This document shows positions 1-64,000 of a DNA stretch of 64,000 nt, one piece after another. Location of the stretch: positions 2,322 to 66,321 of the IMG/VR virus record IMGVR_UViG_2529292920_000018; one strand, written 5' to 3'. How positions within the stretch are numbered: the stretch's first letter is position 1; every line of letters starts with the position of its first letter. A program made the position numbers and the translations under genes. This stretch comes from a virus. Taxonomy: Duplodnaviria; Heunggongvirae; Uroviricota; Caudoviricetes. Below the pieces are notes generated by a model, which was not told the DNA's origin, searched no databases, and worked only from the letters and a program-made list of their open reading frames with translations.

Positions 1-235
1 TCAGTTGGGTGAACCCCTTAGCTGTCAGTGTCGCGTCCGGGTGGTTACGGGAACGTACGTGTTCAGCCAGTGACTGTGCGGCTTCCTCCGTTTTTTTCTT
101 CAGCCATTTCGTCCTGTTTGCCAGTTGCCGGGGGGCTCGATTTGATATCCCGTCTGCACCACCCAGAACCGGATCTGATGTCTCCAGTTGATAGATATTT
201 TCTTCCCACTTTTCTGTTTCATTCAGGTTTCCCAT
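1..235 (-). CDS. tail fibre protein, N-terminal fragment (gene continues beyond window start)
   Basis: Manual minus-strand translation from ATG at 235..233: MGNLNETEKWEENIYQLETSDPVLGGADGISNRAPRQLANRTKWLKK...RNHPDATLTAKGFTQL, a typical tail-fibre N-terminus; lies directly downstream of the gpI-like gene. Confidence 0.5.
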   Translation of the reverse strand, partial: MGNLNETEKWEENIYQLETSDPVLGGADGISNRAPRQLANRTKWLKKKTEEAAQSLAEHVRSRNHPDATLTAKGFTQL

Positions 236-237
236 AA

Positions 238-816
238 TCAACTGCTCCCGTGGTTATAACTGCCATCATGGATGGCGGTATTGTTATAGCGAATGGCCAC
301 AGACTGATACTCCAGGCTGGCCAGATGGCAGCGGGCCGGTGCAAATGCAGCCAGCGTCTGACGCAGCATCGCGGCCTGATCGTTAGTAATGGGCTGTTTC
401 AGAATAACGCGATAAACTGCCCAGGCGGCTGCATCTCCATGAACAAACAGTCCGTTATAGCTGCGATTGCCGTCGTAACTGAGACGACCTGTGCCTTCAA
501 TCAGATCCACTTCACCAAAGCCAAAACGGCGGATAACTTCCCGGATTGACCACGGCGTCCCTTTATACCGGTGCAGTTCGATGGCTGCTTTTATAAGCAT
601 GCGGCGAACATCGTCCGATTCCGCCAGCTCCCAGCCATCGCCAGACAGTGAGAACTGCTCGCCCAGCCATGGCAGCGCGGAACTGTCGACGATATCGACG
701 AGAAAGACCATCAGTACGCTCAGGTCGATGTTATCCAGCCGTCCTGCCAGTCTTCCCAGCGTCCTGAGACTGATATCACCCTCAAGCGGTGGCGGGAGTT
801 GTAATGGCTCAGTCAT
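238..816 (-). CDS. tail protein I-like (baseplate/tail-fibre attachment)
   Basis: 192-aa ORF following baseplate J in conserved V-W-J-I order. Confidence 0.75.
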   Translation of the reverse strand: MTEPLQLPPPLEGDISLRTLGRLAGRLDNIDLSVLMVFLVDIVDSSALPWLGEQFSLSGDGWELAESDDVRRMLIKAAIELHRYKGTPWSIREVIRRFGFGEVDLIEGTGRLSYDGNRSYNGLFVHGDAAAWAVYRVILKQPITNDQAAMLRQTLAAFAPARCHLASLEYQSVAIRYNNTAIHDGSYNHGSS

Positions 817-1912
817 CAGACACTCCAGTCATGTTAAGAGTGATTGCCGTACAGTTTGCCCATTCGTTTTCTGCCACCACCCGCAGTGCCGGTGTCACCA
901 GTTCAACCTGGTACACCCCGGAAACGGACAATGCACTGATAATCTGGCTGGGGACAATATCGCGCCCCAGCGTGGCGGCACGTGATGCCACCCAGTTCTG
1001 TATGGCGCTGTTAGCGGCATCTTTTACAGACCTGGCATCCTGATCACGATAGATCGTAATCTTGGCTTCAATGGTGTAATCCACCTTCACTGGTGTTTTA
1101 GCCCGCACTGTATCAGTGAGTGGCCTGACTTTCTCATCAGAGCAGAAACTCTCTACCAGCGTGAGAACACCGCCGTCCGGCAGACCGGTACTGAGCAGCG
1201 GATACAGATCTACGGTCCCGGGAACCGGGGAAAGCACAGCAACATCGACAATGTTGGGATGGGCCTGCATGGCATGAAAGCGGTATGCGCCACGGCTTCC
1301 GGCATTGGTGAATGACTCCGGGGCCAGCCTGATACGCTCCCGGAGCCTGTCATCGTCTTCCTGTTCTGAACCGCCGGAACTGGCCGTCAGATTGCTCACC
1401 AGCAGGTCGACGTTATCAATCTCATCGAGTAACTGACTGACCTGCGCAGGTTGCCAGCCGTTACCAGCGGTACCGGGTTCGGTACAGGTGGACGTGACAT
1501 TGACCAGCAGCAATCCGGCCTTCAGTACCACATCTGTATCGGTGGCAAAAATAACGCTGTCGGAAGCGCTGACGCGGGTGCCTGCCGGGATCAGCACATC
1601 AATGGCCAGTGCCTCATCTACGGAGAACTGGAGCGTGGTAGTGGCAGGCTGCGCGGCAAGACGGTATACACCGACCAGTTCACCGAGGTAATCAATCATC
1701 GGCTCACGGGCAAAGGCGACCAGATTCTGCTTTGCTGCCTCCTGTACCGCAACCCTGACCAGCATTTCGCGATAGGCCCACAGATCAATCAGCAGACGTT
1801 CTGCCTGTGCCGGGTACAGCGTTTTGCCGGTATCCGCTTCATACTTCGCAATCATTTCTGCCGTGATTTTGTCGGCATCGCGTTCAATAAAATCGGGTTC
1901 TGTCAGCGCCAT
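809..1912 (-). CDS. baseplate assembly protein J-like
   Basis: 367-aa ORF in conserved position; overlaps neighbours as in contractile-tail modules. Confidence 0.8.
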   Translation of the reverse strand: MALTEPDFIERDADKITAEMIAKYEADTGKTLYPAQAERLLIDLWAYREMLVRVAVQEAAKQNLVAFAREPMIDYLGELVGVYRLAAQPATTTLQFSVDEALAIDVLIPAGTRVSASDSVIFATDTDVVLKAGLLLVNVTSTCTEPGTAGNGWQPAQVSQLLDEIDNVDLLVSNLTASSGGSEQEDDDRLRERIRLAPESFTNAGSRGAYRFHAMQAHPNIVDVAVLSPVPGTVDLYPLLSTGLPDGGVLTLVESFCSDEKVRPLTDTVRAKTPVKVDYTIEAKITIYRDQDARSVKDAANSAIQNWVASRAATLGRDIVPSQIISALSVSGVYQVELVTPALRVVAENEWANCTAITLNMTGVSDD

Positions 1913-2250
1913 AGCAGCTCCTGAGTCCGGGTCTGTCCGTCTGAGCCTTTCCAGCTCACCCGGAGCGTAAGATGTTCGCCGTCGACGGCGGGTTTAACTG
2001 ACATAAGCTGGCAGCGGGGCTCCCAGCGCCGGATGGCATCGACGGATTCGCGCACCACATGCGGAATGGCCCGGTCTACAGGCCAGTCGATATAAAGATG
2101 CAGATTGCTGCCGAACTCCGGGCGATGCGGGTCGCTGCCGCGGGGAGTCCGCAGGATAATTTGAATCGCCTGCCGGATATCATCCAGCCCCCGGACAATT
2201 TCGCCGGGAGCCTGCAGGGTCGGTTGCCAGAATACTGAGGTTGTTTTCAT
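1903..2250 (-). CDS. baseplate protein W-like (gp25 family)
   Basis: 115-aa ORF with size and position of GPW/gp25 baseplate wedge protein. Confidence 0.8.
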   Translation of the reverse strand: MKTTSVFWQPTLQAPGEIVRGLDDIRQAIQIILRTPRGSDPHRPEFGSNLHLYIDWPVDRAIPHVVRESVDAIRRWEPRCQLMSVKPAVDGEHLTLRVSWKGSDGQTRTQELLWR

Positions 2251-2304
2251 GGGGGCAGTATTGCCCCCGTGCGGGAACGCTGATATTAAAGGCGTTTAAA
2301 AAGC

Positions 2305-2901
2305 TCAGTGGGAGTGGTGGCTGGAGTTTTCGCCATCAGACAACATACTGCCCGTGGCATGGGCATTCCCTTTAATCTCGATATTGCCATGGATGGTCGC
2401 GGTAACACCTTCACCACCAGAACCCGCCATGCCTCCTTCGTAAATCAGCTTACCCCTGACACGCAGATCTCCGGTAAGTTCGGTTTCCGGTGCGTCAATC
2501 GTGGCTTTCTGTGTTTTCAATACCACATCAGCACCACACTCAATGACAATATGCTCAATGCCGCCCCGGATGGTCAGAGTGTGCGTCTTCCGGTTGTAGC
2601 TGTACTCTGCACCATCAGCAAACCGGGTTCCCCGGATATTTTTGTCACTGAACGGTGGTTTATCGACGTCTGAATACACCGCGCCCAGAATAACACCATC
2701 CTCGCCGTTGGCATCGAGCAGTACCTCAACCTGCTCCCCCACGTCAGGGAGCCAGTAATCTTTGTTATCCTGGGTATTGCGCTGCAGCACGTTAAGCCAG
2801 TTTGTGCGCAGGTTATCGCATTCAGGCAGACGAACGCGGGCCTGAACCCTGTCGGCATCAACGGCACTGACCGTACCGACCTGACGAGTGACACCAGTCA
2901 T
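2305..2901 (-). CDS. baseplate spike/assembly protein V-like
   Basis: 198-aa ORF between gpD-like and gpW-like genes; Gly-rich C-terminus. Confidence 0.75.
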   Translation of the reverse strand: MTGVTRQVGTVSAVDADRVQARVRLPECDNLRTNWLNVLQRNTQDNKDYWLPDVGEQVEVLLDANGEDGVILGAVYSDVDKPPFSDKNIRGTRFADGAEYSYNRKTHTLTIRGGIEHIVIECGADVVLKTQKATIDAPETELTGDLRVRGKLIYEGGMAGSGGEGVTATIHGNIEIKGNAHATGSMLSDGENSSHHSH

Positions 2902-4052
2902 TTTTTCTTCTCCTTAATCACCGTCGATGTACTGCCATCCGGGTGATAAACCGTGAGTTTCTGAGTTTTTTGTTTTTTCCCTCTTGTGACTGGCCCCCGT
3001 GCCACTTCCAGCTCTGTGGTGTAGCCGCTGTTACGGTCAAACGCATGGCGGGCAGTGGTTATGAGCCATGGCCCGGATAACTGCCCAAAACCCACCAGTT
3101 CAATTTTGTTGCCTGCTGTCAGTTGAGGTGTTCCCGTCAGCGTCAGGGAGCCGTTCTGCTGGTATTCGTTATGTCTGGCCAGTGCTGAATCCGCTTTAAT
3201 CCGGGCACTGTCCGGGTCGCTGACGCGGCTGTTAACTTTAAGTGAGTCAGCGCTGGTAACCTTACCACCTTTGAGCTTTTTGTCGCTTTCACGGGTACCA
3301 CCATCAGCTTCGTAGACGATCAGTTTTTTACTGCTGCTTTTCTGGTGTTTTACCTTTGCAGATTTATAGACCCGGTTGATGGTGTCACGCAGGGAAAAGC
3401 GGGCCACATCCTGCGGTTTTAACTGCCTGACCGGCTCCTGACTGCGCAGTGTGGCCAGATGAGAAAAAATCAGCTGGTCACTGACCACTTTCACTGCATA
3501 ACCATACTCGCTGGCCAGCCGGCGCAGAAAACCCACGTCGGTTTCAGCATACTGGGTCACCCGGTCGATTCTGATGGACTCAATGCTGCCCACCAGTTTC
3601 AGTCGGTGCTTTCTGGCAATCCGCCCCGCAACAGCTGCCAGCGTGGTGTTCTCAAAACCACGACTGGTTTTAGTCCGCAGGGCACTGTTAACCGAGGTGG
3701 CCACCCCACGGATAGAAACAACGGAAGCGGGCGAACTCACTTCGATCTCGTCTATAGAGAACGTACCGCAGGACAGCAGCTTCTCGCCCTGATAGCCCAT
3801 TTTCAGCGTCAGCGTGTCACCCTTGCCCGGATACCATTTATCCAGCCAGCGGCCATCGGTGTCGTCCAGCTCCACCTCAATGGTATCGGACTCATTTTTG
3901 ATGTTATCGCTCCAGGTCACACGGGTGACATAAGGCGCGATATCAGAGGTGATGTTTTTCTGCAGATACCACAAAGTGAACACCGGTGTCAGCACATCGC
4001 TGACGCCGGTTAACGCTGATGTGACTTGCGCAGTGCTGTTTATCTCAGCCAT
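2898..4052 (-). CDS. tail protein gpD-like (late control D family)
   Basis: 384-aa ORF; size and position match gpD / Mu P; full length, unlike the truncated P2-like copy at 33673. Confidence 0.75.
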   Translation of the reverse strand: MAEINSTAQVTSALTGVSDVLTPVFTLWYLQKNITSDIAPYVTRVTWSDNIKNESDTIEVELDDTDGRWLDKWYPGKGDTLTLKMGYQGEKLLSCGTFSIDEIEVSSPASVVSIRGVATSVNSALRTKTSRGFENTTLAAVAGRIARKHRLKLVGSIESIRIDRVTQYAETDVGFLRRLASEYGYAVKVVSDQLIFSHLATLRSQEPVRQLKPQDVARFSLRDTINRVYKSAKVKHQKSSSKKLIVYEADGGTRESDKKLKGGKVTSADSLKVNSRVSDPDSARIKADSALARHNEYQQNGSLTLTGTPQLTAGNKIELVGFGQLSGPWLITTARHAFDRNSGYTTELEVARGPVTRGKKQKTQKLTVYHPDGSTSTVIKEKKK

Positions 4053-4255
4053 GGGGCAATATCCTCTTCTGTACGGGCTTCTTCAGCCTCAATCACCGGG
4101 ATCAGTAACAACAGCCCGGAGGGCAGCACCGGCGTGATGGCCACGTGCGGATTGGCGGCAATAATCCGGGGATAGCCCAGCGGGTCACCGTAGTACTGCC
4201 ATGCCAGCGAATCCCAGCGCTCTCCGTCACGGGTAACATGTTCAAGAAACATCAC
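4040..4255 (-). CDS. tail protein X-like (LysM-like)
   Basis: 71-aa ORF with WQYYGDP motif resembling the P2 gpX family. Confidence 0.55.
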   Translation of the reverse strand: MMFLEHVTRDGERWDSLAWQYYGDPLGYPRIIAANPHVAITPVLPSGLLLLIPVIEAEEARTEEDIAPWLR

Positions 4256-5136
4256 ACACTCCTCGTCAGTATTCTGGCGGCCATTGCACTTAATCCCGGA
4301 GACATGCGGTTGAATGCTGTGCCGGCGGCGTTAAGCTGCCCGGAAACGGTATCCAGAGCACCTGCAATATTTCTTTTGTCCACACCACTCAGCGCAGACT
4401 GTGCCTGCTGTACATACGTGGCTGCTTCGCTGGCTGTTCTGGCCAGACTGATGGCATCGGGCATGGATTCAGAGAGTGCGTTAAACGCCGGAACACTTTT
4501 CCCCAGAGCCCCGGAGATATTACCCAGTCCGCTCATCAGCCCCGGCACACGGGTCAGTGCGACAACGGGGTTATCCTTCATTTTCTGTGTCACCCGAACG
4601 GCGCTGATAGTGGTCTGGAGTACAGACTGCGCCTGTTTCGCATAGTTGACGCCGTTGCGGATGAACTGCGCCACCCCTGAAGGTGAAGGTATGGCACCGG
4701 AGACCGCCCCGACACCCGGGAGCTTCGTGCGTATTGCCGGTGGTTGCAGAGGATTTTTCGGGTCACCGGTGTATTCCCGGAGAGACACGGTGGCACTGAC
4801 AGCCAGCACGTTGCCGGTACTGTCAGTCTGCTCGCTGGTTGCAGTCACATCGGTAATCACGAACCAGCCGCGATAGTCACCGTTGCCGAAGACCAGCGCC
4901 AGTGCCTGATGGGCTTTCATGGCTGTTCGCAGTCTCGCCAGCTCCACATCGGGTACACAATAATGCTGATGGAAAACCAGAGTTATCTGGATTTCGTCCA
5001 GCCTGTCGCCGACGAACTGCAGGCCAGGCTTACCCCCGATGCGGGCATGCTCCGCATAATCGACGCCGAACGTGGCCTCGAAGCCGTCCCAGTAGGTAAT
5101 CAGCTCAAACTCAATATCACCCAGTACGGCAAACAT
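4252..5136 (-). CDS. tail protein (gpU / Mu N DNA-circulation-like)
   Basis: 294-aa ORF immediately downstream of tape measure, in the position of Mu N / P2 U. Confidence 0.5.
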   Translation of the reverse strand: MFAVLGDIEFELITYWDGFEATFGVDYAEHARIGGKPGLQFVGDRLDEIQITLVFHQHYCVPDVELARLRTAMKAHQALALVFGNGDYRGWFVITDVTATSEQTDSTGNVLAVSATVSLREYTGDPKNPLQPPAIRTKLPGVGAVSGAIPSPSGVAQFIRNGVNYAKQAQSVLQTTISAVRVTQKMKDNPVVALTRVPGLMSGLGNISGALGKSVPAFNALSESMPDAISLARTASEAATYVQQAQSALSGVDKRNIAGALDTVSGQLNAAGTAFNRMSPGLSAMAARILTRSV

Positions 5137-8087
5137 CAGCGGTACTCCTTACGTTGTTTCTGAGCCAGCAGACGCTCCAGCATTTTTTCCAGCTCATGCA
5201 GACTCATATTCAGGGCACCAGTCAGTCCTGCAGGCGCTGTGGTTTCCCTGCCATTGAGGAAAAACTGAGGATTAAAGCTGACCTGGATACCACCAGACGT
5301 TCCACCGCCGGTTGCAGCTGCACCACGGCCTGAATATCCGGCAGCCAGGATTTCAGGCGAGGGGATACGGGGAACATCCGGTGTCATCTCATTTGCCAGA
5401 CGTTGCCCTGGTAAAATCGATGCCCGGGTGGAGAGCGGAATAGCGGGCATGGAAGACAAACTATTGATTACGGCTCCGATCGCATTTTTAGCAGACGACA
5501 TAAACCCATTGATATCGGGCAACGGCATACTGAAGCGAACACCTGAAGTGTTATCCCGTATTTCTGGCCCCTGGATGCTCACGGGCATTCTGGGGAGCAG
5601 TTCACTGGCCATTCGCTGCCCGGCCAGAGCTGCAAGCGGAGTGGTCCGCTGCAGGCCAATGGCGGCCCCCTGCGCGATATTGTCACCAAAGCCCATAAAC
5701 ACGCGGCTCGGCGAATGAATGCCCAGCTTTTCGCTGAACCAGCCACTGATGCTGTCACCCATTCCGGTTACACTGGATTTGAGCGACTCCCATTTGTTTT
5801 TGATACCGTTAATCAGACCATCGACAAGATGGCCACCGAAGTCGGTAAACTTTGCCGGCAGATCAACACCAAGATATTTCAGCGCAGCTGCAAAGGCTTT
5901 ATAGAGCAGACCTGCCGGCGACCAGTTAATCAGCAGCTTACCAGTTCCCGCGATACCGCCGTTAAAGGCTTCCTGAATGTCAGCCCAGCACTGTTTAAAC
6001 CAGCTACTGATGCTGTCACCCATTCCGGTTACACTGGATTTGAGCGACCCCCATTTGTTTTTGATACCGTTAATCAGACCGTCGATAAGATGGCCACCGA
6101 AGTCGGTGAACTTTGCCGGCAGAGCAACGCCGAAATATTTCAGCGCAGCCGCAAAGGCTTTATAGAGCAGGCCTGCCGGCGACCAGTTAATCAGTAACTT
6201 ACCAATTCCCACAATGCCGCCGTTAAAGGCTTCCTGAATGTCTGCCCAGCGCTGTTTAAACCAGCCACTGACTGCCCCCCAGTTGCGGTAGATAAGGTAA
6301 GCTGCTGCCGCGACAGCGGTGATAACGAGACCGATGGGATTCATCATCAGCGCACGTCCAATCCAGAGAACAGCACGTCCGGCGAGCATAATTCCGCGAA
6401 CCAGCCCCCCGGAGAGCACGCCACTCAGTGTTCTGGCTCCTCTGGCGACGGCGCTAAATCCGGTCACCAGCCAGCGGAGCTTACCGCCTTGCCCCAGTGC
6501 GAGCGACAGACGAAGCCAGTTGGCCCGAAGTAAAACAGCATTTTTCCAGACACTTACAAAGGGGGAAATAAGGAGATTCAGCCCCAGTTTGAGACCAACA
6601 GTCGCTATCTTAATCGCAAGGAGCGCACTGATGAGCTTAAAAGCCCCACTGACAAATTGCGGGTGAGTCGCTACCCAGTGTTTTGCCCCCTGAATGAGTG
6701 GAAGCAGTTCCTGAGTCAAAGAAATAAAAGATGGAGCTAATTGATCGCCCAGCGTAATTGCCAGATCGCGACTGCTGACCATAAGTGTTTTAGTGGCTTC
6801 AAGGGGAGATTTCAGCCGCTGATCATAAGCACTGGCAAGCAAATCGTTATCCGCAGCCCTGAGAGCACCGGCACGGATCTCTCGATATCTGTCCATGTTG
6901 GCCAGCATCGGGCGGATAAATGCCATGACCTGCATATCCGCGAACATATCGCCCAGACCAAAGTTTTTCGCCAGAGCCTGAAGTGCCTCATCTCTTGCCG
7001 TATCATTCTTTATTTTCATGGCTGATTTGAAGCCGGCCAGCGCTTCGGGGCTTTTGGCATTGAGGTAACGTTCTATAACACTCAACATCCCTTCAATCGG
7101 AGAGATCCCCGCAGCTTTATAACTCGCAATAGATCCCTGCAAATCAATACCCAGATCAGCAAACTGTTTCTGAGTATCGCGGGCAAAAATTTTGGTAAGA
7201 AAGTTTTTAAAATTATTGGCTGCTTCGTCGGTGGAACCTGCACCGATTTTTGCTATCTGGAGACTGGCCCCTATTTCAGCAACAGCCTCTTTTCCACTGG
7301 CAATACCCGCCATCATTGGGGCCAGGGACTGCATCCACTTGACCTGATCCGGGATTTCAAATGACCCCTGGTCACCGGCATAAGCCATAATATTCTGAAC
7401 GGCACCAAAATCTCTGGCCGCACCTTTCAGGGAGTTTTGCCAGACTGCGGCCACTTTTGCCCAGTCCTGAGCAGACGTGCGTGTTGCCGTTGCCGCGCGG
7501 GCAATATCCGGCATCAGAAAACCGATATCTGACACATTATCAATATTGTCGCTGATGAGTGAACCCACCGCCTCCTGCAGCTCATCCTGATACTGATTGT
7601 ATTTAAGCGCCCAGCCTTTTATCTGTCCGGCAAGTGCATCCCGCGTTTTATTGTCATATTTTGCGGTGATCGACATATCAATCATTTTGTCCTGAAAAGA
7701 CATGGACTGCTGAACGGCAGGGGAAACCGTATGATAAACAGTCTGTGCCATGCCATACGCTTCAATCCCCTGACCATACAGCGCCATGCGGTTAGCTTTC
7801 AGCGCATCACTGGTAGCGGATGCCGCTGACAGACGGCGCTGCTGGCGCTCAATTTGCTCCATGGTGCGGCTTACCCGCAGCAGCTCGCTGTTGAGATGCT
7901 GCATCCGGGAAGAACCCAGTTGACCATAACGTTCTGTTGCACGGGTTAAAGCGTTCTGACGTTCCTGCAGGCGGCGTGAGGTATCGCTCAGGGAATCAAG
8001 CGCACGGCGGGTACCGCTCATTGCAGAACGGAATGTGCTACCAATCATCCCGCCGATAACAACGCCGACTGAAAACTGTCCCGACAT
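5136..8087 (-). CDS. tail tape measure protein
   Basis: 983-aa ORF, Ala/Gly-rich with predicted coiled coil; contains an internal 86-aa tandem duplication. Confidence 0.85.
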   Translation of the reverse strand: MSGQFSVGVVIGGMIGSTFRSAMSGTRRALDSLSDTSRRLQERQNALTRATERYGQLGSSRMQHLNSELLRVSRTMEQIERQQRRLSAASATSDALKANRMALYGQGIEAYGMAQTVYHTVSPAVQQSMSFQDKMIDMSITAKYDNKTRDALAGQIKGWALKYNQYQDELQEAVGSLISDNIDNVSDIGFLMPDIARAATATRTSAQDWAKVAAVWQNSLKGAARDFGAVQNIMAYAGDQGSFEIPDQVKWMQSLAPMMAGIASGKEAVAEIGASLQIAKIGAGSTDEAANNFKNFLTKIFARDTQKQFADLGIDLQGSIASYKAAGISPIEGMLSVIERYLNAKSPEALAGFKSAMKIKNDTARDEALQALAKNFGLGDMFADMQVMAFIRPMLANMDRYREIRAGALRAADNDLLASAYDQRLKSPLEATKTLMVSSRDLAITLGDQLAPSFISLTQELLPLIQGAKHWVATHPQFVSGAFKLISALLAIKIATVGLKLGLNLLISPFVSVWKNAVLLRANWLRLSLALGQGGKLRWLVTGFSAVARGARTLSGVLSGGLVRGIMLAGRAVLWIGRALMMNPIGLVITAVAAAAYLIYRNWGAVSGWFKQRWADIQEAFNGGIVGIGKLLINWSPAGLLYKAFAAALKYFGVALPAKFTDFGGHLIDGLINGIKNKWGSLKSSVTGMGDSISSWFKQCWADIQEAFNGGIAGTGKLLINWSPAGLLYKAFAAALKYLGVDLPAKFTDFGGHLVDGLINGIKNKWESLKSSVTGMGDSISGWFSEKLGIHSPSRVFMGFGDNIAQGAAIGLQRTTPLAALAGQRMASELLPRMPVSIQGPEIRDNTSGVRFSMPLPDINGFMSSAKNAIGAVINSLSSMPAIPLSTRASILPGQRLANEMTPDVPRIPSPEILAAGYSGRGAAATGGGTSGGIQVSFNPQFFLNGRETTAPAGLTGALNMSLHELEKMLERLLAQKQRKEYR

Positions 8088-8162
8088 AGTGGTTAACCTC
8101 CGGGGAAGGTGAAAAGACGTGAGGGGATAACGCAGAACAGCCGCTACTGGCGGCTGTCTGTA

Positions 8163-8420
8163 CTATGATTTGTCGCCGTACTCGCTTTTTATTTGCTCTT
8201 CAGCCTGCTCCAGCCACATCTCCAGATCGTCAGTATCGAGGGCATCAATCTCCCCCGGCTGAAACCGGAACCATCTCGCCAGCAGCCCCTGCGCCTGCGT
8301 CAGCGCCCTGGTTGCTCTCACCCATCCCCGTGATGAGCTGAAATCGTTTCTGTAACTGCAGGTAATCAGCCAGATCCATATTGTCGAGATCTTCCGGGAG
8401 AAGACCAGTACTGCGGGCAA
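8163..8420 (-). CDS. putative frameshift extension of tail assembly chaperone
   Basis: Overlapping alternative frame ending with acidic tail ...FQPGEIDALDTDDLEMWLEQAEEQIKSEYGDKS just before tape measure. Confidence 0.4.
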   Translation of the reverse strand: MPAVLVFSRKISTIWIWLITCSYRNDFSSSRGWVRATRALTQAQGLLARWFRFQPGEIDALDTDDLEMWLEQAEEQIKSEYGDKS

Positions 8421-8580
8421 TCAGCGGTTCGTCCCAGTCTGCCGGGTTTTTGCTGATTTTGCGCACCTGCTTCAGGTCTTTTACCGTCAGGCGTTTCAGT
8501 TCAACCAGCTCAATTCTGGTGCCTGCAGCAGTGGTGAAGGGATAAGACAATTTAAAAGTATCGGATGGGGTCTGTGACAT
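8245..8580 (-). CDS. tail assembly chaperone (upstream frame of a putative frameshifted pair)
   Basis: 111-aa ORF between tube and tape measure; overlapped by ORF 8163..8420 in another frame. Confidence 0.55.
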   Translation of the reverse strand: MSQTPSDTFKLSYPFTTAAGTRIELVELKRLTVKDLKQVRKISKNPADWDEPLIARSTGLLPEDLDNMDLADYLQLQKRFQLITGMGESNQGADAGAGAAGEMVPVSAGGD

Positions 8581-8677
8581 GATTGTGCTCCTGTGTAAGT
8601 TCAGGGCAGTATGTCGGGAGAAGCGCGTGACGGATATTAAAGGAGATTAAGAAGAAGGGGCCGGAGCCCCTGTGATG

Positions 8678-8959
8678 TCAGCAAGTGCGAAACCCCTTGC
8701 AGTTACGCAGGAAAGCGATGAGAAGCGTCTTTCCCTCAGATTTGCCGATGCCGGAGAACCAGTGGTCGGGAGGCTCCCATGCTTCAATCAAATCCGCCAG
8801 TTTGCGGGCCTTTGAACGTGTGCAGTCAATCGGGTCATTGGTTTTACGGGTATTAAAAAGGGTTTCCACCCCCGGAATATCAAGGAGGGTAAACCACGTA
8901 CCATTTGACATGCCCAGTGCCGCACATCGTCCTCCTTTATCCGTCAGTTCAACACTCAC
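8678..8959 (-). CDS. hypothetical protein
   Basis: 93-aa ORF between tail tube and chaperone. Confidence 0.35.
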   Translation of the reverse strand: MSVELTDKGGRCAALGMSNGTWFTLLDIPGVETLFNTRKTNDPIDCTRSKARKLADLIEAWEPPDHWFSGIGKSEGKTLLIAFLRNCKGFRTC

Positions 8960-8961
8960 CG

Positions 8962-9483
8962 TCAGCCCCCGATATTGATACGGTAGTCAGTCAGTTGATC
9001 AACACCGCCGACCCGGAAGATGTTGGCCAGATAGTCCAGTTGCAGCAGCTCTTCACCATCCAGTACCTGTCTGATATACGTGCAGGTGAAGCTACTGGAG
9101 AACTCGGCGTTCTCGTGCTGTTTGAACGTCCCCAGCGGGTTCTTCTTGAACATAATCGTCAGGAAGGTGACCAGCGGGATTTCGTCAATCAGCCCCTGCG
9201 AGCTGTAGCGCTGGACGCTGGAACGACACTGCAGTGCCAGCGACCTGTACGGGTTCGCGGCAGACAGCATCGCATCGCGGTAAAAGCTGTTCCATTTGAT
9301 TTCGCCTTCCAGTTTGTCAAAACCAGCCGGGAGTTCCACCTTACCCACCATCCCCAGCGCCTTGTGTTCCTGCATAATCATGGAGACATCGGGGAGTTTA
9401 ACTTCCTCAGCCCGTCCCAGCAGGTTAGTACCATCCAGATAGATGTTGGCATTCGTGATGCGGTTTATCTCAATCTTTGACAT
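8962..9483 (-). CDS. tail tube protein
   Basis: 173-aa ORF immediately downstream of sheath. Confidence 0.8.
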   Translation of the reverse strand: MSKIEINRITNANIYLDGTNLLGRAEEVKLPDVSMIMQEHKALGMVGKVELPAGFDKLEGEIKWNSFYRDAMLSAANPYRSLALQCRSSVQRYSSQGLIDEIPLVTFLTIMFKKNPLGTFKQHENAEFSSSFTCTYIRQVLDGEELLQLDYLANIFRVGGVDQLTDYRINIGG

Positions 9484-10910
9484 CAGTTGCCCCCTTTCAG
9501 GGTTAACAGGTATTCCGAGGTGATCTCAGTCTCAAACGTCAGTCGCTCCAGCGGCGGTGGTGGCGTATATTTGTAGCTCAGCAACAGGTGCCCGGCGGCC
9601 AGCTCCGTCTCCGGATTGCGGGCCGGATCAAACCAGCAACGGAAGCCCAGTACCGCACCATCACCAGTCATTTTGCGACCGTAGGCGTTGACCGACTCCG
9701 TCAGTGCATCAATCAGCGCCTGAGTAATCGGCATGTCGATGTACTGCTGGCTGAAATAACGAATGGACTCGTTGATCACATCACCGGTGCGGCGAACGTT
9801 CTCAAAGTTACGCATATGGGTGACCGTTGGCCATGCTGCCGTCCGGTTACCCCACAGACGAAGGCCGCTGCCGTAACTGCTGAATACCGTGGTGATCCCC
9901 TGTTCGTTAAGCAGGTTCACCTCACTCTGCGGGTCATCAATCATCGCGGACAGCTGGCGCTCCACGCCGGTGATCCCCAGAATCTCCTGATTGGAGGATG
10001 ACCACCAGTAGCCCTTGTCCAGATCGACTCTGGCACGCAGACCTGCTGCACGCTGGCTGAGCGGCTCCAGACGCTCTGTGTTTGTCACCGGGTCATATAC
10101 CTTCACATGCGGATAGCACAGACGGACGCGGTCGGAGCTGGTATTGAAGTTGATGGTGCCTTCCGGGCCACGACCTGCCAGAGCCTGTGCAAAGGTGGTA
10201 CCGACAGGCGCATCAATGTAGGTTACCGCGCCCAGCTTCTCTGCCATGGCGATAAGCTCAACTGCGACACTCTTCTGGGTGCAGAACACCGGCGCAATCA
10301 GAATTTTGGCGAAATAGCCGTACAGGTTGAAGCTGTCGTTAAGCAGCTTCATGCCGGTTCGGTTTCCGGCGCTGTTCACCCCGCCGATGATGTCCGCCGC
10401 AGTCACCTTCGACGGGTCCGCGTACTCATAGCTCACCTTCACGCTGCCACCGGCCTCAATAGCCTTGCCCAGGTTCGTGAGCACACCCGCCTGCGCATCA
10501 ACACGGTAGTCCGTGTTCGCCGTGTGGGTGGTGCTGCCTTCACTGTTTTTCACCACCACATTAGCGACAACCGGATGCGCCAGTCTGGCCTGCCCTGTCG
10601 ATTTGTCAAAGGTAACCACCTCATCCTCGATCGCCGTTTTATGTTTCGCCGGGTCGAGGACGTTAATGACCAGAACGGTGCCTGCACCATGGTCATAAAT
10701 CGCATCCAGCGCCTGCGGAATGGTAAAGCCGGTGAACTGGCTGCCAAATGCCGCTGCGTCTTTCTCAGACAGGCACTGTACCAGCGTATTGACATCCCCC
10801 ATCGGGGCGGTACCAATCAGGCCAATAACGGCAGATTTCACCGTTTTAACCGGGCGGGCTCCGTTTTCCACCTCAATGGTTTCGGGACCATGCAGATAGT
10901 TAGCTGCCAT
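9483..10910 (-). CDS. contractile tail sheath protein
   Basis: 475-aa ORF; size and position typical of a tail sheath. Confidence 0.85.
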   Translation of the reverse strand: MAANYLHGPETIEVENGARPVKTVKSAVIGLIGTAPMGDVNTLVQCLSEKDAAAFGSQFTGFTIPQALDAIYDHGAGTVLVINVLDPAKHKTAIEDEVVTFDKSTGQARLAHPVVANVVVKNSEGSTTHTANTDYRVDAQAGVLTNLGKAIEAGGSVKVSYEYADPSKVTAADIIGGVNSAGNRTGMKLLNDSFNLYGYFAKILIAPVFCTQKSVAVELIAMAEKLGAVTYIDAPVGTTFAQALAGRGPEGTINFNTSSDRVRLCYPHVKVYDPVTNTERLEPLSQRAAGLRARVDLDKGYWWSSSNQEILGITGVERQLSAMIDDPQSEVNLLNEQGITTVFSSYGSGLRLWGNRTAAWPTVTHMRNFENVRRTGDVINESIRYFSQQYIDMPITQALIDALTESVNAYGRKMTGDGAVLGFRCWFDPARNPETELAAGHLLLSYKYTPPPPLERLTFETEITSEYLLTLKGGN

Positions 10911-11154
10911 GGGCGTCCTCCGTTTTCACTTCGCTGTCACTGCTGCTTCTGCGCTTTGGTGACTGCACAGCCGGTGTGACGGCGGGTTTAGTCTCTTCAG
11001 GTACCGGCGTCAGATGTTTCAGCGCCACCAGTACCTTCACGTAGTCATGCTCCTCCGGCAGGGAAACCGTCTTCCCCGGCCAGAGCAGGATTTCGGTTCC
11101 GTCCGACAGCGTGACGCCGCTGGCCGGGCCGGAATAGCGGTATTCTTTCATCAC
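10900..11154 (-). CDS. hypothetical Mu-like virion protein
   Basis: 84-aa ORF between head-completion genes and sheath. Confidence 0.4.
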   Translation of the reverse strand: MMKEYRYSGPASGVTLSDGTEILLWPGKTVSLPEEHDYVKVLVALKHLTPVPEETKPAVTPAVQSPKRRSSSDSEVKTEDAHGS

Positions 11155-11615
11155 TCGCTTTCCTCATAGTTCACTTCGGTTAACAGCGGGCCGGACGGTA
11201 AATCGCTGTCTTCGATAAAGACGCTTTCAGTCACGAAGTCGAGGGCGTACTGCCACAGCCCCCTGACTTCACCGATAAACACCTCGCGGGTCAGCCAGAT
11301 ACGGCGGCGGCAGCCGGGCGGGGTGTGGCCACCGAGAATGCGGCGGACAGCATCCAGGACATTAATCGCCCCTTTTTTACCGTTGAGCTGGCGGAAGACC
11401 ACCGTGACGCAGAGCTGGATAGTCTGAGACTGGATCACCGCACCGGTATCATCCGGCCTGTCAAAGCGCGAACCGGCATAGCTCAGCAGCAACGCGCCAA
11501 CCGGATGGTTCAGGCGATATTCAGCCGGTTTCTCCGGGAAGTACTCCACCTGCAGTTGCGGCAGCTTCTCGCGTAACCGGGCCAGTACCGCATCAAGGAC
11601 GGGCAGAACGTTCAT
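11151..11615 (-). CDS. Mu gp37-like head-tail joining protein
   Basis: 154-aa ORF in conserved position after the gp36-like gene. Confidence 0.55.
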   Translation of the reverse strand: MNVLPVLDAVLARLREKLPQLQVEYFPEKPAEYRLNHPVGALLLSYAGSRFDRPDDTGAVIQSQTIQLCVTVVFRQLNGKKGAINVLDAVRRILGGHTPPGCRRRIWLTREVFIGEVRGLWQYALDFVTESVFIEDSDLPSGPLLTEVNYEESE

Positions 11616-12061
11616 CAGTATTTCTCCAGTAAACCGTCACGACCGCCGAAAGTGGCCGGGCGACTGCGTACACGAAACTCGCCAGGCTCAGGCACATCTT
11701 TCTGAGTGGACGGCAGCCCCAGCGTGAGCCTGTTATCACGTAACTCCCTGAGTTGCCGCAGCGCTTCTTTGTGGTCATCCTTCACCGTATCCGGGAGGTC
11801 ACCTTCCGGGCGGCGGGCGTAGAGCCGGTAACGGACCAGCGTGATGGCAATGTCCCGCAGAACAGTCGGTATCTCTGCCAGTGGCAGGATATAGCGTCCG
11901 CGCAGATGGGCATCAATCAGCTCGTCGGCATAGCGGATACAGCTGTCCACCACACGGGTATTCACTGTTGCAGGCGAGTCGAAGTCCATCTCTTCACTGG
12001 TGAGCTCGATAAGCGTCCGCTCCGGCACCTGCGCAAGCAAATCCTCCAGGGTGCAGTACAT
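11615..12061 (-). CDS. Mu gp36-like protein
   Basis: Start reassigned to internal ATG at 12061 (MYCTLEDLLAQV...), which overlaps the stop of the upstream gene in an ATGA arrangement. Confidence 0.55.
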   Translation of the reverse strand: MYCTLEDLLAQVPERTLIELTSEEMDFDSPATVNTRVVDSCIRYADELIDAHLRGRYILPLAEIPTVLRDIAITLVRYRLYARRPEGDLPDTVKDDHKEALRQLRELRDNRLTLGLPSTQKDVPEPGEFRVRSRPATFGGRDGLLEKY

Positions 12062-12062
12062 G

Positions 12063-12401
12063 TCACACCCCGCGCAGGATACGAATGACGTCGCCTTCAC
12101 CCCCGGCTTCATCAAGTGCAATACCACAGGATTTACCGTCGCCGGACTGCGGCACGGCTCTGGCCTGAGCATCTGACTGAACAGCCACACCACGGCTGAC
12201 AGCGGCCCCGGCCTCGACAGCAATAATGCCCAGAACGCTCACCGGCGTGCTGTCGCCGGTAACAGCATCCACTTCGGCAACCCCGAGCGCTGCGGCACCG
12301 GCTTTACAGGGGGTATTATCTGCCCCGACAAAACGCTGCTGTGCCAGTGCTGCCCCTGCCGTTACGGTTGTGATCAGAATGACCTGCTGAGTGGTTCCCA
12401 T
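12063..12401 (-). CDS. hypothetical small head protein
   Basis: 112-aa Ala/Gly-rich ORF directly downstream of major capsid gene. Confidence 0.45.
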   Translation of the reverse strand: MGTTQQVILITTVTAGAALAQQRFVGADNTPCKAGAAALGVAEVDAVTGDSTPVSVLGIIAVEAGAAVSRGVAVQSDAQARAVPQSGDGKSCGIALDEAGGEGDVIRILRGV

Positions 12402-12410
12402 AACGCCTCC

Positions 12411-13364
12411 TTATTTACTGATACCGGTAATGAGATACCCGGCATCGCCACCAACCACGGCGACTTTGTAGATATCGGTATAACGGCAGTACTTCACCTT
12501 GCCACCGGCTCCGTCGTATTTGTCGGCAACAGGCATCCCCTTACGCCGCAGGGTGTAGCCGAAGGACGGCTCGTTCTCGTCCGCGCTGTCCGCCCCCGGC
12601 TGCGGTTTGCCGACATAGTGCAGCATCAGATTGTCTCCCCAGATATCCGCCGGCACGCTGTTCTTATCCATTGCCGCTTTCATGGACGGCAGGGAGACTG
12701 GGGCACCGATGACGATCTCTTCGATCTGAAAGAGGTCCTGCAGGATTTCTTTGGTGATGCGCTTGCGTTCGTTGGCTCCGATGGCGGCCTGAATCGCCGG
12801 GTGGAACTTCAGCAGCGCCATCACGCCGGCCCCCATGGTCATCAGGTTAGGACGCAGCCCCGTGGCCGTACGGACCGCTTCCATACCGGCTTCAATCACC
12901 CCGATGGGGTCCCCCTTACCACCGGCCCAGCGATCACTGGCTGTCAGTTTTTTGACGTGCCCGGTACGGTAGACCTTTTCATCCTGAGCCAGACGGGCAG
13001 CGATAAGTTCACGGCGCAGGTTCACGCCATTCGTGGCGCGACGGATGGCCTTGCTCTCTTCGTTAAACATGGACTCCGCCTGCTCGCGATAGTCCACCGG
13101 CGCAGCCAGATCGTGTTCACCCAGCACCAGGTCCAGCGTGCCTGTTTTTTCACGGACCAGAACATTGCTGTCCGCCCCGACGGCACGCTCGGTGTCATAT
13201 TCCACAAAGGCGGTTTTCCCGAAGGTCGGTACACGCACGCCTTCCTTGTCCGTCAGCACGACGGGGAAAATACGTTCGCCGATGAATGCGGCATTTTTAT
13301 AGCCACGGGCGATACTGGTCAGTACCGGATCAACGACACGTTTACCTTTTAAGTAATCAGACAT
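12411..13364 (-). CDS. major capsid protein (Mu T-like)
   Basis: 317-aa ORF downstream of protease/scaffold in Mu head gene order. Confidence 0.8.
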   Translation of the reverse strand: MSDYLKGKRVVDPVLTSIARGYKNAAFIGERIFPVVLTDKEGVRVPTFGKTAFVEYDTERAVGADSNVLVREKTGTLDLVLGEHDLAAPVDYREQAESMFNEESKAIRRATNGVNLRRELIAARLAQDEKVYRTGHVKKLTASDRWAGGKGDPIGVIEAGMEAVRTATGLRPNLMTMGAGVMALLKFHPAIQAAIGANERKRITKEILQDLFQIEEIVIGAPVSLPSMKAAMDKNSVPADIWGDNLMLHYVGKPQPGADSADENEPSFGYTLRRKGMPVADKYDGAGGKVKYCRYTDIYKVAVVGGDAGYLITGISK

Positions 13365-13378
13365 GCTCTCTCCTTAAA

Positions 13379-14494
13379 TTACAGGCAGCGTGCGACAGCA
13401 GCCTCATAGCTGATGCCTTCTTTTTTGGACAGGGCCACTGCTTTCTGATGCAGGGCCAGACGCTCAGGATCGGCTTCCGCAAACTCTGCCACATCCACCT
13501 TCACCGTGTCGCCGACACGCTCTTTTGTGGCCTGTTCGGCGAAATTCATCACCGGCTCCCCGTCGGAGAGCAATGAACGAAAGGCGGTGGCCAGCGGTGT
13601 GCGGCTTTCCCCCTCAGCAAACTCCACCGGCTTGTCGCCACCGGCAACGGCATCCAGCAGGGCAACCACCACGGAGGAGGCGCGGGGAGCCAGACGGCCC
13701 TCTGCGACCAGTTTTTCTGCAAAGGCCACATTGTCCTTATGCAGTTGCTCCTGTCTGACCTGTGCATCACGCGCATCGCGATCAGCAGCCTGCTGCTTCA
13801 GGCGGCGGTTCTCCTCCTGAAGGGCTTCAATCTCTTCTTTTGTCATCGATGATTCCTCGTTACTTGCGGAAGACGGCCCCGGGCCTGTCTCACTGAATTG
13901 TGCACCTGCTGCATCCTGCGACAGTGTGTCGCGGTACGCCTCTTCGCGCAGACTGTTGAGCTGCCATTCCGGCAGGACTTTTTCTGCCTCGTCCAGACTG
14001 AAGCGGGCGATCAGAAAATCGCGCAGCTTTCCCCACAGGGAGGCATTCGTGATGGCCTGCCAGTCGGCGAACTCCACCACACCTTCTTCCTGCTCACTGA
14101 AGGACACCTGTTTCAGCCCCTTGACGGAAGGTGGCTGTGCCCCGAGAAAGCCCACATGGCGAAGGTAGAGCACGCCGGGCTTCGGATTGGACGGTGAATC
14201 CGGGAGGTAGAAAGAGGCGGACACTTTTTTGAATCGTCCGTCGGTGACCATCTCAGCAAACTGCGGGTCCAGCTGGGCAGGCTCTGCCATCAGATCGACG
14301 CCGCTGAGCGACAGGGCTTTCACCCAGCCCCACGCCGGGTCTTCCGTTCTGGGATGACCAATCACGAGTGGTGCTTCATGGACGGACGGGTCATAGGCTT
14401 TCACGCAGGCGGCAAGATCGTCTGGCGTGAACGGCAGTTTTTTGCCGTGCATATCGGTATGAGTACCGGCTTTAAAAATGTGAATGGCTGACAT
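13379..14494 (-). CDS. head maturation protease / scaffold (Mu I-like)
   Basis: 371-aa ORF with charged coiled-coil C-terminal half typical of I/Z protease-scaffold. Confidence 0.75.
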   Translation of the reverse strand: MSAIHIFKAGTHTDMHGKKLPFTPDDLAACVKAYDPSVHEAPLVIGHPRTEDPAWGWVKALSLSGVDLMAEPAQLDPQFAEMVTDGRFKKVSASFYLPDSPSNPKPGVLYLRHVGFLGAQPPSVKGLKQVSFSEQEEGVVEFADWQAITNASLWGKLRDFLIARFSLDEAEKVLPEWQLNSLREEAYRDTLSQDAAGAQFSETGPGPSSASNEESSMTKEEIEALQEENRRLKQQAADRDARDAQVRQEQLHKDNVAFAEKLVAEGRLAPRASSVVVALLDAVAGGDKPVEFAEGESRTPLATAFRSLLSDGEPVMNFAEQATKERVGDTVKVDVAEFAEADPERLALHQKAVALSKKEGISYEAAVARCL

Positions 14495-14708
14495 TTTGCT
14501 GTCCCGCGTTATGTTGTCGGAGACAGTTTGTGAGAAATGCAGGCCCGGCGATTTTAATCTGCTTTAGAAAACATCAGGGGAGAAGGACAGGGAAAGCAAT
14601 ACGGTGAACCGGAGGCGGTTATAAAACAGAGGCTGTAAAGCCTTTATAAAGGTAATACAGCCCCTCATTCGCTGGCAATGATAAATCACCCGCCTGAAGA
14701 GAGAAAAC

Positions 14709-15167
14709 TCAGCGACGGGCCGCTGATTCAAGATGGCGGACAATGGTATCGAGGATGGGGATTACCACTTCAGGCTGTAGTTCTCCATCCCCCGTCACCG
14801 GCAGGAACGGGCGGGCCGGAAGTTCAACAGACTCATTACGCCCCGTTTTACCCCCGAACTGGTGAATGGCACCGTAAACAACGTTGGTCCCCACAACAGC
14901 CTGCCGGTCGTCATGGTCGGTTGATACTGACCCCATCAGACGCCCGGTATCCTGCAGTGTCTGCCCGTCACGTTCTTCCGCTGCCAGCGAGGGCATCCAC
15001 CCCGGACGCCCCTCATCAAGAAAGTTAAACTGTGTTTCCGCCAGCAGGGTTCCGGCGATTTTGCGCATCGCGGGCTCCAGGTCTGTGGCAGCAAGATCCA
15101 GCGCACGGAGGCTCCGGCGCAGGGATTTATCGTTAATGGTGATACTGACCAGGTTATCGGAAGCCAT
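14709..15167 (-). CDS. virion morphogenesis protein (Mu G-like)
   Basis: 152-aa ORF between F-like and I-like genes. Confidence 0.7.
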   Translation of the reverse strand: MASDNLVSITINDKSLRRSLRALDLAATDLEPAMRKIAGTLLAETQFNFLDEGRPGWMPSLAAEERDGQTLQDTGRLMGSVSTDHDDRQAVVGTNVVYGAIHQFGGKTGRNESVELPARPFLPVTGDGELQPEVVIPILDTIVRHLESAARR

Positions 15168-15169
15168 TG

Positions 15170-15991
15170 TTATCCTCTCAGTTCCTGTTGTGCCAGTGGC
15201 TGAAGCGTACCCTGATAGCGGGCCAGGTCGGGACGGTATGCTGCCCCCGGTGCATAAGACCAGCCGACGTCGGTGGTCACCTTCGTGGTGCCGGTATTAA
15301 AGGTGGCCACGTTCCGCATTTCGCCGGTTTTCTCTGAGACCAGTTTCAGTTCCTGGCCCATGGCAGAGCCGGAGCTGATAACCTTCAGGCCACGGGCACG
15401 TACATCCGCCGCACTCAGGGCAATCACACTACAGCGGCAGCGCCAGCCGTTCGGCGGGTAAAATGCCTGCCAGAACGGGTCATCCCAGCGCAGCACCAGA
15501 CCATGCAGCGCCAGATGGCTCCTGCGGGTATGGCTGTCGTTGATGCCGGTATACATCCAGTACGGCCTGTCGTCGACGTTTTCCATCTGTTCCGCCCAAC
15601 GACCGGCGCTGTAGAGTACGGACATATTGGTGCGAAAGATGGTATCGAGCCGCCACGGACTGCCCTGCTGAATGGTGACCGGCTTACCCGTTACCGGGTC
15701 AGTCGTGTCACGTGGTCCCCACCATCCCTTACGCTTCAGCACCGGCTCCAGCTCCTGCCGGAACCAGCGATCGGTTTTTCCTTCATCGACAGCCTGCTGC
15801 AGTGCCCCGCGAATATCTTCCAGGATATCCAGGCGGGTCACTTTAGCAACGGTAAAGGCGCGGGCATGGGCCTCCTGCCACATTTCTTCCCAGTCCCAGG
15901 TAATCTGATACCCTTTGGACTTCAGGTAACTGACTGCCCGCTTCGGGGGAAGCGTCATGCAGTACGCCAGTTCAGCCGTTGTCACGCTCAT
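15170..15991 (-). CDS. head morphogenesis protein (Mu F / gp30-like)
   Basis: Follows portal; start placed at ATG 15991 (MSVTTAEL...) to minimise overlap with portal. Confidence 0.75.
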   Translation of the reverse strand: MSVTTAELAYCMTLPPKRAVSYLKSKGYQITWDWEEMWQEAHARAFTVAKVTRLDILEDIRGALQQAVDEGKTDRWFRQELEPVLKRKGWWGPRDTTDPVTGKPVTIQQGSPWRLDTIFRTNMSVLYSAGRWAEQMENVDDRPYWMYTGINDSHTRRSHLALHGLVLRWDDPFWQAFYPPNGWRCRCSVIALSAADVRARGLKVISSGSAMGQELKLVSEKTGEMRNVATFNTGTTKVTTDVGWSYAPGAAYRPDLARYQGTLQPLAQQELRG

Positions 15992-17468
15992 GCAGACGTC
16001 CCCGGATATTTGCCACAAAGAGAATACGGGCCAGCCGTTCCTGCAGATCGTCCGTGTTCATCTGAGGGTAGAGCTCCGCCAGTTCGCCCAGCAGCTCAGT
16101 CGGGTTAACCCCGTTTTCGACCCGCTTAAACAGAGGTGCCAGGACGGGTTCCAGCGTGCCATTTAACACACCTCCGTTCATCAGAATGTCCAGCGCGTCG
16201 TCAAGCTGCTGCTGAGCCTGAATATCGGCATCAATCGCCTCGGCAAATGACAGCGGCAGCATGTTATTCTGGCGTTCCGACGGTGGTGTCTCGTCAATAT
16301 CGCCGTCCTGCAGCTGGTACTCACGCTTAAAGTATTGCGGGGTCAGACGCAGACCCGCCCGGGTGAGTTTTTCGTCGCGGGTGGCGCGGGTGTCATCAAT
16401 GGTCTCCTGTTCCCACATGGCCCAGACCGGACACGGCACATCGCCGAAGTTCAGGGTGACCACCGTTCTGATAACCTGATTCACTGCTGCCTGAATGATG
16501 TCCGCATCCGCATCGCGGATATCAGCCGTTACCTCCAGCCCGGCCTGTGCAGAGGCCTTGTTACTGTTCGCTTCCGTGGTCTGATTCTGACCAAGTAATG
16601 CAATGGAGATCTCACTGCGTGACAGTGTGATCAGCTCGCGGAATACCTCGCTGCTGTCCGCCTTACCATCCGCGGCTTTGAGTTCGATGCTGCTGTCATC
16701 GGGGATGGCGGCCACCGCGTCCTCCACCATCTGCTCCATGGAGTCCAGCAGTTTTTCAATCTCTGCATCATTTGCACCCCTCGGGTGCTTACCGATCACC
16801 CACGGGGAGCCAAACTTTTCGGCAAAGCGGAGCCAGAATTTCATCCCGCCTTTCTTGAAGGCGACCGGCCAGAAGCACATGGACAGGTCCGGGAAACCGT
16901 AAGGATTGTCATACGAGGCATCCTGTGCCGGCACCACGAATTTTGACGGTGACAGCAGCTCACCCTCCACACCCGCATCACGCGCCCGGAAGCGCAGGCA
17001 GTTGTCCGTATCAAACTGAAACCACTCAGGCGGTTTGCCGACAATATCCGTCACTGCCCACGCCCTGACCGAACGGCCCCACATGATTTCACAGGGCTGA
17101 TACCCGTAGAGCACGGCATCACTCATCTCACCGATGATGCGGGACAGATCCAGATCGTCGAGCATGTCGCGGATGAAACGGAAGACCCGGGCAGAAGCGT
17201 GACCGCGCTCCAGTCCACGCTCCAGTGATTTGAGCGCTGCTTTACGTCTGCGGATACAGCCCCCGACCAGCGGGTCGGTGCGCAGTTCGCGGTAGATACG
17301 GATATCCCGTCCCTGAGCCTTGAGAATGGGATCAGGATTGGGCAGATACATGCCCAGTCCGTAAAAGTCGATCGCGCGGCTGCGGGAGGCAATCTGCGCG
17401 GTCAGTGATTTCTGAGGCTCAGAAAAAGCAACAAATTCATCGGGTGAAACCCAGATACCCCTCGCCAT
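15972..17468 (-). CDS. portal protein (Mu gp29-like)
   Basis: 498-aa ORF directly after terminase large subunit. Confidence 0.8.
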   Translation of the reverse strand: MARGIWVSPDEFVAFSEPQKSLTAQIASRSRAIDFYGLGMYLPNPDPILKAQGRDIRIYRELRTDPLVGGCIRRRKAALKSLERGLERGHASARVFRFIRDMLDDLDLSRIIGEMSDAVLYGYQPCEIMWGRSVRAWAVTDIVGKPPEWFQFDTDNCLRFRARDAGVEGELLSPSKFVVPAQDASYDNPYGFPDLSMCFWPVAFKKGGMKFWLRFAEKFGSPWVIGKHPRGANDAEIEKLLDSMEQMVEDAVAAIPDDSSIELKAADGKADSSEVFRELITLSRSEISIALLGQNQTTEANSNKASAQAGLEVTADIRDADADIIQAAVNQVIRTVVTLNFGDVPCPVWAMWEQETIDDTRATRDEKLTRAGLRLTPQYFKREYQLQDGDIDETPPSERQNNMLPLSFAEAIDADIQAQQQLDDALDILMNGGVLNGTLEPVLAPLFKRVENGVNPTELLGELAELYPQMNTDDLQERLARILFVANIRGRLHERDNG

Positions 17469-19063
17469 CAGAATCCCTCCAGCATACGGGCCGCCTGACG
17501 ACGACGGCGTGAGCTTGCCTTCACCGGCCCTTTGTTAATTTCACGGCTGGCGAAATACGCCAGCGCCAGTGCGATGGCTGAATCCCCGTGGCGTTTACCA
17601 CCGTCAGCCTTTGCTTTTGAGCGTTGCTCCGGTACGCGGGGGACACCGTTCACCACCTGAACGGCCCGCAGGTCATCCAGTGTGTCTTCATCCTTTGGTA
17701 AGTCCACCAGGTTACCGTCTTCCAGTGCAGCTTTGACCGGAGGCATATGCTCCCGGTACCAGCCTTCGGTTGGCATCACCTGCTGAACCCGGCCGGAGCC
17801 GTAGCGCTGCATGGCGTATTCAGCCAGATAGGCACCATTACCACGGGCATCAAACGCTGCACCCAGCAGACCGGGCAGGCCATCCATCAGATACCAGGTG
17901 ATTTGCTCCTGCTGTCTGAACGGCACGTTACGCAGCTCCAGTACGAATGGCACGCGTCGTACCAGGTTCTTCTCCTGCAGCAGGGGATAGTCCACCGACA
18001 AATCACCGCTACGGCCAAAGTCGCGCCCCAGGAAAGAGCGGGCATCAGTGGGGAGTGCCTCCAGCAAGGGTTTCAGATACTCATCAAGCCAGTCCTGCGT
18101 CTCGCGGAAGCGAACCTCATCAGACAGCAGTTCATAACCTTCCTTGCAGGTCAGACGCAATACCGGCGTATCAGCGGACATGCGGGACTCTATCAGGGCA
18201 CGGGACAGCCAGGCACCGCCACCGTTGGCCGGAATACAGTCAAGCTCTTCGGATGCGCCGGCACCGTAGAATTTGTACACCGATGCCATCCAGGCCTGCT
18301 CGGATGCCTCCGACCATTCCTTCCCGGTGCGCAGACAGACGCGCCGGAACAGCCCCTCAGATACGGCTTCCCGGAAAGTGATGCGATGTATGCTGCCTCC
18401 CTGACGTCCGGCACGGATATCCCCGATAAGTGTATTGAACGGATTGTCGTCACCGTCATGGGTGGAGATAACGCGTACCTTTCCCCCCCAGATAAGCATC
18501 GCCAGCGCCGCTTTCAGCAGTTCGTCCAGTTGCTCATGGAACGCCGCTTCGTCGATAACAATAATACCCTGACGGCCACGCAGGTTAGACGGGCGGCTGG
18601 AGAGCGCAACAATACGAAAGCCGGAGTCAGGAAATTTGATGGTGTAAGTCCTGATGTGTTTGTCGTCGTCGTCCTCTTCCCAGAATCCTTCTTCAATTTC
18701 ACTGGCCGCATAGTTGAATGCCCGTGCCCACATCGCACACGCCTGAATGTATTCGACGGTCATGTCCTGGTTATAAGCGATGTAATACACATTCATCCCG
18801 CCTGCTGGCGCAGAAGAGGCGGCGGTCAGTACGTTATCGGATGCCTCAGCCCATGTAATACCGGTACGACGGCTCTTTTCTATCACCTTAAGCGGAGAGG
18901 TGTCTGCCACCCAGCGCTGCTGGTAAGGCAACAGAACGGGAGGAGCATCCAGCGCCGAGGTATCAGGCAAAACGGGAGCAAGGTTATTCCTCCCGTCCAT
19001 GGGACTCATCCCTTCGGGGCCACCGCCAGCGGCGTTTAAAATCACTCCGGATGATTTTGTCAT
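17468..19063 (-). CDS. terminase large subunit (Mu gp28-like)
   Basis: 531-aa ORF with acidic ATPase-like motifs (IVIDEAAF); position before portal. Confidence 0.8.
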   Translation of the reverse strand: MTKSSGVILNAAGGGPEGMSPMDGRNNLAPVLPDTSALDAPPVLLPYQQRWVADTSPLKVIEKSRRTGITWAEASDNVLTAASSAPAGGMNVYYIAYNQDMTVEYIQACAMWARAFNYAASEIEEGFWEEDDDDKHIRTYTIKFPDSGFRIVALSSRPSNLRGRQGIIVIDEAAFHEQLDELLKAALAMLIWGGKVRVISTHDGDDNPFNTLIGDIRAGRQGGSIHRITFREAVSEGLFRRVCLRTGKEWSEASEQAWMASVYKFYGAGASEELDCIPANGGGAWLSRALIESRMSADTPVLRLTCKEGYELLSDEVRFRETQDWLDEYLKPLLEALPTDARSFLGRDFGRSGDLSVDYPLLQEKNLVRRVPFVLELRNVPFRQQEQITWYLMDGLPGLLGAAFDARGNGAYLAEYAMQRYGSGRVQQVMPTEGWYREHMPPVKAALEDGNLVDLPKDEDTLDDLRAVQVVNGVPRVPEQRSKAKADGGKRHGDSAIALALAYFASREINKGPVKASSRRRRQAARMLEGF

Positions 19064-19605
19064 GTGGCAATCCCCAGAATCTCGCGACGAAGCGCCTGTA
19101 CTGCGTCGCTTGACAGTCCCCCCTTACGGGCAATTTTCTCGGCGTTGCTGGCTGCCTGCTGCGCTCTGGCCCGTACTTCAGACTGGAACTTTTTGAGGTT
19201 GACGGACGCGCGGGACAGCGTAGCCACATTCTTCGCCACCTTCGACAGCAGGGCCACGCGTTCTTTAGGATCGACTTCGCCTTCTTCCGCCTCCTGCAAC
19301 TGGACAATACTCTCGAACAGCTCGGTCTGAATAAGGGCTATCACAGCCTCCGAACGCGCATCCTGATCGTCTGCTGCGCCTTCGGTCAGCATGCGGGCCG
19401 CTTCTGTTGCCGCACGGATAGCACCATAGCGGCGCTCAATCTTCTGTCCATAGCGATGGATAGCGGATTTGCTGATGACGTACCCCCGCTCACGCAGCAG
19501 GGACTCCAGCTCGTTATACCCGCTGAAGCCGGATTCAGTCAGCGCCCGTTCAAGCCAGCGGCGCACATCTTCCGGCAGCTTTTCTATTGTGCTGCGTCTG
19601 GCCAT
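19060..19605 (-). CDS. terminase small subunit-like protein (Mu gp27-like)
   Basis: 181-aa ORF immediately upstream of terminase large subunit. Confidence 0.6.
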   Translation of the reverse strand: MARRSTIEKLPEDVRRWLERALTESGFSGYNELESLLRERGYVISKSAIHRYGQKIERRYGAIRAATEAARMLTEGAADDQDARSEAVIALIQTELFESIVQLQEAEEGEVDPKERVALLSKVAKNVATLSRASVNLKKFQSEVRARAQQAASNAEKIARKGGLSSDAVQALRREILGIAT

Positions 19606-19916
19606 TATTCACTCCAGTACTTTTCCGGGCGGGCAATACCCGGACCACATTCCACGGTGTATTCCACCAGGTCTACGCCGAGGCGGGTCAGGTCAGCAAA
19701 CCAGTCGCCAGAAGGTTTTTTCTCCAGATCAACCATTTTACGGTCAGCCAGATAATCCAGTTCGCGGCGCAGTTCCAGCGGTGTGGTGTCCGGGTAGATG
19801 GCACGGGACACATCCAGCAGCAGCGTCTCGCTGGCGGTGTAAGGGCGGGTCTTGTTCAGGGCAACCAGCAGACTCCAGCGCAGGGATTCGCGGCGTACCC
19901 GGGTAATATCGACCAT
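19605..19916 (-). CDS. Mu gp26-like protein
   Basis: 103-aa ORF in conserved position. Confidence 0.45.
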   Translation of the reverse strand: MVDITRVRRESLRWSLLVALNKTRPYTASETLLLDVSRAIYPDTTPLELRRELDYLADRKMVDLEKKPSGDWFADLTRLGVDLVEYTVECGPGIARPEKYWSE

Positions 19917-20242
19917 TATTGACCTCCGGTATTGCGGTACTGCTGTACCACTTCCAGTTTGTTATAAAGCGCGTCCAGTTTGGCCTCAATGACTGTCTGG
20001 CCACGGATATAATCCTCTCGACGGACATAATTCAGCGGTAAATCCGCTTTAAATCGCATAAATTCTTTTTCCAGCTCGCCCCAGTTGGAGGCGGATTGTT
20101 GCAGGGCCTGTTCAAGGGAGGCGAATCGTGCCGCCTGGCGTTCTTCTGTTTTACTGAACAACCATTTGGCGAGCCCTCCCACAAACCCCATGAAGGTGAG
20201 CAGAAAACTCACCACCGTCCAGAATTCAACCTGCAGTGTCAT
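19916..20242 (-). CDS. Mu gp25-like membrane protein
   Basis: 108-aa ORF with N-terminal transmembrane helix. Confidence 0.45.
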   Translation of the reverse strand: MTLQVEFWTVVSFLLTFMGFVGGLAKWLFSKTEERQAARFASLEQALQQSASNWGELEKEFMRFKADLPLNYVRREDYIRGQTVIEAKLDALYNKLEVVQQYRNTGGQ

Positions 20243-20889
20243 TTCTGTAATCCTTCCCGTTCATCCAGTAACGCGTTTATCTGGTTCCGCCAGCGACGAC
20301 ATTGTCCTGCGTTGTCGATGATGTTGGCGAGAACGTCACGCTGGGAGACACCCGAATCGCGTAACCGGGTGTCAGTGGTTTCAGGTTGCCCGGTCGCTGT
20401 GCCAGAGCGGGTGCCAGCGGCGGCAACTGAGTCTGAATGACCGGTGTCGACGGATGCGTTGTCATATCCGAGTGCGGCGTTGTACTGGCGCACGAAACCG
20501 CGAGTAAACACGCACTCAATGGGATGGCTCTTACCTTTTTCATCAATCCAGCGCTGTGTGACATCGTTAATTTGCCCCTGTAGTTGTTTATTCCGGCTCT
20601 CCAGTTGAGCAATCTGCTCAAGATAACCGGCTTCAGCCCGCTGCCCGGCGGCCACCTGCTCCTGATACCGTCTGGCCCAGGCCCGCAGCGCAGCATTCTC
20701 AAGCGTTGCCTGCTCCGTTTTGTACGCGTCAAATGCTGACTGCAACTGACTGAGCGCGGTATCACCGTCACGCTTTGCAGAGTCATGACCACTTCTGTAT
20801 CCCATGGCATACAGGCCGACCAGAAAGGCATTGATAAGAATGGCCAGCAGAATGCCGCGCCACGGCAGCTTTTTAACCAGATGCCACAC
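20239..20889 (-). CDS. i-spanin (Rz-like)
   Basis: N-terminal TM helix WRGILLAILINAFLVGLYAMGY then coiled-coil; start uncertain (GTG at 20889, or upstream ATG at 20991 which would overlap the endolysin). Confidence 0.55.
   Translation of the reverse strand: MWHLVKKLPWRGILLAILINAFLVGLYAMGYRSGHDSAKRDGDTALSQLQSAFDAYKTEQATLENAALRAWARRYQEQVAAGQRAEAGYLEQIAQLESRNKQLQGQINDVTQRWIDEKGKSHPIECVFTRGFVRQYNAALGYDNASVDTGHSDSVAAAGTRSGTATGQPETTDTRLRDSGVSQRDVLANIIDNAGQCRRWRNQINALLDEREGLQK
20277..20543 (-). CDS. o-spanin (Rz1-like lipoprotein) embedded in Rz in the +1 frame
   Basis: MKKVRAIPLSACLLAVSC lipoprotein signal with lipobox, Pro-rich mature part, fully nested in the i-spanin gene. Confidence 0.6.
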   Translation of the reverse strand: MKKVRAIPLSACLLAVSCASTTPHSDMTTHPSTPVIQTQLPPLAPALAQRPGNLKPLTPGYAIRVSPSVTFSPTSSTTQDNVVAGGTR

Positions 20890-21613
20890 AACTGCTGCCT
20901 CCCCATGTGAGATATCGCGGTGCCAGTTCGCGCAGGATGCGCTGCGGATAATGGCGGTTCTCCCGCCAGCTGGCCGCATTGCGTCCGGCATTCACCGTGG
21001 CGACATGTCCGAACCAGCGGGTGCTGTCCAGACCTTTCTGTGATGCAAGCCGCCTGTCCCGTTGTACCCAGCCCAGACCACCGTTATAGCCCGACAGTGT
21101 CATGGCCATACGCTCGCAGTCACTGGCGGCGCTGACACGCTGCCACAGCCAGCGGTCATAGCTGACCAGCGCCCGGATAGCCCATGCCGGATTAAACGGC
21201 TCACGACTGCTCAGCATCGGTATCAACTGGCTTATCCAGTCGGCAGTGGCAGGCATGAACTGCGCCAGTCCCTGAGCGCCAGCCGGCGAGATCGCATCAG
21301 GTCGCCAGCCGCTTTCCTGATGCAGTTGCGCGGCGAAATCGGCCACCGGCGCAGACAGTCCCCATTCAAGCCGGGCATTACGGATCACATCATCGCGATA
21401 CTGCAGCGCAGCCTGCGGAGGTTGTGCTGCGCATGCCTGGCTGAAAAAGCCGCCACACCAGAGCAACATTGCGACAAAGAATACCCATGCCACATGAACC
21501 AGAAAGGTCCCGGCGCGGACTGACAGGCGTTCGGTTCTGATGAAGACCCGAAAGGCTTCGAAAGCCAGTTTCAGGGACATGCATACAATCCAGGTGATCT
21601 GCGGCCAGTTCAT
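20873..21613 (-). CDS. endolysin, lytic transglycosylase with N-terminal signal-anchor-release domain
   Basis: SLT-type motif QESGWRPDAISPAGAQGLAQFMP; hydrophobic N-terminal helix; between holin and spanins; exact start uncertain. Confidence 0.75.
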   Translation of the reverse strand: MNWPQITWIVCMSLKLAFEAFRVFIRTERLSVRAGTFLVHVAWVFFVAMLLWCGGFFSQACAAQPPQAALQYRDDVIRNARLEWGLSAPVADFAAQLHQESGWRPDAISPAGAQGLAQFMPATADWISQLIPMLSSREPFNPAWAIRALVSYDRWLWQRVSAASDCERMAMTLSGYNGGLGWVQRDRRLASQKGLDSTRWFGHVATVNAGRNAASWRENRHYPQRILRELAPRYLTWGGSSCVASG

Positions 21614-21615
21614 GA

Positions 21616-21966
21616 TTAAAGCCCCATCGCAACAGCCAGGCAGACCGCTGCAACAATCAGTGCACGGCGGATTAACGCAGCAGAAAACACCAGGTGAAGG
21701 CCGGTCTGTACCGGGAAACGCCCTTCAGCCATCAGCCTGTCGTCATGTTTCAGGTACTGACCGGGACGGGCTTTGGGGAAGAGCGAACGGTCAAGCCAGT
21801 AACCCAGCACTGCTGCCAGCGTGATGAGTGCCAGCTTGTAGATCACAACAGGCAGCTGCTGTGGTGAGACCAGAGCGATGGTGCCCAGCAACAGCACTGA
21901 GGTCAGCAGCCAGCCGCTGAGGCGAGGTTTTTTAACAGGGGGAATGAATTTTTTCAGGTTTTTCAT
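21616..21966 (-). CDS. putative holin
   Basis: Start at ATG 21966 (MKNLKKF...) with GGAGA 6 nt upstream; multiple TM helices; first gene of lysis cassette. Confidence 0.55.
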   Translation of the reverse strand: MKNLKKFIPPVKKPRLSGWLLTSVLLLGTIALVSPQQLPVVIYKLALITLAAVLGYWLDRSLFPKARPGQYLKHDDRLMAEGRFPVQTGLHLVFSAALIRRALIVAAVCLAVAMGL

Positions 21967-22096
21967 GTGTGTCTCCTTATCTGGTGGAGACAGCATCACA
22001 AATACAGGGCGCGAAGGATTTTAAAGCGCGTTAAGAGAGCCGGGGATACGGGATGTGCAGGATAAACGATGAATTATTCACAGAGGAGAATACGAT

Positions 22097-22825
22097 ATGA
22101 CGCAGACACTGAATCCGGTCATCACTGTCACCGTGTCCGGTCCTGTGGGCAGCGGTAAAAGTTACATATTGGCGCGAATAGAGGAAGTGGTGAAACAGGA
22201 ATTCGGAAACAGCGTCATTGTCGACGCCGCAGACGTGGACGGTGAGCGCCGTATGAGTGGGGATGATCTGAGCACATGGCAGAAACCACGGGCTGGCACA
22301 GTGATCAGGCTGGAGGAATACACGGGACAGGGCCTGTTGTCATACGGCGAGGAGCGTATCTGTCGGACGAATGAGCTGCTGGATGTTATATGCCCCACGG
22401 GCCGGCAACCCTGGATACTGCCCGATGCACTGCATGCCACCATTGCGGCACTGATGACAGTTTACGATCAGGAGCTGCTCATGAAGGAGTTACGTAAACT
22501 CACTGGTCAGTCAACAGAATGTTGTTCGTCCCCGAAGTACGGCAAACAGGAACACATCCCGATTAACCAGCCTCCCCGGTTCTTCGACGAATACCTTCTG
22601 ACACCGGAAAATAAAGCTGAGCATGAAGAGATCAAAGCGGCGTTGTTCCGGGAAATCAGGAAGATTGCTGAAATGCAACTGGAGGGCGGGCTGGACAGAG
22701 TGATGGCGAGAGGAGAATGGGCATCGCTGTTTGAAAGAGTTTCCCCGGAATTACTTCCCCTCGCACTGGCTATCGGGATTATGCAGACAGCGGATAAACC
22801 TCACTTACGTTCATTAAACACGTAA
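22097..22825 (+). CDS. P-loop NTPase-like cargo protein, function unknown
   Basis: Walker A motif GPVGSGKS near N-terminus; plus-strand gene inserted between late operon and Dam. Confidence 0.5.
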   Translation: MTQTLNPVITVTVSGPVGSGKSYILARIEEVVKQEFGNSVIVDAADVDGERRMSGDDLSTWQKPRAGTVIRLEEYTGQGLLSYGEERICRTNELLDVICPTGRQPWILPDALHATIAALMTVYDQELLMKELRKLTGQSTECCSSPKYGKQEHIPINQPPRFFDEYLLTPENKAEHEEIKAALFREIRKIAEMQLEGGLDRVMARGEWASLFERVSPELLPLALAIGIMQTADKPHLRSLNT

Positions 22826-23205
22826 CGCATAATCCGGGATACGCATTCAGCGATGACTGCATTTTCACCGGTTTTTACTGCATCCAGAAGTGACTCTTTA
22901 AATGGTACGGGCCGGGGCTGCAGAAAGGTCGGCATGGCATTGAGCAGACAGAGCGTTTTTTCCGTGAGGACGACATCAGCCGCTCCCACAGCCAGCAACT
23001 GAGAGTAACGAATATAGCTGTTATCCCGAAGCCATATCAGCGTATCAATAAAACACCGGCACTTTTTCTGGTCGTGATCAACCTGGTCCGGGATATCGAA
23101 AAAACCAGAATAAATCAAAACCTGAGGTGCCGGATGCGTGTTCAGTAATCGGCAGAATATTTTGCCGGTGAGTACATAAAAATCATCATTTAAGGAGTGC
23201 ATCAT
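22801..23205 (-). CDS. hypothetical protein
   Basis: 134-aa ORF convergent with and overlapping the P-loop gene 3' end; no good RBS at the first ATG. Confidence 0.3.
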   Translation of the reverse strand: MMHSLNDDFYVLTGKIFCRLLNTHPAPQVLIYSGFFDIPDQVDHDQKKCRCFIDTLIWLRDNSYIRYSQLLAVGAADVVLTEKTLCLLNAMPTFLQPRPVPFKESLLDAVKTGENAVIAECVSRIMRYVFNERK

Positions 23206-23419
23206 GAATCCCCGATTAACGTTAACAGAACATCAGCGCCGTGCTGAAGCAGTGAACAATGTTCTGGAAGATATTATCCGGTTATACCGCGGAGAACTGA
23301 GTGTCTGTCGTGCCGCTTTTCATTTTCAGGGAATACAAAAGCAGTTTGATACTTCTGTTTTTGCAGAAGGTATTACTTATGCCCTGGACCGGATAAGGTC
23401 AGAAAATCGCCCCGGATAA
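23204..23419 (+). CDS. hypothetical small protein
   Basis: 71-aa ORF with AAGGAG 6 nt upstream of ATG. Confidence 0.45.
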   Translation: MNPRLTLTEHQRRAEAVNNVLEDIIRLYRGELSVCRAAFHFQGIQKQFDTSVFAEGITYALDRIRSENRPG

Positions 23420-23609
23420 TCCCTAAACCACATTAACAGAAATCCCGCCATCCCTGCCGCATCATGAAAGAACGACCAGCCCGGCACCCGAAAGCCGGGC
23501 TGGTCATCGCCCCACAGGAATGCGCTGTGAGCCGACCAAGGTTCAGTCAGTCTCGCGAGACCTGACCAGACTGCCATATTTTTTAATAATTGTAAAAGGC
23601 TTACAGATT

Positions 23610-24374
23610 ATGAAAATGCAGACATTACCCATCGTGCCGTGGATTGGTGGCAAACGCCGCCTTGCAAAACACATTCTGCCGCTGTTTCCGGCGCATGAAT
23701 GTTATGTGGAGCCGTTTTGTGGGGCAGCAGCGCTCTATTTTCTTAAGACACCCGGCAAGATCGAAGTCATCAATGATATCAACGGTGAACTGGTGAATCT
23801 GTACCGGGTGGTAAAGCATCACCTGGAAGAATTTGTCCGCCAGTTCAAATGGGCGCTGGTCAGCCGTCAGATCTACAAATGGCTGCAGATCACCCCGGAA
23901 GAAACACTGACGGATATCCAGCGTGCGGCACGGTTCTACTACCTTCAGAAGCAGGCGTTTGGCGGCAAGGTGGCAGAGCACAGCTTCGGTACCTCCACCA
24001 CATCCCCGCCACGCTTCAACCTGCTACGTATTGAAGAAGAACTGTCAGCGGCACACCTGCGGCTTTCCAGAACAGTCATAGAACACATGGACTGGCAACA
24101 GTGCATTGAGCGTTATGATCGTCCGCACACGCTGTTCTACTGCGACCCACCGTACCTGGGTACGGAAGGCTATGGTGTGGATTTTCCTGAAGGGAACTAC
24201 TCGCGGCTGGCAGAGCTGGCCCGGTGCATCAGAGGAAAAATGATAATTTCGGTGAACGACATCCCGCAGATGCGCGAGGTGTTCACTGGACTGAACATAC
24301 AGACAGTGAATATCAACTACAGTCTGGCGGGTAAACCCACGCCGCGCCGTGAACTGCTAATCTGCAACTTCTGA
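23610..24374 (+). CDS. dam: DNA adenine methyltransferase (Dam / D12 class)
   Basis: DPPY catalytic motif and FCGAAALYF SAM-binding motif; start set at ATG 23610 (MKMQTLPIVPW). Confidence 0.85.
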   Translation: MKMQTLPIVPWIGGKRRLAKHILPLFPAHECYVEPFCGAAALYFLKTPGKIEVINDINGELVNLYRVVKHHLEEFVRQFKWALVSRQIYKWLQITPEETLTDIQRAARFYYLQKQAFGGKVAEHSFGTSTTSPPRFNLLRIEEELSAAHLRLSRTVIEHMDWQQCIERYDRPHTLFYCDPPYLGTEGYGVDFPEGNYSRLAELARCIRGKMIISVNDIPQMREVFTGLNIQTVNINYSLAGKPTPRRELLICNF

Positions 24375-24381
24375 AACAAAA

Positions 24382-24404
24382 CCGGAAAGCACAATGCTTT
24401 CCGG
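24382..24404 (-). terminator. perfect 10-bp-stem hairpin, possible bidirectional terminator
   Basis: CCGGAAAGCA-CAA-TGCTTTCCGG; T-tract follows on the minus strand only. Confidence 0.4.
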
Positions 24405-24490
24405 TAAACCAAACAACTTCCACTATGTCACTGGCGATGTTTTCTGAAAGCATCCAGATCAACCACCTGTCCTTTGTGTCCGGGTCAGTA

Positions 24491-24847
24491 TCAGCCTGCG
24501 ATTTTTCCTGGTTTTGGCTGAGTATAGAATCGCCCAATCTCAAGAAATGAGCGTTGTTGGTCTGGTGTCATGTCGTCAAAAGTATCTATTAGTTTTTGTT
24601 TTTCTGGGGAAATTTGATTCTGGTTTCTAGTCATACCATCTGTGCTCATTCCAGTGAGCAACCAATTTACATCAACATTAAACTCTTGATGCATCTTTAA
24701 CAGAAACTCCCCTCCAGGCATCGCCTTTCCATTTTCAATCTGACTGATACCACCATTAGAAATACCTAAACGAGCTGCAAATTCTCTCTGGTTCAACCCT
24801 GCTTTCTTCCTCACAGAAATAACGCGCTCTCCTATATCTTTGCTCAT
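24491..24847 (-). CDS. phage repressor, XRE-family HTH
   Basis: HTH motif QREFAARLGISNGGISQIENGK; divergent from ner. Confidence 0.75.
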   Translation of the reverse strand: MSKDIGERVISVRKKAGLNQREFAARLGISNGGISQIENGKAMPGGEFLLKMHQEFNVDVNWLLTGMSTDGMTRNQNQISPEKQKLIDTFDDMTPDQQRSFLEIGRFYTQPKPGKIAG

Positions 24848-24870
24848 AAAAGTGAATCTCTATCTTGATA

Positions 24871-24888
24871 TGCTCATAATTATGAGCA
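24871..24888. promoter_or_regulatory. putative operator: perfect 18-bp palindrome
   Basis: TGCTCATAATTATGAGCA between TTGATA (24865..24870) and AATAAT (24888..24893); half-site TGCTCATAA repeated at 24841..24849 over the repressor start. Confidence 0.5.
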
Positions 24889-24940
24889 ATAATCTAACAC
24901 ATATAAGGCAAACATCATTGCATCAACAAAGGAGACAACG

Positions 24941-25129
24941 ATGACTGCAGAACAAGTCAAAGCTCTCTTCCGCCAGCGCGGGATCACTTTCACCCGCTGG
25001 GCAGAAGAAAACGGCTACAACCGCAATGAGGTATACCGCGTTCTCAACGGGCAGACCAAAGCCCGTTACGGTAAATCCCATGAAATCGCCGTGAAGTTGG
25101 GACTGAAATCAACAGCTCAGGCGGCCTAA
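24941..25129 (+). CDS. ner: Ner-like DNA-binding regulator
   Basis: 62-aa HTH protein, first gene of rightward early operon. Confidence 0.6.
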   Translation: MTAEQVKALFRQRGITFTRWAEENGYNRNEVYRVLNGQTKARYGKSHEIAVKLGLKSTAQAA

Positions 25130-25175
25130 ATATTTTGAGTCTTTGTAAAAGGTTATCACATATCGCAAAAGAGGT

Positions 25176-25490
25176 ATGCAGATGAGTAAGACGAATGTTT
25201 CAAGCTCCGGCAGTCGCATCCTCCGGGTACTCAAAGCGCTGCGCGGTCATGCCCTGAACGGTATTTCTAACGGTGAACTGGCGACAGCACTGCACGAGTC
25301 ACCGGCAAACATCAACCGGGCACTCAACACCCTCATTGAAGAAGGGCTGGCTCTGAAACTGGAGAACGGACGTTTTGCACCGGGCATCCAGTTACTGCAG
25401 ATCGCCATGGCCCACAGTAACGAGATGGCACGTGCACAGGATCGTATTAACGAAATTAACCAACGTGTCATTTCAGGTAGTCGTTTGTAA
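25176..25490 (+). CDS. hypothetical protein, possible winged-helix DNA-binding
   Basis: 104-aa ORF in early operon. Confidence 0.4.
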   Translation: MQMSKTNVSSSGSRILRVLKALRGHALNGISNGELATALHESPANINRALNTLIEEGLALKLENGRFAPGIQLLQIAMAHSNEMARAQDRINEINQRVISGSRL

Positions 25491-25500
25491 GGAGTAATCA

Positions 25501-26421
25501 ATGGGACGTACCAAATCACCGATTAACACTGAACTGAACGCCGATGTACCGCTGTCGGATGATCTCAACGTCAGCCTGAATGCCATGACACAGCATCGCA
25601 TGGAGATCATGCAGCAGTTTGGTGATGGACTGCCTTATGAACGTGAACGCATCGTTCACGAAGCACGTTTTTATATGGCGCAGAGTGCTGAATCTATGTT
25701 GGAAGCGGGTAAGCGGCTGATCATCTTAAAAGAAAATGAACCGCATGGTGATTTCACAAATATTCTGGAAAACGACCTCGGATTAGCACCACAGGTAGCT
25801 CGTCGCATGATGCAGGCCAGCGTGAAATTTCTCGGCAATGGAGATGAACAGCCAAAACGCTCAGCGCTGAGCGTTTTGGGAAAAACCAAGTTATATGAAC
25901 TGATGGTTCTGGATGACGAAGAACTCGACGCATTAGCTGATGGTGGAACCGTCGCCGGTGCAACGCTTGATGATATTGATCGCATGACCAGCCGCGAACT
26001 GAAGGCCGCCCTGCGTGAAGCGCGCGAAACCAACGCAGCTCAGCAACAGGTGCTTGCCGGAAAGGACGAAAAAATCAACGAACTGGCCACAAAACTGGAG
26101 AAGAAATCGCGCCTGCAACCTCCGCCGCCAGACGAAGAACTGAAAAAATTGCGGGCGGAAGTGACGGCATTAGCGGTTGAGGCCGAATCGGCTATCGCCG
26201 TCCGGCTGTCCAGTGTTTTTGAGACCCTGTGTGAATACTGCACCAAAAACATGATCGATACCCCCAGAGATTTCATGGCCGGTCTGGTCTGCCAGATTGA
26301 ACGCAGTGTTCATGCATTACGTGAGACGTTTGACCTTGAGGCCGCTCCATCGGGTAACGATGCCCCCGCCTGGCTGACCGAACCGGAACCTGAAATCAAC
26401 CGACCGGAGGATATGCAGTAA
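25501..26421 (+). CDS. hypothetical early protein, acidic coiled-coil
   Basis: 306-aa ORF between ner and transposase. Confidence 0.45.
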   Translation: MGRTKSPINTELNADVPLSDDLNVSLNAMTQHRMEIMQQFGDGLPYERERIVHEARFYMAQSAESMLEAGKRLIILKENEPHGDFTNILENDLGLAPQVARRMMQASVKFLGNGDEQPKRSALSVLGKTKLYELMVLDDEELDALADGGTVAGATLDDIDRMTSRELKAALREARETNAAQQQVLAGKDEKINELATKLEKKSRLQPPPPDEELKKLRAEVTALAVEAESAIAVRLSSVFETLCEYCTKNMIDTPRDFMAGLVCQIERSVHALRETFDLEAAPSGNDAPAWLTEPEPEINRPEDMQ

Positions 26422-26738
26422 TGAATACGAATAACACACAAAATACCCTGATGGACAGCCCGGAGGCACTGGGGCACGCACTGTGTAATCTGCTGCCGGA
26501 GATGGTGCAGGGTTTCCGCGTGGTGACCCCTTCCGGTGAAATCTGCGTACCCGCACAGGAGACGCACCCGTTTGTACTGACGATGGAGGTGATGCTGATG
26601 CAGCAGATAAGACGTCTGCAGAATCAGTCAGCATTACGCCCGGTAGTTGCACCGCAACCGGTAAATACCGTGGTGAAAACCTGCGATGGCGAAACACTGT
26701 GCGACCTCGCCAGAAAAATTGCCGCCAGAATCGGATAA
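26421..26738 (+). CDS. hypothetical protein
   Basis: 105-aa ORF overlapping the upstream stop (ATGA). Confidence 0.4.
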   Translation: MNTNNTQNTLMDSPEALGHALCNLLPEMVQGFRVVTPSGEICVPAQETHPFVLTMEVMLMQQIRRLQNQSALRPVVAPQPVNTVVKTCDGETLCDLARKIAARIG

Positions 26739-26753
26739 CAGGGAAGACAAGCT

Positions 26754-28523
26754 ATGACCCCGGCACTGACTGAAAAACTGGTTGAAACAGCCCGCGCGGC
26801 ACGTGACGCGGGGCATGGTAAACGCGGTGCAATATACGACGCTGCCTGTGCTGAACTTGGCATGTCCCGCGCCACTCTGCTGCGCAGGCTGAAGGAGGTA
26901 TCTGTGACTGATAAACGCAAAAAACGCGCCGATGCCGGGCGCAGCGCCCTGACCCGCGACGAAGCCGCGCTGATATCTGCCACACTGCGTGAGGCCACCC
27001 GCAAGAACGGTAAGCGTCTCTATTCCATCGCAGATGCAGTGGAAACCCTGCGGGCTAACGGCTTTATCACCGCAGGCAGAACAGATGAAACCACCGGTGA
27101 GTTTTTCCCGTTGTCTGAAGATGCCATCAGCCGTGCTCTGCGTAACTATGGCCTGCACCCGGAACAACTGGATGCCCCTGCACCACATACCGAAGTGGCC
27201 AGTCTGCATCCCAATCATGTCTGGCAGATTGACGCCTCACTCTGCACGCTTTACTACCTGAGCAATGGACATAAAGGGCTGCAGGTGATGGACAGCGCGA
27301 AGTTCTACAAGAACAAGCCCGCTAACCTTGCCCGTATCGCCAGTGACCGCGTGTGGAGTTACGAGATTACCGACCATGCCAGCGGCTGGATTTACGTTGA
27401 GTATGTGACGGGCGCGGAATCAGGTGAGAACCTGTGTTCTGTGCTTATCAACGCCATGCAGGAGCGTGGCGGCGCAGACGTGCTGCACGGCGTGCCGAAA
27501 ATACTCTATCTCGACCCCGGCTCGGCAAACACCGCGGGTATGACGAAAAACATGTGCCGCTCACTGGGCATCGACCTGATAGCGCACAAGCCGCATAACG
27601 CCCGCGCCACCGGACAGGTGGAAAAGGCGCGTGACATTATCGAACGCAAGCTGGAGCCGGGTCTGAAGTTCCGGCCGGTTCACAGTCTGGAAGAACTCAA
27701 CGCGCTGGCCGCGAAATGGCGCAGCCACTTTAACGCCACGGCTGTTCACAGCCGCCACGGTAAAACCCGCACGGATATCTGGCTGAAGATTACTGCTGAG
27801 CAGCTGAAAAAAGCGCCTTCCGTTAAGGTATGTCGTGAACTGGCTGTGGCGGCACCAGAACTCCGCAAAGTCACGCCAAAACTTCGTGTCTCGTTCCGGG
27901 GCACTGAATTTGACGTATCAACGGTACCGGGCGTACTGGTTGGTGAAAAACTGATGATTACCCGTAACCCATGGCGCAGCGATGTGGCACAGGTGGTTCT
28001 GACTGGTGAGGACGGCCACGAGACGTTCTTCCTGGTCGAAGAGGTCAGAAAGAACGAGTTTGGCTTTGCTGAAGGCGCGGCGGTATTTGGCGAAAGTTAC
28101 AAAGCCCTGCCGGAAACCCCGGCACAGATGGCGGCAAAAGAAACCGAAGCGCTGGTTACCGGTACAGACAACGCCGCAGATGCAGCCGCCGCACGCAAGG
28201 CGAAGGCGCTGCCGTTCGGCGGGCGGCTTGACCCGTATAAACATATCGACGACACCACACTTCCGGCCTATATGCCGAAGCGTGGTCAGGCCTCTGACGT
28301 ACGCGGGCCGCGCACTGAACAACGTCCCATGACTCATGTGGAGGCCGCGAAAGCCCTGCGCGATAAGTTCAGCACCGACGGCCTTACCTGGACGCCGGAA
28401 CATTACCGCCAGTTAACGGCACAGTACCCGGACGGCGTACCGGAAGCCGCACTGGATGAAGTCATGGCCACGCTGACCACACCGGCCCGCAGCAGTGTTA
28501 TCAGCATTGTTAACGGCAACTGA
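26754..28523 (+). CDS. DDE transposase (Mu A-like, integrase-core fold)
   Basis: 589-aa ORF with HVWQIDASL and YLDPGSANT catalytic-core-like motifs; followed by an AAA+ target-selection ATPase. Confidence 0.8.
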   Translation: MTPALTEKLVETARAARDAGHGKRGAIYDAACAELGMSRATLLRRLKEVSVTDKRKKRADAGRSALTRDEAALISATLREATRKNGKRLYSIADAVETLRANGFITAGRTDETTGEFFPLSEDAISRALRNYGLHPEQLDAPAPHTEVASLHPNHVWQIDASLCTLYYLSNGHKGLQVMDSAKFYKNKPANLARIASDRVWSYEITDHASGWIYVEYVTGAESGENLCSVLINAMQERGGADVLHGVPKILYLDPGSANTAGMTKNMCRSLGIDLIAHKPHNARATGQVEKARDIIERKLEPGLKFRPVHSLEELNALAAKWRSHFNATAVHSRHGKTRTDIWLKITAEQLKKAPSVKVCRELAVAAPELRKVTPKLRVSFRGTEFDVSTVPGVLVGEKLMITRNPWRSDVAQVVLTGEDGHETFFLVEEVRKNEFGFAEGAAVFGESYKALPETPAQMAAKETEALVTGTDNAADAAAARKAKALPFGGRLDPYKHIDDTTLPAYMPKRGQASDVRGPRTEQRPMTHVEAAKALRDKFSTDGLTWTPEHYRQLTAQYPDGVPEAALDEVMATLTTPARSSVISIVNGN

Positions 28524-28533
28524 GGAGGGAAAC

Positions 28534-29700
28534 ATGCTGGTACTGAAGCAGCAACTGAAAGAGGCCCGTATTCCACAGGCGGTGGTGGCGAGAGCTGTCG
28601 ATGTTTCTGAGGCCACGCTGGCCCAGATTGTGAATCATAACGCGTGGCCCCGCACCAGCCCCGGAGAAGTGCGCCGGCGTCTTGCGTCCTGGCTGGAAAG
28701 TCAGGGGATTGATACAACGAAGAGTTTTGATGCTGTACAGGGCGCGGCCACGCCCCGTACAGCGGGTACCACAGATAAAACGAGCCTCAGTGAGGAAGAG
28801 AATATGTTACTCAAAAAACAGGTGTTATTTCCAGCAACCAAAAAAGCGTTTGGTCTTTTCCGTGACCCGTTCGCCGACGAAGCCATGCAGGGTTCTGATG
28901 ATGTGTTCACCACCCCGGATATTCGCTACGTGCGTGAGGCGTTGTACCAGACAGCCCGTCATGGTGGGTTTATGGCCGTCATCGGTGAGTCCGGTGCGGG
29001 TAAATCCACGCTGCGCCGCGACCTGACTGAACGTATCAACCGCGAGAATGCGCCGGTAATTGTTATCGAGCCATACATCATCGCTATGGAAGACAACGAT
29101 GTGAAAGGGAAAACCCTGAAGGCAGCAGCGATTGCCGAAGCCATTATCAGTACCATCGCACCACTGGAAAGCATCAGACGCAGTCAGGACGCCCGCTTTC
29201 GCCAGTTGCATCGCGTCCTGAAAGACAGCAGCCAGGCGGGGTTCAGCCACGTTCTGGTGATTGAGGAGGCCCACAGTCTGCCCATTCCGACACTGAAACA
29301 CCTCAAACGCTTTTTTGAGCTGGAGTCCGGTTTCAAAAAACTGCTGTCCATCGTGCTGATTGGCCAGCCGGAACTGGCGACAAAACTGTCTGAACGCAAT
29401 ATGGAAGTCCGTGAAGTCGTTCAGCGCTGTGAGGTGGTCGAACTTCTGCCTCTGGACAATAACCTTGAAGAGTTTCTGACGTTCAAACTGCAACGGGCCG
29501 GTAAACAACTGACGGACATTATGGACGCCAGCGCAGTGGATGCCATACGTGCCCGCCTGAGCAATCCGGGAAGTCATCGTAAAAATATGGTCAGCCTGCT
29601 GTATCCGCTGGCCGTCAGTAACCTGGTAATAGCCGCCATGAATCTGGCCGCTGAAATCGGGGTTCCACAGGTCAACGCTGACGTTGTCAAAGGGGTTTAA
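28534..29700 (+). CDS. transposition ATPase (Mu B / TniB-like AAA+)
   Basis: Walker A GESGAGKST, Walker B VLVIEEAH; start at ATG 28534 with GGAGG upstream. Confidence 0.8.
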   Translation: MLVLKQQLKEARIPQAVVARAVDVSEATLAQIVNHNAWPRTSPGEVRRRLASWLESQGIDTTKSFDAVQGAATPRTAGTTDKTSLSEEENMLLKKQVLFPATKKAFGLFRDPFADEAMQGSDDVFTTPDIRYVREALYQTARHGGFMAVIGESGAGKSTLRRDLTERINRENAPVIVIEPYIIAMEDNDVKGKTLKAAAIAEAIISTIAPLESIRRSQDARFRQLHRVLKDSSQAGFSHVLVIEEAHSLPIPTLKHLKRFFELESGFKKLLSIVLIGQPELATKLSERNMEVREVVQRCEVVELLPLDNNLEEFLTFKLQRAGKQLTDIMDASAVDAIRARLSNPGSHRKNMVSLLYPLAVSNLVIAAMNLAAEIGVPQVNADVVKGV

Positions 29701-29702
29701 TA

Positions 29703-29972
29703 ATGAAATCCACCACAGGTATCAACCAGCAAATCAGCAAAGTGCAGTCAGCCATTATGGCGCTTAAGGCGACGAACACGGATGTACAAAGCATCACCAT
29801 CAGGGGTAACAAACCTGTCATCCGCGTTTCCCGGAGTGCGCATTGCATGCGCATGCTTGAGCAGGGAAAGGCCTGTTATCTGTATACCGGTCATGACCAC
29901 AGGGGACATTTCCGTCAGGGCGTTTTCGAACTGCACGGCTGTCGCGTCGTGTGGCCGGAATCTTTGTGGTAA
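29703..29972 (+). CDS. hypothetical early protein
   Basis: 89-aa ORF immediately after the B-like gene. Confidence 0.45.
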   Translation: MKSTTGINQQISKVQSAIMALKATNTDVQSITIRGNKPVIRVSRSAHCMRMLEQGKACYLYTGHDHRGHFRQGVFELHGCRVVWPESLW

Positions 29973-29999
29973 TCAGCACAACAGGAGGAGTCATAAAAT

Positions 30000-30530
30000 A
30001 TGGCAAAAAGTACAAAAGGGGCAAAACGTATCAAAGCCGCAGCAGCACTCTGGGTGCCGGGGACACGCGAAGAGGTCATTGAGGGAATCAGACTGCTTGG
30101 TGACGCGCAACGTGAACTGGTCAGGGCTGAAACAGAAATGAATGACACCATTGGCGACATCACTGCACGTTATGCCCCGCTCACCGAGAGCCTGAAAAAA
30201 CGCATGGCCGAACTGCAGTCCGGTATCCAGACATGGTGTGAGGCGCACCGTGATGAACTGACCGGCAACGGGAAGGTGAAGTTCGCTAACCTCACCACCG
30301 GCGAGGTGCAGTGGCGAAACCGTCCGCCGTCAGTCAGCATTCGCGGGGCGGATAATGTCATTGAACTGCTGAGACGTCTGGGGCTTGAGCGCTTTATTCG
30401 TGTAAAGGAGGAAATAAATAAAGATGCCATTCTGAATGAAAAAGAGGCTGTGAAAAATATTCCCGGTATTACCATAAAAAGTGATATTGAGGATTTTTCA
30501 ATAATTCCTTTTGAGCAGGATGTGCAGTAA
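30000..30530 (+). CDS. gam: host-nuclease inhibitor Gam-like protein
   Basis: 176-aa ORF with Mu Gam family features. Confidence 0.7.
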   Translation: MAKSTKGAKRIKAAAALWVPGTREEVIEGIRLLGDAQRELVRAETEMNDTIGDITARYAPLTESLKKRMAELQSGIQTWCEAHRDELTGNGKVKFANLTTGEVQWRNRPPSVSIRGADNVIELLRRLGLERFIRVKEEINKDAILNEKEAVKNIPGITIKSDIEDFSIIPFEQDVQ

Positions 30531-30627
30531 ACACACCACGTTAATTATTTAATAAAAACATTTTCTTTTTTATTCCGGCGTCAGCGCCGCGGGCTTCTGC
30601 ACGCCGGAAACAGAGGAGAATTAAATT

Positions 30628-30822
30628 ATGATATTTAAATGTATTCAGTGCGAGAGGGATATAACAGCCCTGCGTTTTCACAGCGCCATCGCCGTGATGT
30701 CCGGTAAGTATCACATACCTGCAGTACGTGTCACCCTGGTCTGCCCGTACTGCAGCCAGCATTTTTCGGCGGACGTGCCCGTCATGGAATTCTCCCGCCC
30801 TGACAGGGAGGACGCGCAATGA
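30628..30822 (+). CDS. small Cys-rich zinc-ribbon protein
   Basis: CxxC ... CPYC motifs in 64 aa. Confidence 0.4.
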   Translation: MIFKCIQCERDITALRFHSAIAVMSGKYHIPAVRVTLVCPYCSQHFSADVPVMEFSRPDREDAQ

Positions 30823-31091
30823 TTACCCCACAGGAAGCACGACAGCGCACCCGAACTCTTGTTGAACACTATGTCAACGAGTGTGAATGCCGCGACCTCA
30901 CCGATGTGAAGCACGTCCTGACGGCGCTAATCAGCATGGTCACACAGGCCATTGTGGCGACCAACGGAAAGGAGGCTGCCCTGCAGGTACTGATGAACAC
31001 ACTCACCCACACGGCAGAGCATGAGGTGCCGTACCGGATGGAAACCACTGCAGAAGGCGGCCTGCACATCACCGTCAGCCGGAAGCACTGA
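30819..31091 (+). CDS. hypothetical protein
   Basis: 90-aa ORF overlapping the upstream stop by 4 nt. Confidence 0.4.
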   Translation: MITPQEARQRTRTLVEHYVNECECRDLTDVKHVLTALISMVTQAIVATNGKEAALQVLMNTLTHTAEHEVPYRMETTAEGGLHITVSRKH

Positions 31092-31100
31092 GGGCGCGGC

Positions 31101-31397
31101 ATGACACGAAACACCGAACTCACCCGCACCGCCCTCTACCGTCTGGCCCTGCAGCGTTTCGGGCCGGACGCACAGGCCCTGAAACTGGCAGAAGAGGCCG
31201 CTGAACTGGCGGCCAGTGCCGCCCGCAACCTGAACGGACAGGGCAGCGAAAGTGACCTCGCGGCAGAGCTGGCAGACGTGGAAATCATGACAGAGCAACT
31301 GCGCCTTCAGGGGATGGACCGGCTGATTGACTTCCACAAACAGAAAAAACTGGAACGTCTGGCTGCACGACTGGGCGTGATTTACACGAACGAGTAA
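31101..31397 (+). CDS. MazG-like nucleotide pyrophosphohydrolase domain protein
   Basis: EEAAEL ... AELADVEIM all-alpha NTP-PPase-like motif pattern. Confidence 0.45.
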   Translation: MTRNTELTRTALYRLALQRFGPDAQALKLAEEAAELAASAARNLNGQGSESDLAAELADVEIMTEQLRLQGMDRLIDFHKQKKLERLAARLGVIYTNE

Positions 31398-31411
31398 CCG
31401 GGAGGCATTCA

Positions 31412-31627
31412 ATGGCTGACATACTCAGGGAAATCACCGCATGGACACTGATTCTTACTGGCCTGGCGACATGCCTCAGTGCGGGGGCAGCCCTGGCTGC
31501 CCTGCTGATGCACATAACAACACAGTGGTTATGGGAAAAGCTTAAAGCAGCATACAGCCTGAAAGAGCTGTCCGACGCTGTCCGGGCATGGAAACGGCAG
31601 AAAAATACCGGAGATACAGAACAATGA
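31412..31627 (+). CDS. small membrane protein
   Basis: 71-aa ORF with one TM helix. Confidence 0.35.
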   Translation: MADILREITAWTLILTGLATCLSAGAALAALLMHITTQWLWEKLKAAYSLKELSDAVRAWKRQKNTGDTEQ

Positions 31628-32307
31628 CAGACCAGAATAAACACATTGAGAAACTGAAAAAGTTGCTGGCGCTGGCCGCATCCGGCAACCCGCACGAGGC
31701 CGCTCTGGCACTGCGCCGAGCCCGTAAACTGATGGATGTTCACGGCATCACACATTCCGACATTGCTATGAGTGATATTGATGAAACCATCAGTCACTAC
31801 TGGCCGACAGGCAGTCTCCGTCCACCGCGCTACATGCTGGGCCTGATGAACATCATCCGCGAGGTATTTGGTGTTAACTCCATCATTCACCCCGGCACGC
31901 ATCCGTCTGTGGGGTTCTACGGCAACCGGGAACGTGCGGCACTGGCTGCATACACCTGGGAAGTGCTGGCCCGTCAGCTGAAAAAGGCGCGTCAGCAGTA
32001 TATCAGTGCACAGAACAAAAGAATAAAAACCGCCACCCGCACCAGCCGTGGAGACCAGTTTGCCGAAGGCTGGGTGCTGGCCGTTATCAGTGAAATACAG
32101 TCCTTTGCCCTGACCGATGATGAGCGTGAACTGATGCAGCAGTGGCTGGAACATAAATACCCGCAGACGCAAACCACCAGGGCGCGTAAACCGGGAAGAA
32201 GCCGCAATGGCGACGCCTCGCGCTATGCGGGGTTTCGTGAAGGGCAGAACGTCAGACTGCACCGCCCGGTCAGTGGGCAGGAACAACAGAAACTGGAGGC
32301 CAGATGA
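31624..32307 (+). CDS. DUF2786-like protein
   Basis: N-terminal IEKLKKLLALAASGNPHEAALALRRARKLM motif; start set at ATG 31624. Confidence 0.5.
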   Translation: MTDQNKHIEKLKKLLALAASGNPHEAALALRRARKLMDVHGITHSDIAMSDIDETISHYWPTGSLRPPRYMLGLMNIIREVFGVNSIIHPGTHPSVGFYGNRERAALAAYTWEVLARQLKKARQQYISAQNKRIKTATRTSRGDQFAEGWVLAVISEIQSFALTDDERELMQQWLEHKYPQTQTTRARKPGRSRNGDASRYAGFREGQNVRLHRPVSGQEQQKLEAR

Positions 32308-32523
32308 TTACGCTATCAGGTAAAAGCCGGAAATTAAAAGCCTGCCGAATATCTGCCAGATACCTTTTTGCCCGCGCCTTTTTTAAGAACGTCAGGCCGG
32401 GGATCACAATTGGTGTTATTGCCGGACGCGAACAGGTTGAAAAATACATGTCAGGTGCATGGTGGAATAACGACCCTGTCATTGCTGCCCGTAATATTCA
32501 TATCGAATGGGGAGGTATTCAGA

Positions 32524-32730
32524 ATGACTACTGAAACCATTGTCTGTTTTCTTTTCTGGTATATGTACGCAGGATCATGCAGCGCAAGACTTCATCGTTC
32601 CCTGGGCTATGGCAGGCACTACGACACCGCGCATTACATCCTGTACATGACCGCCGTCATGTTGTTCTGGCCAGTCACCCTGCCAGCTGCAACCGACATT
32701 GTTGCCGACAGACTGAAAAAAAGGAGATGA
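32524..32730 (+). CDS. small membrane protein
   Basis: 69-aa ORF with two hydrophobic helices, start ATG 32524. Confidence 0.3.
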   Translation: MTTETIVCFLFWYMYAGSCSARLHRSLGYGRHYDTAHYILYMTAVMLFWPVTLPAATDIVADRLKKRR

Positions 32731-32731
32731 T

Positions 32732-33181
32732 ATGCAGAAAAAACGCCTGATACAGCTTATCCATATTGCCCGTAATGAACTGGGTATGGATGAAGACACC
32801 TACCGCCAGATGTTACAGGGGCTGACCGGTAAAGCCTCAACCAAAGGAATGGATACCACACAACTAAACTGCGTGCTGGAATCCATGAAAAAGAAAGGCT
32901 TTCGCGTTAAACCAGCCAGAAAAGCCAGCTCCGGTTTACCGCTGGATAACCATCCGCAGTCCAGGAAAATTCGTGCGCTATGGCTTGAAATGGCTGCTGC
33001 CGGCATTGTTCGTGACCGTTCAGAAAATGCATTAGCGAGGTGGATCAAGCGGGAAACGGGCATCAGCGCCCTGCGCTGGCTCAGTACTGAACAGGCAAGC
33101 AGTGTTATTGAGAAACTGAAGAAGTGGCAGCGCAGAGCTGCGGGAGTCAAACATGAGCGACCTGAATCAGTTTCGAAGTAA
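32732..33181 (+). CDS. gemA: GemA-like regulatory protein (Mu gp16 family)
   Basis: 149-aa ORF immediately upstream of mor as in Mu. Confidence 0.7.
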   Translation: MQKKRLIQLIHIARNELGMDEDTYRQMLQGLTGKASTKGMDTTQLNCVLESMKKKGFRVKPARKASSGLPLDNHPQSRKIRALWLEMAAAGIVRDRSENALARWIKRETGISALRWLSTEQASSVIEKLKKWQRRAAGVKHERPESVSK

Positions 33182-33542
33182 GGGGCCGGAACTCCTGGTG
33201 GAACTGGCACAGCATACCTCTGAGACCGTTCGCGAGATTATTGATATTGAGCCCGAAGTTGCCGACCAGATTGGTCAGGCCGTCGCGAACCGAATGATGC
33301 AGGTCTGGGGCGGGCAAAACGTTTATTTCCCGATGGGCATGGTATGGAAGGTCAGTCAGCGCGACCGGGAAATCTTCAGGGAGTTTAACGGACGCAACCA
33401 CCACGAACTGGCCCGCAAATTTGGTGTTTCGCTTCAGTGGGTCTACAGCGTGGTTAAGCGGGTAAGAAAAGAAGAACTGGATCGGATGCAGGGCAAGCTA
33501 TTTGCTGATGAACCCGATGCAGATACGGAGAAAAAAGAGTAA
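33153..33542 (+). CDS. mor: Mor-family middle-operon transcription activator
   Basis: QVWGGQNVYFP ... ELARKFGVSLQWVYSVV Mor/C-family C-terminal HTH. Confidence 0.75.
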   Translation: MSDLNQFRSKGPELLVELAQHTSETVREIIDIEPEVADQIGQAVANRMMQVWGGQNVYFPMGMVWKVSQRDREIFREFNGRNHHELARKFGVSLQWVYSVVKRVRKEELDRMQGKLFADEPDADTEKKE

Positions 33543-33571
33543 TATCTGCAATCAGGCTGGCGCGAGTTCTG

Positions 33572-34376
<805 letters not shown>

Positions 34377-34377
<1 letters not shown>

Positions 34378-34856
34378 TATCCCGCCCCCGTCATACCCGT
34401 GAATTTAGTCGCCATACTGCCAGCCTTACCGATGAGCGATTCCGCCTGTTTACCGATATCGCCATAAAGCGCGGCCAGTGATTCATCAACGCGGGTGAGC
34501 GACAGCGTAAAATCAATTTTCCGGGGTGTGCCATCTGCAAAGAAAATACTCCCTGTTTCACTCACCTTGCTGATGACATACATGCCGTAAATCATGCCGG
34601 TGCCATCCAGCAACGGCCACGCCCGCCCCTCCTCTGCCATCAGCCTGAGCGTGGTCATCGTCAGCTTGCCGCCGGTCAGTTCGGGATAAAGCACACCGGC
34701 AAGCGTGATGTTTTCCTCACCCACACCGAGAAACTGAAAAGCGTCCCGTTTACCGATACGGGAATTTGACGGCCAGCGATAATCTGATTCACGCTGCATG
34801 GTCTGGTGTGGCAGCGTCTGGCGCATAAAAACAAACATACCTAACGCGAGCATCAT
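34377..34856 (-). CDS. U: tail protein U
   Basis: 159-aa ORF between T and D as in P2. Confidence 0.75.
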
Positions 34857-34870
34857 TTTTCGTCACCTCC

Positions 34871-37318
34871 TTAACCGTCATGCATCATGCTGGCACGGGC
34901 GCGCGCACGTTTATCCCGCTCGTATTTTTCGAGCGCATCCTGTAACTGGCGGTCGAGCTGTGTCCCCGGCGCAGTACCACCCGTCAGGCTGATGTGATAT
35001 TCGTTTTTACTCTGGTCTACATAAGAGCGGCCAGCCGGTGCCGTGACCGGCTGATAAGCCTGATAACCTGCATAAGAGCTGGTCGCCGGAATATAACCAC
35101 CGCTGCCATACGTGGCGGCTTGAGTTCTGGCGGCGGTCTGGTCAAGTGTGTCTGACTCTTTGTTGATAACACCGAGTTTTTCCAGTACCCAGTCAATACC
35201 ACTGCGCAGTTTGTTGAACGCATTAAGCGGCAGCATCAGCGCGTCAGCCAGTGCCTGCCCAAACATGACGCCCGTGTCACGGCAACGGTTCAGGGTGTCC
35301 TGGGTGGCTTTGACCGGGGCAATCAGGTTTTTAAACCACTGCCACGCGGCCTGTAACTTTTCACCCAGCCAGTCAAACACCGGTTTAAGTGGCGTGAACA
35401 GTTCCCCCACCGGCGCAAATGCCGCTTTCAGCCCTTCCACCACACCGCCAAAGAATGCGCTGACAGGCTCCCAGTATTTACGGATAAGCAACGCCCCGGC
35501 GACAATTGCAGCCACCACGGCCACAACCGGCCAGCTAATCGCCCCGATGGCGGTTATAACAGCACTGCCAACCGTCGTGAAGATTGCCCCCATTGCGCCT
35601 GCTGCCGCGATGATGGCATTGATGCCGGTGATAACCGGCCAGGCTACGAGGCCAATGGCACCGATGACACCAATCAGTGCCAGTGCACCACCGACAATGA
35701 TGCCGATGGTTGACGCCAGTGATTTGTTTTTCTGGATCCAGCCGTCGAGTTTTAACACATACTTTGTGGCCGTCTGCGTGAGATTACGCAGTGCGCCTTC
35801 CTGCTGGTCAAACAGGTCAGTCCCCACCGCCTCATAAGCGGACTGAAACTCCTTAAAGTCACCGCCGAGGTTGTCCTGCATGATATTTACCAGCTCTGCG
35901 GTCTTCCCGTCTGAGGCTTTAAACGCAGCGGTCAGTTTGTCCAGCTTTCCGGTTGAGGCGGCAGTCATCAGCACAGCGGCGGCTGAGCTGGCCTCCTCCC
36001 CGAAAATGGTTTTCATGTATTCAGCCTGCTGGGCAGTACCGAGCCGGTTTTTCTCAAAACTGGCCTGCATTTCTTTCAGAATGGTAAATATTGGCCGGGT
36101 GTTTCCCTTGCTGTCTGAGGTTTTCACTCCAAGCTCTTTGAGTGCATCCCATGCTTTTCCCGTCGGTGCCTGCAGGCGGCTTAACACGGCACGGCTTCCC
36201 GTCCCCGCCATTGAGCCTGTGATTTTTGCATCATGCAGCGCCCCGACCATTGCGGCAGTTTCTTCAATGCTGACACCGGCATTTTTTGCCACAGGTGCGG
36301 CATAGGTCAGCGCATCGCTCATGCCGTCAAAATCGGCGGCGGTTTTGTTCATCGTCATGGAGAGAACATCCCCGATATGAGCGACCTTATCGTTTGAAAG
36401 CTGAAAGGCGGATTTCATCCCCATCAGCAGGGCGGCGTTTTCTTCCATCGTGCGGCGGTTCGCCAGCGCCATATTCAGCGTGACCGGCGTTGCCGCCTGA
36501 ATGGCATCAACATCCCCACCCGCTTTCGCGATGATTATCTGTGCACCGGCCGCATCATCCGCCGAGGCGGCGGTATTGTCGCCGAGCTGGCGCGCCTGTT
36601 TGCGTAGTGCGGTCATTTCGGCGGAGTCTTTTGCCACTCCGAGCACGGCCTGCAATTCTGAGTTTTTCTGCGCAAACTCATAACCGGGCATCAGCAACTT
36701 AACTCCGGTCATCGTTCCCGCCGCCGCAATCCCCACACCGGCAGCGCCTACTGAGGCCATATTTCCGGCCAGTTCCTTTCCGGCCTGATAACGCTGTTTG
36801 ACTGCGTTAAGTTTTGCCTGTTGCGCACTGACACGCGCCAGCGCGTCGCGCTGACGGTTAAGCTGTGCGGTGGTTTCACTGATACGGTTTTTCAGTCCCT
36901 GCTCATCATGTGCAAGATTGCGGGTATTAATTCCCACAGCGGCCAGTTCCCGCTGCTGGCGTTTAACGGAATCTGTCAGGCGGTTATATTTCGCCTGTAA
37001 GTCCTCCGCCGCACGCTTTGCGGATTCCAGCACTTTCGCCTGACCACGGGTCGGACGTTCGGTGTTTTTAAACTGTGTGGCAAGGGCTTCGGCCTCCTGC
37101 CGTGCCTTTTCAAGTGCATGACCAGTCACGGCGAGCTGTGCACTGGTCTTGCGGAATCCCTCAATACGGGATGCCTGACCGTTCAGCTCGCGCAGTGATT
37201 TTTGTGTTTCCCGGATATCCCCCGACAGCGATTTGCTCGCTGTGCGGATGGATTTAAACGGACGGGATGCCTGGTCAACAGCCCTGAGCAATACCTGTAA
37301 TTTTACATTGTTACTCAT
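34871..37318 (-). CDS. T: tail tape measure protein
   Basis: 815-aa Ala/Gly-rich ORF. Confidence 0.85.
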   Translation of the reverse strand: MSNNVKLQVLLRAVDQASRPFKSIRTASKSLSGDIRETQKSLRELNGQASRIEGFRKTSAQLAVTGHALEKARQEAEALATQFKNTERPTRGQAKVLESAKRAAEDLQAKYNRLTDSVKRQQRELAAVGINTRNLAHDEQGLKNRISETTAQLNRQRDALARVSAQQAKLNAVKQRYQAGKELAGNMASVGAAGVGIAAAGTMTGVKLLMPGYEFAQKNSELQAVLGVAKDSAEMTALRKQARQLGDNTAASADDAAGAQIIIAKAGGDVDAIQAATPVTLNMALANRRTMEENAALLMGMKSAFQLSNDKVAHIGDVLSMTMNKTAADFDGMSDALTYAAPVAKNAGVSIEETAAMVGALHDAKITGSMAGTGSRAVLSRLQAPTGKAWDALKELGVKTSDSKGNTRPIFTILKEMQASFEKNRLGTAQQAEYMKTIFGEEASSAAAVLMTAASTGKLDKLTAAFKASDGKTAELVNIMQDNLGGDFKEFQSAYEAVGTDLFDQQEGALRNLTQTATKYVLKLDGWIQKNKSLASTIGIIVGGALALIGVIGAIGLVAWPVITGINAIIAAAGAMGAIFTTVGSAVITAIGAISWPVVAVVAAIVAGALLIRKYWEPVSAFFGGVVEGLKAAFAPVGELFTPLKPVFDWLGEKLQAAWQWFKNLIAPVKATQDTLNRCRDTGVMFGQALADALMLPLNAFNKLRSGIDWVLEKLGVINKESDTLDQTAARTQAATYGSGGYIPATSSYAGYQAYQPVTAPAGRSYVDQSKNEYHISLTGGTAPGTQLDRQLQDALEKYERDKRARARASMMHDG

Positions 37319-37738
37319 TCGTGTTTCCGCTTCGCCGGAGCGCCTTTTCGTGCCATGTGATGAGTTCGGTCAGGCTCATGGGATACAGTTCTGATGGCGG
37401 CCAGTGAAATATCACTGCCACATCCGCCATCAGGTCATCGACCGAGAGATTTTTCGGAAACGTCACTGCACCGAGTTCGGCGACAAAAAACCGACCACCT
37501 TACCGGCCAGCGCCACAAGGTCAGGCAGTTCCAGCGCGGCGACTTCCTGCTCGGTCAGCATCGGTGCCGTCATGCGCGGCAGCACTTTAATCAGTGCATC
37601 GACTTCGGAGTTCGCGACTGCAGCCAGACTGACACCGCGCAGCGTCCCGGCATTGGGTTTCATCAGCGTGACCTGTTCGATAACCTGCTCACCACGTTTG
37701 ACCGGATTGTCCAGGGTAATGACGTTTTCTTTGTTCAT
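37311..37738 (-). CDS. E': E+E' tail chaperone fusion via programmed -1 frameshift
   Basis: Slippery heptamer TTTTTTG at 37484..37490; the -1 frame stays open for 60 codons to TAA at 37311..37313 overlapping the T start. Confidence 0.7.
37463..37738 (-). CDS. E: tail assembly chaperone E
   Basis: 91-aa ORF ending ...KVVGFLSPNSVQ; contains slippery T TTT TTG. Confidence 0.8.
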   Translation of the reverse strand: MNKENVITLDNPVKRGEQVIEQVTLMKPNAGTLRGVSLAAVANSEVDALIKVLPRMTAPMLTEQEVAALELPDLVALAGKVVGFLSPNSVQ

Positions 37739-37794
37739 GGTTTTCTCACTTCTGAATCGGGGTTAACCGGTCAGCCAGGCTGACCGGATGAAAA

Positions 37795-38313
37795 TCACAG
37801 GCCGATATTGCGGCGGTGTTGCTCCAGCCGGTCGACGCCGTTCACCTTCTCAATCATGTTGATGGTGTCGATTTCGACCAGCTCCTTACCGTCTATCGTC
37901 AGCCGGAAATAGGTGCAGACCACGGAGATTTTCGACTCGGTGTCTTCTCCCTGTTTACCCTCGCCGGTGTCGATTTCTTTCTGACGTCCACGCATGACCA
38001 CTTCAACGGCCACCGTTTCGCCGGTATCGTCACGCTGGTAAGAGCCTGCAAAACGAATCGGCACAGCATCCACACCGGTTGCGGCGTAAAGCTCCCAGAT
38101 AACCGAATCCGGGAAACCACCGAGCGACCACTCCATTGACAGCGCATCGTCATCAAGGCCGAGGTCTACCGGTGCGCTGCCGTTCATCCCCGCACCGCGA
38201 TAGTTTTCGAGCTTACGGGTCAGTTTTGGCAGCGTGACGGACTTCGCGACGCCCTGATAGCTGTAGCCGTTCAGAAAGACGTTCATTAACTTGAGTTTGC
38301 GCGGCATTGCCAT
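37795..38313 (-). CDS. FII: tail tube protein FII
   Basis: 172-aa ORF following sheath. Confidence 0.85.
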   Translation of the reverse strand: MAMPRKLKLMNVFLNGYSYQGVAKSVTLPKLTRKLENYRGAGMNGSAPVDLGLDDDALSMEWSLGGFPDSVIWELYAATGVDAVPIRFAGSYQRDDTGETVAVEVVMRGRQKEIDTGEGKQGEDTESKISVVCTYFRLTIDGKELVEIDTINMIEKVNGVDRLEQHRRNIGL

Positions 38314-38325
38314 CGGTCAGGCTCC

Positions 38326-39516
38326 TTAATTGCTGTTAACCGAGGTGACCAGATTTGCCAGGTATTTATCAGTAATACGCTGGCGCAGGGTCAGGTTTTC
38401 AAGAGGAGGCACCGGTGTATAGTCGTAGTCGATATACAGTTTTCCGGCCTTGAGGGTTTCCGCATCGTTGGATTCTTCGCTGAACCAGCAGGTCGCATCC
38501 ACGATATAGCCGTTTGTTTTCAGCTCACGGAATTTGGCATTGATGCCGTCAACGATGTCGCGAATCAGCGTTGCGGTGATGGGCTTGTCCACCGCCCACA
38601 TGTGCGCCTCAGCCATCGTGTCGGCCAGCACCTGCGCGGTGCGGGTGTAGTTTTCAAAGAGGAACAGCGGGTCATCAGAGCAGGTACGGTTACCCCAGAA
38701 TCGGAAACCGTCGCGGCGAATCAGCGTAGTGACACCTGACTCGTTAAGCAGGTCAGCATCGGTGCCGGACTCCTGCAAATCCCAGAATACAGATGCGCTG
38801 ATGCCGGTAACACCGTTTACCCCGACGTTGGACAGCGTTTTATGCCAGCCCTGCTCCTGGTCGATTTTAGCGCGCAGACCCAGCGCACGGGCGGTGGCAT
38901 ACGCGGTGGCGGTGGTACTGGTGACCGTATCCCATGCGAGGAAATCCGGCCAGATGACCATCAGCTCACGCTGGCTGAAATTCTGGCGGTAGGCTTTCAC
39001 CTCGGAAATGGTCTTACAGCCCCATGCGCTGATATATCCGAAAGCACGCAGCTTCTGACAGACTGATGCCAGTGCAACAGCCACCTCTTTGGTATCCAGT
39101 CCCGGCACGCCGAGAATACGCGGTTTAACACCGGTTACCGACTCCGCCGCCAGCAGGGCTTTCAGTCCGGTGTACTGACCGTTTTCGTCGGTGGTGCCGA
39201 TGATATTGGAAACGGTCTGCGCGAGTTTCGTTTCCTCGTCGTCGCCGGTGCCGTCTTCCACACGTACGACAACGGTGACCGGTTTTGACTGGTCGGCGAT
39301 GGCCTGCAACGATGCCGCCAGCGTGCCTTTTTTACCGGCCTTTGCAATTGCACTCTGCACATTGGTAATCAGCACCGGTTTATTGAGGGGGAAGGTTTCC
39401 GCATCCGCATCGCTGGCCGTGCAGACCATGCCGACAATGGCAGTGGATACGGTGGAAATGACGCGGGTGCCGTCGTTAATCTCCAGCACCTGCACGCCGT
39501 GATGATAGTCACTCAT
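38326..39516 (-). CDS. FI: tail sheath protein FI
   Basis: 396-aa ORF. Confidence 0.85.
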   Translation of the reverse strand: MSDYHHGVQVLEINDGTRVISTVSTAIVGMVCTASDADAETFPLNKPVLITNVQSAIAKAGKKGTLAASLQAIADQSKPVTVVVRVEDGTGDDEETKLAQTVSNIIGTTDENGQYTGLKALLAAESVTGVKPRILGVPGLDTKEVAVALASVCQKLRAFGYISAWGCKTISEVKAYRQNFSQRELMVIWPDFLAWDTVTSTTATAYATARALGLRAKIDQEQGWHKTLSNVGVNGVTGISASVFWDLQESGTDADLLNESGVTTLIRRDGFRFWGNRTCSDDPLFLFENYTRTAQVLADTMAEAHMWAVDKPITATLIRDIVDGINAKFRELKTNGYIVDATCWFSEESNDAETLKAGKLYIDYDYTPVPPLENLTLRQRITDKYLANLVTSVNSN

Positions 39517-39575
39517 CCGTTTAACTCCGTGGTTAATGGGTGAGTGGTATTTTCAGTTGTGCCGGAGATGTCAGG

Positions 39576-40175
39576 CTATTTGTCCCGGTTGGCTAAGGGA
39601 TGACACAATTTATTCTTTGTCGCTGATGAGGGAAATTTTTTATAGAGCGTGGACAGGCCAATATCAAAAATCAGTGCCACGCGTTGACGTGACTCCCCTG
39701 CAGCCAGCAAACGCCCGGCCTGCTCCCACTCACTCGCGGTGAGTTTCGGTCGTCTGCCACCAATACGACCTTTGGCTCTGGCCGCTTCCAGTCCGGCGCG
39801 TGTCCGCTCGACAATGAGTTCTCGCTCCATTTCAGCCAGGGCACCCATCACATGAAAGAAAAAACGCCCCATCGGTGTGCTGGTATCAATAGCATCCGTC
39901 AGGCTGCGAAAATTAACGCCGCGTTCGCGCAGTTCCTCAACCAGAATGACCAGATGCCGCATACTACGCCCCAGCCGGTCCAGCTTCCAGACCACCAGTG
40001 TATCCCCCTCCGATAATGTCCTGAGCAGTTTTTTCAGTCCCGGTCGGTCGGACTTCGTGCCGCTGATTTTATCCTCAAAAATCAGCTCACATCCTGCGCA
40101 CTCCAGCGCGTTACGCTGCAATTCCGTATTCTGGTCATTTGTTGACACGCGTACATAGCCAATAAGCATGAGCAT
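39576..40175 (-). CDS. site-specific DNA invertase, serine recombinase (Hin/Gin/Pin/Cin family)
   Basis: N-terminal IGYVRVSTNDQ catalytic serine motif and C-terminal HTH; adjacent to invertible segment. Confidence 0.9.
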   Translation of the reverse strand: MLMLIGYVRVSTNDQNTELQRNALECAGCELIFEDKISGTKSDRPGLKKLLRTLSEGDTLVVWKLDRLGRSMRHLVILVEELRERGVNFRSLTDAIDTSTPMGRFFFHVMGALAEMERELIVERTRAGLEAARAKGRIGGRRPKLTASEWEQAGRLLAAGESRQRVALIFDIGLSTLYKKFPSSATKNKLCHPLANRDK

Positions 40176-40250
40176 CCCCCTGAATAAAAACCGGAGATGA
40201 TGCCAGTTAGCCGTAATCTCTGCATTTTCTTAAACGTTGGTTTGGGAGAA

Positions 40251-40769
40251 GGTGCTCCAGCTATTGGCGTTCCGTTCTTCTGGCCGTCCGCAGCAATGCC
40301 AGATACCGTAATCGATAGCTGGTCCAGCATGGTGTTTTTGAAGTTCAACGGCGCGAAATTCTCTGCCACTGATTACCCTGTGCTGGCGAAAGTGTTTCCG
40401 GCGCTGGCATTACCTGACGCACGCGGTGATTTCATTCGTATCTGGGATGACGGGCGCGGGATTGATGTCGGACGTACCCTACTTTCAGGGCAATCACACA
40501 CAATTATGGATCATGCGCACAATATGGAATTGTGGACGGGGGACGGGCTTGCCGCAGGAAGTGCACGGGAAGGAGTAAACCCAGGAATACTGGCTACATA
40601 TGGTGACGGGGGAATAGTTAAAACGGACGAACCCGGTCTTAGGGTGCCTTCCTCACTACGAGCTCTTAGCTCTCGTAGTGTTAAACGTTATGGTGAAATT
40701 AGTGGAAATGTAGGTACAGAAACCCGTCCACGAAATATTGCATTTAACTTTCTGGTGAGGGCTAAATAA
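40251..40769 (+). CDS. silent alternative tail-fibre C-terminal cassette (no own start; would fuse to H after inversion)
   Basis: Reading frame runs through the crossover site encoding GLGE exactly as in H (..AYLGLGE..). Confidence 0.6.
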   Translation, partial: GAPAIGVPFFWPSAAMPDTVIDSWSSMVFLKFNGAKFSATDYPVLAKVFPALALPDARGDFIRIWDDGRGIDVGRTLLSGQSHTIMDHAHNMELWTGDGLAAGSAREGVNPGILATYGDGGIVKTDEPGLRVPSSLRALSSRSVKRYGEISGNVGTETRPRNIAFNFLVRAK

Positions 40770-41362
40770 TGAAACCTGTTTTTGATGAAAATGGGCTGGC
40801 TACAGTACCGGGTAATATGCGTTGTTTTTATTATGATGCTGAAACATCTGAGTATACGGGCTGGTCTGATGAATATATTAATACTGGTGTAAGTATGCCC
40901 GACTGTTCCACTGGTATTGACCCTGGCGAATACATTCCGGGGAAAGTGGCAGTATTTACGGGTAAGGGATGGAGCCATGAAGAAGACCACCGCAATGAGA
41001 CTGTTTACTCAATCGAAAATGGCGCAGCTGTTACAGTGGATTATATCGGTGCCATCAAAGACGGTTATGTCACGCTTTCACCGTTAACGCCATACGATAA
41101 ATGGGATGGTGAGAAATGGGTGACGGATACCGAGGCACAGCATAGCGCCGCACTAGACGCGGCAGAAGTAAAGCGCCAGTCGCTGATTGATGCTGCAATG
41201 GCTTCCATCAGTCTGATTCAACTGAAATTACAGGCCGGGCGGAAGCTGACGCAGCCAGAAAACACCCGACTTAACGCTGTGCTGGATTATATTGACGCGG
41301 TGACGGCAACAGATACCAGCACCGCACCGGATGTCATCTGGCCTGAACTGCCGGAGGCGTAG
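40769..41362 (+). CDS. alternative tail fibre assembly chaperone
   Basis: C-terminal ...NAVLDYIDAVTATDTSTAPDVIWPELP parallels the end of the G gene product. Confidence 0.7.
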   Translation: MKPVFDENGLATVPGNMRCFYYDAETSEYTGWSDEYINTGVSMPDCSTGIDPGEYIPGKVAVFTGKGWSHEEDHRNETVYSIENGAAVTVDYIGAIKDGYVTLSPLTPYDKWDGEKWVTDTEAQHSAALDAAEVKRQSLIDAAMASISLIQLKLQAGRKLTQPENTRLNAVLDYIDAVTATDTSTAPDVIWPELPEA

Positions 41363-41774
41363 GCCATTCAATATCTGGCGCACCGGAAGTATCGACCAGT
41401 TCCAGTGCGTCCAGATAATCCAGCCACAAATTATATTGCACCAGTTCCTCACCTTTCAGGCGACCAATCGCCGCTTTACCAGGCCATTGCTTACTGTTTA
41501 TGTATTCGTTGACCTGATTAATCAATTGCTGCTTTTTCAGTTCGGCTGCGGCAATTTGTTCCTCATGAGTTGGCGGTGGAATATCAATCCATGCAGGCAT
41601 TCCGTCGATGACACCTCTGTATTTTCCTTCTGGTGCTTCCTTCATAAATTCGGCAGCAACAGTGTCGTCAATTTCGATTCCATCATCGGGCCATTCGCCG
41701 GATTCCTGATAAGCGATTTTAAGCTCCACAGGGAAAAACGCATTTTTATCGGCACTGAAAATATATTTCTGCAT
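41334..41774 (-). CDS. G: tail fibre assembly protein G (current orientation)
   Basis: 146-aa ORF after H; C-terminal ...NLWLDYLDALELVDTSGAPDIEWP. Confidence 0.8.
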   Translation of the reverse strand: MQKYIFSADKNAFFPVELKIAYQESGEWPDDGIEIDDTVAAEFMKEAPEGKYRGVIDGMPAWIDIPPPTHEEQIAAAELKKQQLINQVNEYINSKQWPGKAAIGRLKGEELVQYNLWLDYLDALELVDTSGAPDIEWPTPPAVQAR

Positions 41775-41776
41775 TT

Positions 41777-42961
41777 CTACCGTCCTATCGAAATATAACT
41801 GAATCTGTATTGCTGTGAGATATCACTGGTTGCCACACGCCACGCTGAATTACTGATATGTTCAAAATTTACAGACAAAACCTGCGGGGCAGGAATCGAC
41901 GGGTCTGACTGAACGGCATCAGACATAACACTGACTGAAACCATCGGCTGATTAGGGAATGGTATAGGGAAGTGTCCACTGATAAAGCGGGTCGTGTTTC
42001 CTGCAAAAGTGCCAAACTGAACAATATATCCACCTGGTAGCCTGAACCATCCCGAACCAGAAGCGAATGCTCCCATATCCGGTATCTGATTATCTCCTGT
42101 GCCCACATTCCGTTTTGCCGCTTCTCCCAAACCAAGGTATGCGAGAAGACCGGCAACATCCTTTCCACTCAAATGAGTCAGCGTATTGTCCAGCGGTTGT
42201 TTACCTGCCAGCGCATTGTTAATGGTAGTGCTGAATTTCGGGTCATTGTTAATGGCCGCGGCAATTTCTTTCAGTGTGTCCAGCGTGGCTGGCGCGCCGT
42301 TAATCAGAGCGGTAATAGCAGCCTGAACAAACTCAGTGGTCGCAATCCGCGTGGTGTTATTTCCTGCGGCAGGCGTCGGCGCTTTTGGTTCTCCGGTAAA
42401 TGTCGGATTATGTTTCTGTGCATACTGGGTATGAGGATCCTGTGCGGCAATGTGGTTTCTCATCTGGTCATCCACATACAGCTTTAATTCCAGGACTTTA
42501 TCATCCACGTATTTACGGGTCGCCAGTACCACCGACGGGTCGATTTTCAGCGTGATGGCTTCGGTATTCGTGACAACCAGAATCATGCGGATAGTCTGGG
42601 TACGACCACTGCCTTCCTGCAACTGCGGTTTGTACGTTTCCGGGCAGTTCGCCACCGCAATGAGTACGCCTTCATCATCATAAAGCCCAATCTCACGGAT
42701 CCAGAATCCGCCCTCGTTCTCAGGGATGATTTGCTCCGCAATAATCTGGCTCTGGTTGTTCGGGTCAACACTCAGAAGATTCAGCGGCGCGATGCGTTTC
42801 TGGTTAATCAGTTTTGTCTGTGCCGGGTCTGGTGTCGGCAAGACACCATTCGCATCACCAACGGCCATTTGCGTCAGATTCAGCTTACTGCCGAGCATCG
42901 TCGCGTTAGCCAGCCGTGCTGCGCCCTGATTAGTCAGAATGGCGTAGTATTTCACTGTCAT
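41777..42961 (-). CDS. H: tail fibre protein H (constant N-terminus plus currently expressed variable C-terminus)
   Basis: N-terminus with MAVGDANG...GGFWIREIGLYDDEGVLIAVAN as in the P2 H family; crossover site inside the gene at 42122..42147. Confidence 0.85.
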   Translation of the reverse strand: MTVKYYAILTNQGAARLANATMLGSKLNLTQMAVGDANGVLPTPDPAQTKLINQKRIAPLNLLSVDPNNQSQIIAEQIIPENEGGFWIREIGLYDDEGVLIAVANCPETYKPQLQEGSGRTQTIRMILVVTNTEAITLKIDPSVVLATRKYVDDKVLELKLYVDDQMRNHIAAQDPHTQYAQKHNPTFTGEPKAPTPAAGNNTTRIATTEFVQAAITALINGAPATLDTLKEIAAAINNDPKFSTTINNALAGKQPLDNTLTHLSGKDVAGLLAYLGLGEAAKRNVGTGDNQIPDMGAFASGSGWFRLPGGYIVQFGTFAGNTTRFISGHFPIPFPNQPMVSVSVMSDAVQSDPSIPAPQVLSVNFEHISNSAWRVATSDISQQYRFSYISIGR

Positions 42962-43569
42962 GCGTTTACTCTCAGGTTATCAATTAAATGAATGGCCGAG
43001 GCCGGGAAATAATCCCCTCCGACAATAATGGCCTCCGGGGTGTAGGGATAAACCGTCAGGGCGTCGCCGTGATAGCATCCCGCACCGGCAAAAATGTTGC
43101 CGTTTGTACTTAAACTGATAGCCAGTCCCGTCAGATGGCGGCTTGCCGGTTTTGCATCAGCAACGAGGCGCTCCAGCTCCTGATACATTTCTTCGGTAAT
43201 ACCCTGCTCAAGCACGCCAACAACGATACGGAACGTCCCCGGCTCCTCGTTGAGCTGCCACCACTCCCTTACCTCAATCAGATAGCCGAGCGGCTCCACC
43301 ACACGCCGGATTGCGCCTATAGTGCCCTTATGGCAGTGAATGAAATACGCATCGCGGATAACAGCGCGTTTTGTCGCTTCCGGCCACTTATCATCCCAGC
43401 GGTCAACCGAAAATGACCACGCCAGCCACGGCAGCAGATTTGCCGGGCAGGTGTCCGGGTTCCACAGTTCACGAATACTGACCGGTGTTTTTTCAATTTC
43501 CGCACAGGCTTTTGCGGCGGCAACTTCAAGCGGTGATGAGCCGGTCGGCAGCAGTCGCGAATCACTCAT
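42958..43569 (-). CDS. I: baseplate/tail protein I
   Basis: 203-aa ORF in P2 order. Confidence 0.8.
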   Translation of the reverse strand: MSDSRLLPTGSSPLEVAAAKACAEIEKTPVSIRELWNPDTCPANLLPWLAWSFSVDRWDDKWPEATKRAVIRDAYFIHCHKGTIGAIRRVVEPLGYLIEVREWWQLNEEPGTFRIVVGVLEQGITEEMYQELERLVADAKPASRHLTGLAISLSTNGNIFAGAGCYHGDALTVYPYTPEAIIVGGDYFPASAIHLIDNLRVNA

Positions 43570-44470
43570 CCGAGCCTCCGGTCACGACGCGGTATTCGGT
43601 ACAGAAAGACGCCTGCGTACTGTTGAGCACGATGTCGGCCAGTGGTGCTGCCAGCTCGACACGCTGCACGCCTTCCACATGCAAAGCGGCATAAATGGCA
43701 GACAGACGGATGTCGCGCCCCAGCCGGTGCTGTGCCGTGATGTACGCTTCCAGCTTTTTCACGGCGGCGGCGCGAATGGGTTCGCTTTCGGGACCAGGGT
43801 AAAGATACAGCGTGGCGTTTATCTGGTATTCAACGATGGCGGCAGACTGCACGGTCACGCGGTCGGCCACCGGCCTGACGTCCTCGCCATTAAGGGCGTT
43901 ACGCACCACGGCCAGCAGGTCTTCGGATGCGACGCCGTTATTTTCACGTGACAGCACGGAGATGGTGACGCAGGCCGGAGACGGACTGGTGACAGAGATA
44001 TCCGCGACACGCCCGTCAGCACTGCGACCATGATACTGATAGGCCCCCACCGACCCGGCGACGCTTAAGCCCTCAAACGCCTGCTGAATACGCAGACGAT
44101 AATCGGTGTCAGACTCCATCACTGCCGGTGTCGGCGGGATAGTCGAATCATCTGCCGGGGTGATAATCAGGCGCGTGGTGTTGTAATTGGCACCAATCAC
44201 ATCAAGGTCATTACCGGCGGCACAAGCCAGCATCACCGCCCGTGCGGCCTCATTCACACGCTGACGCCAGATAAGCTCACGATAAGCATTTTCCTCCAGC
44301 AGTTTGACGAGAGGCTCAGATTCCAGCGTCAGGGTACGGGCGACCGCCTCCTGCTGGTCTTCCGGGTAAAGGGAAATCAGTGTCGCCTTGCGTTCGGCAA
44401 GAATGGTTTCAAAGTCCAGCTCCTCGACCACATCCGGTGCGGGTAGCTGGTTCAGGTCGATAATCGGCAT
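43562..44470 (-). CDS. J: baseplate assembly protein J
   Basis: 302-aa ORF. Confidence 0.85.
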   Translation of the reverse strand: MPIIDLNQLPAPDVVEELDFETILAERKATLISLYPEDQQEAVARTLTLESEPLVKLLEENAYRELIWRQRVNEAARAVMLACAAGNDLDVIGANYNTTRLIITPADDSTIPPTPAVMESDTDYRLRIQQAFEGLSVAGSVGAYQYHGRSADGRVADISVTSPSPACVTISVLSRENNGVASEDLLAVVRNALNGEDVRPVADRVTVQSAAIVEYQINATLYLYPGPESEPIRAAAVKKLEAYITAQHRLGRDIRLSAIYAALHVEGVQRVELAAPLADIVLNSTQASFCTEYRVVTGGSDE

Positions 44471-44474
44471 GGTT

Positions 44475-44822
44475 TCAACTCACAGGGATGATTAACGAAA
44501 GTAGCTGGCCGGTGTCGTTGTGCTGACCGGTTAACGTGACCGTCATTCGCCCGTCAAAACTGCGCGCCGTGGTGACGGATGACAGGGTGACGCGGGGTTC
44601 CCATTTCAGCACTGCCATGTAACAGGCGACCTTAATCTGCAACTCAAGCGCCGGAGTCTGCGGCTGGTCAATCATTGACGCCAGCAACGAGCCGTAATCA
44701 CGACGCATCACCCGTGAGCCGACCGGTGTGCGCAGGATATCGCCGATACTCTGGCTGATATGCTCAAGGTCAGTGACCGTCAGGCCATCACTGCGATTCA
44801 TTCCGAGATAACGCGCTGTCAT
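44475..44822 (-). CDS. W: baseplate protein W
   Basis: 115-aa ORF, gp25-like. Confidence 0.85.
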   Translation of the reverse strand: MTARYLGMNRSDGLTVTDLEHISQSIGDILRTPVGSRVMRRDYGSLLASMIDQPQTPALELQIKVACYMAVLKWEPRVTLSSVTTARSFDGRMTVTLTGQHNDTGQLLSLIIPVS

Positions 44823-45454
44823 AAAGGACTCCCGGTTGTGCCGCCGCTGTCGCCGGGGTGTTTGTGGGTATGCAGTACCTTACCGTTTGATGAGAGTTCA
44901 CCGCCGGTGTGTTCAATGTTGCCGCGCATCGTCCCGCCCTTCTGCACTTCCAGCGTGCCGGTAGTCAGTTTGTTAGTGCAGACCACTTCCGGTGTGTCCA
45001 GGGTGACACGGGTTGACGCTTTCACCATGACCACCGGTACCGTGGCAGTAACAGAATCAGAAGCCGTCACGCTGGCCGTTTTAATTCCGCTTACCGTGAG
45101 TGCACTGGTTTCGGGTTCATACTCAATCACCGCCCCGTCAGGGAAACGGATATGCAGGGCATCCGCCGACGCAGACGGCGCGCGGTTATCGCCGGAATAA
45201 ATCCCCGGCAGAACGAACGCCGTGTCGAGTTCACCGCCCACGGCCAGAATCAGCACCTGTTCCCCCACGGAAGGTGCCCACCATGTGCGCGAACGTCCGG
45301 CGCGATGGGTCAGCCACTGAAGCCAGTCGGTGCACATGCCGCCGGTCTGCACACGGCAGCGACCGGCGTTAAGGTCGGTTTCGACGATAATGCCGGTGCG
45401 GATCATGTTGCGCAGTGCGCGCGCGAGTTCCTGAATATTTGCGAGAGTGTTCAT
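44819..45454 (-). CDS. V: baseplate spike protein V
   Basis: 211-aa ORF. Confidence 0.8.
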   Translation of the reverse strand: MNTLANIQELARALRNMIRTGIIVETDLNAGRCRVQTGGMCTDWLQWLTHRAGRSRTWWAPSVGEQVLILAVGGELDTAFVLPGIYSGDNRAPSASADALHIRFPDGAVIEYEPETSALTVSGIKTASVTASDSVTATVPVVMVKASTRVTLDTPEVVCTNKLTTGTLEVQKGGTMRGNIEHTGGELSSNGKVLHTHKHPGDSGGTTGSPL

Positions 45455-45520
45455 AACGGGAAGGATGCCGCCGGGTCATACCGGCGGCAATGTGACGATG
45501 AGGTGTCGGGAATGGCACAA

Positions 45521-45973
45521 CTAACGGTCGAGGTGAGCCAGGATAATCTCTTCAATCATCTGCACATCCTCACAGGTAAAGCCGAGCAGAGGACGCGCCG
45601 GATAATCAATTTTCTTACCGTCTTTCCGGTTTTCTTCCGACAGACCGAACTGATGCACACTGGCGATTTTCGGCGACTTCCCGCCGTAAAATTCCATTGA
45701 TGCCTGCTCCGGGCTGGCACGGATATGCAAAAAACGACTGGTGATAAGTTTCGCAAACATTTTTCGCTTAACACGACCGGTCTTTTTTCTGGCGCTCTGC
45801 TGCTGGCGTGGCGCGTAGGGTGTGCCGTCCGGGGCTTTCTGAGCCATCACCCGACGCTGCTGACTCTGCCGCAGACGTTTCGCCAGTTCGGCGCTCAGTC
45901 GCCGACGCCCTGACGGTGACAGCGATTCAATCAGTCCGGTCAGCCGGTCTTCAAAACGCTTAAACTCATTCAT
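45521..45973 (-). CDS. S: tail completion protein S
   Basis: 150-aa ORF. Confidence 0.75.
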   Translation of the reverse strand: MNEFKRFEDRLTGLIESLSPSGRRRLSAELAKRLRQSQQRRVMAQKAPDGTPYAPRQQQSARKKTGRVKRKMFAKLITSRFLHIRASPEQASMEFYGGKSPKIASVHQFGLSEENRKDGKKIDYPARPLLGFTCEDVQMIEEIILAHLDR

Positions 45974-46433
45974 CCCACTTGCTCACCAGTTCGCCATTGA
46001 TATAAAGCTCCACCGGGCGGGTGACCGGCTCCGGCGGCGTGGGTTCCGGGATATTCTTCACATGCAGTGCGCCGTCCACCTCACTGACCAGCGTGCGCTC
46101 GGTCAGCATCAGGCTGATGCTGATATCAAAGCTGCTGTCATTGTTGATGTCTGCATAAAACGTGAAGCCCTTTTTCTGGCCTGCGTCGGTGGTCATGATG
46201 TCGGGCTGATTTTCCCGCAGCCACGCCAGCACCGGCACGATGAGCAGGTCAAAATCACCGGTAAAGTCGGTCACAATCACATTGAGCGTGTAACGCTTTT
46301 CGAATGACAACGACGTCGCCAGCGTGGAGGCAATACTCCCGTTATCAACGAATATCCGCAGCATCTCGGGACTGGTTTTCAGCACCGTGACGGCATCAGT
46401 CAGCGCCCTGCGCAGGCTGTCGGGTTTGAGCAT
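45966..46433 (-). CDS. R: tail completion protein R
   Basis: 155-aa ORF. Confidence 0.75.
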   Translation of the reverse strand: MLKPDSLRRALTDAVTVLKTSPEMLRIFVDNGSIASTLATSLSFEKRYTLNVIVTDFTGDFDLLIVPVLAWLRENQPDIMTTDAGQKKGFTFYADINNDSSFDISISLMLTERTLVSEVDGALHVKNIPEPTPPEPVTRPVELYINGELVSKWDE

Positions 46434-46686
46434 CGTTTTCGTCCTGACAGTGTTTAATCATTTTTACCTGGCTGGCACAGCGTGCCAGCGCGTTCTCAAG
46501 CTGCCGGATATCGGCACTTAAATCGCCGTTCGTCTCCGGGTCACTGCCCGGCATCGGGCAAAGACTCACTTTCGGGCAGGCGTTGTGGACAATCACTGGC
46601 GTCAGTGCAGGCCGGGCGCTGGTGCAACCGGCGCACAGCATCAGGCAGGTCAGCACCGTACCAGCGGCGAAAATCCTCGTTTTCAT
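46396..46686 (-). CDS. lysC: o-spanin LysC (lipoprotein), partly embedded in lysB
   Basis: MKTRIFAAGTVLTCLMLCAGC lipoprotein signal and lipobox; start ATG 46686. Confidence 0.6.
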   Translation of the reverse strand: MKTRIFAAGTVLTCLMLCAGCTSARPALTPVIVHNACPKVSLCPMPGSDPETNGDLSADIRQLENALARCASQVKMIKHCQDENDAQTRQPAQGAD

Positions 46687-46966
46687 TAAGTAACCTCGTG
46701 ATGGTTTTCTCGCGCTGTGCTTCACGTTTCGCGGCGTTCTCCAGTTCCTGACGCAGTGCCACCTGCGCCAGCTCGTTTTTGTCTGCCCTGGTGAGGGCAA
46801 CATGAAGCTGATTTTTCAGCATGGTGATGGTCGTCTGCTGTTCACTGGCGACGTTATTCGCCCTGTCCAGCGAGGCGCGCAGGCTGGCATTTTTGTGTTT
46901 CACCAGAAACAGACCGGCCACCGCCAGTGATAACAACACAACCAGCACAGTCATCAGCTTTGACAT
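46541..46966 (-). CDS. lysB: i-spanin LysB
   Basis: N-terminal TM helix then coiled coil. Confidence 0.65.
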   Translation of the reverse strand: MSKLMTVLVVLLSLAVAGLFLVKHKNASLRASLDRANNVASEQQTTITMLKNQLHVALTRADKNELAQVALRQELENAAKREAQREKTITRLLNENEDFRRWYGADLPDAVRRLHQRPACTDASDCPQRLPESESLPDAGQ

Positions 46967-47379
46967 GGTTCCCGCCCCTCAAAACGCTGACGGCAGGCCG
47001 TACGTATCAGCCGGAAAAACAGCGACGCCACAAGATAAATCAGCGCAGTAAAAATCCACCCGGCAGCGACCAGCGAGATAAACGTCACCACCATCACCAC
47101 CAGAGCCGCCGCCCGTCTGCGCCACGGCACCGGCTGCAAAAACAGCGACGTGACAATCTTCACGGCCAGCGATTCCGGCGGCAGCTCCCGCCCGTAGCGT
47201 TCCAGTACATACTCCGTGGCATACACGCCGACACCACCGGCAACCACACAGATAACCGTCGCCAGAATCGCCCAGGTGGCGACAAAACTGACGGCCACGC
47301 TCTGCGGGTAAGTCAGGGACAGTGCCAGCATCAGCGTCAGCGACACGTTCAGCATCAGTGAAAGGGATAATTTCTTCAT
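46954..47379 (-). CDS. lysA: LysA membrane protein (lysis timing)
   Basis: 141-aa polytopic membrane ORF between K and lysB. Confidence 0.6.
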   Translation of the reverse strand: MKKLSLSLMLNVSLTLMLALSLTYPQSVAVSFVATWAILATVICVVAGGVGVYATEYVLERYGRELPPESLAVKIVTSLFLQPVPWRRRAAALVVMVVTFISLVAAGWIFTALIYLVASLFFRLIRTACRQRFEGREPCQS

Positions 47380-47393
47380 GGTGTTTACTCCGT

Positions 47394-47891
47394 TTAAGCC
47401 GGTACGCCGCCAGCGGTACGCCAGACGGTGACCAGTTTTTCCAGTGAATGCTCACGCTGACCGTAACCGGCACCCGGCAGGGACGCCCAGATATTGCGAC
47501 AGCGTGAAATGGCGCGCTCAATGCGTCCCGCCCGGATGTCGTCCAGTGCACCGCGTTCGCGGATCAACTGAATGGCGAGCCTGTCCTGTGACAGCGGACT
47601 GAAATCCGGCAGGGCAAGCTGTTTGCGGTAGTGCGGCCAGAACAGGTAAAGCTGCTGATAGCGACCGGAGGCCGTGGATTTTTCACCGCGACGGTTAAAC
47701 ACCTTCGCCGGTCGGCCATGCGCGAACGGGTGGTCACTGTAGTCAGTGAAGATTTCCGGCTTTCCGTCCAGTCCGGTGACTATCACGTCATAGCCCCGGT
47801 TTTTCGTCAGCGGATGGTTCGCCGTCCCTTCGGACACGGCCAGCATGTCGAGAAAGGCCGCGATATTCTGGTGCGTGTTAATTACCGGCAT
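47394..47891 (-). CDS. K: endolysin (lysozyme K)
   Basis: 165-aa ORF following the holin. Confidence 0.8.
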   Translation of the reverse strand: MPVINTHQNIAAFLDMLAVSEGTANHPLTKNRGYDVIVTGLDGKPEIFTDYSDHPFAHGRPAKVFNRRGEKSTASGRYQQLYLFWPHYRKQLALPDFSPLSQDRLAIQLIRERGALDDIRAGRIERAISRCRNIWASLPGAGYGQREHSLEKLVTVWRTAGGVPA

Positions 47892-48172
47892 TACTGTTTC
47901 CCCCTGCCCTTAAAACGGCGCTGAATGGCAATCTCAATCACCTGATAACCGGCGATACCCAGCATGGAGCCGATGCCGCACACCGCAGGCAGTGACAGGT
48001 CAGGAAACTGCACCAGAACAACACCGGCGACCATCGAGACAAAACCACCGAGCAACATGCGCCCGATAAACAGACGCGGGGTGATGGGTTCACCACCGGC
48101 AAGCACCTTGCCGACAACAATCAGCACCCCAATCATGAAAAGCGACAGGACGCTTTTTTCTTCTGCTGTCAT
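47891..48172 (-). CDS. Y: holin Y
   Basis: 93-aa ORF with TM helices and a basic C-terminus. Confidence 0.7.
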   Translation of the reverse strand: MTAEEKSVLSLFMIGVLIVVGKVLAGGEPITPRLFIGRMLLGGFVSMVAGVVLVQFPDLSLPAVCGIGSMLGIAGYQVIEIAIQRRFKGRGKQ

Positions 48173-48175
48173 GCG

Positions 48176-48379
48176 TTACTCCCACAGATTGACAGTTTCA
48201 GCCACGGGCGCGGTCTGAACGTCGGGCAGTTCGACGGCGGTGCCGTGTGGCAGCACCGCACCCAGTTCAGCCAGTCCCGGATTTGCGGCGAGCACGGTTT
48301 CAACCACGCCCTCAGTGCGCCCGTAATACCGGACACAAATGGCGTCGAGCGTGTCGCCCTGTAGCGCAAAGGTCTTCAT
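48176..48379 (-). CDS. X: tail protein X
   Basis: 67 aa from ATG 48379 (MKTFALQGDTL...), overlapping the L stop. Confidence 0.75.
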   Translation of the reverse strand: MKTFALQGDTLDAICVRYYGRTEGVVETVLAANPGLAELGAVLPHGTAVELPDVQTAPVAETVNLWE

Positions 48380-48948
48380 CAGATTTGACTCACGATGCAG
48401 CGCGGCTTGTCCTGGATGCGCGCCACTGCCCAGCGCATATCCCGCCACAGTTCATCAATGGTGCTGTCAATGCTGTCGGCCTTCTTGTCGCCTTTCGCAC
48501 TGGCATCCACGCCGCGATAACGCTCATAAAGCGATGCGGTCGCCATCGCACACACGGCGCGCTCGTAGTAAAAAACTTTGATGCTTTCACCGTCGATGTC
48601 GTCCGCCGGGACGTCAGCCAGACGCGTAAAACCGGCGGCAATTTTCTGTTCGCGGTACTCGTACAGCTCCGCATTCGTTTCAGCCATGCCTGACTTGATG
48701 GCCTCACGCAGACGGGCGGGGGCGACGGTCTGCTCAAGGCGCATACGTTCCCGGACGCGCTTCGGGTCGATATTGGGAAAAAAGAACGTGTTTTTAATCA
48801 CCGGCTCGTCGCCTGCCGGTTGCGGGATGACCACCGTACCCTCACCGGATACGGGAGCCTCCTTTCGCGGAATAATCAGCGTCATCATGACTACCTCTGA
48901 AAAGTCGGGCGGTGGACGCCGGTGCAGTGTCAGATGATTCACCCTCAC
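48379..48948 (-). CDS. L: head completion protein L
   Basis: 189-aa ORF. Confidence 0.8.
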   Translation of the reverse strand: MRVNHLTLHRRPPPDFSEVVMMTLIIPRKEAPVSGEGTVVIPQPAGDEPVIKNTFFFPNIDPKRVRERMRLEQTVAPARLREAIKSGMAETNAELYEYREQKIAAGFTRLADVPADDIDGESIKVFYYERAVCAMATASLYERYRGVDASAKGDKKADSIDSTIDELWRDMRWAVARIQDKPRCIVSQI

Positions 48949-48987
48949 TGACCGGCGTGCCGCCCTGGCGCGGGGCGCATTCGGTTG

Positions 48988-49731
48988 TTAACTGGCTTTC
49001 TTTTTCGGGCGTCCACGTTTTGCCGGTGTCGCACTCCGGGTCTTACGCGGGGCGCGGGTGGCCGCTTTGGGCTGCGGCTCCGGCTTCGGTTTCAGCTCCC
49101 GCTCCAGTCGTTCAATCTCTTTTTTGACGCCTGCCTGACAGTCGAGCTGTGTCGCACGTTGCAGGTGAGCCAGCGCACCGGCGGCATCACCAGCGTCACG
49201 CAGAAACAGACCGGTGATTTTGTGCAGCTTTGCGCGCACTTCATCAGGCATGTCAGCCGTGGCGGTCAGTTCAAGGGTGTCCGTCAGCAGGCGGGTATCC
49301 ACAGACTCACCGGCAGCGTGGGCACGCATGGCCGCGAGTGCCACCTCCTCGGTGAACATGTACGGCGGGGTACGGCGGTGTTTGCCCGGCATGGTCAGAC
49401 CGTACTTCAGGGCATAACGGGCAATCTCCAGCGCACCGGCAATATCGCCGGTATCCAGACGCCACAGCATGACCGTCATCAGAATGTCATCCTGTGCACC
49501 TTTGCCCTGCTCCAGCACGCCGTTCACCCACGGCAACCAGAACGGCAGCAGTTCGCGCTTTTTCGCGGCCTTAAGCTCTTTTGAATAAATCGCTTTCAGT
49601 GTGCGCTGGTCTGCGGCCAGCTTGACCAGCATCTGCTCATAGACAGTTGCATGTCGCAGCGGGGCGGCTTCCCGCTGCGCGGTCATCGCTGCCGAGACCC
49701 GCATCATGTGGCGCTGTGCGGGACTCGTCAT
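48988..49731 (-). CDS. M: terminase endonuclease (small) subunit M
   Basis: 247-aa ORF with a basic C-terminus. Confidence 0.8.
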   Translation of the reverse strand: MTSPAQRHMMRVSAAMTAQREAAPLRHATVYEQMLVKLAADQRTLKAIYSKELKAAKKRELLPFWLPWVNGVLEQGKGAQDDILMTVMLWRLDTGDIAGALEIARYALKYGLTMPGKHRRTPPYMFTEEVALAAMRAHAAGESVDTRLLTDTLELTATADMPDEVRAKLHKITGLFLRDAGDAAGALAHLQRATQLDCQAGVKKEIERLERELKPKPEPQPKAATRAPRKTRSATPAKRGRPKKKAS

Positions 49732-49734
49732 CGG

Positions 49735-50808
49735 TTACGCTCCCGGCTCTGCGGTCGCCTTAGCCGGTGTGGAGAAATCACCGACCTTGATTTTTTCCAC
49801 CAGACAACCGGCGGCGTAGTCTTCCACCACATAATCAATGTTCATTGACTCGTAGTTCTCCACGCGGTCGAGTTTCGGGTTTTCCTCAATCACGCGGCGA
49901 TGGCTGTCATCCATGTAGTAGATGGACAGGTTTTCCAGCTTCGTGATGAGCATCGCATCCGCCGGGAAGTACGGGACGCGTACCGCCGGCAGGTTACCGA
50001 TGCGTTTCTGGCTGATGATGACGTCAGCGGCCAGCATTTCGCTGTTGTCCTGCTCCCTGTTGACGATGGGGAAATACTTGTCCGCCAGTAGCTGACGTCC
50101 CACAATCACCACAAGGTCATGGTCTTCCTGATACCACGGCTCAATCAGGTTATTGGTCGCATCCATCACCAGTGCGTCAAGGCTGGCATAATCACCGCCC
50201 TTGCCCACGCGGATGACCTCAGAGGTCGTGTGCCCTTCCTCGTCAGTGACCTTGCTCATCACGCGCGCCGGTGCTTCATTGCGGTATTTCTGCAGCCAGC
50301 CGACCGCCACATCCTGCAGCATCGGATTACTGCTGCGGTCAGAGGTTTCGGCACGCCTCACGCCGTTAAAACCGGCCATGATTAAATCAAGGGACTGGCG
50401 TTTGATAATGGCGTTACGGACACGGAGCTGGAAATCCTGATAACGCGCCCACAGGTCCAGCGTTTTGTAGCGGATATAAAAATCGAAGTTAATCTGGTCG
50501 CATTCGTACTTGTTTGACGCCAGCTTCGAGAAGTCCTTCGGCTGACGCTCGGTGCCACCGGCGGTGTCGGTGGTGCTGGCGATGGAGCCGGTGACACCGA
50601 TGCCAATTTTTTCCCCTTTCATTTCGCTGACCGGCACAATGTTGATGCGGGTCAGAAAGTCAGAAGACTCCTGCATAGTGTTCATCAGGGTCTGGGTGAC
50701 CGACGGTTCAACGGTGAATTTTTTCGACACATCACCGGCGTCGATGCCGTTCAGTTCGGCAACACGGGACAGGTAGGCATTAAATTTAAAGCGGGTTTCC
50801 TGGCGCAT
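49735..50808 (-). CDS. N: major capsid protein N
   Basis: 357-aa ORF. Confidence 0.85.
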   Translation of the reverse strand: MRQETRFKFNAYLSRVAELNGIDAGDVSKKFTVEPSVTQTLMNTMQESSDFLTRINIVPVSEMKGEKIGIGVTGSIASTTDTAGGTERQPKDFSKLASNKYECDQINFDFYIRYKTLDLWARYQDFQLRVRNAIIKRQSLDLIMAGFNGVRRAETSDRSSNPMLQDVAVGWLQKYRNEAPARVMSKVTDEEGHTTSEVIRVGKGGDYASLDALVMDATNNLIEPWYQEDHDLVVIVGRQLLADKYFPIVNREQDNSEMLAADVIISQKRIGNLPAVRVPYFPADAMLITKLENLSIYYMDDSHRRVIEENPKLDRVENYESMNIDYVVEDYAAGCLVEKIKVGDFSTPAKATAEPGA

Positions 50809-50866
50809 AGTTTTTCCTGAAATTAAGGGTTAATCGTGAAGGTTTTCCCGGACTGACTGACGCCGG

Positions 50867-51721
50867 TCAGCAGTTCGTCATCAGGGCGTCACCGCCACCG
50901 CCGGTGGCCTTGCTGCGGCGCTGCTGGGTCAGACTTTCGGTGTGGTCGAGACTGTTTTTCAGGCGGGTGAATGCCTGACTGGTTTCATCCGCCCTGTCAG
51001 TCACCTCCTGCTTAAGTGCGGAAAAGGCGGTTTCCATCTCAGCAAGGCGCTGCTCAGTAGCGCTCAGTTTTTCCTGCACATGCTCAGCGACAGCGGTCAC
51101 CGCTTCATGCACGTCATTCAGACGGGCGTCATCGCTGGCCTGTTTGCGGCCAAAAATGGATTTCACCTTTTCGGTCAGGGCTGTGAACACGGTTTCAGGC
51201 AGGTCTTCAAATTCCAGCTCAACAGGCGTTGCCACTGAAATCAGGTTTTCAGGGCTTAATTTGAAGCGATTCAGGGGGTTGTGTTTTGCCGTGCGGCAGA
51301 ATTCCAGGTATTCCGTGCCGAGGCTTGCCGGGTCATCGGTGACGGCCAGCCCCACCAGATAACATTTGCCGGTGTTGGCAAAGTTCGGCTCAATTTCCAT
51401 TGAGGTGTAGACCTTCTGCGCGGCCTTGTTCATCGCGATAAGGTCATCGGTCGGGGTGATTTTCGCAAACAGCGCCCATTTGCCTTTCAGCGCCGAATCA
51501 TCGTCAATCTTTTCGGCCTTCAGTTCGGCCACATCGCCATAACGTTTAAAAATACCGTCAGGCAGGATGCCGCGCAGATGTTCCAGGTTAATGCGGCAAC
51601 CATAGACGCGCGGGTCAAAGGTTTCGGCCATTTCCTGAATATCCTGCGCACTGATGACACGCCCGTCACAGGTGTCACCCTCAACGCCGATACGAAAGAA
51701 TTTTGAGACTTTTTTTGCCAT
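50867..51721 (-). CDS. O: capsid scaffold protein O
   Basis: 284 aa from ATG 51721 (MAKKVSKFF...), matching P2 gpO length. Confidence 0.8.
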   Translation of the reverse strand: MAKKVSKFFRIGVEGDTCDGRVISAQDIQEMAETFDPRVYGCRINLEHLRGILPDGIFKRYGDVAELKAEKIDDDSALKGKWALFAKITPTDDLIAMNKAAQKVYTSMEIEPNFANTGKCYLVGLAVTDDPASLGTEYLEFCRTAKHNPLNRFKLSPENLISVATPVELEFEDLPETVFTALTEKVKSIFGRKQASDDARLNDVHEAVTAVAEHVQEKLSATEQRLAEMETAFSALKQEVTDRADETSQAFTRLKNSLDHTESLTQQRRSKATGGGGDALMTNC

Positions 51722-51894
51722 TGTCAGGAGTCCTGAATAGTGATTAGAGGAGTCACATGTCGGCATCAGTTTCCCGACGATGCGCATCCTCCGCCATCAG
51801 TCCCGGATGGCTTATCACTGACACAACAGCACCTTAGCGAATCGCGTGGCGCGACTCAGTAGCCTTGCCGTGTATTCATCACGGCGAGGTATTC

Positions 51895-53667
51895 ATGACC
51901 ATCACCACAGACACCACTCTTTTACACGACCCGCGTCGTCAGGCGGCGCTGCTGTACTGGCAGGGATTTTCCGTGCCGCAGATTGCCGCCATGTTGCAGA
52001 TGAAACGCCCGACGGTGCAGAGCTGGAAACAGCGCGACGGCTGGGACAGCGTTGCCCCCATCAGCCGTGTCGAAATGAGTCTGGAAGCGCGGCTGACCCA
52101 GCTCATCATCAAACCGCAGAAAACCGGCGGTGACTTCAAGGAAATTGACCTGCTCGGACGCCAGATTGAACGACTGGCACGGGTCAACCGTTACAGTCAG
52201 ACCGGCAACGAGGCAGACCTTAATCCGAACGTCGCTAACCGCAACAAAGGCGGGCGTCGCAAACCGAAAAAGAATTTTTTCAGTGACGAGGCCATCGAAA
52301 AGCTGGAGCAGATTTTCTTTGAGCAGTCTTTCGACTATCAGTTGCACTGGTATCGCGCAGGGCTTGAGCACCGCATCCGCGATATCCTGAAATCCCGCCA
52401 GATTGGCGCGACGTTTTATTTTTCCCGCGAGGCGCTGCTGCGCGCCCTGAAAACCGGTCATAACCAGATTTTTCTGTCGGCCAGTAAAACGCAGGCGTAT
52501 GTGTTCCGCGAATACATCATCGCCTTTGCCCGGCTGGTTGACGTTGACCTGACCGGTGACCCGATTGTCCTGGGCAATAACGGCGCAAAACTGATTTTTC
52601 TCGGCACCAACTCCAACACCGCGCAGAGCCATAACGGCGACCTGTACGTCGACGAGATTTTCTGGATCCCGAATTTTCAGGTACTGCGTAAGGTGGCATC
52701 AGGTATGGCCTCACAGAGTCACCTGCGCTCGACCTATTTCTCCACCCCGTCCACACTGGCGCACGACGCCTACCCGTTCTGGTCGGGTGAACTGTTTAAC
52801 CGGGGACGCGCCAGCGCCGCCGAACGCGTGGAAATCGACGTCAGTCATAACGCCCTTGCCGGTGGGCTTCTCTGTGCGGACGGCCAGTGGCGGCAGATTG
52901 TCACCATTGAGGACGCCCTGAAAGGCGGCTGCACGCTGTTCGACATTGAGCAGCTCAAACGTGAAAACAGCGCCGACGATTTTAAAAACCTGTTCATGTG
53001 TGAATTTGTTGACGACAAGGCGTCGGTGTTCCCGTTCGAGGAGCTGCAACGCTGCATGGTCGACACGCTGGAAGAATGGGAAGACTATGCGCCGTTTGCC
53101 ACGAATCCGTTCGGCTCCCGCCCGGTCTGGATTGGTTACGACCCGTCACACCGTGGCGACAGTGCCGGATGCGTGGTGCTGGCACCGCCGGTGGTGGCCG
53201 GTGGCAAATTCAGAATACTTGAGCGTCACCAGTGGAAAGGCATGGACTTTGCCACCCAGGCAGAATCCATCCGCAAACTCACCGAAAAATACAACGTCGA
53301 ATACATCGGAATTGATGCCACCGGCCTCGGTGTCGGCGTGTTCCAGCTCGTTCGCTCGTTCTATCCCGCCGCGCGCGATATCCGCTACACGCCGGAAATG
53401 AAAACCGCAATGGTGCTCAAGGCAAAAGACGTTATTCGCCGTGGCTGTCTGGAATATGACGTCAGCGCCACCGACATCACCAGCTCGTTCATGGCTATCC
53501 GCAAGACCATGACCAGCAGCGGACGCAGCGCCACCTATGAGGCCAGCCGCAGCGAGGAAGCCAGCCACGCCGACCTCGCCTGGGCGACCATGCACGCCCT
53601 GTTAAATGAGCCACTCACCGCCGGTATCAGCACTCCGCTGACATCCACCATTCTGGAGTTTTACTGA
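51895..53667 (+). CDS. P: terminase ATPase (large) subunit P
   Basis: 590 aa from MTITTDTTLLHDP..., divergent from O as in P2. Confidence 0.85.
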   Translation: MTITTDTTLLHDPRRQAALLYWQGFSVPQIAAMLQMKRPTVQSWKQRDGWDSVAPISRVEMSLEARLTQLIIKPQKTGGDFKEIDLLGRQIERLARVNRYSQTGNEADLNPNVANRNKGGRRKPKKNFFSDEAIEKLEQIFFEQSFDYQLHWYRAGLEHRIRDILKSRQIGATFYFSREALLRALKTGHNQIFLSASKTQAYVFREYIIAFARLVDVDLTGDPIVLGNNGAKLIFLGTNSNTAQSHNGDLYVDEIFWIPNFQVLRKVASGMASQSHLRSTYFSTPSTLAHDAYPFWSGELFNRGRASAAERVEIDVSHNALAGGLLCADGQWRQIVTIEDALKGGCTLFDIEQLKRENSADDFKNLFMCEFVDDKASVFPFEELQRCMVDTLEEWEDYAPFATNPFGSRPVWIGYDPSHRGDSAGCVVLAPPVVAGGKFRILERHQWKGMDFATQAESIRKLTEKYNVEYIGIDATGLGVGVFQLVRSFYPAARDIRYTPEMKTAMVLKAKDVIRRGCLEYDVSATDITSSFMAIRKTMTSSGRSATYEASRSEEASHADLAWATMHALLNEPLTAGISTPLTSTILEFY

Positions 53668-54701
53668 TGAGTAAGAAAAAAGGGAAAACACCGCAGCCAG
53701 CGGTGAAAACAATGACTGCCAGCGCCCCGAAAATGGAGGCATTCACCTTTGGTGAGCCGGTGCCGGTACTCGACCGCCGTGATATTCTGGATTACGTCGA
53801 GTGCATCAGTAACGGCAGATGGTATGAGCCACCGGTCAGCTTTACCGGTCTGGCAAAAAGCCTGCGTGCTGCCGTGCATCACAGCTCACCGATTTACGTC
53901 AAACGTAATATTCTGGCCTCAACGTTTATCCCGCACCCGTGGCTTTCCCAGCAGGATTTCAGCCGCTTTGTGCTGGATTTTCTGGTGTTCGGTAATGCGT
54001 TTCTGGAAAAGCGCTACAGCACTACCGGTAAGGTCATCAGACTGGAAACCTCACCTGCAAAATATACCCGCCGTGGCGTGGAGGAGGATGTTTACTGGTG
54101 GGTGCCATCCTTCAACGAGCCGACACCTTTCGCGCCCGGCTCCGTGTTTCACCTGCTGGAGCCGGATATCAATCAGGAGCTGTACGGCCTGCCGGAATAT
54201 CTCAGCGCCCTTAACTCTGCCTGGCTGAATGAGTCAGCCACACTGTTCCGCCGCAAGTATTACGAAAACGGCGCGCATGCCGGATATATCATGTACGTCA
54301 CCGATGCCGTGCAGGATCGCAACGATATCGAAATGCTTCGCGAAAACATGGTGAAGTCGAAAGGCCGCAACAACTTTAAAAATCTGTTTCTCTATGCCCC
54401 ACAGGGAAAAGCCGACGGCATTAAAATTATCCCGCTCAGTGAAGTGGCGACGAAGGACGATTTTTTTAATATCAAAAAAGCCAGTGCCGCAGACCTGCTG
54501 GACGCGCACCGCATCCCCTTTCAGTTGATGGGCGGCAAGCCGGAGAACGTCGGGTCGCTGGGTGATATTGAGAAAGTGGCAAAGGTCTTTGTCCGCAATG
54601 AGCTTATCCCGTTACAGGACAGGATCCGCGAGATAAACGGCTGGCTCGGTCAGGAGGTCATCCGCTTTAAAAACTACTCACTGGACACTGACAACGGCTG
54701 A
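53667..54701 (+). CDS. Q: portal protein Q
   Basis: 344-aa ORF downstream of P, adjacent to cos. Confidence 0.85.
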   Translation: MSKKKGKTPQPAVKTMTASAPKMEAFTFGEPVPVLDRRDILDYVECISNGRWYEPPVSFTGLAKSLRAAVHHSSPIYVKRNILASTFIPHPWLSQQDFSRFVLDFLVFGNAFLEKRYSTTGKVIRLETSPAKYTRRGVEEDVYWWVPSFNEPTPFAPGSVFHLLEPDINQELYGLPEYLSALNSAWLNESATLFRRKYYENGAHAGYIMYVTDAVQDRNDIEMLRENMVKSKGRNNFKNLFLYAPQGKADGIKIIPLSEVATKDDFFNIKKASAADLLDAHRIPFQLMGGKPENVGSLGDIEKVAKVFVRNELIPLQDRIREINGWLGQEVIRFKNYSLDTDNG

Positions 54702-54705
54702 ACAT

Positions 54706-54730
54706 CGCCGCCTGCGGGCGGCTTTTTTAT
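54706..54730 (+). terminator. rho-independent terminator after Q
   Basis: CGCCGCC-TGCG-GGCGGC hairpin followed by TTTTTT. Confidence 0.6.
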
Positions 54731-54870
54731 ACCCCGTCATCACGCCCTCACACGCTCACCACCGCACAAAACAGCCCGCATACACACCAACGCCCCGGCG
54801 GACAATCTAAACGCCATCACGACGCGCTCAGACGCTGAAAAAATAAAATCAGCACCACCGCCAGCGCGCA

Positions 54871-54889
54871 GTGCTTTCCCCGCCTCGCC
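54871..54889. other. cos: cos cohesive-end sequence, P2 type
   Basis: Reverse complement reads GGCGAGGCGGGGAAAGCAC, which matches the P2/186 19-nt cohesive end as I recall it. Confidence 0.6.
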
Positions 54890-55049
54890 CGCCCGCTTCA
54901 TGGGGCGGTTTTAATGCAGTTGCATTACCATACAGAAGTACTGCCACGTCTGACAATTCATAGCTAGAATGTATAGCATATGTTGCATGCAAAATAATGC
55001 ATATAAAGAATGCTTTTCACTCAATACTTCATCATACGATTTTGTTGGC

Positions 55050-55832
55050 TCATTTTAGAAGCCCTATTATAGCTGCAATCATACTTCCTACGCCGCCGAC
55101 TGCTGCGAAAAAAGTAGCCCAAAACATTTTCTTCTGAGTACTCAAATTCTCTCTGTACCGCACCTCATCTTTATTGAATGTAGATATTGTGTTCAGTGCC
55201 TTTCCTGTTGGCCTAAATCCACTACTTGTTTCAACAAGATCTCCATTCTGAACAAGAGAATTCAGGCATAAACGAAGCTCTTTACGCATCCTGTTTTTAT
55301 CGTCATGGTATACCCATAAACTACCAGCGACTTCGGTCATTATTGAAAACTCACTAAACACAGTTTGAGCATCCCATTCACGATACATTCTTATAATCGT
55401 TGAGAGAACAAACATCACATCAGTTATTTCTTTTTTTTGCTGTCGATAAATATATTTTTCACGACTAAATTTTATATTTTCATAATTAGACCTTACTCTA
55501 AAGAACAACTCCCTTAAAAATGTTAAATCATTTAAAGAGTTAAATCGCAACTCATGCGCACGGTAGTAGTAAACACCAAAAAAAGAATCAGGCGTAACCT
55601 CAGAAATATCCAAGCATGAACTTATATGAAATCTACGCTCCTCATCATCCCATTTAAAAGCCTTTATCTTCCCATCAACCAAACAGTCAAAGAGGTATTC
55701 TGTATCATTTTTATCTTTAATATATACAGAGTACATATCATACTTAATCGCGTTTTCATATAACAAACTAATACGGCCATCATCTGGCGTTCTTTTCTTA
55801 TCAAACTTCTTAAGTTGGTTTATAACTTTCAT
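55050..55832 (-). CDS. hypothetical cargo protein with C-terminal membrane anchor
   Basis: 260-aa ORF in an AT-rich island; C-terminal TM MFWATFFAAVGGVGSMIAAIIGLL. Confidence 0.5.
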   Translation of the reverse strand: MKVINQLKKFDKKRTPDDGRISLLYENAIKYDMYSVYIKDKNDTEYLFDCLVDGKIKAFKWDDEERRFHISSCLDISEVTPDSFFGVYYYRAHELRFNSLNDLTFLRELFFRVRSNYENIKFSREKYIYRQQKKEITDVMFVLSTIIRMYREWDAQTVFSEFSIMTEVAGSLWVYHDDKNRMRKELRLCLNSLVQNGDLVETSSGFRPTGKALNTISTFNKDEVRYRENLSTQKKMFWATFFAAVGGVGSMIAAIIGLLK

Positions 55833-55941
55833 AACATTCTCGCAGTGCTAATCTCATACGCAACAAATCTCGGCTCTGCCGCTCTAATAGTCAAAAAATG
55901 CCGACACCCAATTAAATATTCAGCGTCGGCATTGTAAGATA

Positions 55942-56673
55942 TCAATTATCTATGATTGATATCACCTTACCAGTTTTTATATCAACACGCGCAGCAATCG
56001 TCTGTTTCACCACTCCGCCATAAGCATTTTTTCCGCGAAACGTGGTTTTCACAATGGCATGAGGGTCTTTATTCAAAACCAGATGATATACCGTTGACAC
56101 ATGTTTATAAGATGAATCATCGTTCATATTATCTTTAATTAGTTTTTCCAATGGACGATAAGAACCATCCCAACCACTAAAATTACTCTGAAATGTATCA
56201 AGATTGATTTTATTGTTTAGTGAATTCGGGTCATTTTCATAATCATTAAAGCACCACCCAAGAACATCACCGAGTTTCAACTCATCATCTTTGGTAAATG
56301 TATATTCACTCATGCAGGCATAAAACGCATCTGACGCGGTGGCTGGAACTTCCTTAAAATCAATGTAACTATTCACAATATCGTGTCGTGTTTTCTTTGA
56401 CTCGTTCCGATATTCCTTGAGTGTTTTTTTACCATATTTGAATGTTTTTTGGACTTTATGTTCTGCAACGGTTGATGTTTCAGTTTTATCAACTGGCTGG
56501 CTTTTTTCTGTTGGATAGAGTATTGAACCAATTATGCTCAATACAAAACCTCCTCCGAGATAAACCGCACTTGCACGTTTGCGGTTTGGCATTCGCACCA
56601 GTGATGGCTTGATTAACCCGATGAAGAAAGCAACGAAAAAAGCGAGTGATAGAAAAGCGATTATAGTATCCAT
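55942..56673 (-). CDS. hypothetical cargo membrane protein
   Basis: Start at ATG 56673 with AGGA 7 nt upstream; two N-terminal TM helices; AT-rich codon usage. Confidence 0.5.
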   Translation of the reverse strand: MDTIIAFLSLAFFVAFFIGLIKPSLVRMPNRKRASAVYLGGGFVLSIIGSILYPTEKSQPVDKTETSTVAEHKVQKTFKYGKKTLKEYRNESKKTRHDIVNSYIDFKEVPATASDAFYACMSEYTFTKDDELKLGDVLGWCFNDYENDPNSLNNKINLDTFQSNFSGWDGSYRPLEKLIKDNMNDDSSYKHVSTVYHLVLNKDPHAIVKTTFRGKNAYGGVVKQTIAARVDIKTGKVISIIDN

Positions 56674-56896
56674 AGCTATCCTTTTTGCATCATCCACATA
56701 AAAAATCGACCTCATGTTAGCAACAGGATGCTTACTTTTGAATATTTGTAAGTTGTTAGCTCTCCAACCTAACTCCTTTCAACCGTCAAAAACCGGCACC
56801 AACGCAGTAAAAATATGTCTGTCAACTAACGCCTCGCTACGCTCGTTGTTCAACCCCGCCAGCCCTGAAAACAAGTTTCACGACTGGCGGCGTTCT

Positions 56897-57115
56897 CTAT
56901 CGTCTTCGTGGTGGTGGCGCAACTCTGGACTGACCGATATAGTTAAGCCGCCCGTAATTATCCCGAACTATTTCGGCACACCCGACCAGCTCATCGGGCG
57001 TCAGATTTTCGTTGACCATAATCCGCTGTAAACGCTGAACAATAGCCATCAGCTTGATATTTTTAGTTTTATGGTGCGGTATCTCGCCTGGTATTCTGTG
57101 CATTATCCAAGCCAC
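56897..57115 (-). CDS. hypothetical small protein
   Basis: 72-aa ORF overlapping the end of the upstream gene; weak support. Confidence 0.25.
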   Translation of the reverse strand: MAWIMHRIPGEIPHHKTKNIKLMAIVQRLQRIMVNENLTPDELVGCAEIVRDNYGRLNYIGQSRVAPPPRRR

Positions 57116-57558
57116 CCGTTTTGCTTTGCACGCTCCACCTGTTCATCTGAATAGTTCCATATCCCATCCGCAGCAACCACTGCCCCGCCAGACAGCCCCG
57201 TCTCTGGTTCATACATAACAGCAAGGCCGAGCTGATGCATAATTTCATGATTAATTCTGAATACCAGACCACGTTCACTAAGTTCTTTCCAGTTCACAAT
57301 CTTATATGCGCCCGTATTAAGCAGCTCAATACTTAGCAAGACATAATCTTCCAGCCAGTCTGACAGGTCAGTAACATCTGTTATCCGGGCTTCAACCTTT
57401 CGCCCCGTAAACACACCCTGCACCCATTCATGCAAAATCAACGTGTCCCCGCGCTCATAATTACGGTCATTTTTCCGAAACTCTGCGCGTTTTTTTCCTT
57501 CCAGTACAAGGTCGAAATATTTTGCGTGCAGCTTTACCTCGTGAATTTTTGCCATCAT
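57103..57558 (-). CDS. ASCH/DUF3850-like domain protein with HExxH motif
   Basis: N-terminal KIHEVKLHAKYFDLVLEGKKRAEFRKNDRNYERGDTLILHEW; INHEIMHQLG near C-terminus; GGAG RBS; start abuts the A stop. Confidence 0.5.
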   Translation of the reverse strand: MMAKIHEVKLHAKYFDLVLEGKKRAEFRKNDRNYERGDTLILHEWVQGVFTGRKVEARITDVTDLSDWLEDYVLLSIELLNTGAYKIVNWKELSERGLVFRINHEIMHQLGLAVMYEPETGLSGGAVVAADGIWNYSDEQVERAKQNGWLG

Positions 57559-59840
57559 GTCCACTCCATTACTGTTGAGAATCCCGGCCACTCATCAGCG
57601 ACCGGATACGTGAATTTTTTCCCGTCATAATTTACGGTTGCCCCACGCGCCAGCGCCTCAAGCTCCCATCGCTGCGGCCTGATACCGTTCTGAGCAAGGT
57701 CAACGCGGATACGGGTAATTTGCATTCGTTCCGACCGGGTCAGTCTGGCCGATGGTGCCATTTCATGCGGTTTTAACGGGCTTCCGTTTCTTTGCTGGCG
57801 ATTTGGTGTTCTCAGGCCATGTTTTAATGCACCTCTGAGCGCCCTCACGACCTCCGGGTCATTCCATTCGATGACACCGTCATCAACCAGATTAAGCACT
57901 GCTGCGGCGTGCTCAGAAGGTGTGGGAGCTGGTAACGAAGTATCACCACCGGTGAGCTTTCCACAGTTATTGACAGGACTCCGAGGCGCGGCGATGCCGC
58001 TTTTTAAAGTCAAAGGCTCAACGACCGGAACTTTCGGCACAATGCGCCAGTCCGTCGTTCTGGTGATATGAATATGACGCGCGCCGAGATGCGGCGCGTA
58101 AATGCCGACCACTCTCTCGACTTCTTCCTCGTACTCGTTAACGTCATCCGACGGGCTACGGGCAACCCTGACAGTCTGACAATCGCGCGGGACATTTGCC
58201 CCACCCTGCGCGCTGATATACAACGCAAAATCACCACTGTCTGCGGCAGCGCGAGCAGCCTCGACGCGTTCGTCAAACTCATCAGCAATACTGACGCCGC
58301 GAGGCAATTTGCGTAGTTCACGGTAAGCCCCCATTGTCGGCAGTCCAACCGTTTTAAATTGCGGGATGCGCCACGTTGACGCCCATGCGGTAACAGCCGC
58401 GGCAGTATCTTTAAGCGGCTTACCGGTATCGTTATCGAGCTGACCATCCAGTGCATAGCCGTCGATATTTTTTGAAATGTATTTCGCGATATATCCCGCA
58501 GCACCGCCCCGGTTAAGGTGCTTTGCCTGAAAACGGTTTCGCGCTGCTCCTCTTTCGTCGCCATCCTCTTTGAGCGCATAGCGACGCATGATTTCAATAA
58601 TCTGGTTACGCTGGCGTGGATTACAAAAAAGCATCATATGCCAGTGCGGCGTTCCGTCGTGGTGTGGCTCAACGACACGCAAACCGTAGGCCTGTAAATC
58701 ATTATCCTTGAATGCCGTGCGCATCAGGCTCCAGATACGGCAGAGATAACGCTGCGCATCCTTTGGATTAAATGCCTCATGGTTCCAGCCGTGATTAAGC
58801 TGGACGGTTTTACTTTCGCCTTTTCCGACCTGACGTGTCGGGTGATACTTTGACGGCGCGGTCAGCGTGATAAACATCCCCACATCACCCTCTGCGGCGG
58901 CGTAACGCTCAATTCCGGCGATGGTGTTCATCAGCTCCATCCGGCGAATTTCTGGATTAGAAATACTGCCCATCACCTTACTGATAAGGTCGATGCGTTC
59001 GCCGGTTTCCCTGTTTTCAAGGTCACACGATTTAAGAAATTCCAGATTTGCCTGGCGGCGCGCACGCACATCACGAATAGCATGTTTACTGGCATAAGGT
59101 GAACGGTCTTTATTGACCTCCCCGACAGCAATCAGTAACGCCTCATGCCAACGCATACGCTGGCCTTTAAGCTGATGAGTCCACCACTCATCGTTAAACA
59201 GACGGGCAATGGCAGAATATGCCTGCCTCGTGGTCATCTGCCCTTTACGGTATTTTTTCCAGTAGAGAGGGGAAATATTGAAAGCACGTGCAGCGCCAGC
59301 AACATGACCATACAGGTGAGCCTGCGCCTCATCCGTAAACAGCGATTCTTTTTCGCCATGCGCATCCACCCAGGCATCGCAGAGTTCCTCATACATCATG
59401 AAAAGCTGCGATGAGATACGGGCGGCAAACTTTTTCAGCTCCTTGTCATTCATTCCCGGCAGGCGTGCATAGTGGTCACGCTCTGCCAAAAACAGCAACG
59501 ACGCGTCGGTGTTCATTTCATGGCGCTGATTCACACGCTCAATACGCGGCCATAAACGACGCTGAAAAGTGGATGTGAGGAAATAAAACCCGTGCACCGG
59601 GCTTTTATTGCGCCGGATGTAGTCATAGCGTGAAGTAAACAGCGAGCGCAAAAAATAAGGCAGGCGATTTATCGTGGATAAAACACCTTGCACCTGACGC
59701 ATCTCGTCACGTGTAAGGGGTCTTTCGCGCCCGACGGCCTCGCGTGGCGCGTTCCATGCATAAGCACCGGTAAACGCCTTACCGGTGCCTGCAGCAAATG
59801 CTGAAGGAGGGACAAAACGCCCGGAGGCTTTAACGGCCAT
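57555..59840 (-). CDS. A: replication initiation protein A (rolling-circle)
   Basis: 761 aa from ATG 59840 (MAVKASGRFVPPSAF...), very close to P2 gpA as recalled. Confidence 0.85.
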   Translation of the reverse strand: MAVKASGRFVPPSAFAAGTGKAFTGAYAWNAPREAVGRERPLTRDEMRQVQGVLSTINRLPYFLRSLFTSRYDYIRRNKSPVHGFYFLTSTFQRRLWPRIERVNQRHEMNTDASLLFLAERDHYARLPGMNDKELKKFAARISSQLFMMYEELCDAWVDAHGEKESLFTDEAQAHLYGHVAGAARAFNISPLYWKKYRKGQMTTRQAYSAIARLFNDEWWTHQLKGQRMRWHEALLIAVGEVNKDRSPYASKHAIRDVRARRQANLEFLKSCDLENRETGERIDLISKVMGSISNPEIRRMELMNTIAGIERYAAAEGDVGMFITLTAPSKYHPTRQVGKGESKTVQLNHGWNHEAFNPKDAQRYLCRIWSLMRTAFKDNDLQAYGLRVVEPHHDGTPHWHMMLFCNPRQRNQIIEIMRRYALKEDGDERGAARNRFQAKHLNRGGAAGYIAKYISKNIDGYALDGQLDNDTGKPLKDTAAAVTAWASTWRIPQFKTVGLPTMGAYRELRKLPRGVSIADEFDERVEAARAAADSGDFALYISAQGGANVPRDCQTVRVARSPSDDVNEYEEEVERVVGIYAPHLGARHIHITRTTDWRIVPKVPVVEPLTLKSGIAAPRSPVNNCGKLTGGDTSLPAPTPSEHAAAVLNLVDDGVIEWNDPEVVRALRGALKHGLRTPNRQQRNGSPLKPHEMAPSARLTRSERMQITRIRVDLAQNGIRPQRWELEALARGATVNYDGKKFTYPVADEWPGFSTVMEWT

Positions 59841-60105
59841 ATGAGCCAAAAGCCTCTGAACAACGCCTGCTGAGTTGCTCAACCTGCGCGTTTAAATCAG
59901 CAAAAGACTTTGCGCTTCCGGTCAGAATATCGTGATGCATCAGGCCGGAAACGAGCTGGCTTAATTTCGGATAATAACCAACCACTGCCAGCCATTCCTG
60001 ACCGGCGTTTTTACCGCTTTCCGCTCTCTTTTTCTCGTGGAGAATAAACTGAAAGCTGTCACTGGTAACGACATAACGTTCGCCAATTTCAATACGAATA
60101 CTCAT
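59830..60105 (-). CDS. hypothetical P2-type early protein
   Basis: 91-aa ORF upstream of A. Confidence 0.5.
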   Translation of the reverse strand: MSIRIEIGERYVVTSDSFQFILHEKKRAESGKNAGQEWLAVVGYYPKLSQLVSGLMHHDILTGSAKSFADLNAQVEQLSRRCSEAFGSYGR

Positions 60106-60326
60106 GCCGTTCTCCGGTAATGTTTGTTTTTTGCTTCAAAGACTGACTGGCAGGAAACACAACGCGTGGCTGACGGATAAGCCGCACGACGGGCAGCAGG
60201 TATTGGCGCGTCACACTCTTCGCAAACCAGCGCAGAAGCACCGCAATGTTTTACCCTTGCCGCGTTAATCTGACGCTCCAGTAATTCAGCCTGTTGTTCC
60301 TGAATAAAATCTACGTTGTCCGGCAT
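60102..60326 (-). CDS. TraR/DksA-family C4 zinc-finger protein
   Basis: CxxC...CxxC motif HCGASALVCEECDAPIP...RCVSCQ. Confidence 0.65.
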   Translation of the reverse strand: MPDNVDFIQEQQAELLERQINAARVKHCGASALVCEECDAPIPAARRAAYPSATRCVSCQSVFEAKNKHYRRTA

Positions 60327-60631
60327 TACCAGCTCCTTTTGTCGTTAAGTTTTTTAAATTCATCAGCGCAATAGCTGGCAATTTCTGTCGTTAATTTCGT
60401 CAGTTCATCCACGGAGGAGATTTGCTTGTGAAATACAGCGCGTTTAACAAGTAAATTGACCACATCAGACAGGAGGTTTAATTCATTCTGATAAATCGCG
60501 ATAACAGATTCAGTGATGTCGCGTTTTTCTTTATCAAGACAAAGTTGAATAAGAGACAAATCGCCATTTTTCATAACGGCGATTTTTAAGGCGTTATTCA
60601 GTAATACAACTGAATGAGAACAGGACATCAA
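60326..60631 (-). CDS. hypothetical early protein
   Basis: 101-aa ORF, overlapping stop/start with neighbours. Confidence 0.45.
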
Positions 60632-60852
60632 AGCACCTCCCCGCGAGACAATCCGATATTGTGAAATTTTTCCGACTCCTGACTGAGCAGCTCGACTATC
60701 TCCACGCGGGATAACTCCGCCTTTGTGATGTGGCGAATCATGGTGTCAAGATGAGAAGAAAAGCGCGTCGCAGCGTCAGCCTGTGCTTCGGTTCTGGCCT
60801 GTTGCAGCAGTAATGCGTATTTACCGCACTGATTTTCAGAAACTGTATGCAT
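60628..60852 (-). CDS. hypothetical early protein
   Basis: 74-aa ORF. Confidence 0.45.
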
Positions 60853-60915
60853 GACTTTCTCCAGGCAAAAAGAAGCCCCGCACGATTAAGTGCGTTAAAA
60901 ACTCTGGTTAATTAT

Positions 60916-61416
60916 TTAATGCAGATATTGCTCTGGTTTTACCGACGTCAGAATTGTCGGTGCATACTCAAACAGGCTGAATAATTCACGTAATGCACGG
61001 AATAAAGCATCACGCCAGTAACATGATTCTTCATTAATTCGCCAGTATGGCTGGTTGAATTCTTTTTCAGTCAATCCGGCATGCATAAATAAAGTACGAC
61101 GCTGACTGACTGTTAAAAAACTAATATATGCATACTCACTTGCGCCAACCTGACGGCGTTTTGAGAATGCCCCACGCAATTCATCAATTGCACAAACCAG
61201 CCGTTCACGTTCGACGTCGTTCATTTCTTCAAAACGCATCGTTGCGTGACGCTGTTTTAACTGCGCATGGAAGCAAACCGTTAACCGTTCGCGCTCCATC
61301 ATCTGATTATAATAATCACATGTATCCTGCCAGCGAGGAACGGCAAGATGCTTACCAATTATCCGGCGCATAGCTGCTGGCTGTTTTTCAACGAGATTGA
61401 GCGTCATCACTGTCAT
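60916..61416 (-). CDS. B: replication protein B
   Basis: 166-aa ORF after cox as in P2. Confidence 0.75.
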   Translation of the reverse strand: MTVMTLNLVEKQPAAMRRIIGKHLAVPRWQDTCDYYNQMMERERLTVCFHAQLKQRHATMRFEEMNDVERERLVCAIDELRGAFSKRRQVGASEYAYISFLTVSQRRTLFMHAGLTEKEFNQPYWRINEESCYWRDALFRALRELFSLFEYAPTILTSVKPEQYLH

Positions 61417-61607
61417 TTCCAGACCCTCCGGCTTTTCAGAAAGGTCAGAGCCTTTTTTAACGGACTCTGTTTTTTGGTGCGGATAATGATTCCCTTACGC
61501 CCCTTACCGTGGGTGATGGTGAAGTCAATCGCCCTGGGGCTTTCGTTACGCAATAACTGAGCAATACAACGAGGCTCATTCATACGGTTCTCCTTAACGT
61601 GGTTCAC
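61413..61607 (-). CDS. hypothetical small basic protein
   Basis: 64-aa ORF between cox and B. Confidence 0.35.
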   Translation of the reverse strand: MNHVKENRMNEPRCIAQLLRNESPRAIDFTITHGKGRKGIIIRTKKQSPLKKALTFLKSRRVWK

Positions 61608-61869
61608 CGAGACCTAACCACATCAACCAGCCGTCACGAATCTCTTTAGGACGGCTTTCATAAGCCAGTTTTAGTCCGTTATTCCATGCCGGAAGGTATA
61701 CCCAATATTCACCAGCACGCCCCGATACTGACTGAGGGTCAGTAATCTCAATAACTGGTAATTTCCCTTTCTCAATCATGCCCCTTACAGCTCTTGGAGT
61801 TTTACCAATGAGTTTTGCAAACTCCTGATAAGGCACGGCATCAGTCACGCTTACAAGCTGTCTATTCAT
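61594..61869 (-). CDS. cox: Cox excisionase/regulator
   Basis: C-terminal ...GRAGEYWVYLPAWNNGLKLAYESRPKEIRDGWLMWLGLGEPR as in P2 Cox; divergent from C. Confidence 0.8.
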   Translation of the reverse strand: MNRQLVSVTDAVPYQEFAKLIGKTPRAVRGMIEKGKLPVIEITDPQSVSGRAGEYWVYLPAWNNGLKLAYESRPKEIRDGWLMWLGLGEPR

Positions 61870-61990
61870 CTGCTACGATTCTCCCTTAGTGCTTCTAATG
61901 GCTCCTAATGGCTAATTATTGCCTAAAAGGATAACTCCAGAAGCACAATATTTCACACTATCAGCAAGAAATTACGCAATCGGAGTAATT

Positions 61991-62290
61991 ATGTCAATAG
62001 ACGTTTCGGAGAAGTTGAAGCTAATCCGTGAATCTGAAAGGTTAAACCGTAAAGAATTCAGTGAATTAACTGGTGTAGCCTACAGCTCACTTTCGAGCTA
62101 TGAGAGCCGGTCAAAAAACGCTGGAGTTGAAGCCATAATGAAGGTCTTACAACATCCCAGATTTACTAAATATACTTTGTGGTTCATGACTGATCAGGTA
62201 GCTCCAGAAGCCGGGCAAATTGCGCCCGCTCTCGCACACTTTGGGCAAAACGAAACAACGTCGCCCCACTCCGGTCAAAAGACTGGTTAA
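61991..62290 (+). CDS. C: immunity repressor C
   Basis: 99 aa from ATG 61991 with GGAG RBS; C-terminus ...FTKYTLWFMTDQVAPEAGQIAPALAHFGQNETTSPHSGQKTG P2 C-like, N-terminal half divergent. Confidence 0.8.
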   Translation: MSIDVSEKLKLIRESERLNRKEFSELTGVAYSSLSSYESRSKNAGVEAIMKVLQHPRFTKYTLWFMTDQVAPEAGQIAPALAHFGQNETTSPHSGQKTG

Positions 62291-62404
62291 CAATCTATCG
62301 TGAATATATTCATCACAAGTGCCTACTATTGGTGGCTAAATTTCAGCCACCACGAAAAAAGCGATTAGTAGTAGCAAAAAAAGTACCACTCGGAGGGTTT
62401 TCTG

Positions 62405-63418
62405 ATGGCAATCAAAAAACTCGATGATGGTCGATATGAAGTGGACATCCGCCCTACTGGACGTAACGGAAAACGCATCCGTAGGAAGTTTGATAAGAAA
62501 AGCGAAGCTGTCGCTTTCGAAAAATACACGTTGTACAACCACCACAATAAAGAATGGCTATCAAAACCAACAGACAAACGACGTCTGTCGGAACTGACAC
62601 AGATCTGGTGGGATTTAAAGGGTAAACACGAAGAGCATGGGAAATCTAATCTTGGAAAAATTGAAATCTTCACAAAAATAACGAATGACCCATGCGCATT
62701 TCAAATCACGAAATCCCTTATCAGCCAGTACTGCGCCACCCGAAGAAGTCAGGGTATTAAACCTTCGAGTATCAATCGTGATTTAACATGTATTAGCGGC
62801 ATGTTTACAGCCCTGATTGAAGCGGAGTTATTCTTTGGTGAGCACCCTATCAGAGGGACAAAGAGGCTTAAGGAGGAAAAACCAGAAACAGGCTATCTCA
62901 CACAGGAAGAAATTGCCTTACTGCTTGCAGCACTTGACGGCGACAATAAAAAGATTGCGATTCTTTGCCTGAGTACAGGAGCACGTTGGGGAGAAGCAGC
63001 TCGTTTGAAAGCAGAAAATATCATCCATAACCGCGTCACGTTTGTTAAAACGAAAACAAACAAACCACGCACCGTCCCGATCTCAGAGGCTGTTGCCAAA
63101 ATGATCGCGGATAACAAACGAGGTTTTTTATTCCCTGATGCTGATTACCCTCGCTTCAGACGAACAATGAAAGCAATAAAACCGGATTTGCCAACGGGGC
63201 AAGCCACACATGCACTAAGGCACAGCTTTGCCACTCATTTCATGATTAATGGAGGAAGTATTATCACACTACAACGGATACTAGGTCACACGCGGATTGA
63301 GCAAACTATGGTTTACGCTCATTTTGCGCCAGAGTACCTTCAGGACGCCATTTCTCTTAATCCGCTAAGAGGTGGTACTGAAGCCGAGAGTGTCCACACA
63401 GTGTCCACAGTAGAGTAA
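62405..63418 (+). CDS. int: tyrosine integrase
   Basis: 337-aa ORF with RHSFATH and HTRIEQTMVYAH catalytic motifs. Confidence 0.9.
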   Translation: MAIKKLDDGRYEVDIRPTGRNGKRIRRKFDKKSEAVAFEKYTLYNHHNKEWLSKPTDKRRLSELTQIWWDLKGKHEEHGKSNLGKIEIFTKITNDPCAFQITKSLISQYCATRRSQGIKPSSINRDLTCISGMFTALIEAELFFGEHPIRGTKRLKEEKPETGYLTQEEIALLLAALDGDNKKIAILCLSTGARWGEAARLKAENIIHNRVTFVKTKTNKPRTVPISEAVAKMIADNKRGFLFPDADYPRFRRTMKAIKPDLPTGQATHALRHSFATHFMINGGSIITLQRILGHTRIEQTMVYAHFAPEYLQDAISLNPLRGGTEAESVHTVSTVE

Positions 63419-63497
63419 CGTTTAAGGGCTTTCAGTGGTAATTTATGCCGCTCAAACCCGCATTGTACCGTTGAAAGCCCCTACTGGTGACACCCTA

Positions 63498-63524
63498 AAT
63501 CTCCCTTACACGGGCTTATTTTTT
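63498..63524. other. att: attachment-site core, P2 type (prophage/host junction)
   Basis: Reverse complement reads AAAAAATAAGCCCGTGTAAGGGAGATT, matching the P2 att core as I recall it; ~80 bp downstream of int. Confidence 0.55.
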
Positions 63525-63682
63525 ATGCATAAGCCCTATCCCTGGTCACCGTCTTCCATTGACCACATCGATAGAATCCTCCTTCATAGCACGATGCCTT
63601 TTACTTATCGACATCGTACTCGCACAGGTTCCGGTTACGCACAGCCAGAACGCGCATGTTTGACGCTTACCAAAAAATATTC

Positions 63683-64000
63683 TCACTCTCCACATTTGAA
63701 TGTCAGACGAGCGACGCCATGTAATCCTGCACCTTCTGTCTTCAGGTCAACTATCTGCATTTTTTTGCCCTGAGTAACACAGAAATGAGTTGCATCATTT
63801 TTTACTATATTTTCTGCACCAGATATTCTACCCTTGGCTAAAGAAGCTTCGGCTTCGGTGTAGTATTGGTTATCGAGTTTACGCTGAATATTACTTTTAT
63901 ATGCAAGGCCAAAATTACCGATACTTGTCTCATCATTATGCACAGCACAACCAGACATAAGAAAAACACTAATTAATGATATAGCAGCTATCTTTTTCAC
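63683..64000 (-). CDS. host lipoprotein, start at or beyond the window edge
   Basis: Signal peptide with lipobox LMSGC; outside the prophage. Confidence 0.45.
   Translation of the reverse strand: MKKIAAISLISVFLMSGCAVHNDETSIGNFGLAYKSNIQRKLDNQYYTEAEASLAKGRISGAENIVKNDATHFCVTQGKKMQIVDLKTEGAGLHGVARLTFKCGE

Follow-up and report, generated by a model that had tools for sequence, protein, structure and literature searches.

A candidate inter-phage conflict block in the variable slot between the late promoter and Dam of a BcepMu-like Escherichia coli prophage

Phage morons are independently acquired accessory genes of temperate phages. Polymorphic toxins and polyvalent phage proteins are conflict proteins that exchange cassettes, a constant N-terminal domain being followed by variable C-terminal modules. 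Face-to-face promoters are found in coliphage 186, in its pR/pL arrangement. In P2-like phages, the gpA-gpQ locus has been described as a defence hotspot whose cargo includes old and tin (Rousset et al., bioRxiv 10.1101/2021.01.21.427644). The locus reported here is a block of three genes at positions 22097-23419 of the window, that is, the whole 64,000-nt stretch of DNA that was analysed. These genes belong to a transposable prophage of the BcepMu-like (Bcepmuvirus) type that shares 99.9% identity with Escherichia phage PhiKM. The block and its surroundings comprise the following features.

21966, minus strand: RefSeq start ATG of the holin gene (Holin_2-3, E 1.5e-41)
21967-22096, no strand: divergent control region between holin and slot gene (intergenic comparison and RNA folds)
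21971-21991: SD-sequestering hairpin in the holin leader (RNA folds)
22018-22037: conserved late-promoter motif ATTTTAAAGCGCGTTAAGAG, with a TAAAAT -10 element on the minus strand
22057-22063: conserved GCAGGAT motif (intergenic comparison)
22097-22825, plus strand: slot gene, 242 aa, composed of N-domain, M3, linker, and M4
22097-22330, plus strand: N-terminal Walker A mini-domain of about 75-78 aa (alignment A2)
22361-22507, plus strand: module M3, residues 89-137, motif PWxLPDAxHAxIAALxxxYDxxL
22613-22792, plus strand: module M4, residues 173-232, motif D(W/R)V(T/M)(S/A)RxxW(E/A)...LLPxALA
22801-23205, minus strand: orf134, 134 aa (phrog_2266, an uncharacterised family)
23204-23419, plus strand: orf71, a 71-aa helical protein (phrog_4490)
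23474-23505, minus strand: perfect 12-bp hairpin followed by a T-rich tract, between orf71 and Dam (inverted repeat I3)
23610-24374, plus strand: Dam methyltransferase, right border of the slot (Pfam MethyltransfD12, E 6e-29; TIGR00571)
24381-24405: strong bidirectional terminator after Dam (inverted-repeat search)
33153-33542: Mor/C homologue

The three ORFs and their flanks are where the earlier note had placed them, with products of 242, 134, and 71 aa, and the holin and Dam genes were recognised by profile matches. The convergence of the 242-aa and 134-aa ORFs described there was confirmed, the 3' ends of the slot gene and orf134 sharing 25 nt. The gene orf71 has the same orientation as the slot gene and Dam, and is head-to-head with orf134. 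Because their start codons overlap, by 2 nt, the promoter of each must lie inside the other gene. The strong ribosome binding site reported for the 71-aa ORF is also present (AAGGAG, 6 nt 5' of the ATG), and the slot gene is preceded by GAGGAG 8 nt 5' of its ATG. Each gene matched a PHROG family over its full length (slot gene, phrog_3787, E 7e-170; orf134, phrog_2266, E 3e-44; orf71, phrog_4490, E 7e-53), and all three families are unannotated. The three ORFs are real genes, beyond chance. Pairwise dN/dS values of 0.19-0.28 for the slot gene, 0.20-0.30 for orf134, and 0.24-0.58 for orf71 indicate that all three are under purifying selection. The full block was found in 475 of 5,426 complete E. 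coli genomes, many of them from human clinical isolates, and 385 genomes carry it at ≥99% identity with intact ORFs. GC content falls to 0.46 in orf134 and 0.44 in orf71 and is intermediate in the slot gene (0.53), the late genes having 0.58 and the early genes 0.55. The three proteins showed no transmembrane segments, and a role as DNA mimics was rejected on the basis of their pI values (5.2, 6.8, and 8.0).

The slot is bordered by the late promoter and holin on one side, and by Dam and the immunity repressor on the other. The distance from the start of the slot gene to the longest holin reading frame is always about 97 bp, and to the ATG of the RefSeq holin about 130 bp, and a conserved leader precedes the gene in all cases. 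Among relatives, the slot holds at least eight different kinds of content. The block is present in PhiKM and absent from Klebsiella phage KP12 and Phi06_2974 B, and other content occupies the slot in Salmonella diarizonae, Citrobacter braakii, other E. coli alleles, and BcepMu. Serratia prophages carry homologues in the same order with the same overlaps, and this architecture is retained across genera at 30-54% protein identity. In two loci (L011 and L031) Dam directly follows the slot gene, while slots L022-L027 and L029, which hold N-domain genes, are entirely without Dam. In loci L020/L052 orf134 has been lost precisely and orf71 kept, so that the slot gene adjoins orf71; the reverse deletion, loss of orf71 with retention of orf134, was not seen. 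The conservation check suggested by the earlier note for related Mu-like prophages revealed a variable block that is missing from some relatives or replaced by other genes. The proposal that this is a non-structural moron or cargo site is supported: the slot is variable, KP12 and Phi06_2974 B lack the block, the GC content of orf134 and orf71 is low, and a homologous cassette occurs in the P2 hotspot. No homology to a standard phage structural or regulatory gene was found in Pfam, NCBIfam, PADLOC, or PDB searches, and the block belongs neither to the structural genes nor to a core regulatory module. Judged from these sequence comparisons, it is dispensable, horizontally exchanged accessory cargo in a hypervariable slot. 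Most of the alternative cargo is likewise unannotated, and for this reason the BcepMu slot is at most a putative defence hotspot.

The conserved motifs of the control region emerged from an intergenic comparison of E. coli, Salmonella, Citrobacter, Serratia, Klebsiella phage KP12, and BcepMu. The prophage encodes a repressor, a Ner-like protein, an IclR-type protein, and a Mor/C regulator, and the late promoter beside the slot would be Mor/C-dependent. At the other end of the block, the hairpin at 23474-23505 is probably a terminator that shields the block from leftward transcription; a comparable hairpin lies 5' of Dam in Phi06_2974 B, which is without the slot genes. A consensus promoter scan assigned Dam a promoter-like site of its own, and the slot gene, orf71, and Dam may share a transcript. 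For the slot gene and orf134 the same scan yielded no convincing sigma-70 promoter, and no clear promoter or terminator belonging to orf134 was found. Since no sigma-70-like promoter was detected for these two genes, expression of the block in the lysogen is putative.

Close relatives of the slot protein were found in E. coli only. An exhaustive search returned 64 relatives, most of which share only residues 1-76. The Walker A motif GPVGSGKS noted earlier at the N-terminus (residues 15-22) is present and conserved in the family. In alignment A2, which contains 27 diverse members including free-standing proteins of 73-90 aa, the conserved positions are G15, G20-K21-S22, I28-E29, E50-R51, W61, and E74. 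G20-K21 is invariant in 27 of the 27 N-domains, and some family members have a GKN variant. Of the acidic residues that might serve as a Walker B counterpart, E74 (in VIRLEE) is nearly invariant in the same alignment and D43 (in VIVD) is unconserved. The AF2 model of the N-domain reached a pLDDT of 88.6 and contains no beta-sheet according to DSSP; that of the full-length protein was unusable (pLDDT 43.7, from a shallow alignment). The PDB offered no fold match to the N-domain, and its structural neighbour in BFVD was one unnamed 82-aa viral protein. Profile searches of the PDB retrieved only a generic Walker A and helix, aligned to ABC transporters and kinases. Neither family profiles nor fold comparison recognised a complete alpha/beta NTPase core (at least five strands). 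KAP_NTPase aligned only with residues 3-43 and reached 13.8 bits, below its cut-off of 20; ABC_tran scored 16-21 bits in relatives against a cut-off of 25, in the Walker A region only; and no ABC signature or transmembrane features were present. The RefSeq names 'ABC transporter ATPase' and 'KAP family NTPase', given to truncated alleles, were not adopted, as they rest on Walker A alone. The label of P-loop protein in the earlier note needs qualification: a genuine, conserved Walker A motif is present, yet within a mini-domain of about 75 aa that matches no NTPase fold or family above threshold. The mini-domain is too small for a canonical NTPase fold, and it probably binds a phosphate or nucleotide ligand while being incomplete as an NTPase. 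Free-standing N-domain proteins of about 80 aa are encoded among the early-region genes of unrelated temperate phages, one of them directly after a DNA methyltransferase (L035). A genome scan with a narrower N-domain alignment gave two species only.

The remainder of the 242-aa protein had been described as without other recognisable domains. This is correct in that no Pfam or NCBIfam family scored above its cut-off, but the region proved to be a mosaic of shuffled modules. The N-domain and modules M1-M9 occur in at least 14 distinct combinations, and M3, M4, and M8 also occur as free ORFs. BLAST with module seeds placed M3 at the C-terminus of P0050, P0054, and P0089 and as a free-standing protein in P0087, and by eye it is also found in P0075 and P0082. 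M4 is homologous to the entire 89-aa slot protein of Serratia. Manual alignment located M4 at the C-termini of P0056, P0062, and P0066, all three of which were missed by module-seed BLAST. Shortened alleles of 141, 158, and 128 aa are common, and 182-aa alleles, in which M3 is deleted and half of the N-domain is missing, persist in many genomes.

Slot genes that end in M4 are always followed by an orf134-family gene, a link seen in four diverged contexts, and eight slots without M4 have no orf134. Physical linkage, and not function, could account for this association. The Serratia homologue of orf134 is 53-54% identical, and that of orf71 has 73 aa. A paralogue of orf134 is present in locus L008, and further relatives occur in P2-like phages and other prophages (alignment A9); some par126-like relatives are solitary, with no small partner. 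The head-to-head overlap is retained in Serratia, L073, and P2-like phages. Between orf71 and M4 there is a weak in-register similarity (hhalign E 0.0037, probability 8.9%). The orf134-family motif W-L-x3-G-Y...L-T-x-K-x-L aligns weakly to the AspA winged helix (E about 1), and one distant member has a weak YjcQ match (E 0.083). The orf134 protein is possibly winged-helix-like, an assignment that is without statistical support. Several other candidate assignments were tried. The UniRef label 'DUF2513' of the Serratia homologue was not reproduced, with no PF10711 match at E≤1 for the window, Serratia, paralogue, or distant members. The Midge phage record contains an HHpred note likening its orf134 homologue to T7 gp5.5. 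Similarity to this H-NS inhibitor was not reproduced here (hhalign probability 0.04%, in a comparison of limited sensitivity between an 11-sequence profile and a single-sequence template). A membrane-active amphipathic C-terminal helix in orf134 was unsupported, hydrophobic moments of 0.41-0.58 being unexceptional; weak Bombinin matches (E about 0.06-0.1) were confined to distant family members.

A related arrangement is located in P2-like phages, between the portal gene gpQ and the replication gene gpA. There, a 143-aa homologue of orf134 (about 31% identity) is head-to-head with an ORF of 63-64 aa, again with a 2-nt overlap. This P2-type cassette is carried by phages Midge (526-957 with 336-527) and ST147-VIM1phi7.1 (3486-3917 with 3293-3487) and by 94 E. 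coli genomes; in E. coli D3 it occupies 5191-5622 with 5001-5192 (all three pairs in coordinates of the respective locus). In ST147-VIM1phi7.1 a reverse-transcriptase/XRE pair adjoins the cassette, and the Midge record annotates the orf134 homologue as 'putative transcriptional regulator'. The small partner WP_001407038 appears in the published hotspot table as 'hypothetical' (Rousset et al., bioRxiv 10.1101/2021.01.21.427644). No homology was detectable between the orf71 family and the P2-type 64-aa family (hhalign probability 0.2%). The shared arrangement indicates that orf134 and a head-to-head small ORF form a mobile cassette common to the BcepMu slot and the P2 hotspot. The placement in a hotspot is circumstantial as to function, because hotspots carry non-defence cargo too.

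Remote homology and structure searches, recommended earlier as a route to function, were uninformative across Pfam, NCBIfam, PADLOC, PDB, and fold comparisons. No Pfam or NCBIfam family above cut-off, and no meaningful match to a PADLOC-DB v2.0.0 defence model, was obtained for the three proteins or their relatives. The best PADLOC match of the 242-aa protein was mad8 (E 0.0019), mainly in the Walker A region, and orf134, orf71, and their relatives had zero matches. The PADLOC models corresponding to the Mu-like-associated defence systems of Vassallo et al. were also unmatched. Searches of Pfam, NCBIfam, PADLOC, and the PDB (by sequence and by profile) gave at most a generic Walker A, whether the query was one of the three proteins, a relative, or alternative cargo of the slot. 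No toxin or antitoxin family matched the three proteins, and a literature search retrieved nothing on the slot gene, orf134, or orf71.

A role of the block in phage-versus-phage conflict is likely. The explanation that we favour, tentatively and with somewhat less than even confidence, is that the block is cargo of the BcepMu-like slot that is expressed from the lysogen and acts in inter-phage conflict by excluding or aborting other phages. It has two parts, a slot gene encoding a polymorphic protein and a mobile cassette of orf134 with a small ORF. Once the block was expressed from the lysogen, infection by other phages would be excluded or aborted. In such a scheme orf134 might act as effector or sensor and be modulated by orf71 and by M4 in the slot protein. 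If orf134 is a potentially harmful partner, its loss with retention of orf71 is the viable direction of deletion. The block is a promising candidate, and its status as a defence system is putative.

The main rival, which we consider unlikely, is a counter-defence operon in which the slot gene, orf71, and Dam are transcribed from the plus strand early after infection or induction. Dam would shield phage DNA from GATC-sensitive restriction, the mini-domain would sequester a nucleotide signal or substrate, the swappable modules would bind different host defence proteins, and orf134 would be an independent antisense insert. The common orientation of the three genes ahead of the strong terminator after Dam fits an anti-restriction operon equally well. 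Also in its favour are the loci where Dam directly follows the slot gene (L011, L031) and those where the precise loss of orf134 leaves the slot gene beside orf71 (L020/L052). The free N-domain proteins of about 80 aa in early regions, one after a DNA methyltransferase (L035), also agree with this view, and a constant domain with small modules shuffled behind it is suggestive of a conflict protein. Moreover, with G-K kept, the full catalytic core missing, and GKN in some members, ligand binding fits better than hydrolysis. However, the hairpin at 23474-23505 separates orf71 from Dam, which has its own promoter-like site; N-domain slots L022-L027 and L029 are without Dam; and the 182-aa alleles persist in many genomes with half of the N-domain gone. 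Another reading, doubtful in our judgement, is an undescribed conflict system for defence or anti-defence, in which a polymorphic family with the Walker A unit of about 75 aa is coupled through M4 to the head-to-head pair as sensor, modulator, and effector. The unit would then be the smallest natural Walker A unit known, and it may be an oligomeric nucleotide or phosphate binder fused here to interchangeable recognition modules.

It is rather improbable that orf134 and orf71 form a phage regulatory switch, a face-to-face promoter pair like pR/pL of coliphage 186 that would tune late/lysis transcription or Dam. Their start codons overlap with the promoters inside each other, an arrangement kept in Serratia, L073, and P2-like phages; the block adjoins the conserved late promoter; and the weak AspA (E about 1) and YjcQ (E 0.083) alignments and the name of the Midge homologue, 'putative transcriptional regulator', point the same way. 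However, KP12 and Phi06_2974 B do without the block, orf134 is deleted in some prophages, and the prophage already has repressor, Ner-like, IclR-type, and Mor/C regulators. The cassette also moves between unrelated backbones and occupies cargo hotspots, an unusual pattern for such a switch at the phage core, and the winged-helix assignment is statistically unsupported. Still more doubtful is a toxin-antitoxin-like addiction module with no role in phage defence, in which orf134 would be toxic and orf71 and/or M4 would neutralise it. The one-way deletion that drops orf134 and keeps orf71, the linkage of M4 to orf134, and the weak in-register similarity of M4 and orf71 (E 0.0037, probability 8.9%) would be expected of such a module. 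The genes are not co-transcribed, though, being divergent (orf134/orf71) or convergent (slot gene/orf134); they match no toxin or antitoxin family; orf134 has stand-alone relatives without a partner; and a transposable prophage, which does not excise, would have little need for addiction. The common truncated (141-, 158-, and 128-aa) and internally deleted (182-aa) alleles, together with a P-loop region that is only a fragment of an NTPase fold, are what one would expect if the 242-aa ORF were recombination debris, an NTPase remnant joined to scraps with the small ORFs hitch-hiking. This is very improbable in view of the dN/dS of 0.19-0.58 across the three genes, the motifs shared by 27 distant N-domains, some of them free-standing proteins of unrelated phages, the retention of the architecture across genera at 30-54% protein identity, and the 385 genomes with intact ORFs at ≥99% identity.

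Should the defence function favoured here be true, the block would add a new gene set to the immunity or counter-immunity repertoire of E. coli prophages, with the block in about 9% of complete E. coli genomes (475/5,426) and the P2-type cassette in a further 94. BcepMu-like transposable phages would then have a cargo hotspot comparable to those of P2/P4, and the compact 1.3-kb, three-gene locus would be a test case with natural deletion and module-swap variants. The Walker A mini-domain of about 75 aa, free-standing in many phages, would also be relevant to the study of minimal P-loop proteins. If the function is false, the locus is one more set of conserved hypothetical phage genes.

Among described systems, the block resembles morons in its patchy presence among close relatives, its absence from some related phage genomes, the orientation of its genes away from or antisense to their neighbours, and a GC content below that of the backbone. 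It differs in that no clear promoter or terminator was found for orf134 itself, and in that the slot gene is a cassette-exchanging mosaic behind a conserved leader rather than a simple insertion. BcepMu gp18-gp20 occupy the equivalent position, between the immunity repressor gp17 and the holin gp21, and are also unannotated; however, they have no sequence similarity to the three proteins, they share their strand with the late operon, and Dam is absent from this position in BcepMu. With P-loop NTPases the slot protein shares the Walker A motif GxxxxGK[ST] after a beta-strand and before a helix, with G and K invariant in the family; the conserved acidic E74, which would end a later hydrophobic strand, is a candidate for a second point of likeness. 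The likeness to polymorphic toxins and polyvalent phage proteins lies in a constant N-domain with many combinations of shuffled modules behind it, and in downstream genes that are tied to one C-terminal module (M4 and orf134). Unlike them, slot proteins are small (140-364 aa) and carry neither a secretion or trafficking domain nor any recognisable toxin or enzyme module, and the logic of an immunity gene is only putative. The cargo of the P2 gpA-gpQ hotspot has a different backbone, the one here being that of a BcepMu-like transposable phage; the small partners are not detectably homologous; and the cassette is joined here to the M4 end of a slot gene, whereas P2-like phages have no slot gene. 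Nevertheless, the same 2-nt overlap of an orf134-family gene with a small ORF is found in both, each time in a variable slot of a temperate phage.

The three open reading frames between the holin and Dam genes lie where the earlier note had placed them, as a six-frame ORF list bore out, and their two flanks are as it described. The genes of the region and its surroundings are as follows.

22097-22825, + strand: slot gene, 242 aa, with GPVGSGKS at residues 15-22
22801-23205, - strand: orf134, 134 aa
23204-23419, + strand: orf71, 71 aa
Beside the block of three, - strand: holin (Holin_2-3) and endolysin (SLT)
23610-24374, + strand: Dam methylase
Beyond Dam, - strand: HTH_3 repressor
Beyond the repressor, + strand: Ner-like protein, IclR-type HTH protein, DUF3102 protein and rve transposase
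33153-33542: Mor/C homologue, 54% identity to BcepMu gp01
33673-34377 (234 aa), 34377-34856 (159 aa) and 34871-37318 (815 aa), - strand: ORFs beyond Mor
37795-38313 and 38326-39516, - strand: further ORFs beyond Mor

Each of the three ORFs matched, along its whole length, a PHROG family with no assigned function. Pairwise dN/dS was 0.19-0.28 for the slot gene, 0.20-0.30 for orf134 and 0.24-0.58 for orf71, and the block was found in 475 of 5,426 complete E. coli genomes at a coverage of at least 80%. These results indicate that the three ORFs are genuine genes. Good Shine-Dalgarno sequences precede the slot gene (GAGGAG, 8 nt 5' of the ATG) and orf71 (AAGGAG, 6 nt), the latter in agreement with the strong ribosome-binding site noticed earlier. 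The convergent slot gene and orf134 overlap by 25 nt, and the head-to-head orf134 and orf71 share a 2-nt start-codon overlap. A perfect 9-bp inverted repeat (GGATTATGC/GCATAATCC, 22776-22784 and 22827-22835) flanks the 25-nt 3' overlap; a recombination joint and a weak stop signal acting in both directions are possible roles.

The block is carried by a transposable, BcepMu-like prophage, which shares 99.9% identity with Escherichia phage PhiKM (genus Bcepmuvirus) and whose divergent early and late arms correspond to those of BcepMu. Inverted repeats at 24833-24896 (TGCTCATAA/TTATGAGCA and a 17-nt pair) lie across the repressor start and the highest-ranking sigma-70-like promoter (24865-24893), 5' of the Ner-like gene. 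The operator and early promoter of the immunity switch are probably located here. About 130 bp past the Mor gene, at the prophage right end, a run of large - strand ORFs begins (33673-39516 and beyond). Judged from sequence, order and size, these ORFs look like a putative P2-like tail module with gpD-, gpU-, tape-measure-, tube- and sheath-like members; if they are one, a second prophage adjoins the first. The other end of the BcepMu-like prophage adjoins proY in strain CFS3292.

Reference proteins were mapped onto 38 related loci (L-numbers), and their annotations were read, to compare the slot, that is, the interval between the late promoter/holin and Dam/repressor.

Contents of the slot
Window type: slot gene, orf134, orf71, Dam
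L008/L009: 182-aa slot-gene allele and an additional orf134 paralogue (126 aa)
L020/L052: only a remnant of 18 codons left of orf134, orf71 retained
L022-L027, L055/L056: truncated slot gene, then unrelated genes co-oriented with the repressor; no Dam
Salmonella diarizonae, Citrobacter braakii, L029-L031: slot genes with different C-terminal parts, different cargo
Serratia: 89-aa slot gene, orf134 homologue, orf71 homologue, Dam
Klebsiella phage KP12: 107-aa slot ORF and DUF2441 protein
Phi06_2974 B: no slot gene
BcepMu: gp18-gp20, unrelated

The content of the slot varied widely among these relatives, which supports the proposal in the earlier note of a moron site free of structural genes. 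Because related loci carry so many alternatives, the block is dispensable, and neither structural nor core regulatory. The GC content of orf134 (0.46) and orf71 (0.44) is low compared with that of the late genes (0.58). In other BcepMu-like prophages of E. coli, Salmonella and Klebsiella, the slot is filled by different genes that lack annotation:

L055, 4015-5673: 193-aa and 328-aa genes, the latter overlapping the repressor gene by 4 nt
L056, 4018-4566: 182-aa protein with a weak 2TM-effector match (PADLOC, E 3.7e-5)
L030, 8018-9308: 297-aa gene and 153-aa hydrophobic, probable membrane protein, 3' of the repressor
L029, 7002-7679: DUF7424 lipoprotein-like protein
L002 (KP12), 4743-5309: DUF2441 protein

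As this cargo is mostly unannotated, the slot, although shown to be variable, is only a candidate defence hotspot.

The 130-bp control region between the holin and the slot gene is constant while the slot content varies. It includes a holin-leader hairpin (21971-21991, - strand RNA; MFE -14 to -17.5 kcal/mol), in which the Shine-Dalgarno sequence AAGGAGAC pairs with an upstream GUCUCC. The hairpin is also kept in L004, L008, L011, L012, L031 and L002, and in Serratia as a compensatory version (GGCUCC/GGAGGCC). Translation of the lysis/late operon is probably under its control. The motif TTTTAAAG(C/G)GC(G/T)TTAA(G/T)AG at 22018-22037 is kept from E. coli to Serratia, and is diverged but recognisable in BcepMu; it probably marks a late promoter that depends on Mor/C and has TAAAAT as its -10 on the - strand. 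GCAGGAT (22057-22063) occurs about 35 nt 5' of every slot-gene ATG. For the slot gene and orf134, a scan for consensus promoters gave no match. Between orf71 and Dam, a perfect 12-bp GC-rich hairpin (23474-23505) has a T-rich tail on the - strand only. A comparable hairpin lies ahead of Dam in Phi06_2974 B, a phage without slot genes. The hairpin at 23474-23505 probably terminates transcription in one direction only, and so shields the block from leftward transcription.

Relatives of the 242-aa protein with at least 62% identity were confined to E. coli in a word-indexed search, and included 182-aa internal-deletion and truncated forms. When 1.84 billion representatives were searched exhaustively with HMMER, 64 relatives emerged, most of which shared only residues 1-76. 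In a seed-based map, this N-domain is followed by modules M1-M9 in at least 14 distinct combinations, the window protein being N(1-76), M3(89-137) and M4(173-232). Free-standing small ORFs were found for M3 (relative P0087), M4 (the Serratia 89-aa protein) and M8 (the KP12 slot ORF). The 242-aa protein is thus a mosaic. The N-domain also occurs as solo proteins of 73-90 aa in early regions of unrelated temperate phages, and the 82-aa viral protein A0A2I7R1C9 of BFVD is a solo N-domain (TM 0.67). Viral contigs L032-L038 encode 75-90-aa proteins of this kind among early-region genes. Read by eye, the ORF translations of their neighbours resemble a DNA methyltransferase, RecT/ERF-like recombinases and a HAD nucleotidase-like gene. 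The solo proteins are an uncharacterised small-protein family in their own right.

The GPVGSGKS motif behind the earlier label of P-loop protein is real and conserved: G20-K21 is invariant in 27 diverse N-domain members, G15, I28 and E74 are nearly so, and E50-R51 and W61 are common. However, no NTPase family in Pfam, NCBIfam or PADLOC reached threshold, and a PDB profile search aligned only the Walker A motif and the next helix. The AF2 model is confident (pLDDT 88.6), consists of two helices without a sheet, and matched no PDB fold. Some members have GKN in place of GK[ST], and only the first half of the domain is left in the 182-aa alleles. All this indicates that the domain, of about 75 aa, is too small for an NTPase core. 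From sequence and model, we conclude that it is a conserved mini-domain of phosphate- or nucleotide-binding type, a putative binder and not a demonstrated ATPase; the P-loop label holds with this qualification. RefSeq names truncated alleles, such as those of 158 and 128 aa, 'ABC transporter ATPase' and 'KAP family NTPase' (NZ_CP024862.1, L055 3501-3977; NZ_CP028751.1, L056 3480-3866), an apparent over-annotation with the Walker A motif as its sole basis.

A slot gene that ends in M4 has a convergent orf134-family gene after it, which overlaps its 3' end. Four diverged contexts show this arrangement: the window type, Serratia, L073 (147-aa member, 34% identity, with a 69-aa head-to-head ORF) and L070-L072 (168-aa member). 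The family was absent from eight slot types without M4. Only in L020/L052 is the link broken, by a secondary deletion in which orf134 was lost and orf71 kept. The in-register alignment of M4 with orf71 is weak (hhalign E 0.0037, probability 8.9%), so that the two are at most possible relatives. The direction of the deletion fits a scheme in which orf134 would be a sensor or effector, and orf71 and M4 its modulators.

None of the searches pointed to a function: no known defence model and no solved structure matched. A T7 gp5.5 HHpred note in the record of phage Midge and a UniRef DUF2513 label were not reproduced. The block proteins are soluble and not strongly acidic, with no transmembrane segments found. 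The block is new, uncharacterised prophage accessory cargo, dispensable and horizontally shuffled. Three properties mark it: its first protein is polymorphic and swaps modules, its gene geometry is unusual and conserved, and a homologue of its cassette sits in an established defence hotspot. The most economical reading, which we hold tentatively and at somewhat under even chances, is that the lysogen expresses the block as cargo for inter-phage conflict, with orf134, orf71 and M4 in the roles of the scheme above. That a minimal Walker-A domain and a head-to-head cassette make up a new conflict system is a more speculative claim, and we consider it unlikely.

The main rival to conflict cargo, itself unlikely, is a counter-defence operon of slot gene, orf71 and Dam on the + strand, ending at the 24381-24405 terminator; it draws on loci with the slot gene immediately before Dam and on free-standing N-domain genes in early regions of other phages. 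A regulatory switch on face-to-face promoters would match the gene geometry, but it is hard to reconcile with the dispensability and mobility of the block, and ranks as improbable. We give slightly less credence to a pure addiction module, and very little to non-functional debris, which the selection data contradict. Conflict cargo ranks ahead of the counter-defence operon, and both ahead of the other three. The block is a good, compact candidate for phage-challenge work.

Homologues of orf134 (143 aa, about 31% identity) were found by tblastn against cultured phages in three P2-like phages, Escherichia phage Midge, Klebsiella phage ST147-VIM1phi7.1 and Salmonella phage FSL SP-004. Remoter members are solitary, beside tail or membrane-protein genes in other prophages. 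In ST147-VIM1phi7.1 (L075, 3293-5292), the cassette directly adjoins a reverse-transcriptase gene and an XRE regulator on the gpQ side of the hotspot, a pair resembling a retron or Abi system. The P2-type pair was present in 94 of 5,426 E. coli genomes, and in E. coli D3 it lies between the portal gene gpQ and the replication endonuclease gene gpA. This interval, which holds old and tin in P2, is a hotspot of anti-phage systems, and the small partner WP_001407038 is listed as 'hypothetical' cargo of the locus in a supplementary table (Rousset et al., bioRxiv 10.1101/2021.01.21.427644). The small partners of the P2-type and window-type cassettes have no detectable homology. The annotations of Midge and ST147-VIM1phi7.1 place the homologue head-to-head with a 63-64-aa ORF with a 2-nt start-codon overlap, exactly the geometry of orf134 and orf71 in the window. 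Thus, orf134 and orf71 are a mobile cassette of a type also present in the P2 defence hotspot.

Follow-up and report, generated by a model that had tools for sequence, protein, structure and literature searches.

The perfect 18-bp palindrome in the early promoter of this prophage, which we designate O1, is very probably the primary operator of a 118-aa, 434/P22 c2-like repressor encoded by the neighbouring, divergent gene. Repressor bound at O1 would occlude the early promoter, Pe, and two further sites, O2 and O3, would probably assist. This account goes beyond the preliminary description of the region in four respects: it names the repressor as the ligand, takes the recognised unit to be 6-N6-6 (two hexamers separated by six bases), adds a third, intragenic site, and extends the architecture to a whole family of phages.

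The prophage and its early region

The window, by which we mean the whole 64,000-nucleotide stretch of DNA that was analysed, is 100% identical to Escherichia phage PhiKM, a phage from uropathogenic E. coli that is classified as Bcepmuvirus. Of the 5,426 complete E. coli genomes searched, 390 carry the prophage at an identity of at least 99%, among them that of an O25b:H4-ST131 strain. The element belongs to the BcepMu/B3-like transposable phages, and the region studied here is its immunity and early region; the hallmark genes found were those for a gp16-family protein, DUF3102, a DDE transposase, an ExeA-like ATPase and Gam. Within the prophage, the immunity region is central, with divergent arms on either side, and the features discussed below are collected in Table 1. 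Literature searches found nothing on PhiKM, on the operators of BcepMu-like phages, on Mu-like prophages of ST131 or on the function of DUF3102, and no published operator mapping for BcepMu/B3-like phages was found in the searchable literature.

Table 1. Positions in the window of the genes, promoter elements and predicted operators of the immunity and early region
Feature	Position	Strand	Remarks
Terminator-like hairpin	24381..24405	-	11-bp stem with 6 G-C pairs, followed by a T-run
Repressor gene c, 118 aa	24491..24847	-	HTH_3 N-terminal domain (434/P22-c2-like), linker, two-helix C-terminal domain
O3, intragenic operator (predicted)	24643..24660	.	TGCTCA-TTCCAG-TGAGCA; repressor codons Leu63 to Thr69; 228 bp from O1
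O2, putative weaker operator	24841..24858	.	TGCTCA-TAAAAG-TGAATC; 30 bp from O1; over the repressor start codon
Speculative -10-like hexamer GAGATT	24855..24860	-	7 nt upstream of the repressor ATG; without a recognisable -35
Pe -35 box TTGATA	24865..24870	+	From consensus scan; whatever their immunity type, relatives have a -35-like hexamer here too
O1, main operator (predicted)	24871..24888	.	TGCTCA-TAATTA-TGAGCA, occupying the Pe spacer
Pe -10 box AATAAT	24888..24893	+	From consensus scan; 17-bp spacer
Early-transcript leader	24894..24940	+	Nearly identical between immunity types
First early gene, 62 aa	24941..25129	+	Ner-like small DNA-binding protein of the BcepMu gp16 family
Rest of early operon	25176..29700	+	IclR-like wHTH, DUF3102, small ORF, DDE transposase, MuB-like AAA+ ATPase

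The first early gene had been named ner in the preliminary description. As a statement of family membership, this name did not hold up: the protein scored 17.9 bits against HTH_35 (PF13693), for which the threshold is 25, and 97.4 bits against the BcepMu_gp16 model TIGR04111, for which it is 34. The solved Ner structures likewise gave no sequence match to the gp16-like protein. The gene is "ner" through its position and annotation habit and not through family membership, and we refer to it as Ner-like. Rightward of it, the order of genes continues to Gam, which follows the MuB-like AAA+ ATPase. The gene order, together with RNA-seq from the related phage Fc02, suggests that the early genes form one operon. 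For the transposase, Pfam reports the rve core only. Sequence searches against solved structures gave nothing useful for gp16 or DUF3102, the AF2 model of the DUF3102 protein (pLDDT 51) was too low in confidence for a fold search, and Rfam found no family in 24300-26500.

The DUF3102 gene contains a palindrome of its own, a perfect 28-bp sequence at 25852-25879. In 19 distinct relatives the sequence is still a palindrome although both arms have changed, even to the point of altering amino acids in the protein: pairing is seen in 96% of cells (30-50% in slid controls), both sides have changed in 7 of 14 pairs, and the covariation score was reached by none of 500 shuffles. It is flanked by an A-run and a T-run that do not vary, which resembles a bidirectional terminator-like hairpin, and the RNA fold has an energy of -22 kcal/mol (z = -3.4). 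Symmetrical switching is also seen at the central pair, and a hairpin loop gives no reason for it. Because the type of arm tracks a variable, helix-turn-helix-like segment of DUF3102 about 25 nt upstream, a dimeric protein site is an equally live reading; the sequence may thus be either a terminator-like hairpin or a dimeric protein site.

The early promoter and the probable repressor site

The leftward repressor gene and the rightward Ner-like gene flank a 93-bp intergenic region with 68% A+T. When we scanned both strands of 24300-26800, we found a single sigma-70-like promoter, Pe, whose hexamers match the consensus at 10 of 12 positions. The early transcript is predicted to start near 24899-24901, and its leader contains a Shine-Dalgarno sequence, AAGGAG, at 24929-24934. 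As the preliminary description had stated, a perfect 18-bp palindrome, TGCTCATAATTATGAGCA, is present between the TTGATA and AATAAT hexamers upstream of the Ner-like gene; it is a single-copy sequence in the 64-kb window, even at 3 mismatches. The accompanying statement that the palindrome fills the spacer is right in that it sits flush between the hexamers, but the spacer is 17 bp and not 18, and the palindrome overlaps the -10 box by one base: beyond the spacer it takes in one more position, its last A, with which the -10 box begins.

The divergent gene encodes a protein of the 434/P22 c2 type. Its HTH_3 domain scored 55.8 bits against PF01381 (cut-off 23), and a phmmer search of PDB sequences matched the 434 repressor (E = 3e-8) and also P22 c2, with 35-41% identity to the N-terminal domain; full-length SinR was a weak sequence match (E = 2.6e-4). 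In the AF2 model (pLDDT 83), the HTH domain has five helices and is followed by a disordered linker at about residues 65-79 and by a C-terminal hairpin of two helices. Superposition of the modelled N-terminal domain gave 1.1 A against P22 c2 in complex with its 18-bp operator and 1.4 A against the 434 repressor; over the full length, the best matches in fold are SinR and the Phi106 repressor. We found no Pfam match to the Peptidase_S24 autocleavage domain in the 118 residues, and the model shows only two helices at the C-terminus; with no such domain and so short a tail, RecA-driven self-cleavage is therefore not expected. A search of solved structures with the C-terminal domain alone gave nothing useful. 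The gene is unannotated in the deposited PhiKM record. The terminator-like hairpin of Table 1 lies downstream of it, between the convergent genes dam and c.

We compared about 100 related loci and took 62 non-redundant upstream regions of gp16-like genes from IMG/VR. Ten diverged loci carry the same repressor type, with recognition helix IS(N/S)GGISQIE and 50-78% protein identity; they come from E. coli, Klebsiella, Salmonella, Serratia, Symbiopectobacterium, an Accumulibacter MAG, and viral and metagenomic contigs. We found TGCTCA-N6-TGAGCA with zero mismatches, flush between the -35 and -10 hexamers, in all ten, and synonymous sites between the same-type repressor genes are saturated. The central 6 bp vary: they stay A/T-rich and lose their complementarity (TAATTA, TTATTG, AAATAA, TAATAA, TTTAAT). 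Because the outer hexamers are invariant and the centre is variable, the functional unit appears to be 6-N6-6 rather than the full 18-mer. One further locus, L010 (Ca. Symbiopectobacterium), encodes a repressor that is 51% identical and has the same recognition helix, and there is no TGCTCA-N6-TGAGCA upstream of the gene. This locus, which is without phage early genes, may be a decayed remnant, and it constitutes mild counter-evidence. L011, which came from the genome scan and is without phage context, was uninformative.

The heteroimmune relatives indicate to which protein the site belongs. In the E. coli relatives L002-L007, the Ner-like gene and the leader are almost unchanged, while the repressor N-terminal domain and the spacer are different. 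In L002, the spacer sequence is unrelated and carries a different repeat, and L002 and the window diverge in a block from about 24490 (the repressor stop codon) to about 24890 (the -10 box), with flanks that are 95-100% identical. This block, which contains the repressor gene, is exchanged between heteroimmune phages. Across the 62 upstream regions, the -35/17-bp/-10 geometry is found at a fixed distance from the ATG (the -10 hexamer, CATAAT, AATAAT or TATAAT, ends 47 nt before it in most), and the spacer holds a dyad specific to the immunity type. Examples from other types are TGTCTAA-N4-TTAGACA, TATACAC-N4-GTGTATA, ATGAGAAC-N4-GTTCTCAT, TATCCCA-N4-TGGGATA and TGTGAT-N6-ATCACA. Among 21 distinct spacers of standard geometry, representing 7 operator types, an outer-hexamer dyad matching at 5 or more of 6 positions was present in every one, and at all 6 in 15; at random positions in the same loci the corresponding frequencies are 8.9% and 1.4%. 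Thus, the operator sequence co-varies with the DNA-binding domain of the repressor among heteroimmune relatives. Since the dyad tracks the repressor domain, while an identical Ner-like protein is found with a different dyad, the site is best assigned to the repressor and not to the Ner-like protein. In our view, the repressor encoded by the prophage itself most likely docks mainly at O1.

Three other explanations of the palindrome were weighed. It might be a site of the Ner-like, Cro-like gp16, or one shared by gp16 and the repressor, as the lambda operators are common to Cro and CI. The site immediately precedes the Ner-like gene in a divergent region, Mu Ner acts in the corresponding region, and gp16 is a small HTH protein. 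We nevertheless judge this very improbable: L002 and the window share a 100% identical gp16 and have unrelated spacers, the leader rather than the spacer stays constant along with gp16, and O1 is kept whether the adjacent gene is gp16-like, Mor-like (L009, L095) or a true HTH_35 Ner (L093). That the inverted repeat acts as a nucleic-acid hairpin, either an RNA element in a read-through repressor transcript or a cruciform, seems extremely improbable. The repeat is perfect, and a repressor transcript starting upstream would include it; however, pairing in the centre is lost in variants (TTATTG, AAATAA), the arms are invariant without compensatory change, there is no T-run at the palindrome and no Rfam match, and the palindrome is upstream of the predicted Pe start. 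Finally, a palindrome by itself is unremarkable in 64 kb. Perfect palindromes with arms of at least 9 are expected 0.28 times per shuffled window, and at least one occurs in 25% of shuffles, so that a chance feature of an A/T-rich spacer, without a specific ligand, might be imagined. What takes O1 beyond chance is its placement, flush in the promoter spacer of a 93-bp intergenic region, and its conservation in relatives: 12 of 12 outer positions are kept in ten lineages with saturated synonymous sites, the motif recurs twice nearby, and dyads are enriched family-wide at exactly this position. The probability that we leave to chance is close to negligible.

Assignment of O1 to the repressor suggests the following mechanism. 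A repressor dimer would read the outer hexamers TGCTCA and TGAGCA across an A/T-rich, non-contacted 6-bp centre. Bound in this way, it would take up the DNA face between the Pe -35 and -10 boxes and bar RNA polymerase. The early operon, encoding the Ner-like gp16, the IclR-like regulator, the DUF3102 protein, the transposase and the MuB-like ATPase, would then be silent and the prophage quiescent. The preliminary description had already suggested repression of the early promoter, and this suggestion agrees with all of the comparative evidence, both the co-variation of dyad and repressor and the consequences of repressor inactivation in phage Fc02. In that phage, heat inactivation of a temperature-sensitive repressor leads to a burst of transcription from pE through the ner-like and transposase genes (PMC9936078). 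Because this pE, upstream of a ner-like gene, fires on repressor inactivation, the Fc02 result supports our assignment of Pe. We infer, with good support, that the repressor represses the early promoter.

The layout is conserved from Enterobacteriaceae to Betaproteobacteria. The C-terminal domain of the repressor is common to several immunity types, and natural chimeras (P0152 and P0161) join it to other N-terminal domains. A swappable N-terminal domain and a common C-terminal domain may serve a whole family of transposable phages.

Additional sites and control of the repressor gene

The preliminary description had also placed a half-site over the repressor start codon, and this was borne out: TGCTCATAA at 24841-24849 covers the CAT (+ strand) at 24845-24847. 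When we carried out the search for further half-sites that it had proposed, we found TGCTCATAA three times in the 64 kb, all within 24841-24888, as well as an additional full site, O3, that had been overlooked. The half-site at the start codon forms the perfect left half of O2, whose right half is degenerate, with 3 of 6 positions matching. No variant departs from the coding-strand hexamer TGAGCA: the Ser2 codon is always AGC, and the hexamer is intact even at one locus that begins with GTG. Several other immunity types likewise have their own motif a second time, 29-32 bp from the spacer site and beside the repressor start. Conservation of O2 could nonetheless reflect the Met-Ser codons, being not cleanly separable from coding or 5'-end constraints.

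O3 has the same outer hexamers and spacing as O1. It is found at the same codons, with 0-1 mismatches, in all 10 same-type variants. We identified 31 degenerate codons in the repressor N-terminal domain at which the amino acid is invariant; the codon too is invariant only at Leu64 (CTC), inside O3, and the other 30 positions use 2-6 codons each, as synonymous sites are saturated. The Leu63 codon is limited to TTG or CTG (xTG), as the O3 motif demands. Heteroimmune repressor genes that also encode WLLTGV use codons that differ from those at O3. Because Leu64 CTC is invariant amid saturation and the heteroimmune WLLTGV codons differ, O3 appears to be under selection as DNA; there is good evidence that it is kept by selection at synonymous positions.

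Further copies of the operator with 1-2 mismatches (among them 10466, 24280 and 40837) were discounted, as 5 were found and 3.5 are expected by chance; the match at 24280 is not conserved in L094 or L095. We also sought distal O3-like sites in other immunity types and found only a weak candidate of the TATACAC type at -260. Such a distal site does not appear to be general across immunity types.

O2 and O3 would probably assist O1; they could do so through cooperative binding or looping mediated by the two-helix C-terminal domain, and negative autoregulation would follow. In 434 and P22, affinity is tuned by central bases that are not contacted. By analogy, the A/T-rich centre of O1 should make it the strongest site, and the G/C-containing centre of O3 should make that site weaker. 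We also put forward, tentatively, a three-site device in which a repressor oligomer bridges O1/O2 and O3, 228 bp away in the repressor codons; this is possible, if on balance doubtful. If true, the loop would enclose the 5' two-thirds of the repressor gene, whose transcript may be leaderless, silence Pe and set the level of repressor. The O1-O3 spacing of 227-229 bp corresponds to a non-integral number of helical turns at 10.5 bp per turn, which counts against this picture.

The only alternative that carries real weight is that O1 is the sole true operator, that O2 and O3 reflect coding or translation-start constraint, and that there is neither autoregulation nor a loop. The right half of O2 matches at half of its positions and its left half coincides with the Met-Ser codons, O3 encodes an LLTG motif that is very common at the end of HTH domains, and in most other immunity types we found no distal intragenic sites. 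These points are countered by the codon usage within O3, where Leu64 is the sole invariant codon of 31, Leu63 is only xTG and the heteroimmune genes choose differently for the same residues, and by the behaviour of O2, where the Ser2 AGC is invariant, the hexamer outlasts a change from ATG to GTG, and other types again place a second site about 30 bp from that in the spacer. We therefore regard a single-operator arrangement as unlikely, and prefer the reading in which O2 and O3 assist.

How the repressor gene itself is transcribed bears on autoregulation. The consensus scan of 24300-26800 found no promoter for the repressor gene on the minus strand. CTTATA-17-CATAAT, inside O1, was considered by hand inspection and set aside as a weak candidate. 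An xAxxxT hexamer 6-7 nt before the start codon was seen by eye in 9 of 9 same-type variants (in the window it is the speculative hexamer of Table 1), and inspection of the same nine by eye found no Shine-Dalgarno sequence before the repressor start. It is tempting to speculate that the repressor transcript is leaderless, as is that of lambda cI. In Fc02, the repressor is made mainly from a distal promoter, pC1, antisense to ner (PMC9936078); no pC1-like distal repressor promoter was detectable in the 24300-26800 scan. Autoregulation, which the preliminary description had raised as a possibility, is plausible in view of the two sites at the repressor gene, O2 over its start and O3 in its interior. 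It remains at the level of inference, because no promoter of the repressor gene could be identified.

Relation to known phage switches

The predicted operator TGCTCA-N6-TGAGCA and the cassette limits (about 24490-24890) can be used to predict which related prophages are homo- or heteroimmune, and the operator, Pe and the cassette limits together offer a basis for induction reporters and for engineering or curing the element. The locus is a clean comparative-genomics example of an operator between the -35 and -10 boxes in transposable phages with XRE-type repressors. It leaves the general understanding of phage switches unchanged, being an on/off switch of an ordinary kind.

The closest resemblance at the operator is to P22 c2 and 434, with which the system shares the HTH_3 fold, a dyad operator that overlaps the lytic promoter, and the divergent arrangement of the repressor and first lytic genes. 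In P22, as here, the operator is 18 bp, with conserved outer bases and a variable centre. As in lambdoid switches, relatives exchange the immunity module as one block. However, the host element is a transposable phage and not a lambdoid one; lambdoid repressors have an S24 autocleavage domain, whereas this repressor has 118 aa and a short two-helix tail; and the three tandem sites of lambdoid phages span two promoters, whereas O1 fills the spacer of one promoter and one site is intragenic.

Several repressors form loops with a distal third operator, including TP901-1 CI (OR/OL/OD), 186 CI with its flanking sites, and lambda CI at OL-OR. The present locus likewise has two close switch sites and a distal one a few hundred bp off, which would allow looping. 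Unlike those systems, the distal site is inside the coding sequence of the repressor itself. SinR of B. subtilis and the SPbeta-group Phi106 repressor-AimX system likewise combine an XRE HTH, a linker and a short helical C-terminal domain, although the full-length rmsd is large (10 A). In SinR and SPbeta-group systems, the helical tail mediates oligomerisation and is targeted by a small antagonist protein; we identified no such antagonist here.

B3-like phages (B3 and Fc02) carry a Ner-like gene that is homologous at the DNA level, with about 70-76% identity, and, as here, have a short divergent intergenic region with a predicted pE. Their repressors, by comparison, are lambda CI-like and unrelated in specificity to the one described here. 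With the c/Pe/Ner region of Mu (O1-O3 with IHF), in which repression of Pe keeps the prophage silent, the element shares the order of a divergent repressor, a small regulator, a DDE transposase and an AAA+ activator of target DNA. The two differ in their components and placement: the Mu repressor has a domain related to the N-terminus of MuA, whereas this one is XRE/HTH_3; Mu Ner belongs to HTH_35, whereas the protein here is of the BcepMu gp16 family and below the Pfam threshold for Ner; the operator here is a short 6-N6-6 dyad with no sign of doubling as a transposition enhancer; and the immunity region, at the left end in Mu, is in the middle of this prophage. From these comparisons, we conclude that the switch probably works like one of the 434/P22 operator class, placed within the gene logic of Mu c/Pe/Ner and built from proteins outside the Mu repressor and Ner families.

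A palindrome within the DUF3102 gene

Searching the window for perfect palindromes with arms of at least 8 bp returned only two, and one of these, CCAAAACGCTCAGCGCTGAGCGTTTTGG, lies within the gene for the early-operon DUF3102 protein and occurs as a single copy in the window. Among 19 distinct relatives, its palindromy was kept despite substitutions in both arms, and these substitutions also change the encoded peptide (KRSALSVLG, KATTLSLLG and NVPTLAHLG). Across these relatives, 96% of cells were paired, compared with 30-50% in slid controls; the change was two-sided in 7 of the 14 pairs, and none of 500 shuffles matched the observed score.

Table: Features in and around the early region (window positions)
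Feature	Position	Location or form
Perfect 6-N6-6 dyad, TGTTCA-CTGGAC-TGAACA	24280-24297	3' end of dam methylase gene
Strong terminator-like hairpin	24381-24405	11-bp stem, then T-run on minus strand
Repressor C-terminal domain	24491-24640	
Early-transcript leader, ATCTAACACATATAAGGCAAACATCATTGCATCAACAAAGGAGACAACG	24894-24940	
Perfect 28-bp palindrome	25852-25879	inside DUF3102 gene, 25501-26421 (+)

Two readings of the conserved palindrome were considered. Because the bordering CAAA and TTTG are invariant and the RNA fold reaches -22 kcal/mol, the element looks like a bidirectional terminator. Other features of the sequence suggest that it could instead be a binding site for the DUF3102 protein that is encoded around it: the central pair switches symmetrically (AGCGCT becomes AACGTT), and the type of arm follows a variable, HTH-like segment of this protein (residues about 85-110). 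Linkage alone, however, could also cause the arm type to track this segment. No such tracking was found for the IclR-like protein, another early-operon product, and a literature search returned nothing on DUF3102 function.

The leader and the first early gene

The leader of the early transcript is near-identical in all immunity types compared, and is more conserved than the coding sequence downstream of it. It contains two copies of CATCA, spaced 8 bp apart, and is a candidate site for the conserved Ner-like protein gp16 or, alternatively, a candidate translational element. In two loci with the same repressor type as the window (L009 and L095), a Mor-family gene (182 aa, PF08765) directly follows the conserved leader and precedes the gp16-like gene; in a third such locus, L093, the first early gene encodes a true HTH_35 Ner-family protein. 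Different genes can occupy the first early position, whereas the operator and promoter remain with the repressor.

The repressor gene and its surroundings

The dyad at the end of dam differs from the putative operator consensus, TGCTCA-N6-TGAGCA, by an identical C-to-T substitution in each half. It did not turn up in L094 or L095, two loci in which a methylase gene adjoins a repressor gene of this type, and is probably a chance match. The terminator-like hairpin sits between the convergent dam and repressor genes, and this intergenic stretch is 100% identical between the window and the heteroimmune phage L002.

The repressor gene is unannotated in the PhiKM GenBank record (PQ738613.1), which in its place lists an ORF of 41 aa running the other way (4818-4943 of that record, window about 24425-24550); the 118-aa HTH repressor is annotated in RefSeq genomes (WP_000031013.1). 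Its last 40 residues, which comprise two helices and end in ...QPKPGKIAG, are common to heteroimmune repressors, and in two natural chimeras, P0152 and P0161, different N-terminal domains are fused to exactly the same tail. Together, these similarities suggest that the common tail serves across the family as an oligomerisation module or as an inactivation module, the latter as the target of an antirepressor or protease.

Follow-up and report, generated by a model that had tools for sequence, protein, structure and literature searches.

Transposable phages of the BcepMu/B3 type carry their transposition module on one strand, in the order winged-helix gene, DUF3102 gene, rve transposase gene (tnpA) and AAA_22 ATPase gene (tnpB), with a divergent pair of repressor and gp16-family gene upstream. 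This order is found in B3, phiE255, BcepMu, KP12 and Ps60, and also in phiSHP3, Mae-JY22, Fc02 and JBD25. In the early operon of the B3-like phage Fc02, described by RNA-seq in 2023, most ORFs are unassigned, the exceptions being the transposases, gemA and mor (PMC9936078). Of the conserved parts of the BcepMu/B3 transposition module, only the winged-helix/DUF3102 pair has no known role. DUF3102 proteins form a large family with essentially no literature; the subfamily found here alone comprises ~1585 clusters at 50% identity.

In phage Mu, as the first-pass annotation of this DNA rightly stated, the transposase gene A directly follows ner. Assembly of the Mu transpososome is promoted by a cis-acting internal site, the enhancer (IAS), together with domain I-alpha of MuA. 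ParB–parS and KorB–OB pair HTH proteins of the ParB superfamily with palindromic sites, some of which lie within or beside the protein's own gene.

The element and its early operon

The window is the whole stretch of DNA that was analysed, 64,000 nucleotides in length. Its prophage part spans positions 1–33704, the other prophage end lying outside the window, and is 99.3% identical to the JJ2434 prophage; the stretch with the three genes discussed here is 99.8% identical to the Escherichia phage PhiKM. The prophage is a transposable one of the BcepMu/B3 type (PhiKM-like, Bcepmuvirus) from E. coli, and the three ORFs belong to its early operon. Approximately 625 of 5426 complete E. coli genomes contain such a prophage, and the stretch itself is matched at ≥99% identity in ~390 of the 5426, ST131-labelled isolates among them. 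BcepMu/B3-type prophages are also carried by Burkholderia and Pseudomonas pathogens.

On the minus strand, an HTH_3 repressor gene (24491–24847) diverges from a sigma-70-like early promoter-like site on the plus strand (24865–24893, TTGATA-17-AATAAT), which overlaps a palindromic operator-like sequence, TGCTCATAATTATGAGCA (24871–24888). The first early gene (24941–25129, plus strand) encodes a 62-residue HTH protein of the BcepMu gp16 family (TIGR04111, E=3e-28; phrog_925). It is followed on the same strand by gene 1 (25182–25490), encoding a 102-residue winged-helix protein; gene 2 (25501–26421), encoding a 306-residue DUF3102 protein; gene 3 (26421–26738), encoding a 105-residue orphan; transposase A (26754–28523; 589 residues, with an rve DDE core of the BcepMu/B3/Tn552-like type); and the transposition ATPase B (28534–29700; 388 residues, AAA_22/ExeA-like). 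Genes 1 to 3 are all real genes. Each has an end-to-end PHROG match (gene 1, phrog_1368, E=5e-45; gene 2, E=1e-143; gene 3, phrog_5446, E=1e-73), and genes 1 and 2 differ from their relatives mostly by third-codon-position substitutions. No terminator-like or promoter-like signals were found inside the three-gene stretch and a single sigma-70-like promoter lies upstream of it, so the three genes appear to be part of the early operon.

The first-pass annotation had read this region against Mu and placed the three ORFs between ner and the transposase. The ORFs are present, on the plus strand, but the gp16-family gene upstream of them, which occupies the Ner position, is not a homologue of Mu Ner (BLASTP, no similarity, E=5.9). 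The transposase shows no detectable similarity to MuA by BLASTP (best E=0.48) and is shorter than MuA at its N terminus, its phrog_310 match beginning at profile position 130; the winged-helix profile likewise has no detectable similarity to MuA residues 1–101 (probability 0.7%). What had been described as a departure from the Mu arrangement is a transposition module without detectable homology to that of Mu. A Mu-type early region (ner-A-B) was rejected, as BLASTP detected neither a MuA-type transposase nor a Ner-family regulator.

In related transposable phages, winged-helix and DUF3102 genes ahead of the transposase are the rule rather than the exception. Among 74 genome loci drawn from Gammaproteobacteria, Betaproteobacteria and Spirochaetia, the DUF3102 gene is followed by tnpA in 71 and by tnpB in 68, and a gene 1 homologue lies immediately upstream of it in 66. 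The order DUF3102-then-tnpA is conserved from Enterobacterales to Spirochaetia with a spacing of 0–40 nt. Genes 1 and 2 are conserved upstream partners of the Tn552-like transposase A and the AAA+ ATPase B, and genes that seem extra relative to Mu become ordinary once BcepMu/B3-type phages are used as the reference. BcepMu gp12–gp10, B3 ORF14–ORF13 and phiE255 gp42–gp41 are direct homologues of genes 1–2, in the same order and orientation, with tblastn identities of 38–55% for DUF3102, 34–58% for the winged helix and 56–69% for TnpA. Homology to known early proteins is therefore clear, but the functions of those proteins in BcepMu and B3 are undefined. Unlike these three phages, the window has an additional 105-residue gene ahead of the transposase, and it lacks the CII-like/gp13 gene that they have upstream.

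The winged-helix and DUF3102 proteins

Gene 1 was listed as an ORF of 104 residues (25176–25490), but its start is most likely the ATG at 25182 (102 residues, MSKTN...), since homologues and the PGAP and PhiKM annotations begin there and a GAGG lies 7 nt upstream. An IclR/MarR-type winged helix (PF09339, 26 bits; cut-off 22) is followed in the protein by a C-terminal helix, and the PDB profile matches are to the HTH domains of TtgV, KdgR and MarR (TtgV 2xrn, E=3e-6). IclR proteins are ~250 residues long, and no match to the IclR effector-binding C-terminal domain was found in the 102 residues of gene 1; as predicted from its sequence, the protein consists of a winged helix on its own with one further helix, and is not a full IclR regulator. 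It is highly conserved, with 97–99% amino-acid identity among E. coli variants and 24 synonymous to 3 non-synonymous codon changes relative to its relatives.

For gene 2, the earlier statement that the protein has no assignable motif does not stand: residues 65–173 match Pfam DUF3102 (PF11300) at 27.0 bits, above the cut-off of 24.4, and 79 of 88 family members have this match. Homology searches thus gave Pfam assignments for genes 1 and 2 and PHROG assignments for all three genes, while PDB sequence searches with the 306-residue protein, its full-length profile and its domain profile found nothing meaningful. No TniQ domain was matched in any of the three proteins by Pfam at E≤0.1. With the PADLOC defence models, gene 1 gave generic HTH-level matches, gene 2 a marginal coiled-coil match and gene 3 none.

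The DUF3102 protein is acidic, as had been noted (pI 4.74), while its core HTH segment has a pI of 8.3. It is predicted to be all-alpha, with a helical N-terminal domain containing an HTH-like element (residues ~48–135), two long helices (164–205 and 210–249), a conserved motif, LDDIDRMSxRELRxALRE, and, at the C-terminus, a predicted helical element plus an acidic tail in which PxW is conserved. The predicted helix-turn-helix itself lies at codons 84–111 (25750–25833, plus strand; helices 84–93 and 97–111), which are the hypervariable part of the gene. The predicted HTH fold may be nearest to KorB/ParB-type DNA-binding domains. At the sequence level there is no such relation: R751 KorB aligned to the DUF3102 profile with a probability of 0.1% in hhalign, no ParB or KorB chains appeared in the PDB sequence searches with gene 2, and gene 2 has no Pfam match to the N-terminal (ParB/Srx) CTPase domain of ParB. 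Nor was there a ParB-family entry among the Pfam matches listed (for the family members, the first 25 families), and no ParA gene is among the annotated genes of the JJ2434 prophage. Alignment of the DUF3102 family profile with KfrA by hhalign gave no signal. Longer homologues (434–545 residues) have N-terminal extensions in which no Pfam domain was found, so they offer no Rosetta-stone clue.

The two halves of the DUF3102 protein have different histories. Identity in the C-terminal half follows that of TnpA (Spearman 0.91–0.93); in Fc02 gp13 this half is retained (hhalign 98.3%), the N-terminal domain is another one, and the gene lacks a palindrome of the kind described below. The DUF3102 genes of phage-plasmids and Lactobacillus plasmids are not next to a transposase gene and contain no palindrome; the link to transposition is thus limited to a subfamily and does not apply to the DUF3102 domain as a whole.

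A palindrome within the DUF3102 gene

Gene 2 contains a perfect 28-bp palindrome with zero spacer (arms CCAAAACGCTCAGC and GCTGAGCGTTTTGG; 25852–25879, codons ~118–126, no strand). It is the longest palindrome in the window and unique there, no further copies of the palindrome or of its half-site being found in the window. It is the region's most informative feature and was overlooked in the first-pass annotation. When codons were shuffled, an arm of at least 12 arose in 0 of 2000 shuffles. The palindrome is present at the same codons in 75 of 82 homologous loci, counting as palindromic those with at least 10 of 14 symmetric positions; it occurs in B3 (CAAAACGGACAAC and GTTGTCCGTTTTG), in phiE255 (left arm ending in CGGACAGC) and in BcepMu (TTCAAAAGCGGCGTT and AACGCCGCTTTTGAA). 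At these loci it measures 24–32 bp and lies 15–60 bp 3' of the recognition-helix codons. None was found within the DUF3102-type genes of Fc02, JBD25 and Ps60 type, of phage-plasmids or of Lactobacillus plasmids. A 20-bp palindrome 400 bp upstream of a Citrobacter plasmid gene was dropped because it has no counterpart in the Enterobacter sister plasmid and the helix there is of another class. Comparison of the prophage end (33541–33704) with the early region for shared motifs gave a single chance 10-mer.

The core of the palindrome varies between loci, and its symmetry is kept through changes on both arms. In the palindrome alignment 93.3% of cells are complementary, as against 72.7% after shuffling, the 93.3% being inflated by the choice of the best register and by the 10-of-14 threshold for the sites counted; double-sided changes number 125, as against 40 in shuffles. 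Neither level was reached in any of 500 shuffles, and slid registers give 31–48%. The innermost pairs, columns 17–20 and 16–21, have changed on both sides 23 and 7 times, respectively, and are mismatched in 3 and 1 of 47 sequences, and one central coupling ties an Ala/Thr codon to the choice of a synonymous Leu codon. The outer arms, CAAA[AT]/[AT]TTTG, are conserved, and nearly all loci have A-tract and T-tract arms around a GC-rich core. Unlike BcepMu, B3 and phiE255, the window has its own allele, with helix PQVARR and core CGCTCAGC; elsewhere the core is, for example, GCGACAAC (Ec1117) or GCGCAAGC (KP12).

Coupling of the recognition helix to the site

Across 55 distinct cassettes of helix and site, residues of the predicted recognition helix covary with bases of the half-site. 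Arginine at residue 101 occurs with CG (18/18) and glutamine with GC (28/29), while other residues at this position occur with other dinucleotides (8/8). At residue 98, arginine goes with G in all 45 cases and glutamine with C in all seven. Excess mutual information with the palindrome core is highest at residues 101, 99 and 98. The Fisher tests of this association ignore phylogeny, and part of it could be caused by linkage within anciently diverged alleles, as helix and site are 15–60 bp apart. Identical residue–base pairings return in backgrounds that are only 38–50% identical, as between E. coli and Spirochaetia or between B3 and Usitatibacteraceae.

Cassette identity is nearly independent of the rest of the element, Spearman correlations being 0.15 for TnpA and 0.12 for the immunity region. 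No co-varying partner was found among the neighbours tested, namely the immunity region, repressor, gp16, winged-helix protein, TnpA (whole and N-terminus), TnpB, Dam and four downstream early proteins (|rho|≤0.24 for every other neighbour). There is good support for regarding helix and site as one exchangeable specificity cassette that appears to assort independently of the transposase and the immunity region. The intragenic palindrome, its covariation with residues 98 and 101 and the independent helix-plus-site cassette are new here. Together, palindrome and covariation give a first experimental handle on DUF3102, in the form of a 28-bp site, specificity residues and natural allele panels.

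Proposed function and alternatives

That the DUF3102 protein binds DNA sequence-specifically is inferred, with good support, from covariation. On balance, it is probably a dimeric site-specific DNA binder with a cognate intragenic site that serves the transposition module. The long helices behind the HTH would dimerise the protein, and the proposed target of the dimer is the palindrome inside its own gene (25852–25879). With modest support, the bound site may be linked to the transposition proteins by the C-terminal half, which covaries with TnpA and is also found in relatives whose N-terminal domain differs. In that case the complex would have one of two roles: an enhancer or identity tag acting in cis on replicative transposition, or a roadblock feeding back on transposase expression. 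Also with modest support, the winged-helix protein, itself strongly conserved, would add a second DNA-binding component to the module. Two observations sit less easily with DNA binding: the whole gene 2 protein is acidic, and positions 1–33704 contain a single site, where ParB and KorB typically have multiple sites.

The alternative that survives best, though it is somewhat unlikely, is that genes 1 and 2 are ordinary regulators of lysis-lysogeny or of the early-to-middle switch, an autoregulated operator-regulator pair with no direct role in transposition. Adjacency to the transposase would then reflect operon history, and the intragenic operator would be a roadblock. IclR/MarR-type winged helices are typical regulators, a CII-like gene lies just upstream in B3, and in Enterobacter/Citrobacter phage-plasmids a DUF3102 gene is the first of an operon that starts at a divergent junction, with a Mor-family activator downstream of it and no transposase. 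The prophage, however, already has a repressor, a Ner-position protein and Mor, and the close DUF3102-tnpA order is kept from Enterobacterales to Spirochaetia. The C-terminal half, moreover, is specific to the transposase-linked subfamily, tracks TnpA, and is kept when the N-terminal domain is swapped. None of these points against a purely regulatory role is decisive.

It is also quite improbable that the palindrome acts as a hairpin (an intrinsic, possibly bidirectional terminator, an attenuator or an RNA-processing site) that the DUF3102 protein does not read. As RNA, it folds into a 12-bp stem with a 4-nt loop (-19 kcal/mol, z=-3.2), none of 200 shuffles being equally stable, and its flanking A and U tracts mean that it could be a terminator instead or as well. 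The A/T-tract arms around a GC-rich core recur in nearly all loci, and such a hairpin would keep down the transcription that reaches the transposase genes from the early promoter, its place upstream of tnpA suiting dosage control. Against this, the T-run is 4 long and followed by GG, and a terminator scan did not flag the palindrome. Columns 17–20 and 16–21 covary strongly, yet a hairpin could not pair them, as the loop would be under 3 nt, and the exception-free coupling of residues 98/101 to half-site bases would be left unexplained. Hairpin and protein-site roles can coexist.

Similarly low in probability is a palindrome read by some other protein (the winged-helix protein, the transposase or a host factor), with the helix–site match arising from linkage in one cassette. 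Helix codons and site do lie within ~130 bp and are exchanged together; the winged-helix protein, encoded next door, is likely a dimeric DNA binder, and the outer arms are conserved, as is this protein in Enterobacterales. But excess mutual information sits on residues 98, 99 and 101 rather than evenly over the cassette, and the residue–base pairings return where the remaining cassette has diverged. Between the window and Ec1117 or S22EC the cores differ, while the winged-helix protein is 99% and TnpA 98.6–99% identical; proteins so nearly identical cannot be the readers of the variable core.

Returning to the DUF3102 protein as reader of its own site, an unlikely, more specific version has protein and palindrome forming an identity tag that acts in cis in replicative transposition. 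The dimer, on the sole cognate site of its own genome, would recruit or license transposase and ATPase through its C-terminal half, a role equivalent to that of the enhancer and MuA domain I-alpha in Mu. Co-circulating prophages have almost the same transposases and ends, so cassette shuffling would give each a private activator–site pair. If so, related prophages in one cell would neither be mobilised by nor compete with each other, and transposable phages would have a second, immunity-independent specificity system with a readable code (Q98/R98, R101/Q101). More broadly, should the pair control or license transposition, it would represent a non-Mu phage solution to the enhancer and self-recognition problem and supply orthogonal protein–site pairs for engineering.

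What is shared with the Mu enhancer is an internal, non-terminal DNA site close to a transposable phage's early regulatory region; for this comparison, the palindrome lies ~8 kb from the prophage end. It is pure analogy without homology: here there is a single intragenic palindrome, whereas the Mu enhancer consists of operator repeats, and the DNA-binding function is proposed to be supplied in trans, by a protein encoded beside a transposase with a shorter N-terminus. Compared with ParB–parS and KorB–OB, which serve partition or global regulation, the DUF3102 protein belongs to a phage transposition operon with one site in the prophage part of the window. TniQ/TnsD of Tn5053/Tn7-like elements follow the same logic of an rve transposase, an AAA_22-type ATPase and a DNA-binding protein of variable specificity (predicted here), but no TniQ domain was matched here (Pfam, E≤0.1) and the sole covarying site identified is on the element itself, not in the target.

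A lineage-specific gene ahead of the transposase

That three novel, motif-less genes were inserted unusually into a Mu-type ner-A junction is highly improbable: ner does lie directly before A in Mu itself, but no similarity to MuA, Mu Ner and the MuA N-terminus was detectable for the transposase, 'ner' and winged-helix proteins, respectively, genes 1 and 2 have Pfam/PHROG assignments and are standard across every BcepMu/B3-type phage examined, so that synteny refutes this reading for both, and the status of an insertion applies to gene 3 alone.

Gene 3 is a lineage-specific orphan. It was inserted exactly where the DUF3102 stop would otherwise meet the transposase start, and since close relatives lack it, it is dispensable. 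In relatives, 3 nt separate the DUF3102 stop from the tnpA ATG and a GGAGG is shared; in the window, the ATG of gene 3 overlaps the DUF3102 TAA (TAATG), and gene 3 takes the GGAGG that serves the transposase where gene 3 is missing. Constraint on the gene 3 protein is weak; its family comprises 11 sequence clusters and is limited to some Escherichia/Salmonella prophages, plus a distant relative of ~55 residues in Xenorhabdus, which occupies the same slot.

Early operon and phage lineage

The early genes are read from the plus strand, divergent from an HTH_3 repressor gene (24491–24847). They comprise a 62-aa HTH gene that is the first of the series (24941–25129), gene 1 (25176/25182–25490), gene 2 (25501–26421), gene 3 (26421–26738), the genes for an rve-type transposase, TnpA (26754–28523), and an AAA_22 ATPase, TnpB (28534–29700), and a Gam homologue (30000–30530). 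A scan of 24300–27000 found a sole sigma-70-like promoter, TTGATA-17-AATAAT at 24865–24893, which overlaps the palindrome TGCTCATAATTATGAGCA, and no terminator-like site between early genes. Each of genes 1–3 has a ribosome-binding site upstream, and the final base of the gene 2 stop codon is also the first base of gene 3 (TAATG). The first-pass annotation had placed three ORFs between the ner-position gene and the transposase gene; all three are present, with the small correction that gene 1 should be read from the ATG at 25182 (102 aa), because homologues and existing annotations begin there. A DNA adenine methylase gene (MethyltransfD12 family; 23631–24374) lies beside the repressor and is kept in most Enterobacterales relatives.

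The same annotation regarded these ORFs as a departure from the gene order of Mu. Mu is a poor comparator: BLASTP shows no similarity between the transposase and MuA (E=0.48); the first early protein, labelled ner, is a member of the BcepMu gp16 family (TIGR04111) without similarity to Mu Ner; and the winged-helix protein of gene 1 is unrelated to the MuA N-terminus. A synteny comparison found the order winged-helix (~100 aa), DUF3102 (~305 aa), transposase A, ATPase B to be shared with B3 (ORF14, 13, 12, 11), phiE255 (gp42–39), BcepMu (gp12, [gp11], gp10, gp09, gp08), KP12, Ps60, phiSHP3 and Mae-JY22, so that genes 1 and 2 are ordinary in this lineage; in the KS10 annotation, a gp10-like protein precedes the transposase (PMC2628397). 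A homologous transposase is present in 69 phage records, all of them from the BcepMu/B3-type group. Among 74 genome loci from Enterobacterales, Burkholderiales, Cellvibrionales, Methylococcales, Spirochaetia and others, the DUF3102 gene is followed by TnpA in 71 and TnpB in 68, and preceded by the winged-helix gene in 66, the exceptions being due to contig ends, to degraded copies and, in the Spirochaetia loci, to the absence of a winged-helix gene.

Fc02 and JBD25, missed by tblastn for DUF3102, nevertheless keep both genes in position. Fc02 gp14 matches the winged-helix profile (98.9% probability) and gp13 the DUF3102 family (98.3%), the confident signal lying mostly in the C-terminal half; its N-terminal domain is different, and a PF11300 scan, run in this Pseudomonas subgroup on Fc02 gp13 only, gave no match. 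The subgroup as a whole (Fc02 gp13, L090 3023–3997; JBD25, L091 3020–3997; Ps60, L006 3797–4753) keeps the DUF3102-type C-terminal half, with an N-terminal domain that differs from that of the window's protein. No intragenic palindrome occurs in these three genes, and the DNA target of their products, if any, must presumably lie elsewhere.

Over 24400–29800, the window matches Escherichia phage PhiKM (Bcepmuvirus) at 99.8% identity. Its segment 24900–26760 is found at 100% identity in many complete E. coli genomes, including JJ2434 and an isolate labelled O25b:H4-ST131, at ≥99% identity in ~390 of 5426 E. coli genomes, and in some version in 625. The DUF3102 family spans 1585 clusters at 50% identity (E<=1e-3); essentially no functional literature on it was found, and most genes of the Fc02 early operon are unassigned according to an RNA-seq paper (PMC9936078). 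Genes 1–3 are already in databases and ordinary for their lineage, which at gene level explains the earlier observation and leaves little remarkable there. What appears to be new is a palindrome inside gene 2, its compensatory variation, and a correspondence between protein residues and its bases.

Products of genes 1, 2 and 3

Gene 1 encodes an IclR/MarR-type winged helix, scoring over the Pfam cut-off, with PDB profile matches to the HTH domains of TtgV, KdgR and MarR proteins and with no effector domain. Amino-acid identity of 97–99% and 24 synonymous against 3 nonsynonymous codons indicate strong purifying selection, and its pairwise identities follow those of TnpA (rho 0.83–0.87).

The 306-aa product of gene 2 had been described as acidic, which the computed pI of 4.74 bears out; the acidity is located in residues 136–178 and the tail, the core (48–135) having a pI of 8.3. 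Its model, built from an 88-sequence alignment (pLDDT 86), is all-alpha; helices 164–205, 210–249 and 256–277 follow a compact N-terminal part. Residues 84–111 are predicted to form a helix-turn-helix (DFTNILENDL-GLA-PQVARRMMQASVKFL). Full-length fold searches were uninformative; the N-terminal domain comes nearest to KorB/ParB-type DNA-binding domains, with modest scores, and profile comparisons with KorB were negative, so a likeness of fold is proposed, and not membership. Four DUF3102 homologues (P0278, P0324, P0268, P0334) carry N-terminal extensions of 150–280 residues with no Pfam matches; in P0278 the extension contains three Cys-rich repeats of C..C..H..C type, possibly an additional zinc-binding module.

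Gene 3, a 105-aa orphan, has relatives in 11 clusters among 5.8 billion proteins, all those with a named source being from Escherichia or Salmonella; PhiKM is the only phage record with a match. Searches of Pfam, NCBIfam, PADLOC and PDB gave no matches. In the examined loci it lies between the DUF3102 gene and the transposase gene. KP12 and the prophages S22EC and UPEC129 are without it, the tnpA ATG lying 3 nt from the DUF3102 stop, and alignment of the junctions reveals a clean insertion that captures the GGAGG otherwise serving tnpA. Nonsynonymous codons are no less common than synonymous ones, numbering 8 to their 7 against prophage Ec1117 and 30 to their 13 against an 87-aa variant. Conservation is confined to residues ~10–60, over which a short ORF in the same slot of Xenorhabdus prophages is 36% identical. 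Gene 3 is a dispensable early accessory gene; that it modulates neighbouring proteins or has a host-directed function is a guess. A comparison of window 26421–26738 with L045 6869–7120 and the Photorhabdus loci L039–L044 suggests that the junction itself serves as an insertion slot. Most lineages have nothing there, Photorhabdus has a ~40-nt spacer, Xenorhabdus a short ORF, and some Escherichia/Salmonella prophages an 87- or 105-aa ORF.

A conserved palindrome within gene 2

Codons ~118–126 of gene 2 contain a perfect 28-bp palindrome with zero spacer, CCAAAACGCTCAGC|GCTGAGCGTTTTGG (25852–25879). It is unique in the window with up to three mismatches permitted, and is the longest perfect palindrome in the 64 kb, the runner-up being the repressor terminator with 11-nt arms; 2000 codon shuffles of gene 2 never reached an arm of 12. 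Homologous codons elsewhere form palindromes with conserved outer arms and differing cores: CAAAACGGACAAC|GTTGTCCGTTTTG in B3, CAAAACGGACAGC|GCTGTCCGTTTTG in phiE255, TTCAAAAGCGGCGTT|AACGCCGCTTTTGAA in BcepMu, CCAAAAGCGCAAGC|GCTTGCGCTTTTGG in KP12, CAAAAGCGAAAAC|GTTTTCGCTTTTG in Photorhabdus, TCAAATCGCTCAAC|GTTGAGCGATTTGA in Spirochaetia and CCAAAACGGGCGGC|GCCGCCCGTTTTGG in Mae-JY22. At least 10 of 14 positions are symmetric in 75 of 82 loci, at least 12 in 60 and at least 13 in 43.

Pairs were counted on 47 distinct 36-mers in the register of best symmetry, sequences below 10/14 being left out. Complementary cells made up 93.3%, a figure inflated by the register choice and filter, against 72.7% in shuffles (0/500 as high) and 31–48% in slid registers. 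Double-sided changes, which neither procedure can create, numbered 125 against 40 (0/500 as many).

As RNA the palindrome folds into a 12-bp stem with a 4-nt loop (−19 kcal/mol, z=−3.2), and a terminator or attenuator hairpin is possible because A- and U-tracts flank the stem. However, the innermost columns, 17–20 and 16–21, co-vary yet cannot pair in a hairpin: columns 17 and 20 are A-T in 21 sequences, G-C in 19, C-G in 2, T-A in 2 and mismatched in 3 of 47, and columns 16 and 21 are similar. Columns 17 and 20 tie the first base of an Ala/Thr codon (GCG/ACG) to that of the next Leu codon (CTN/TTG), where the choice is synonymous. Covariation of unpairable columns, synonymous on one side, argues that the palindrome is selected for the dyad symmetry of duplex DNA, the signature of a symmetric-dimer site.

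The Citrobacter plasmid pRHBSTW-01013_2 has a 20-bp perfect palindrome, AGCGGACAGC|GCTGTCCGCT (L094 4502–4521), which precedes the DUF3102 gene of this phage-plasmid by ~400 bp. It has the same core as the half-sites of phiE255 and locus L015, possibly by coincidence, since the protein has a different class of helix (HRVALH) and no such site is present in the sister Enterobacter plasmid.

Residue–base correspondence

The winged-helix protein and TnpA are ruled out as readers of the core, because both are 99% identical between prophages whose cores differ. Across 55 distinct cassette-plus-site combinations, half-sites with CG at −8/−7 go with R at residue 101, in the predicted recognition helix of the DUF3102 protein (18/18), those with GC go with Q (28/29), and those with other dinucleotides with neither (8/8); at −6, G goes with R at residue 98 (45/45) and C with Q (7/7). 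Residue 101 has the highest excess mutual information with the core (1.02 bit), followed by residues 99 and 98 (0.58, 0.54), the remaining cassette residues reaching at most 0.54 (residue 96, 0.54; residue 86, 0.53). The Fisher values (4e-13, 7e-9) overstate significance, as alleles have common ancestors and the helix is linked to the site. The concentration of the signal in the predicted recognition helix and its reappearance in cassettes that have diverged carry more weight: CGCTCA occurs with PQVARR in E. coli and with QQSARR in Spirochaetia; CGGACA with ERAARR/ERTARR in B3, phiE255 and a Usitatibacteraceae MAG, and with PRVARR in E. coli; and GCGAAA with RIAQK in Photorhabdus, Pectobacterium, Dickeya and Cellvibrio. 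From these sequence comparisons, the DUF3102 protein probably binds the palindrome.

A hypervariable, probably mobile specificity cassette

Helix codons and palindrome together form a hypervariable cassette. Between E. coli prophages whose transposase and ATPase genes are 96–100% identical in DNA, the DUF3102 gene falls to 50–63% around 25730–25960; protein residues 81–135 are ~51% identical, with flanks at 93–97%. In 27 Enterobacterales loci, cassette identity (residues 77–155, or 84–125) was uncorrelated with TnpA (rho 0.15–0.23), the C-terminal half of gene 2 itself (0.17–0.24), immunity-region similarity (0.12), or the repressor, gp16, winged-helix protein, TnpB, Dam and downstream early proteins (|rho|<=0.24), while the C-terminal half followed TnpA (rho 0.91–0.93). 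Loci L015, L019 and L022 have different alleles despite identical immunity regions and transposases; L005 and L018 share an allele despite unrelated immunity regions.

Possible role in transposition

Gene order and near-abutment with tnpA are maintained across phyla, and the C-terminal half, which co-varies with TnpA, persists where the N-terminal domain is replaced. DUF3102 proteins of phage-plasmids and Lactobacillus plasmids have only the N-terminal domain in common, and their genes have neither transposase neighbours nor an intragenic site. The transposase match to its PHROG profile begins at position 130, which is loosely compatible with a transposase lacking an N-terminal DNA-binding function. 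From the abutment, the covariation, the plasmid forms that are without both, and this late match, we infer that the DUF3102–site complex may be linked to transposition. It could act as a cis-acting site with an activator that assists or licenses transpososome assembly, which would also account for diversified specificity among phages with nearly identical transposases, or as an intragenic roadblock, the protein limiting transcription into tnpA-tnpB. Simple regulation with no connection to transposition is a serious, if rather unlikely, rival.

The literature searched, which did not include the original BcepMu and B3 papers, was not found to describe a conserved intragenic palindrome, its compensatory variation or the residue–base correspondence. 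Together these are a variant of the theme of an HTH dimer on a palindromic operator. It recalls ParB-parS in a site carried inside the gene and perhaps in fold; the differences are the setting in a transposition operon and the organisation as a mobile specificity cassette.

In some E. coli genomes, copies or versions of the early region 24900–26760 number up to three. Whether co-resident prophages have the same or different cassette alleles bears directly on the idea of an identity tag, in which a gene 2 dimer and its own site would license transposition of its own genome only.

Prophage limits and neighbouring regions

The JJ2434 prophage is colinear with window 1–33704 (99.3%), the last genes of its early operon being GemA-like and Mor, and the transposable prophage ends in the window at 33704 (...TCTAATCA), where a P2-like prophage adjoins. 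This end reads ...TCAAGTCTAATCA, with a terminal CA, and in the terminal segment 33541–33704 two TCTTCCCAT repeats ~65–95 bp inward may be transposase-binding sites. Beyond it, 33705–36500 belongs to the P2-like prophage, with tail tape measure, late control D and tail protein genes (99.7% to many E. coli), which suggests that another prophage was the target into which the Mu-like phage transposed; the neighbour of this phage in JJ2434 is ycaL instead.

An accessory block between holin and Dam methylase (22097–23419) comprises three genes: one for a 242-aa protein with the P-loop-like motif GPVGSGKS, an overlapping one of 134 aa on the opposite strand, and one of 71 aa. Unrelated genes take its place in UPEC129, KP12 and other relatives, which suggests a moron or defence hot spot; PADLOC matches there were marginal only (E~2e-3). 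In the second half of the window, 55001–57000 has sharply lower GC (0.355–0.41 against ~0.55 elsewhere) and strongly negative GC skew, and may be a horizontally acquired island.
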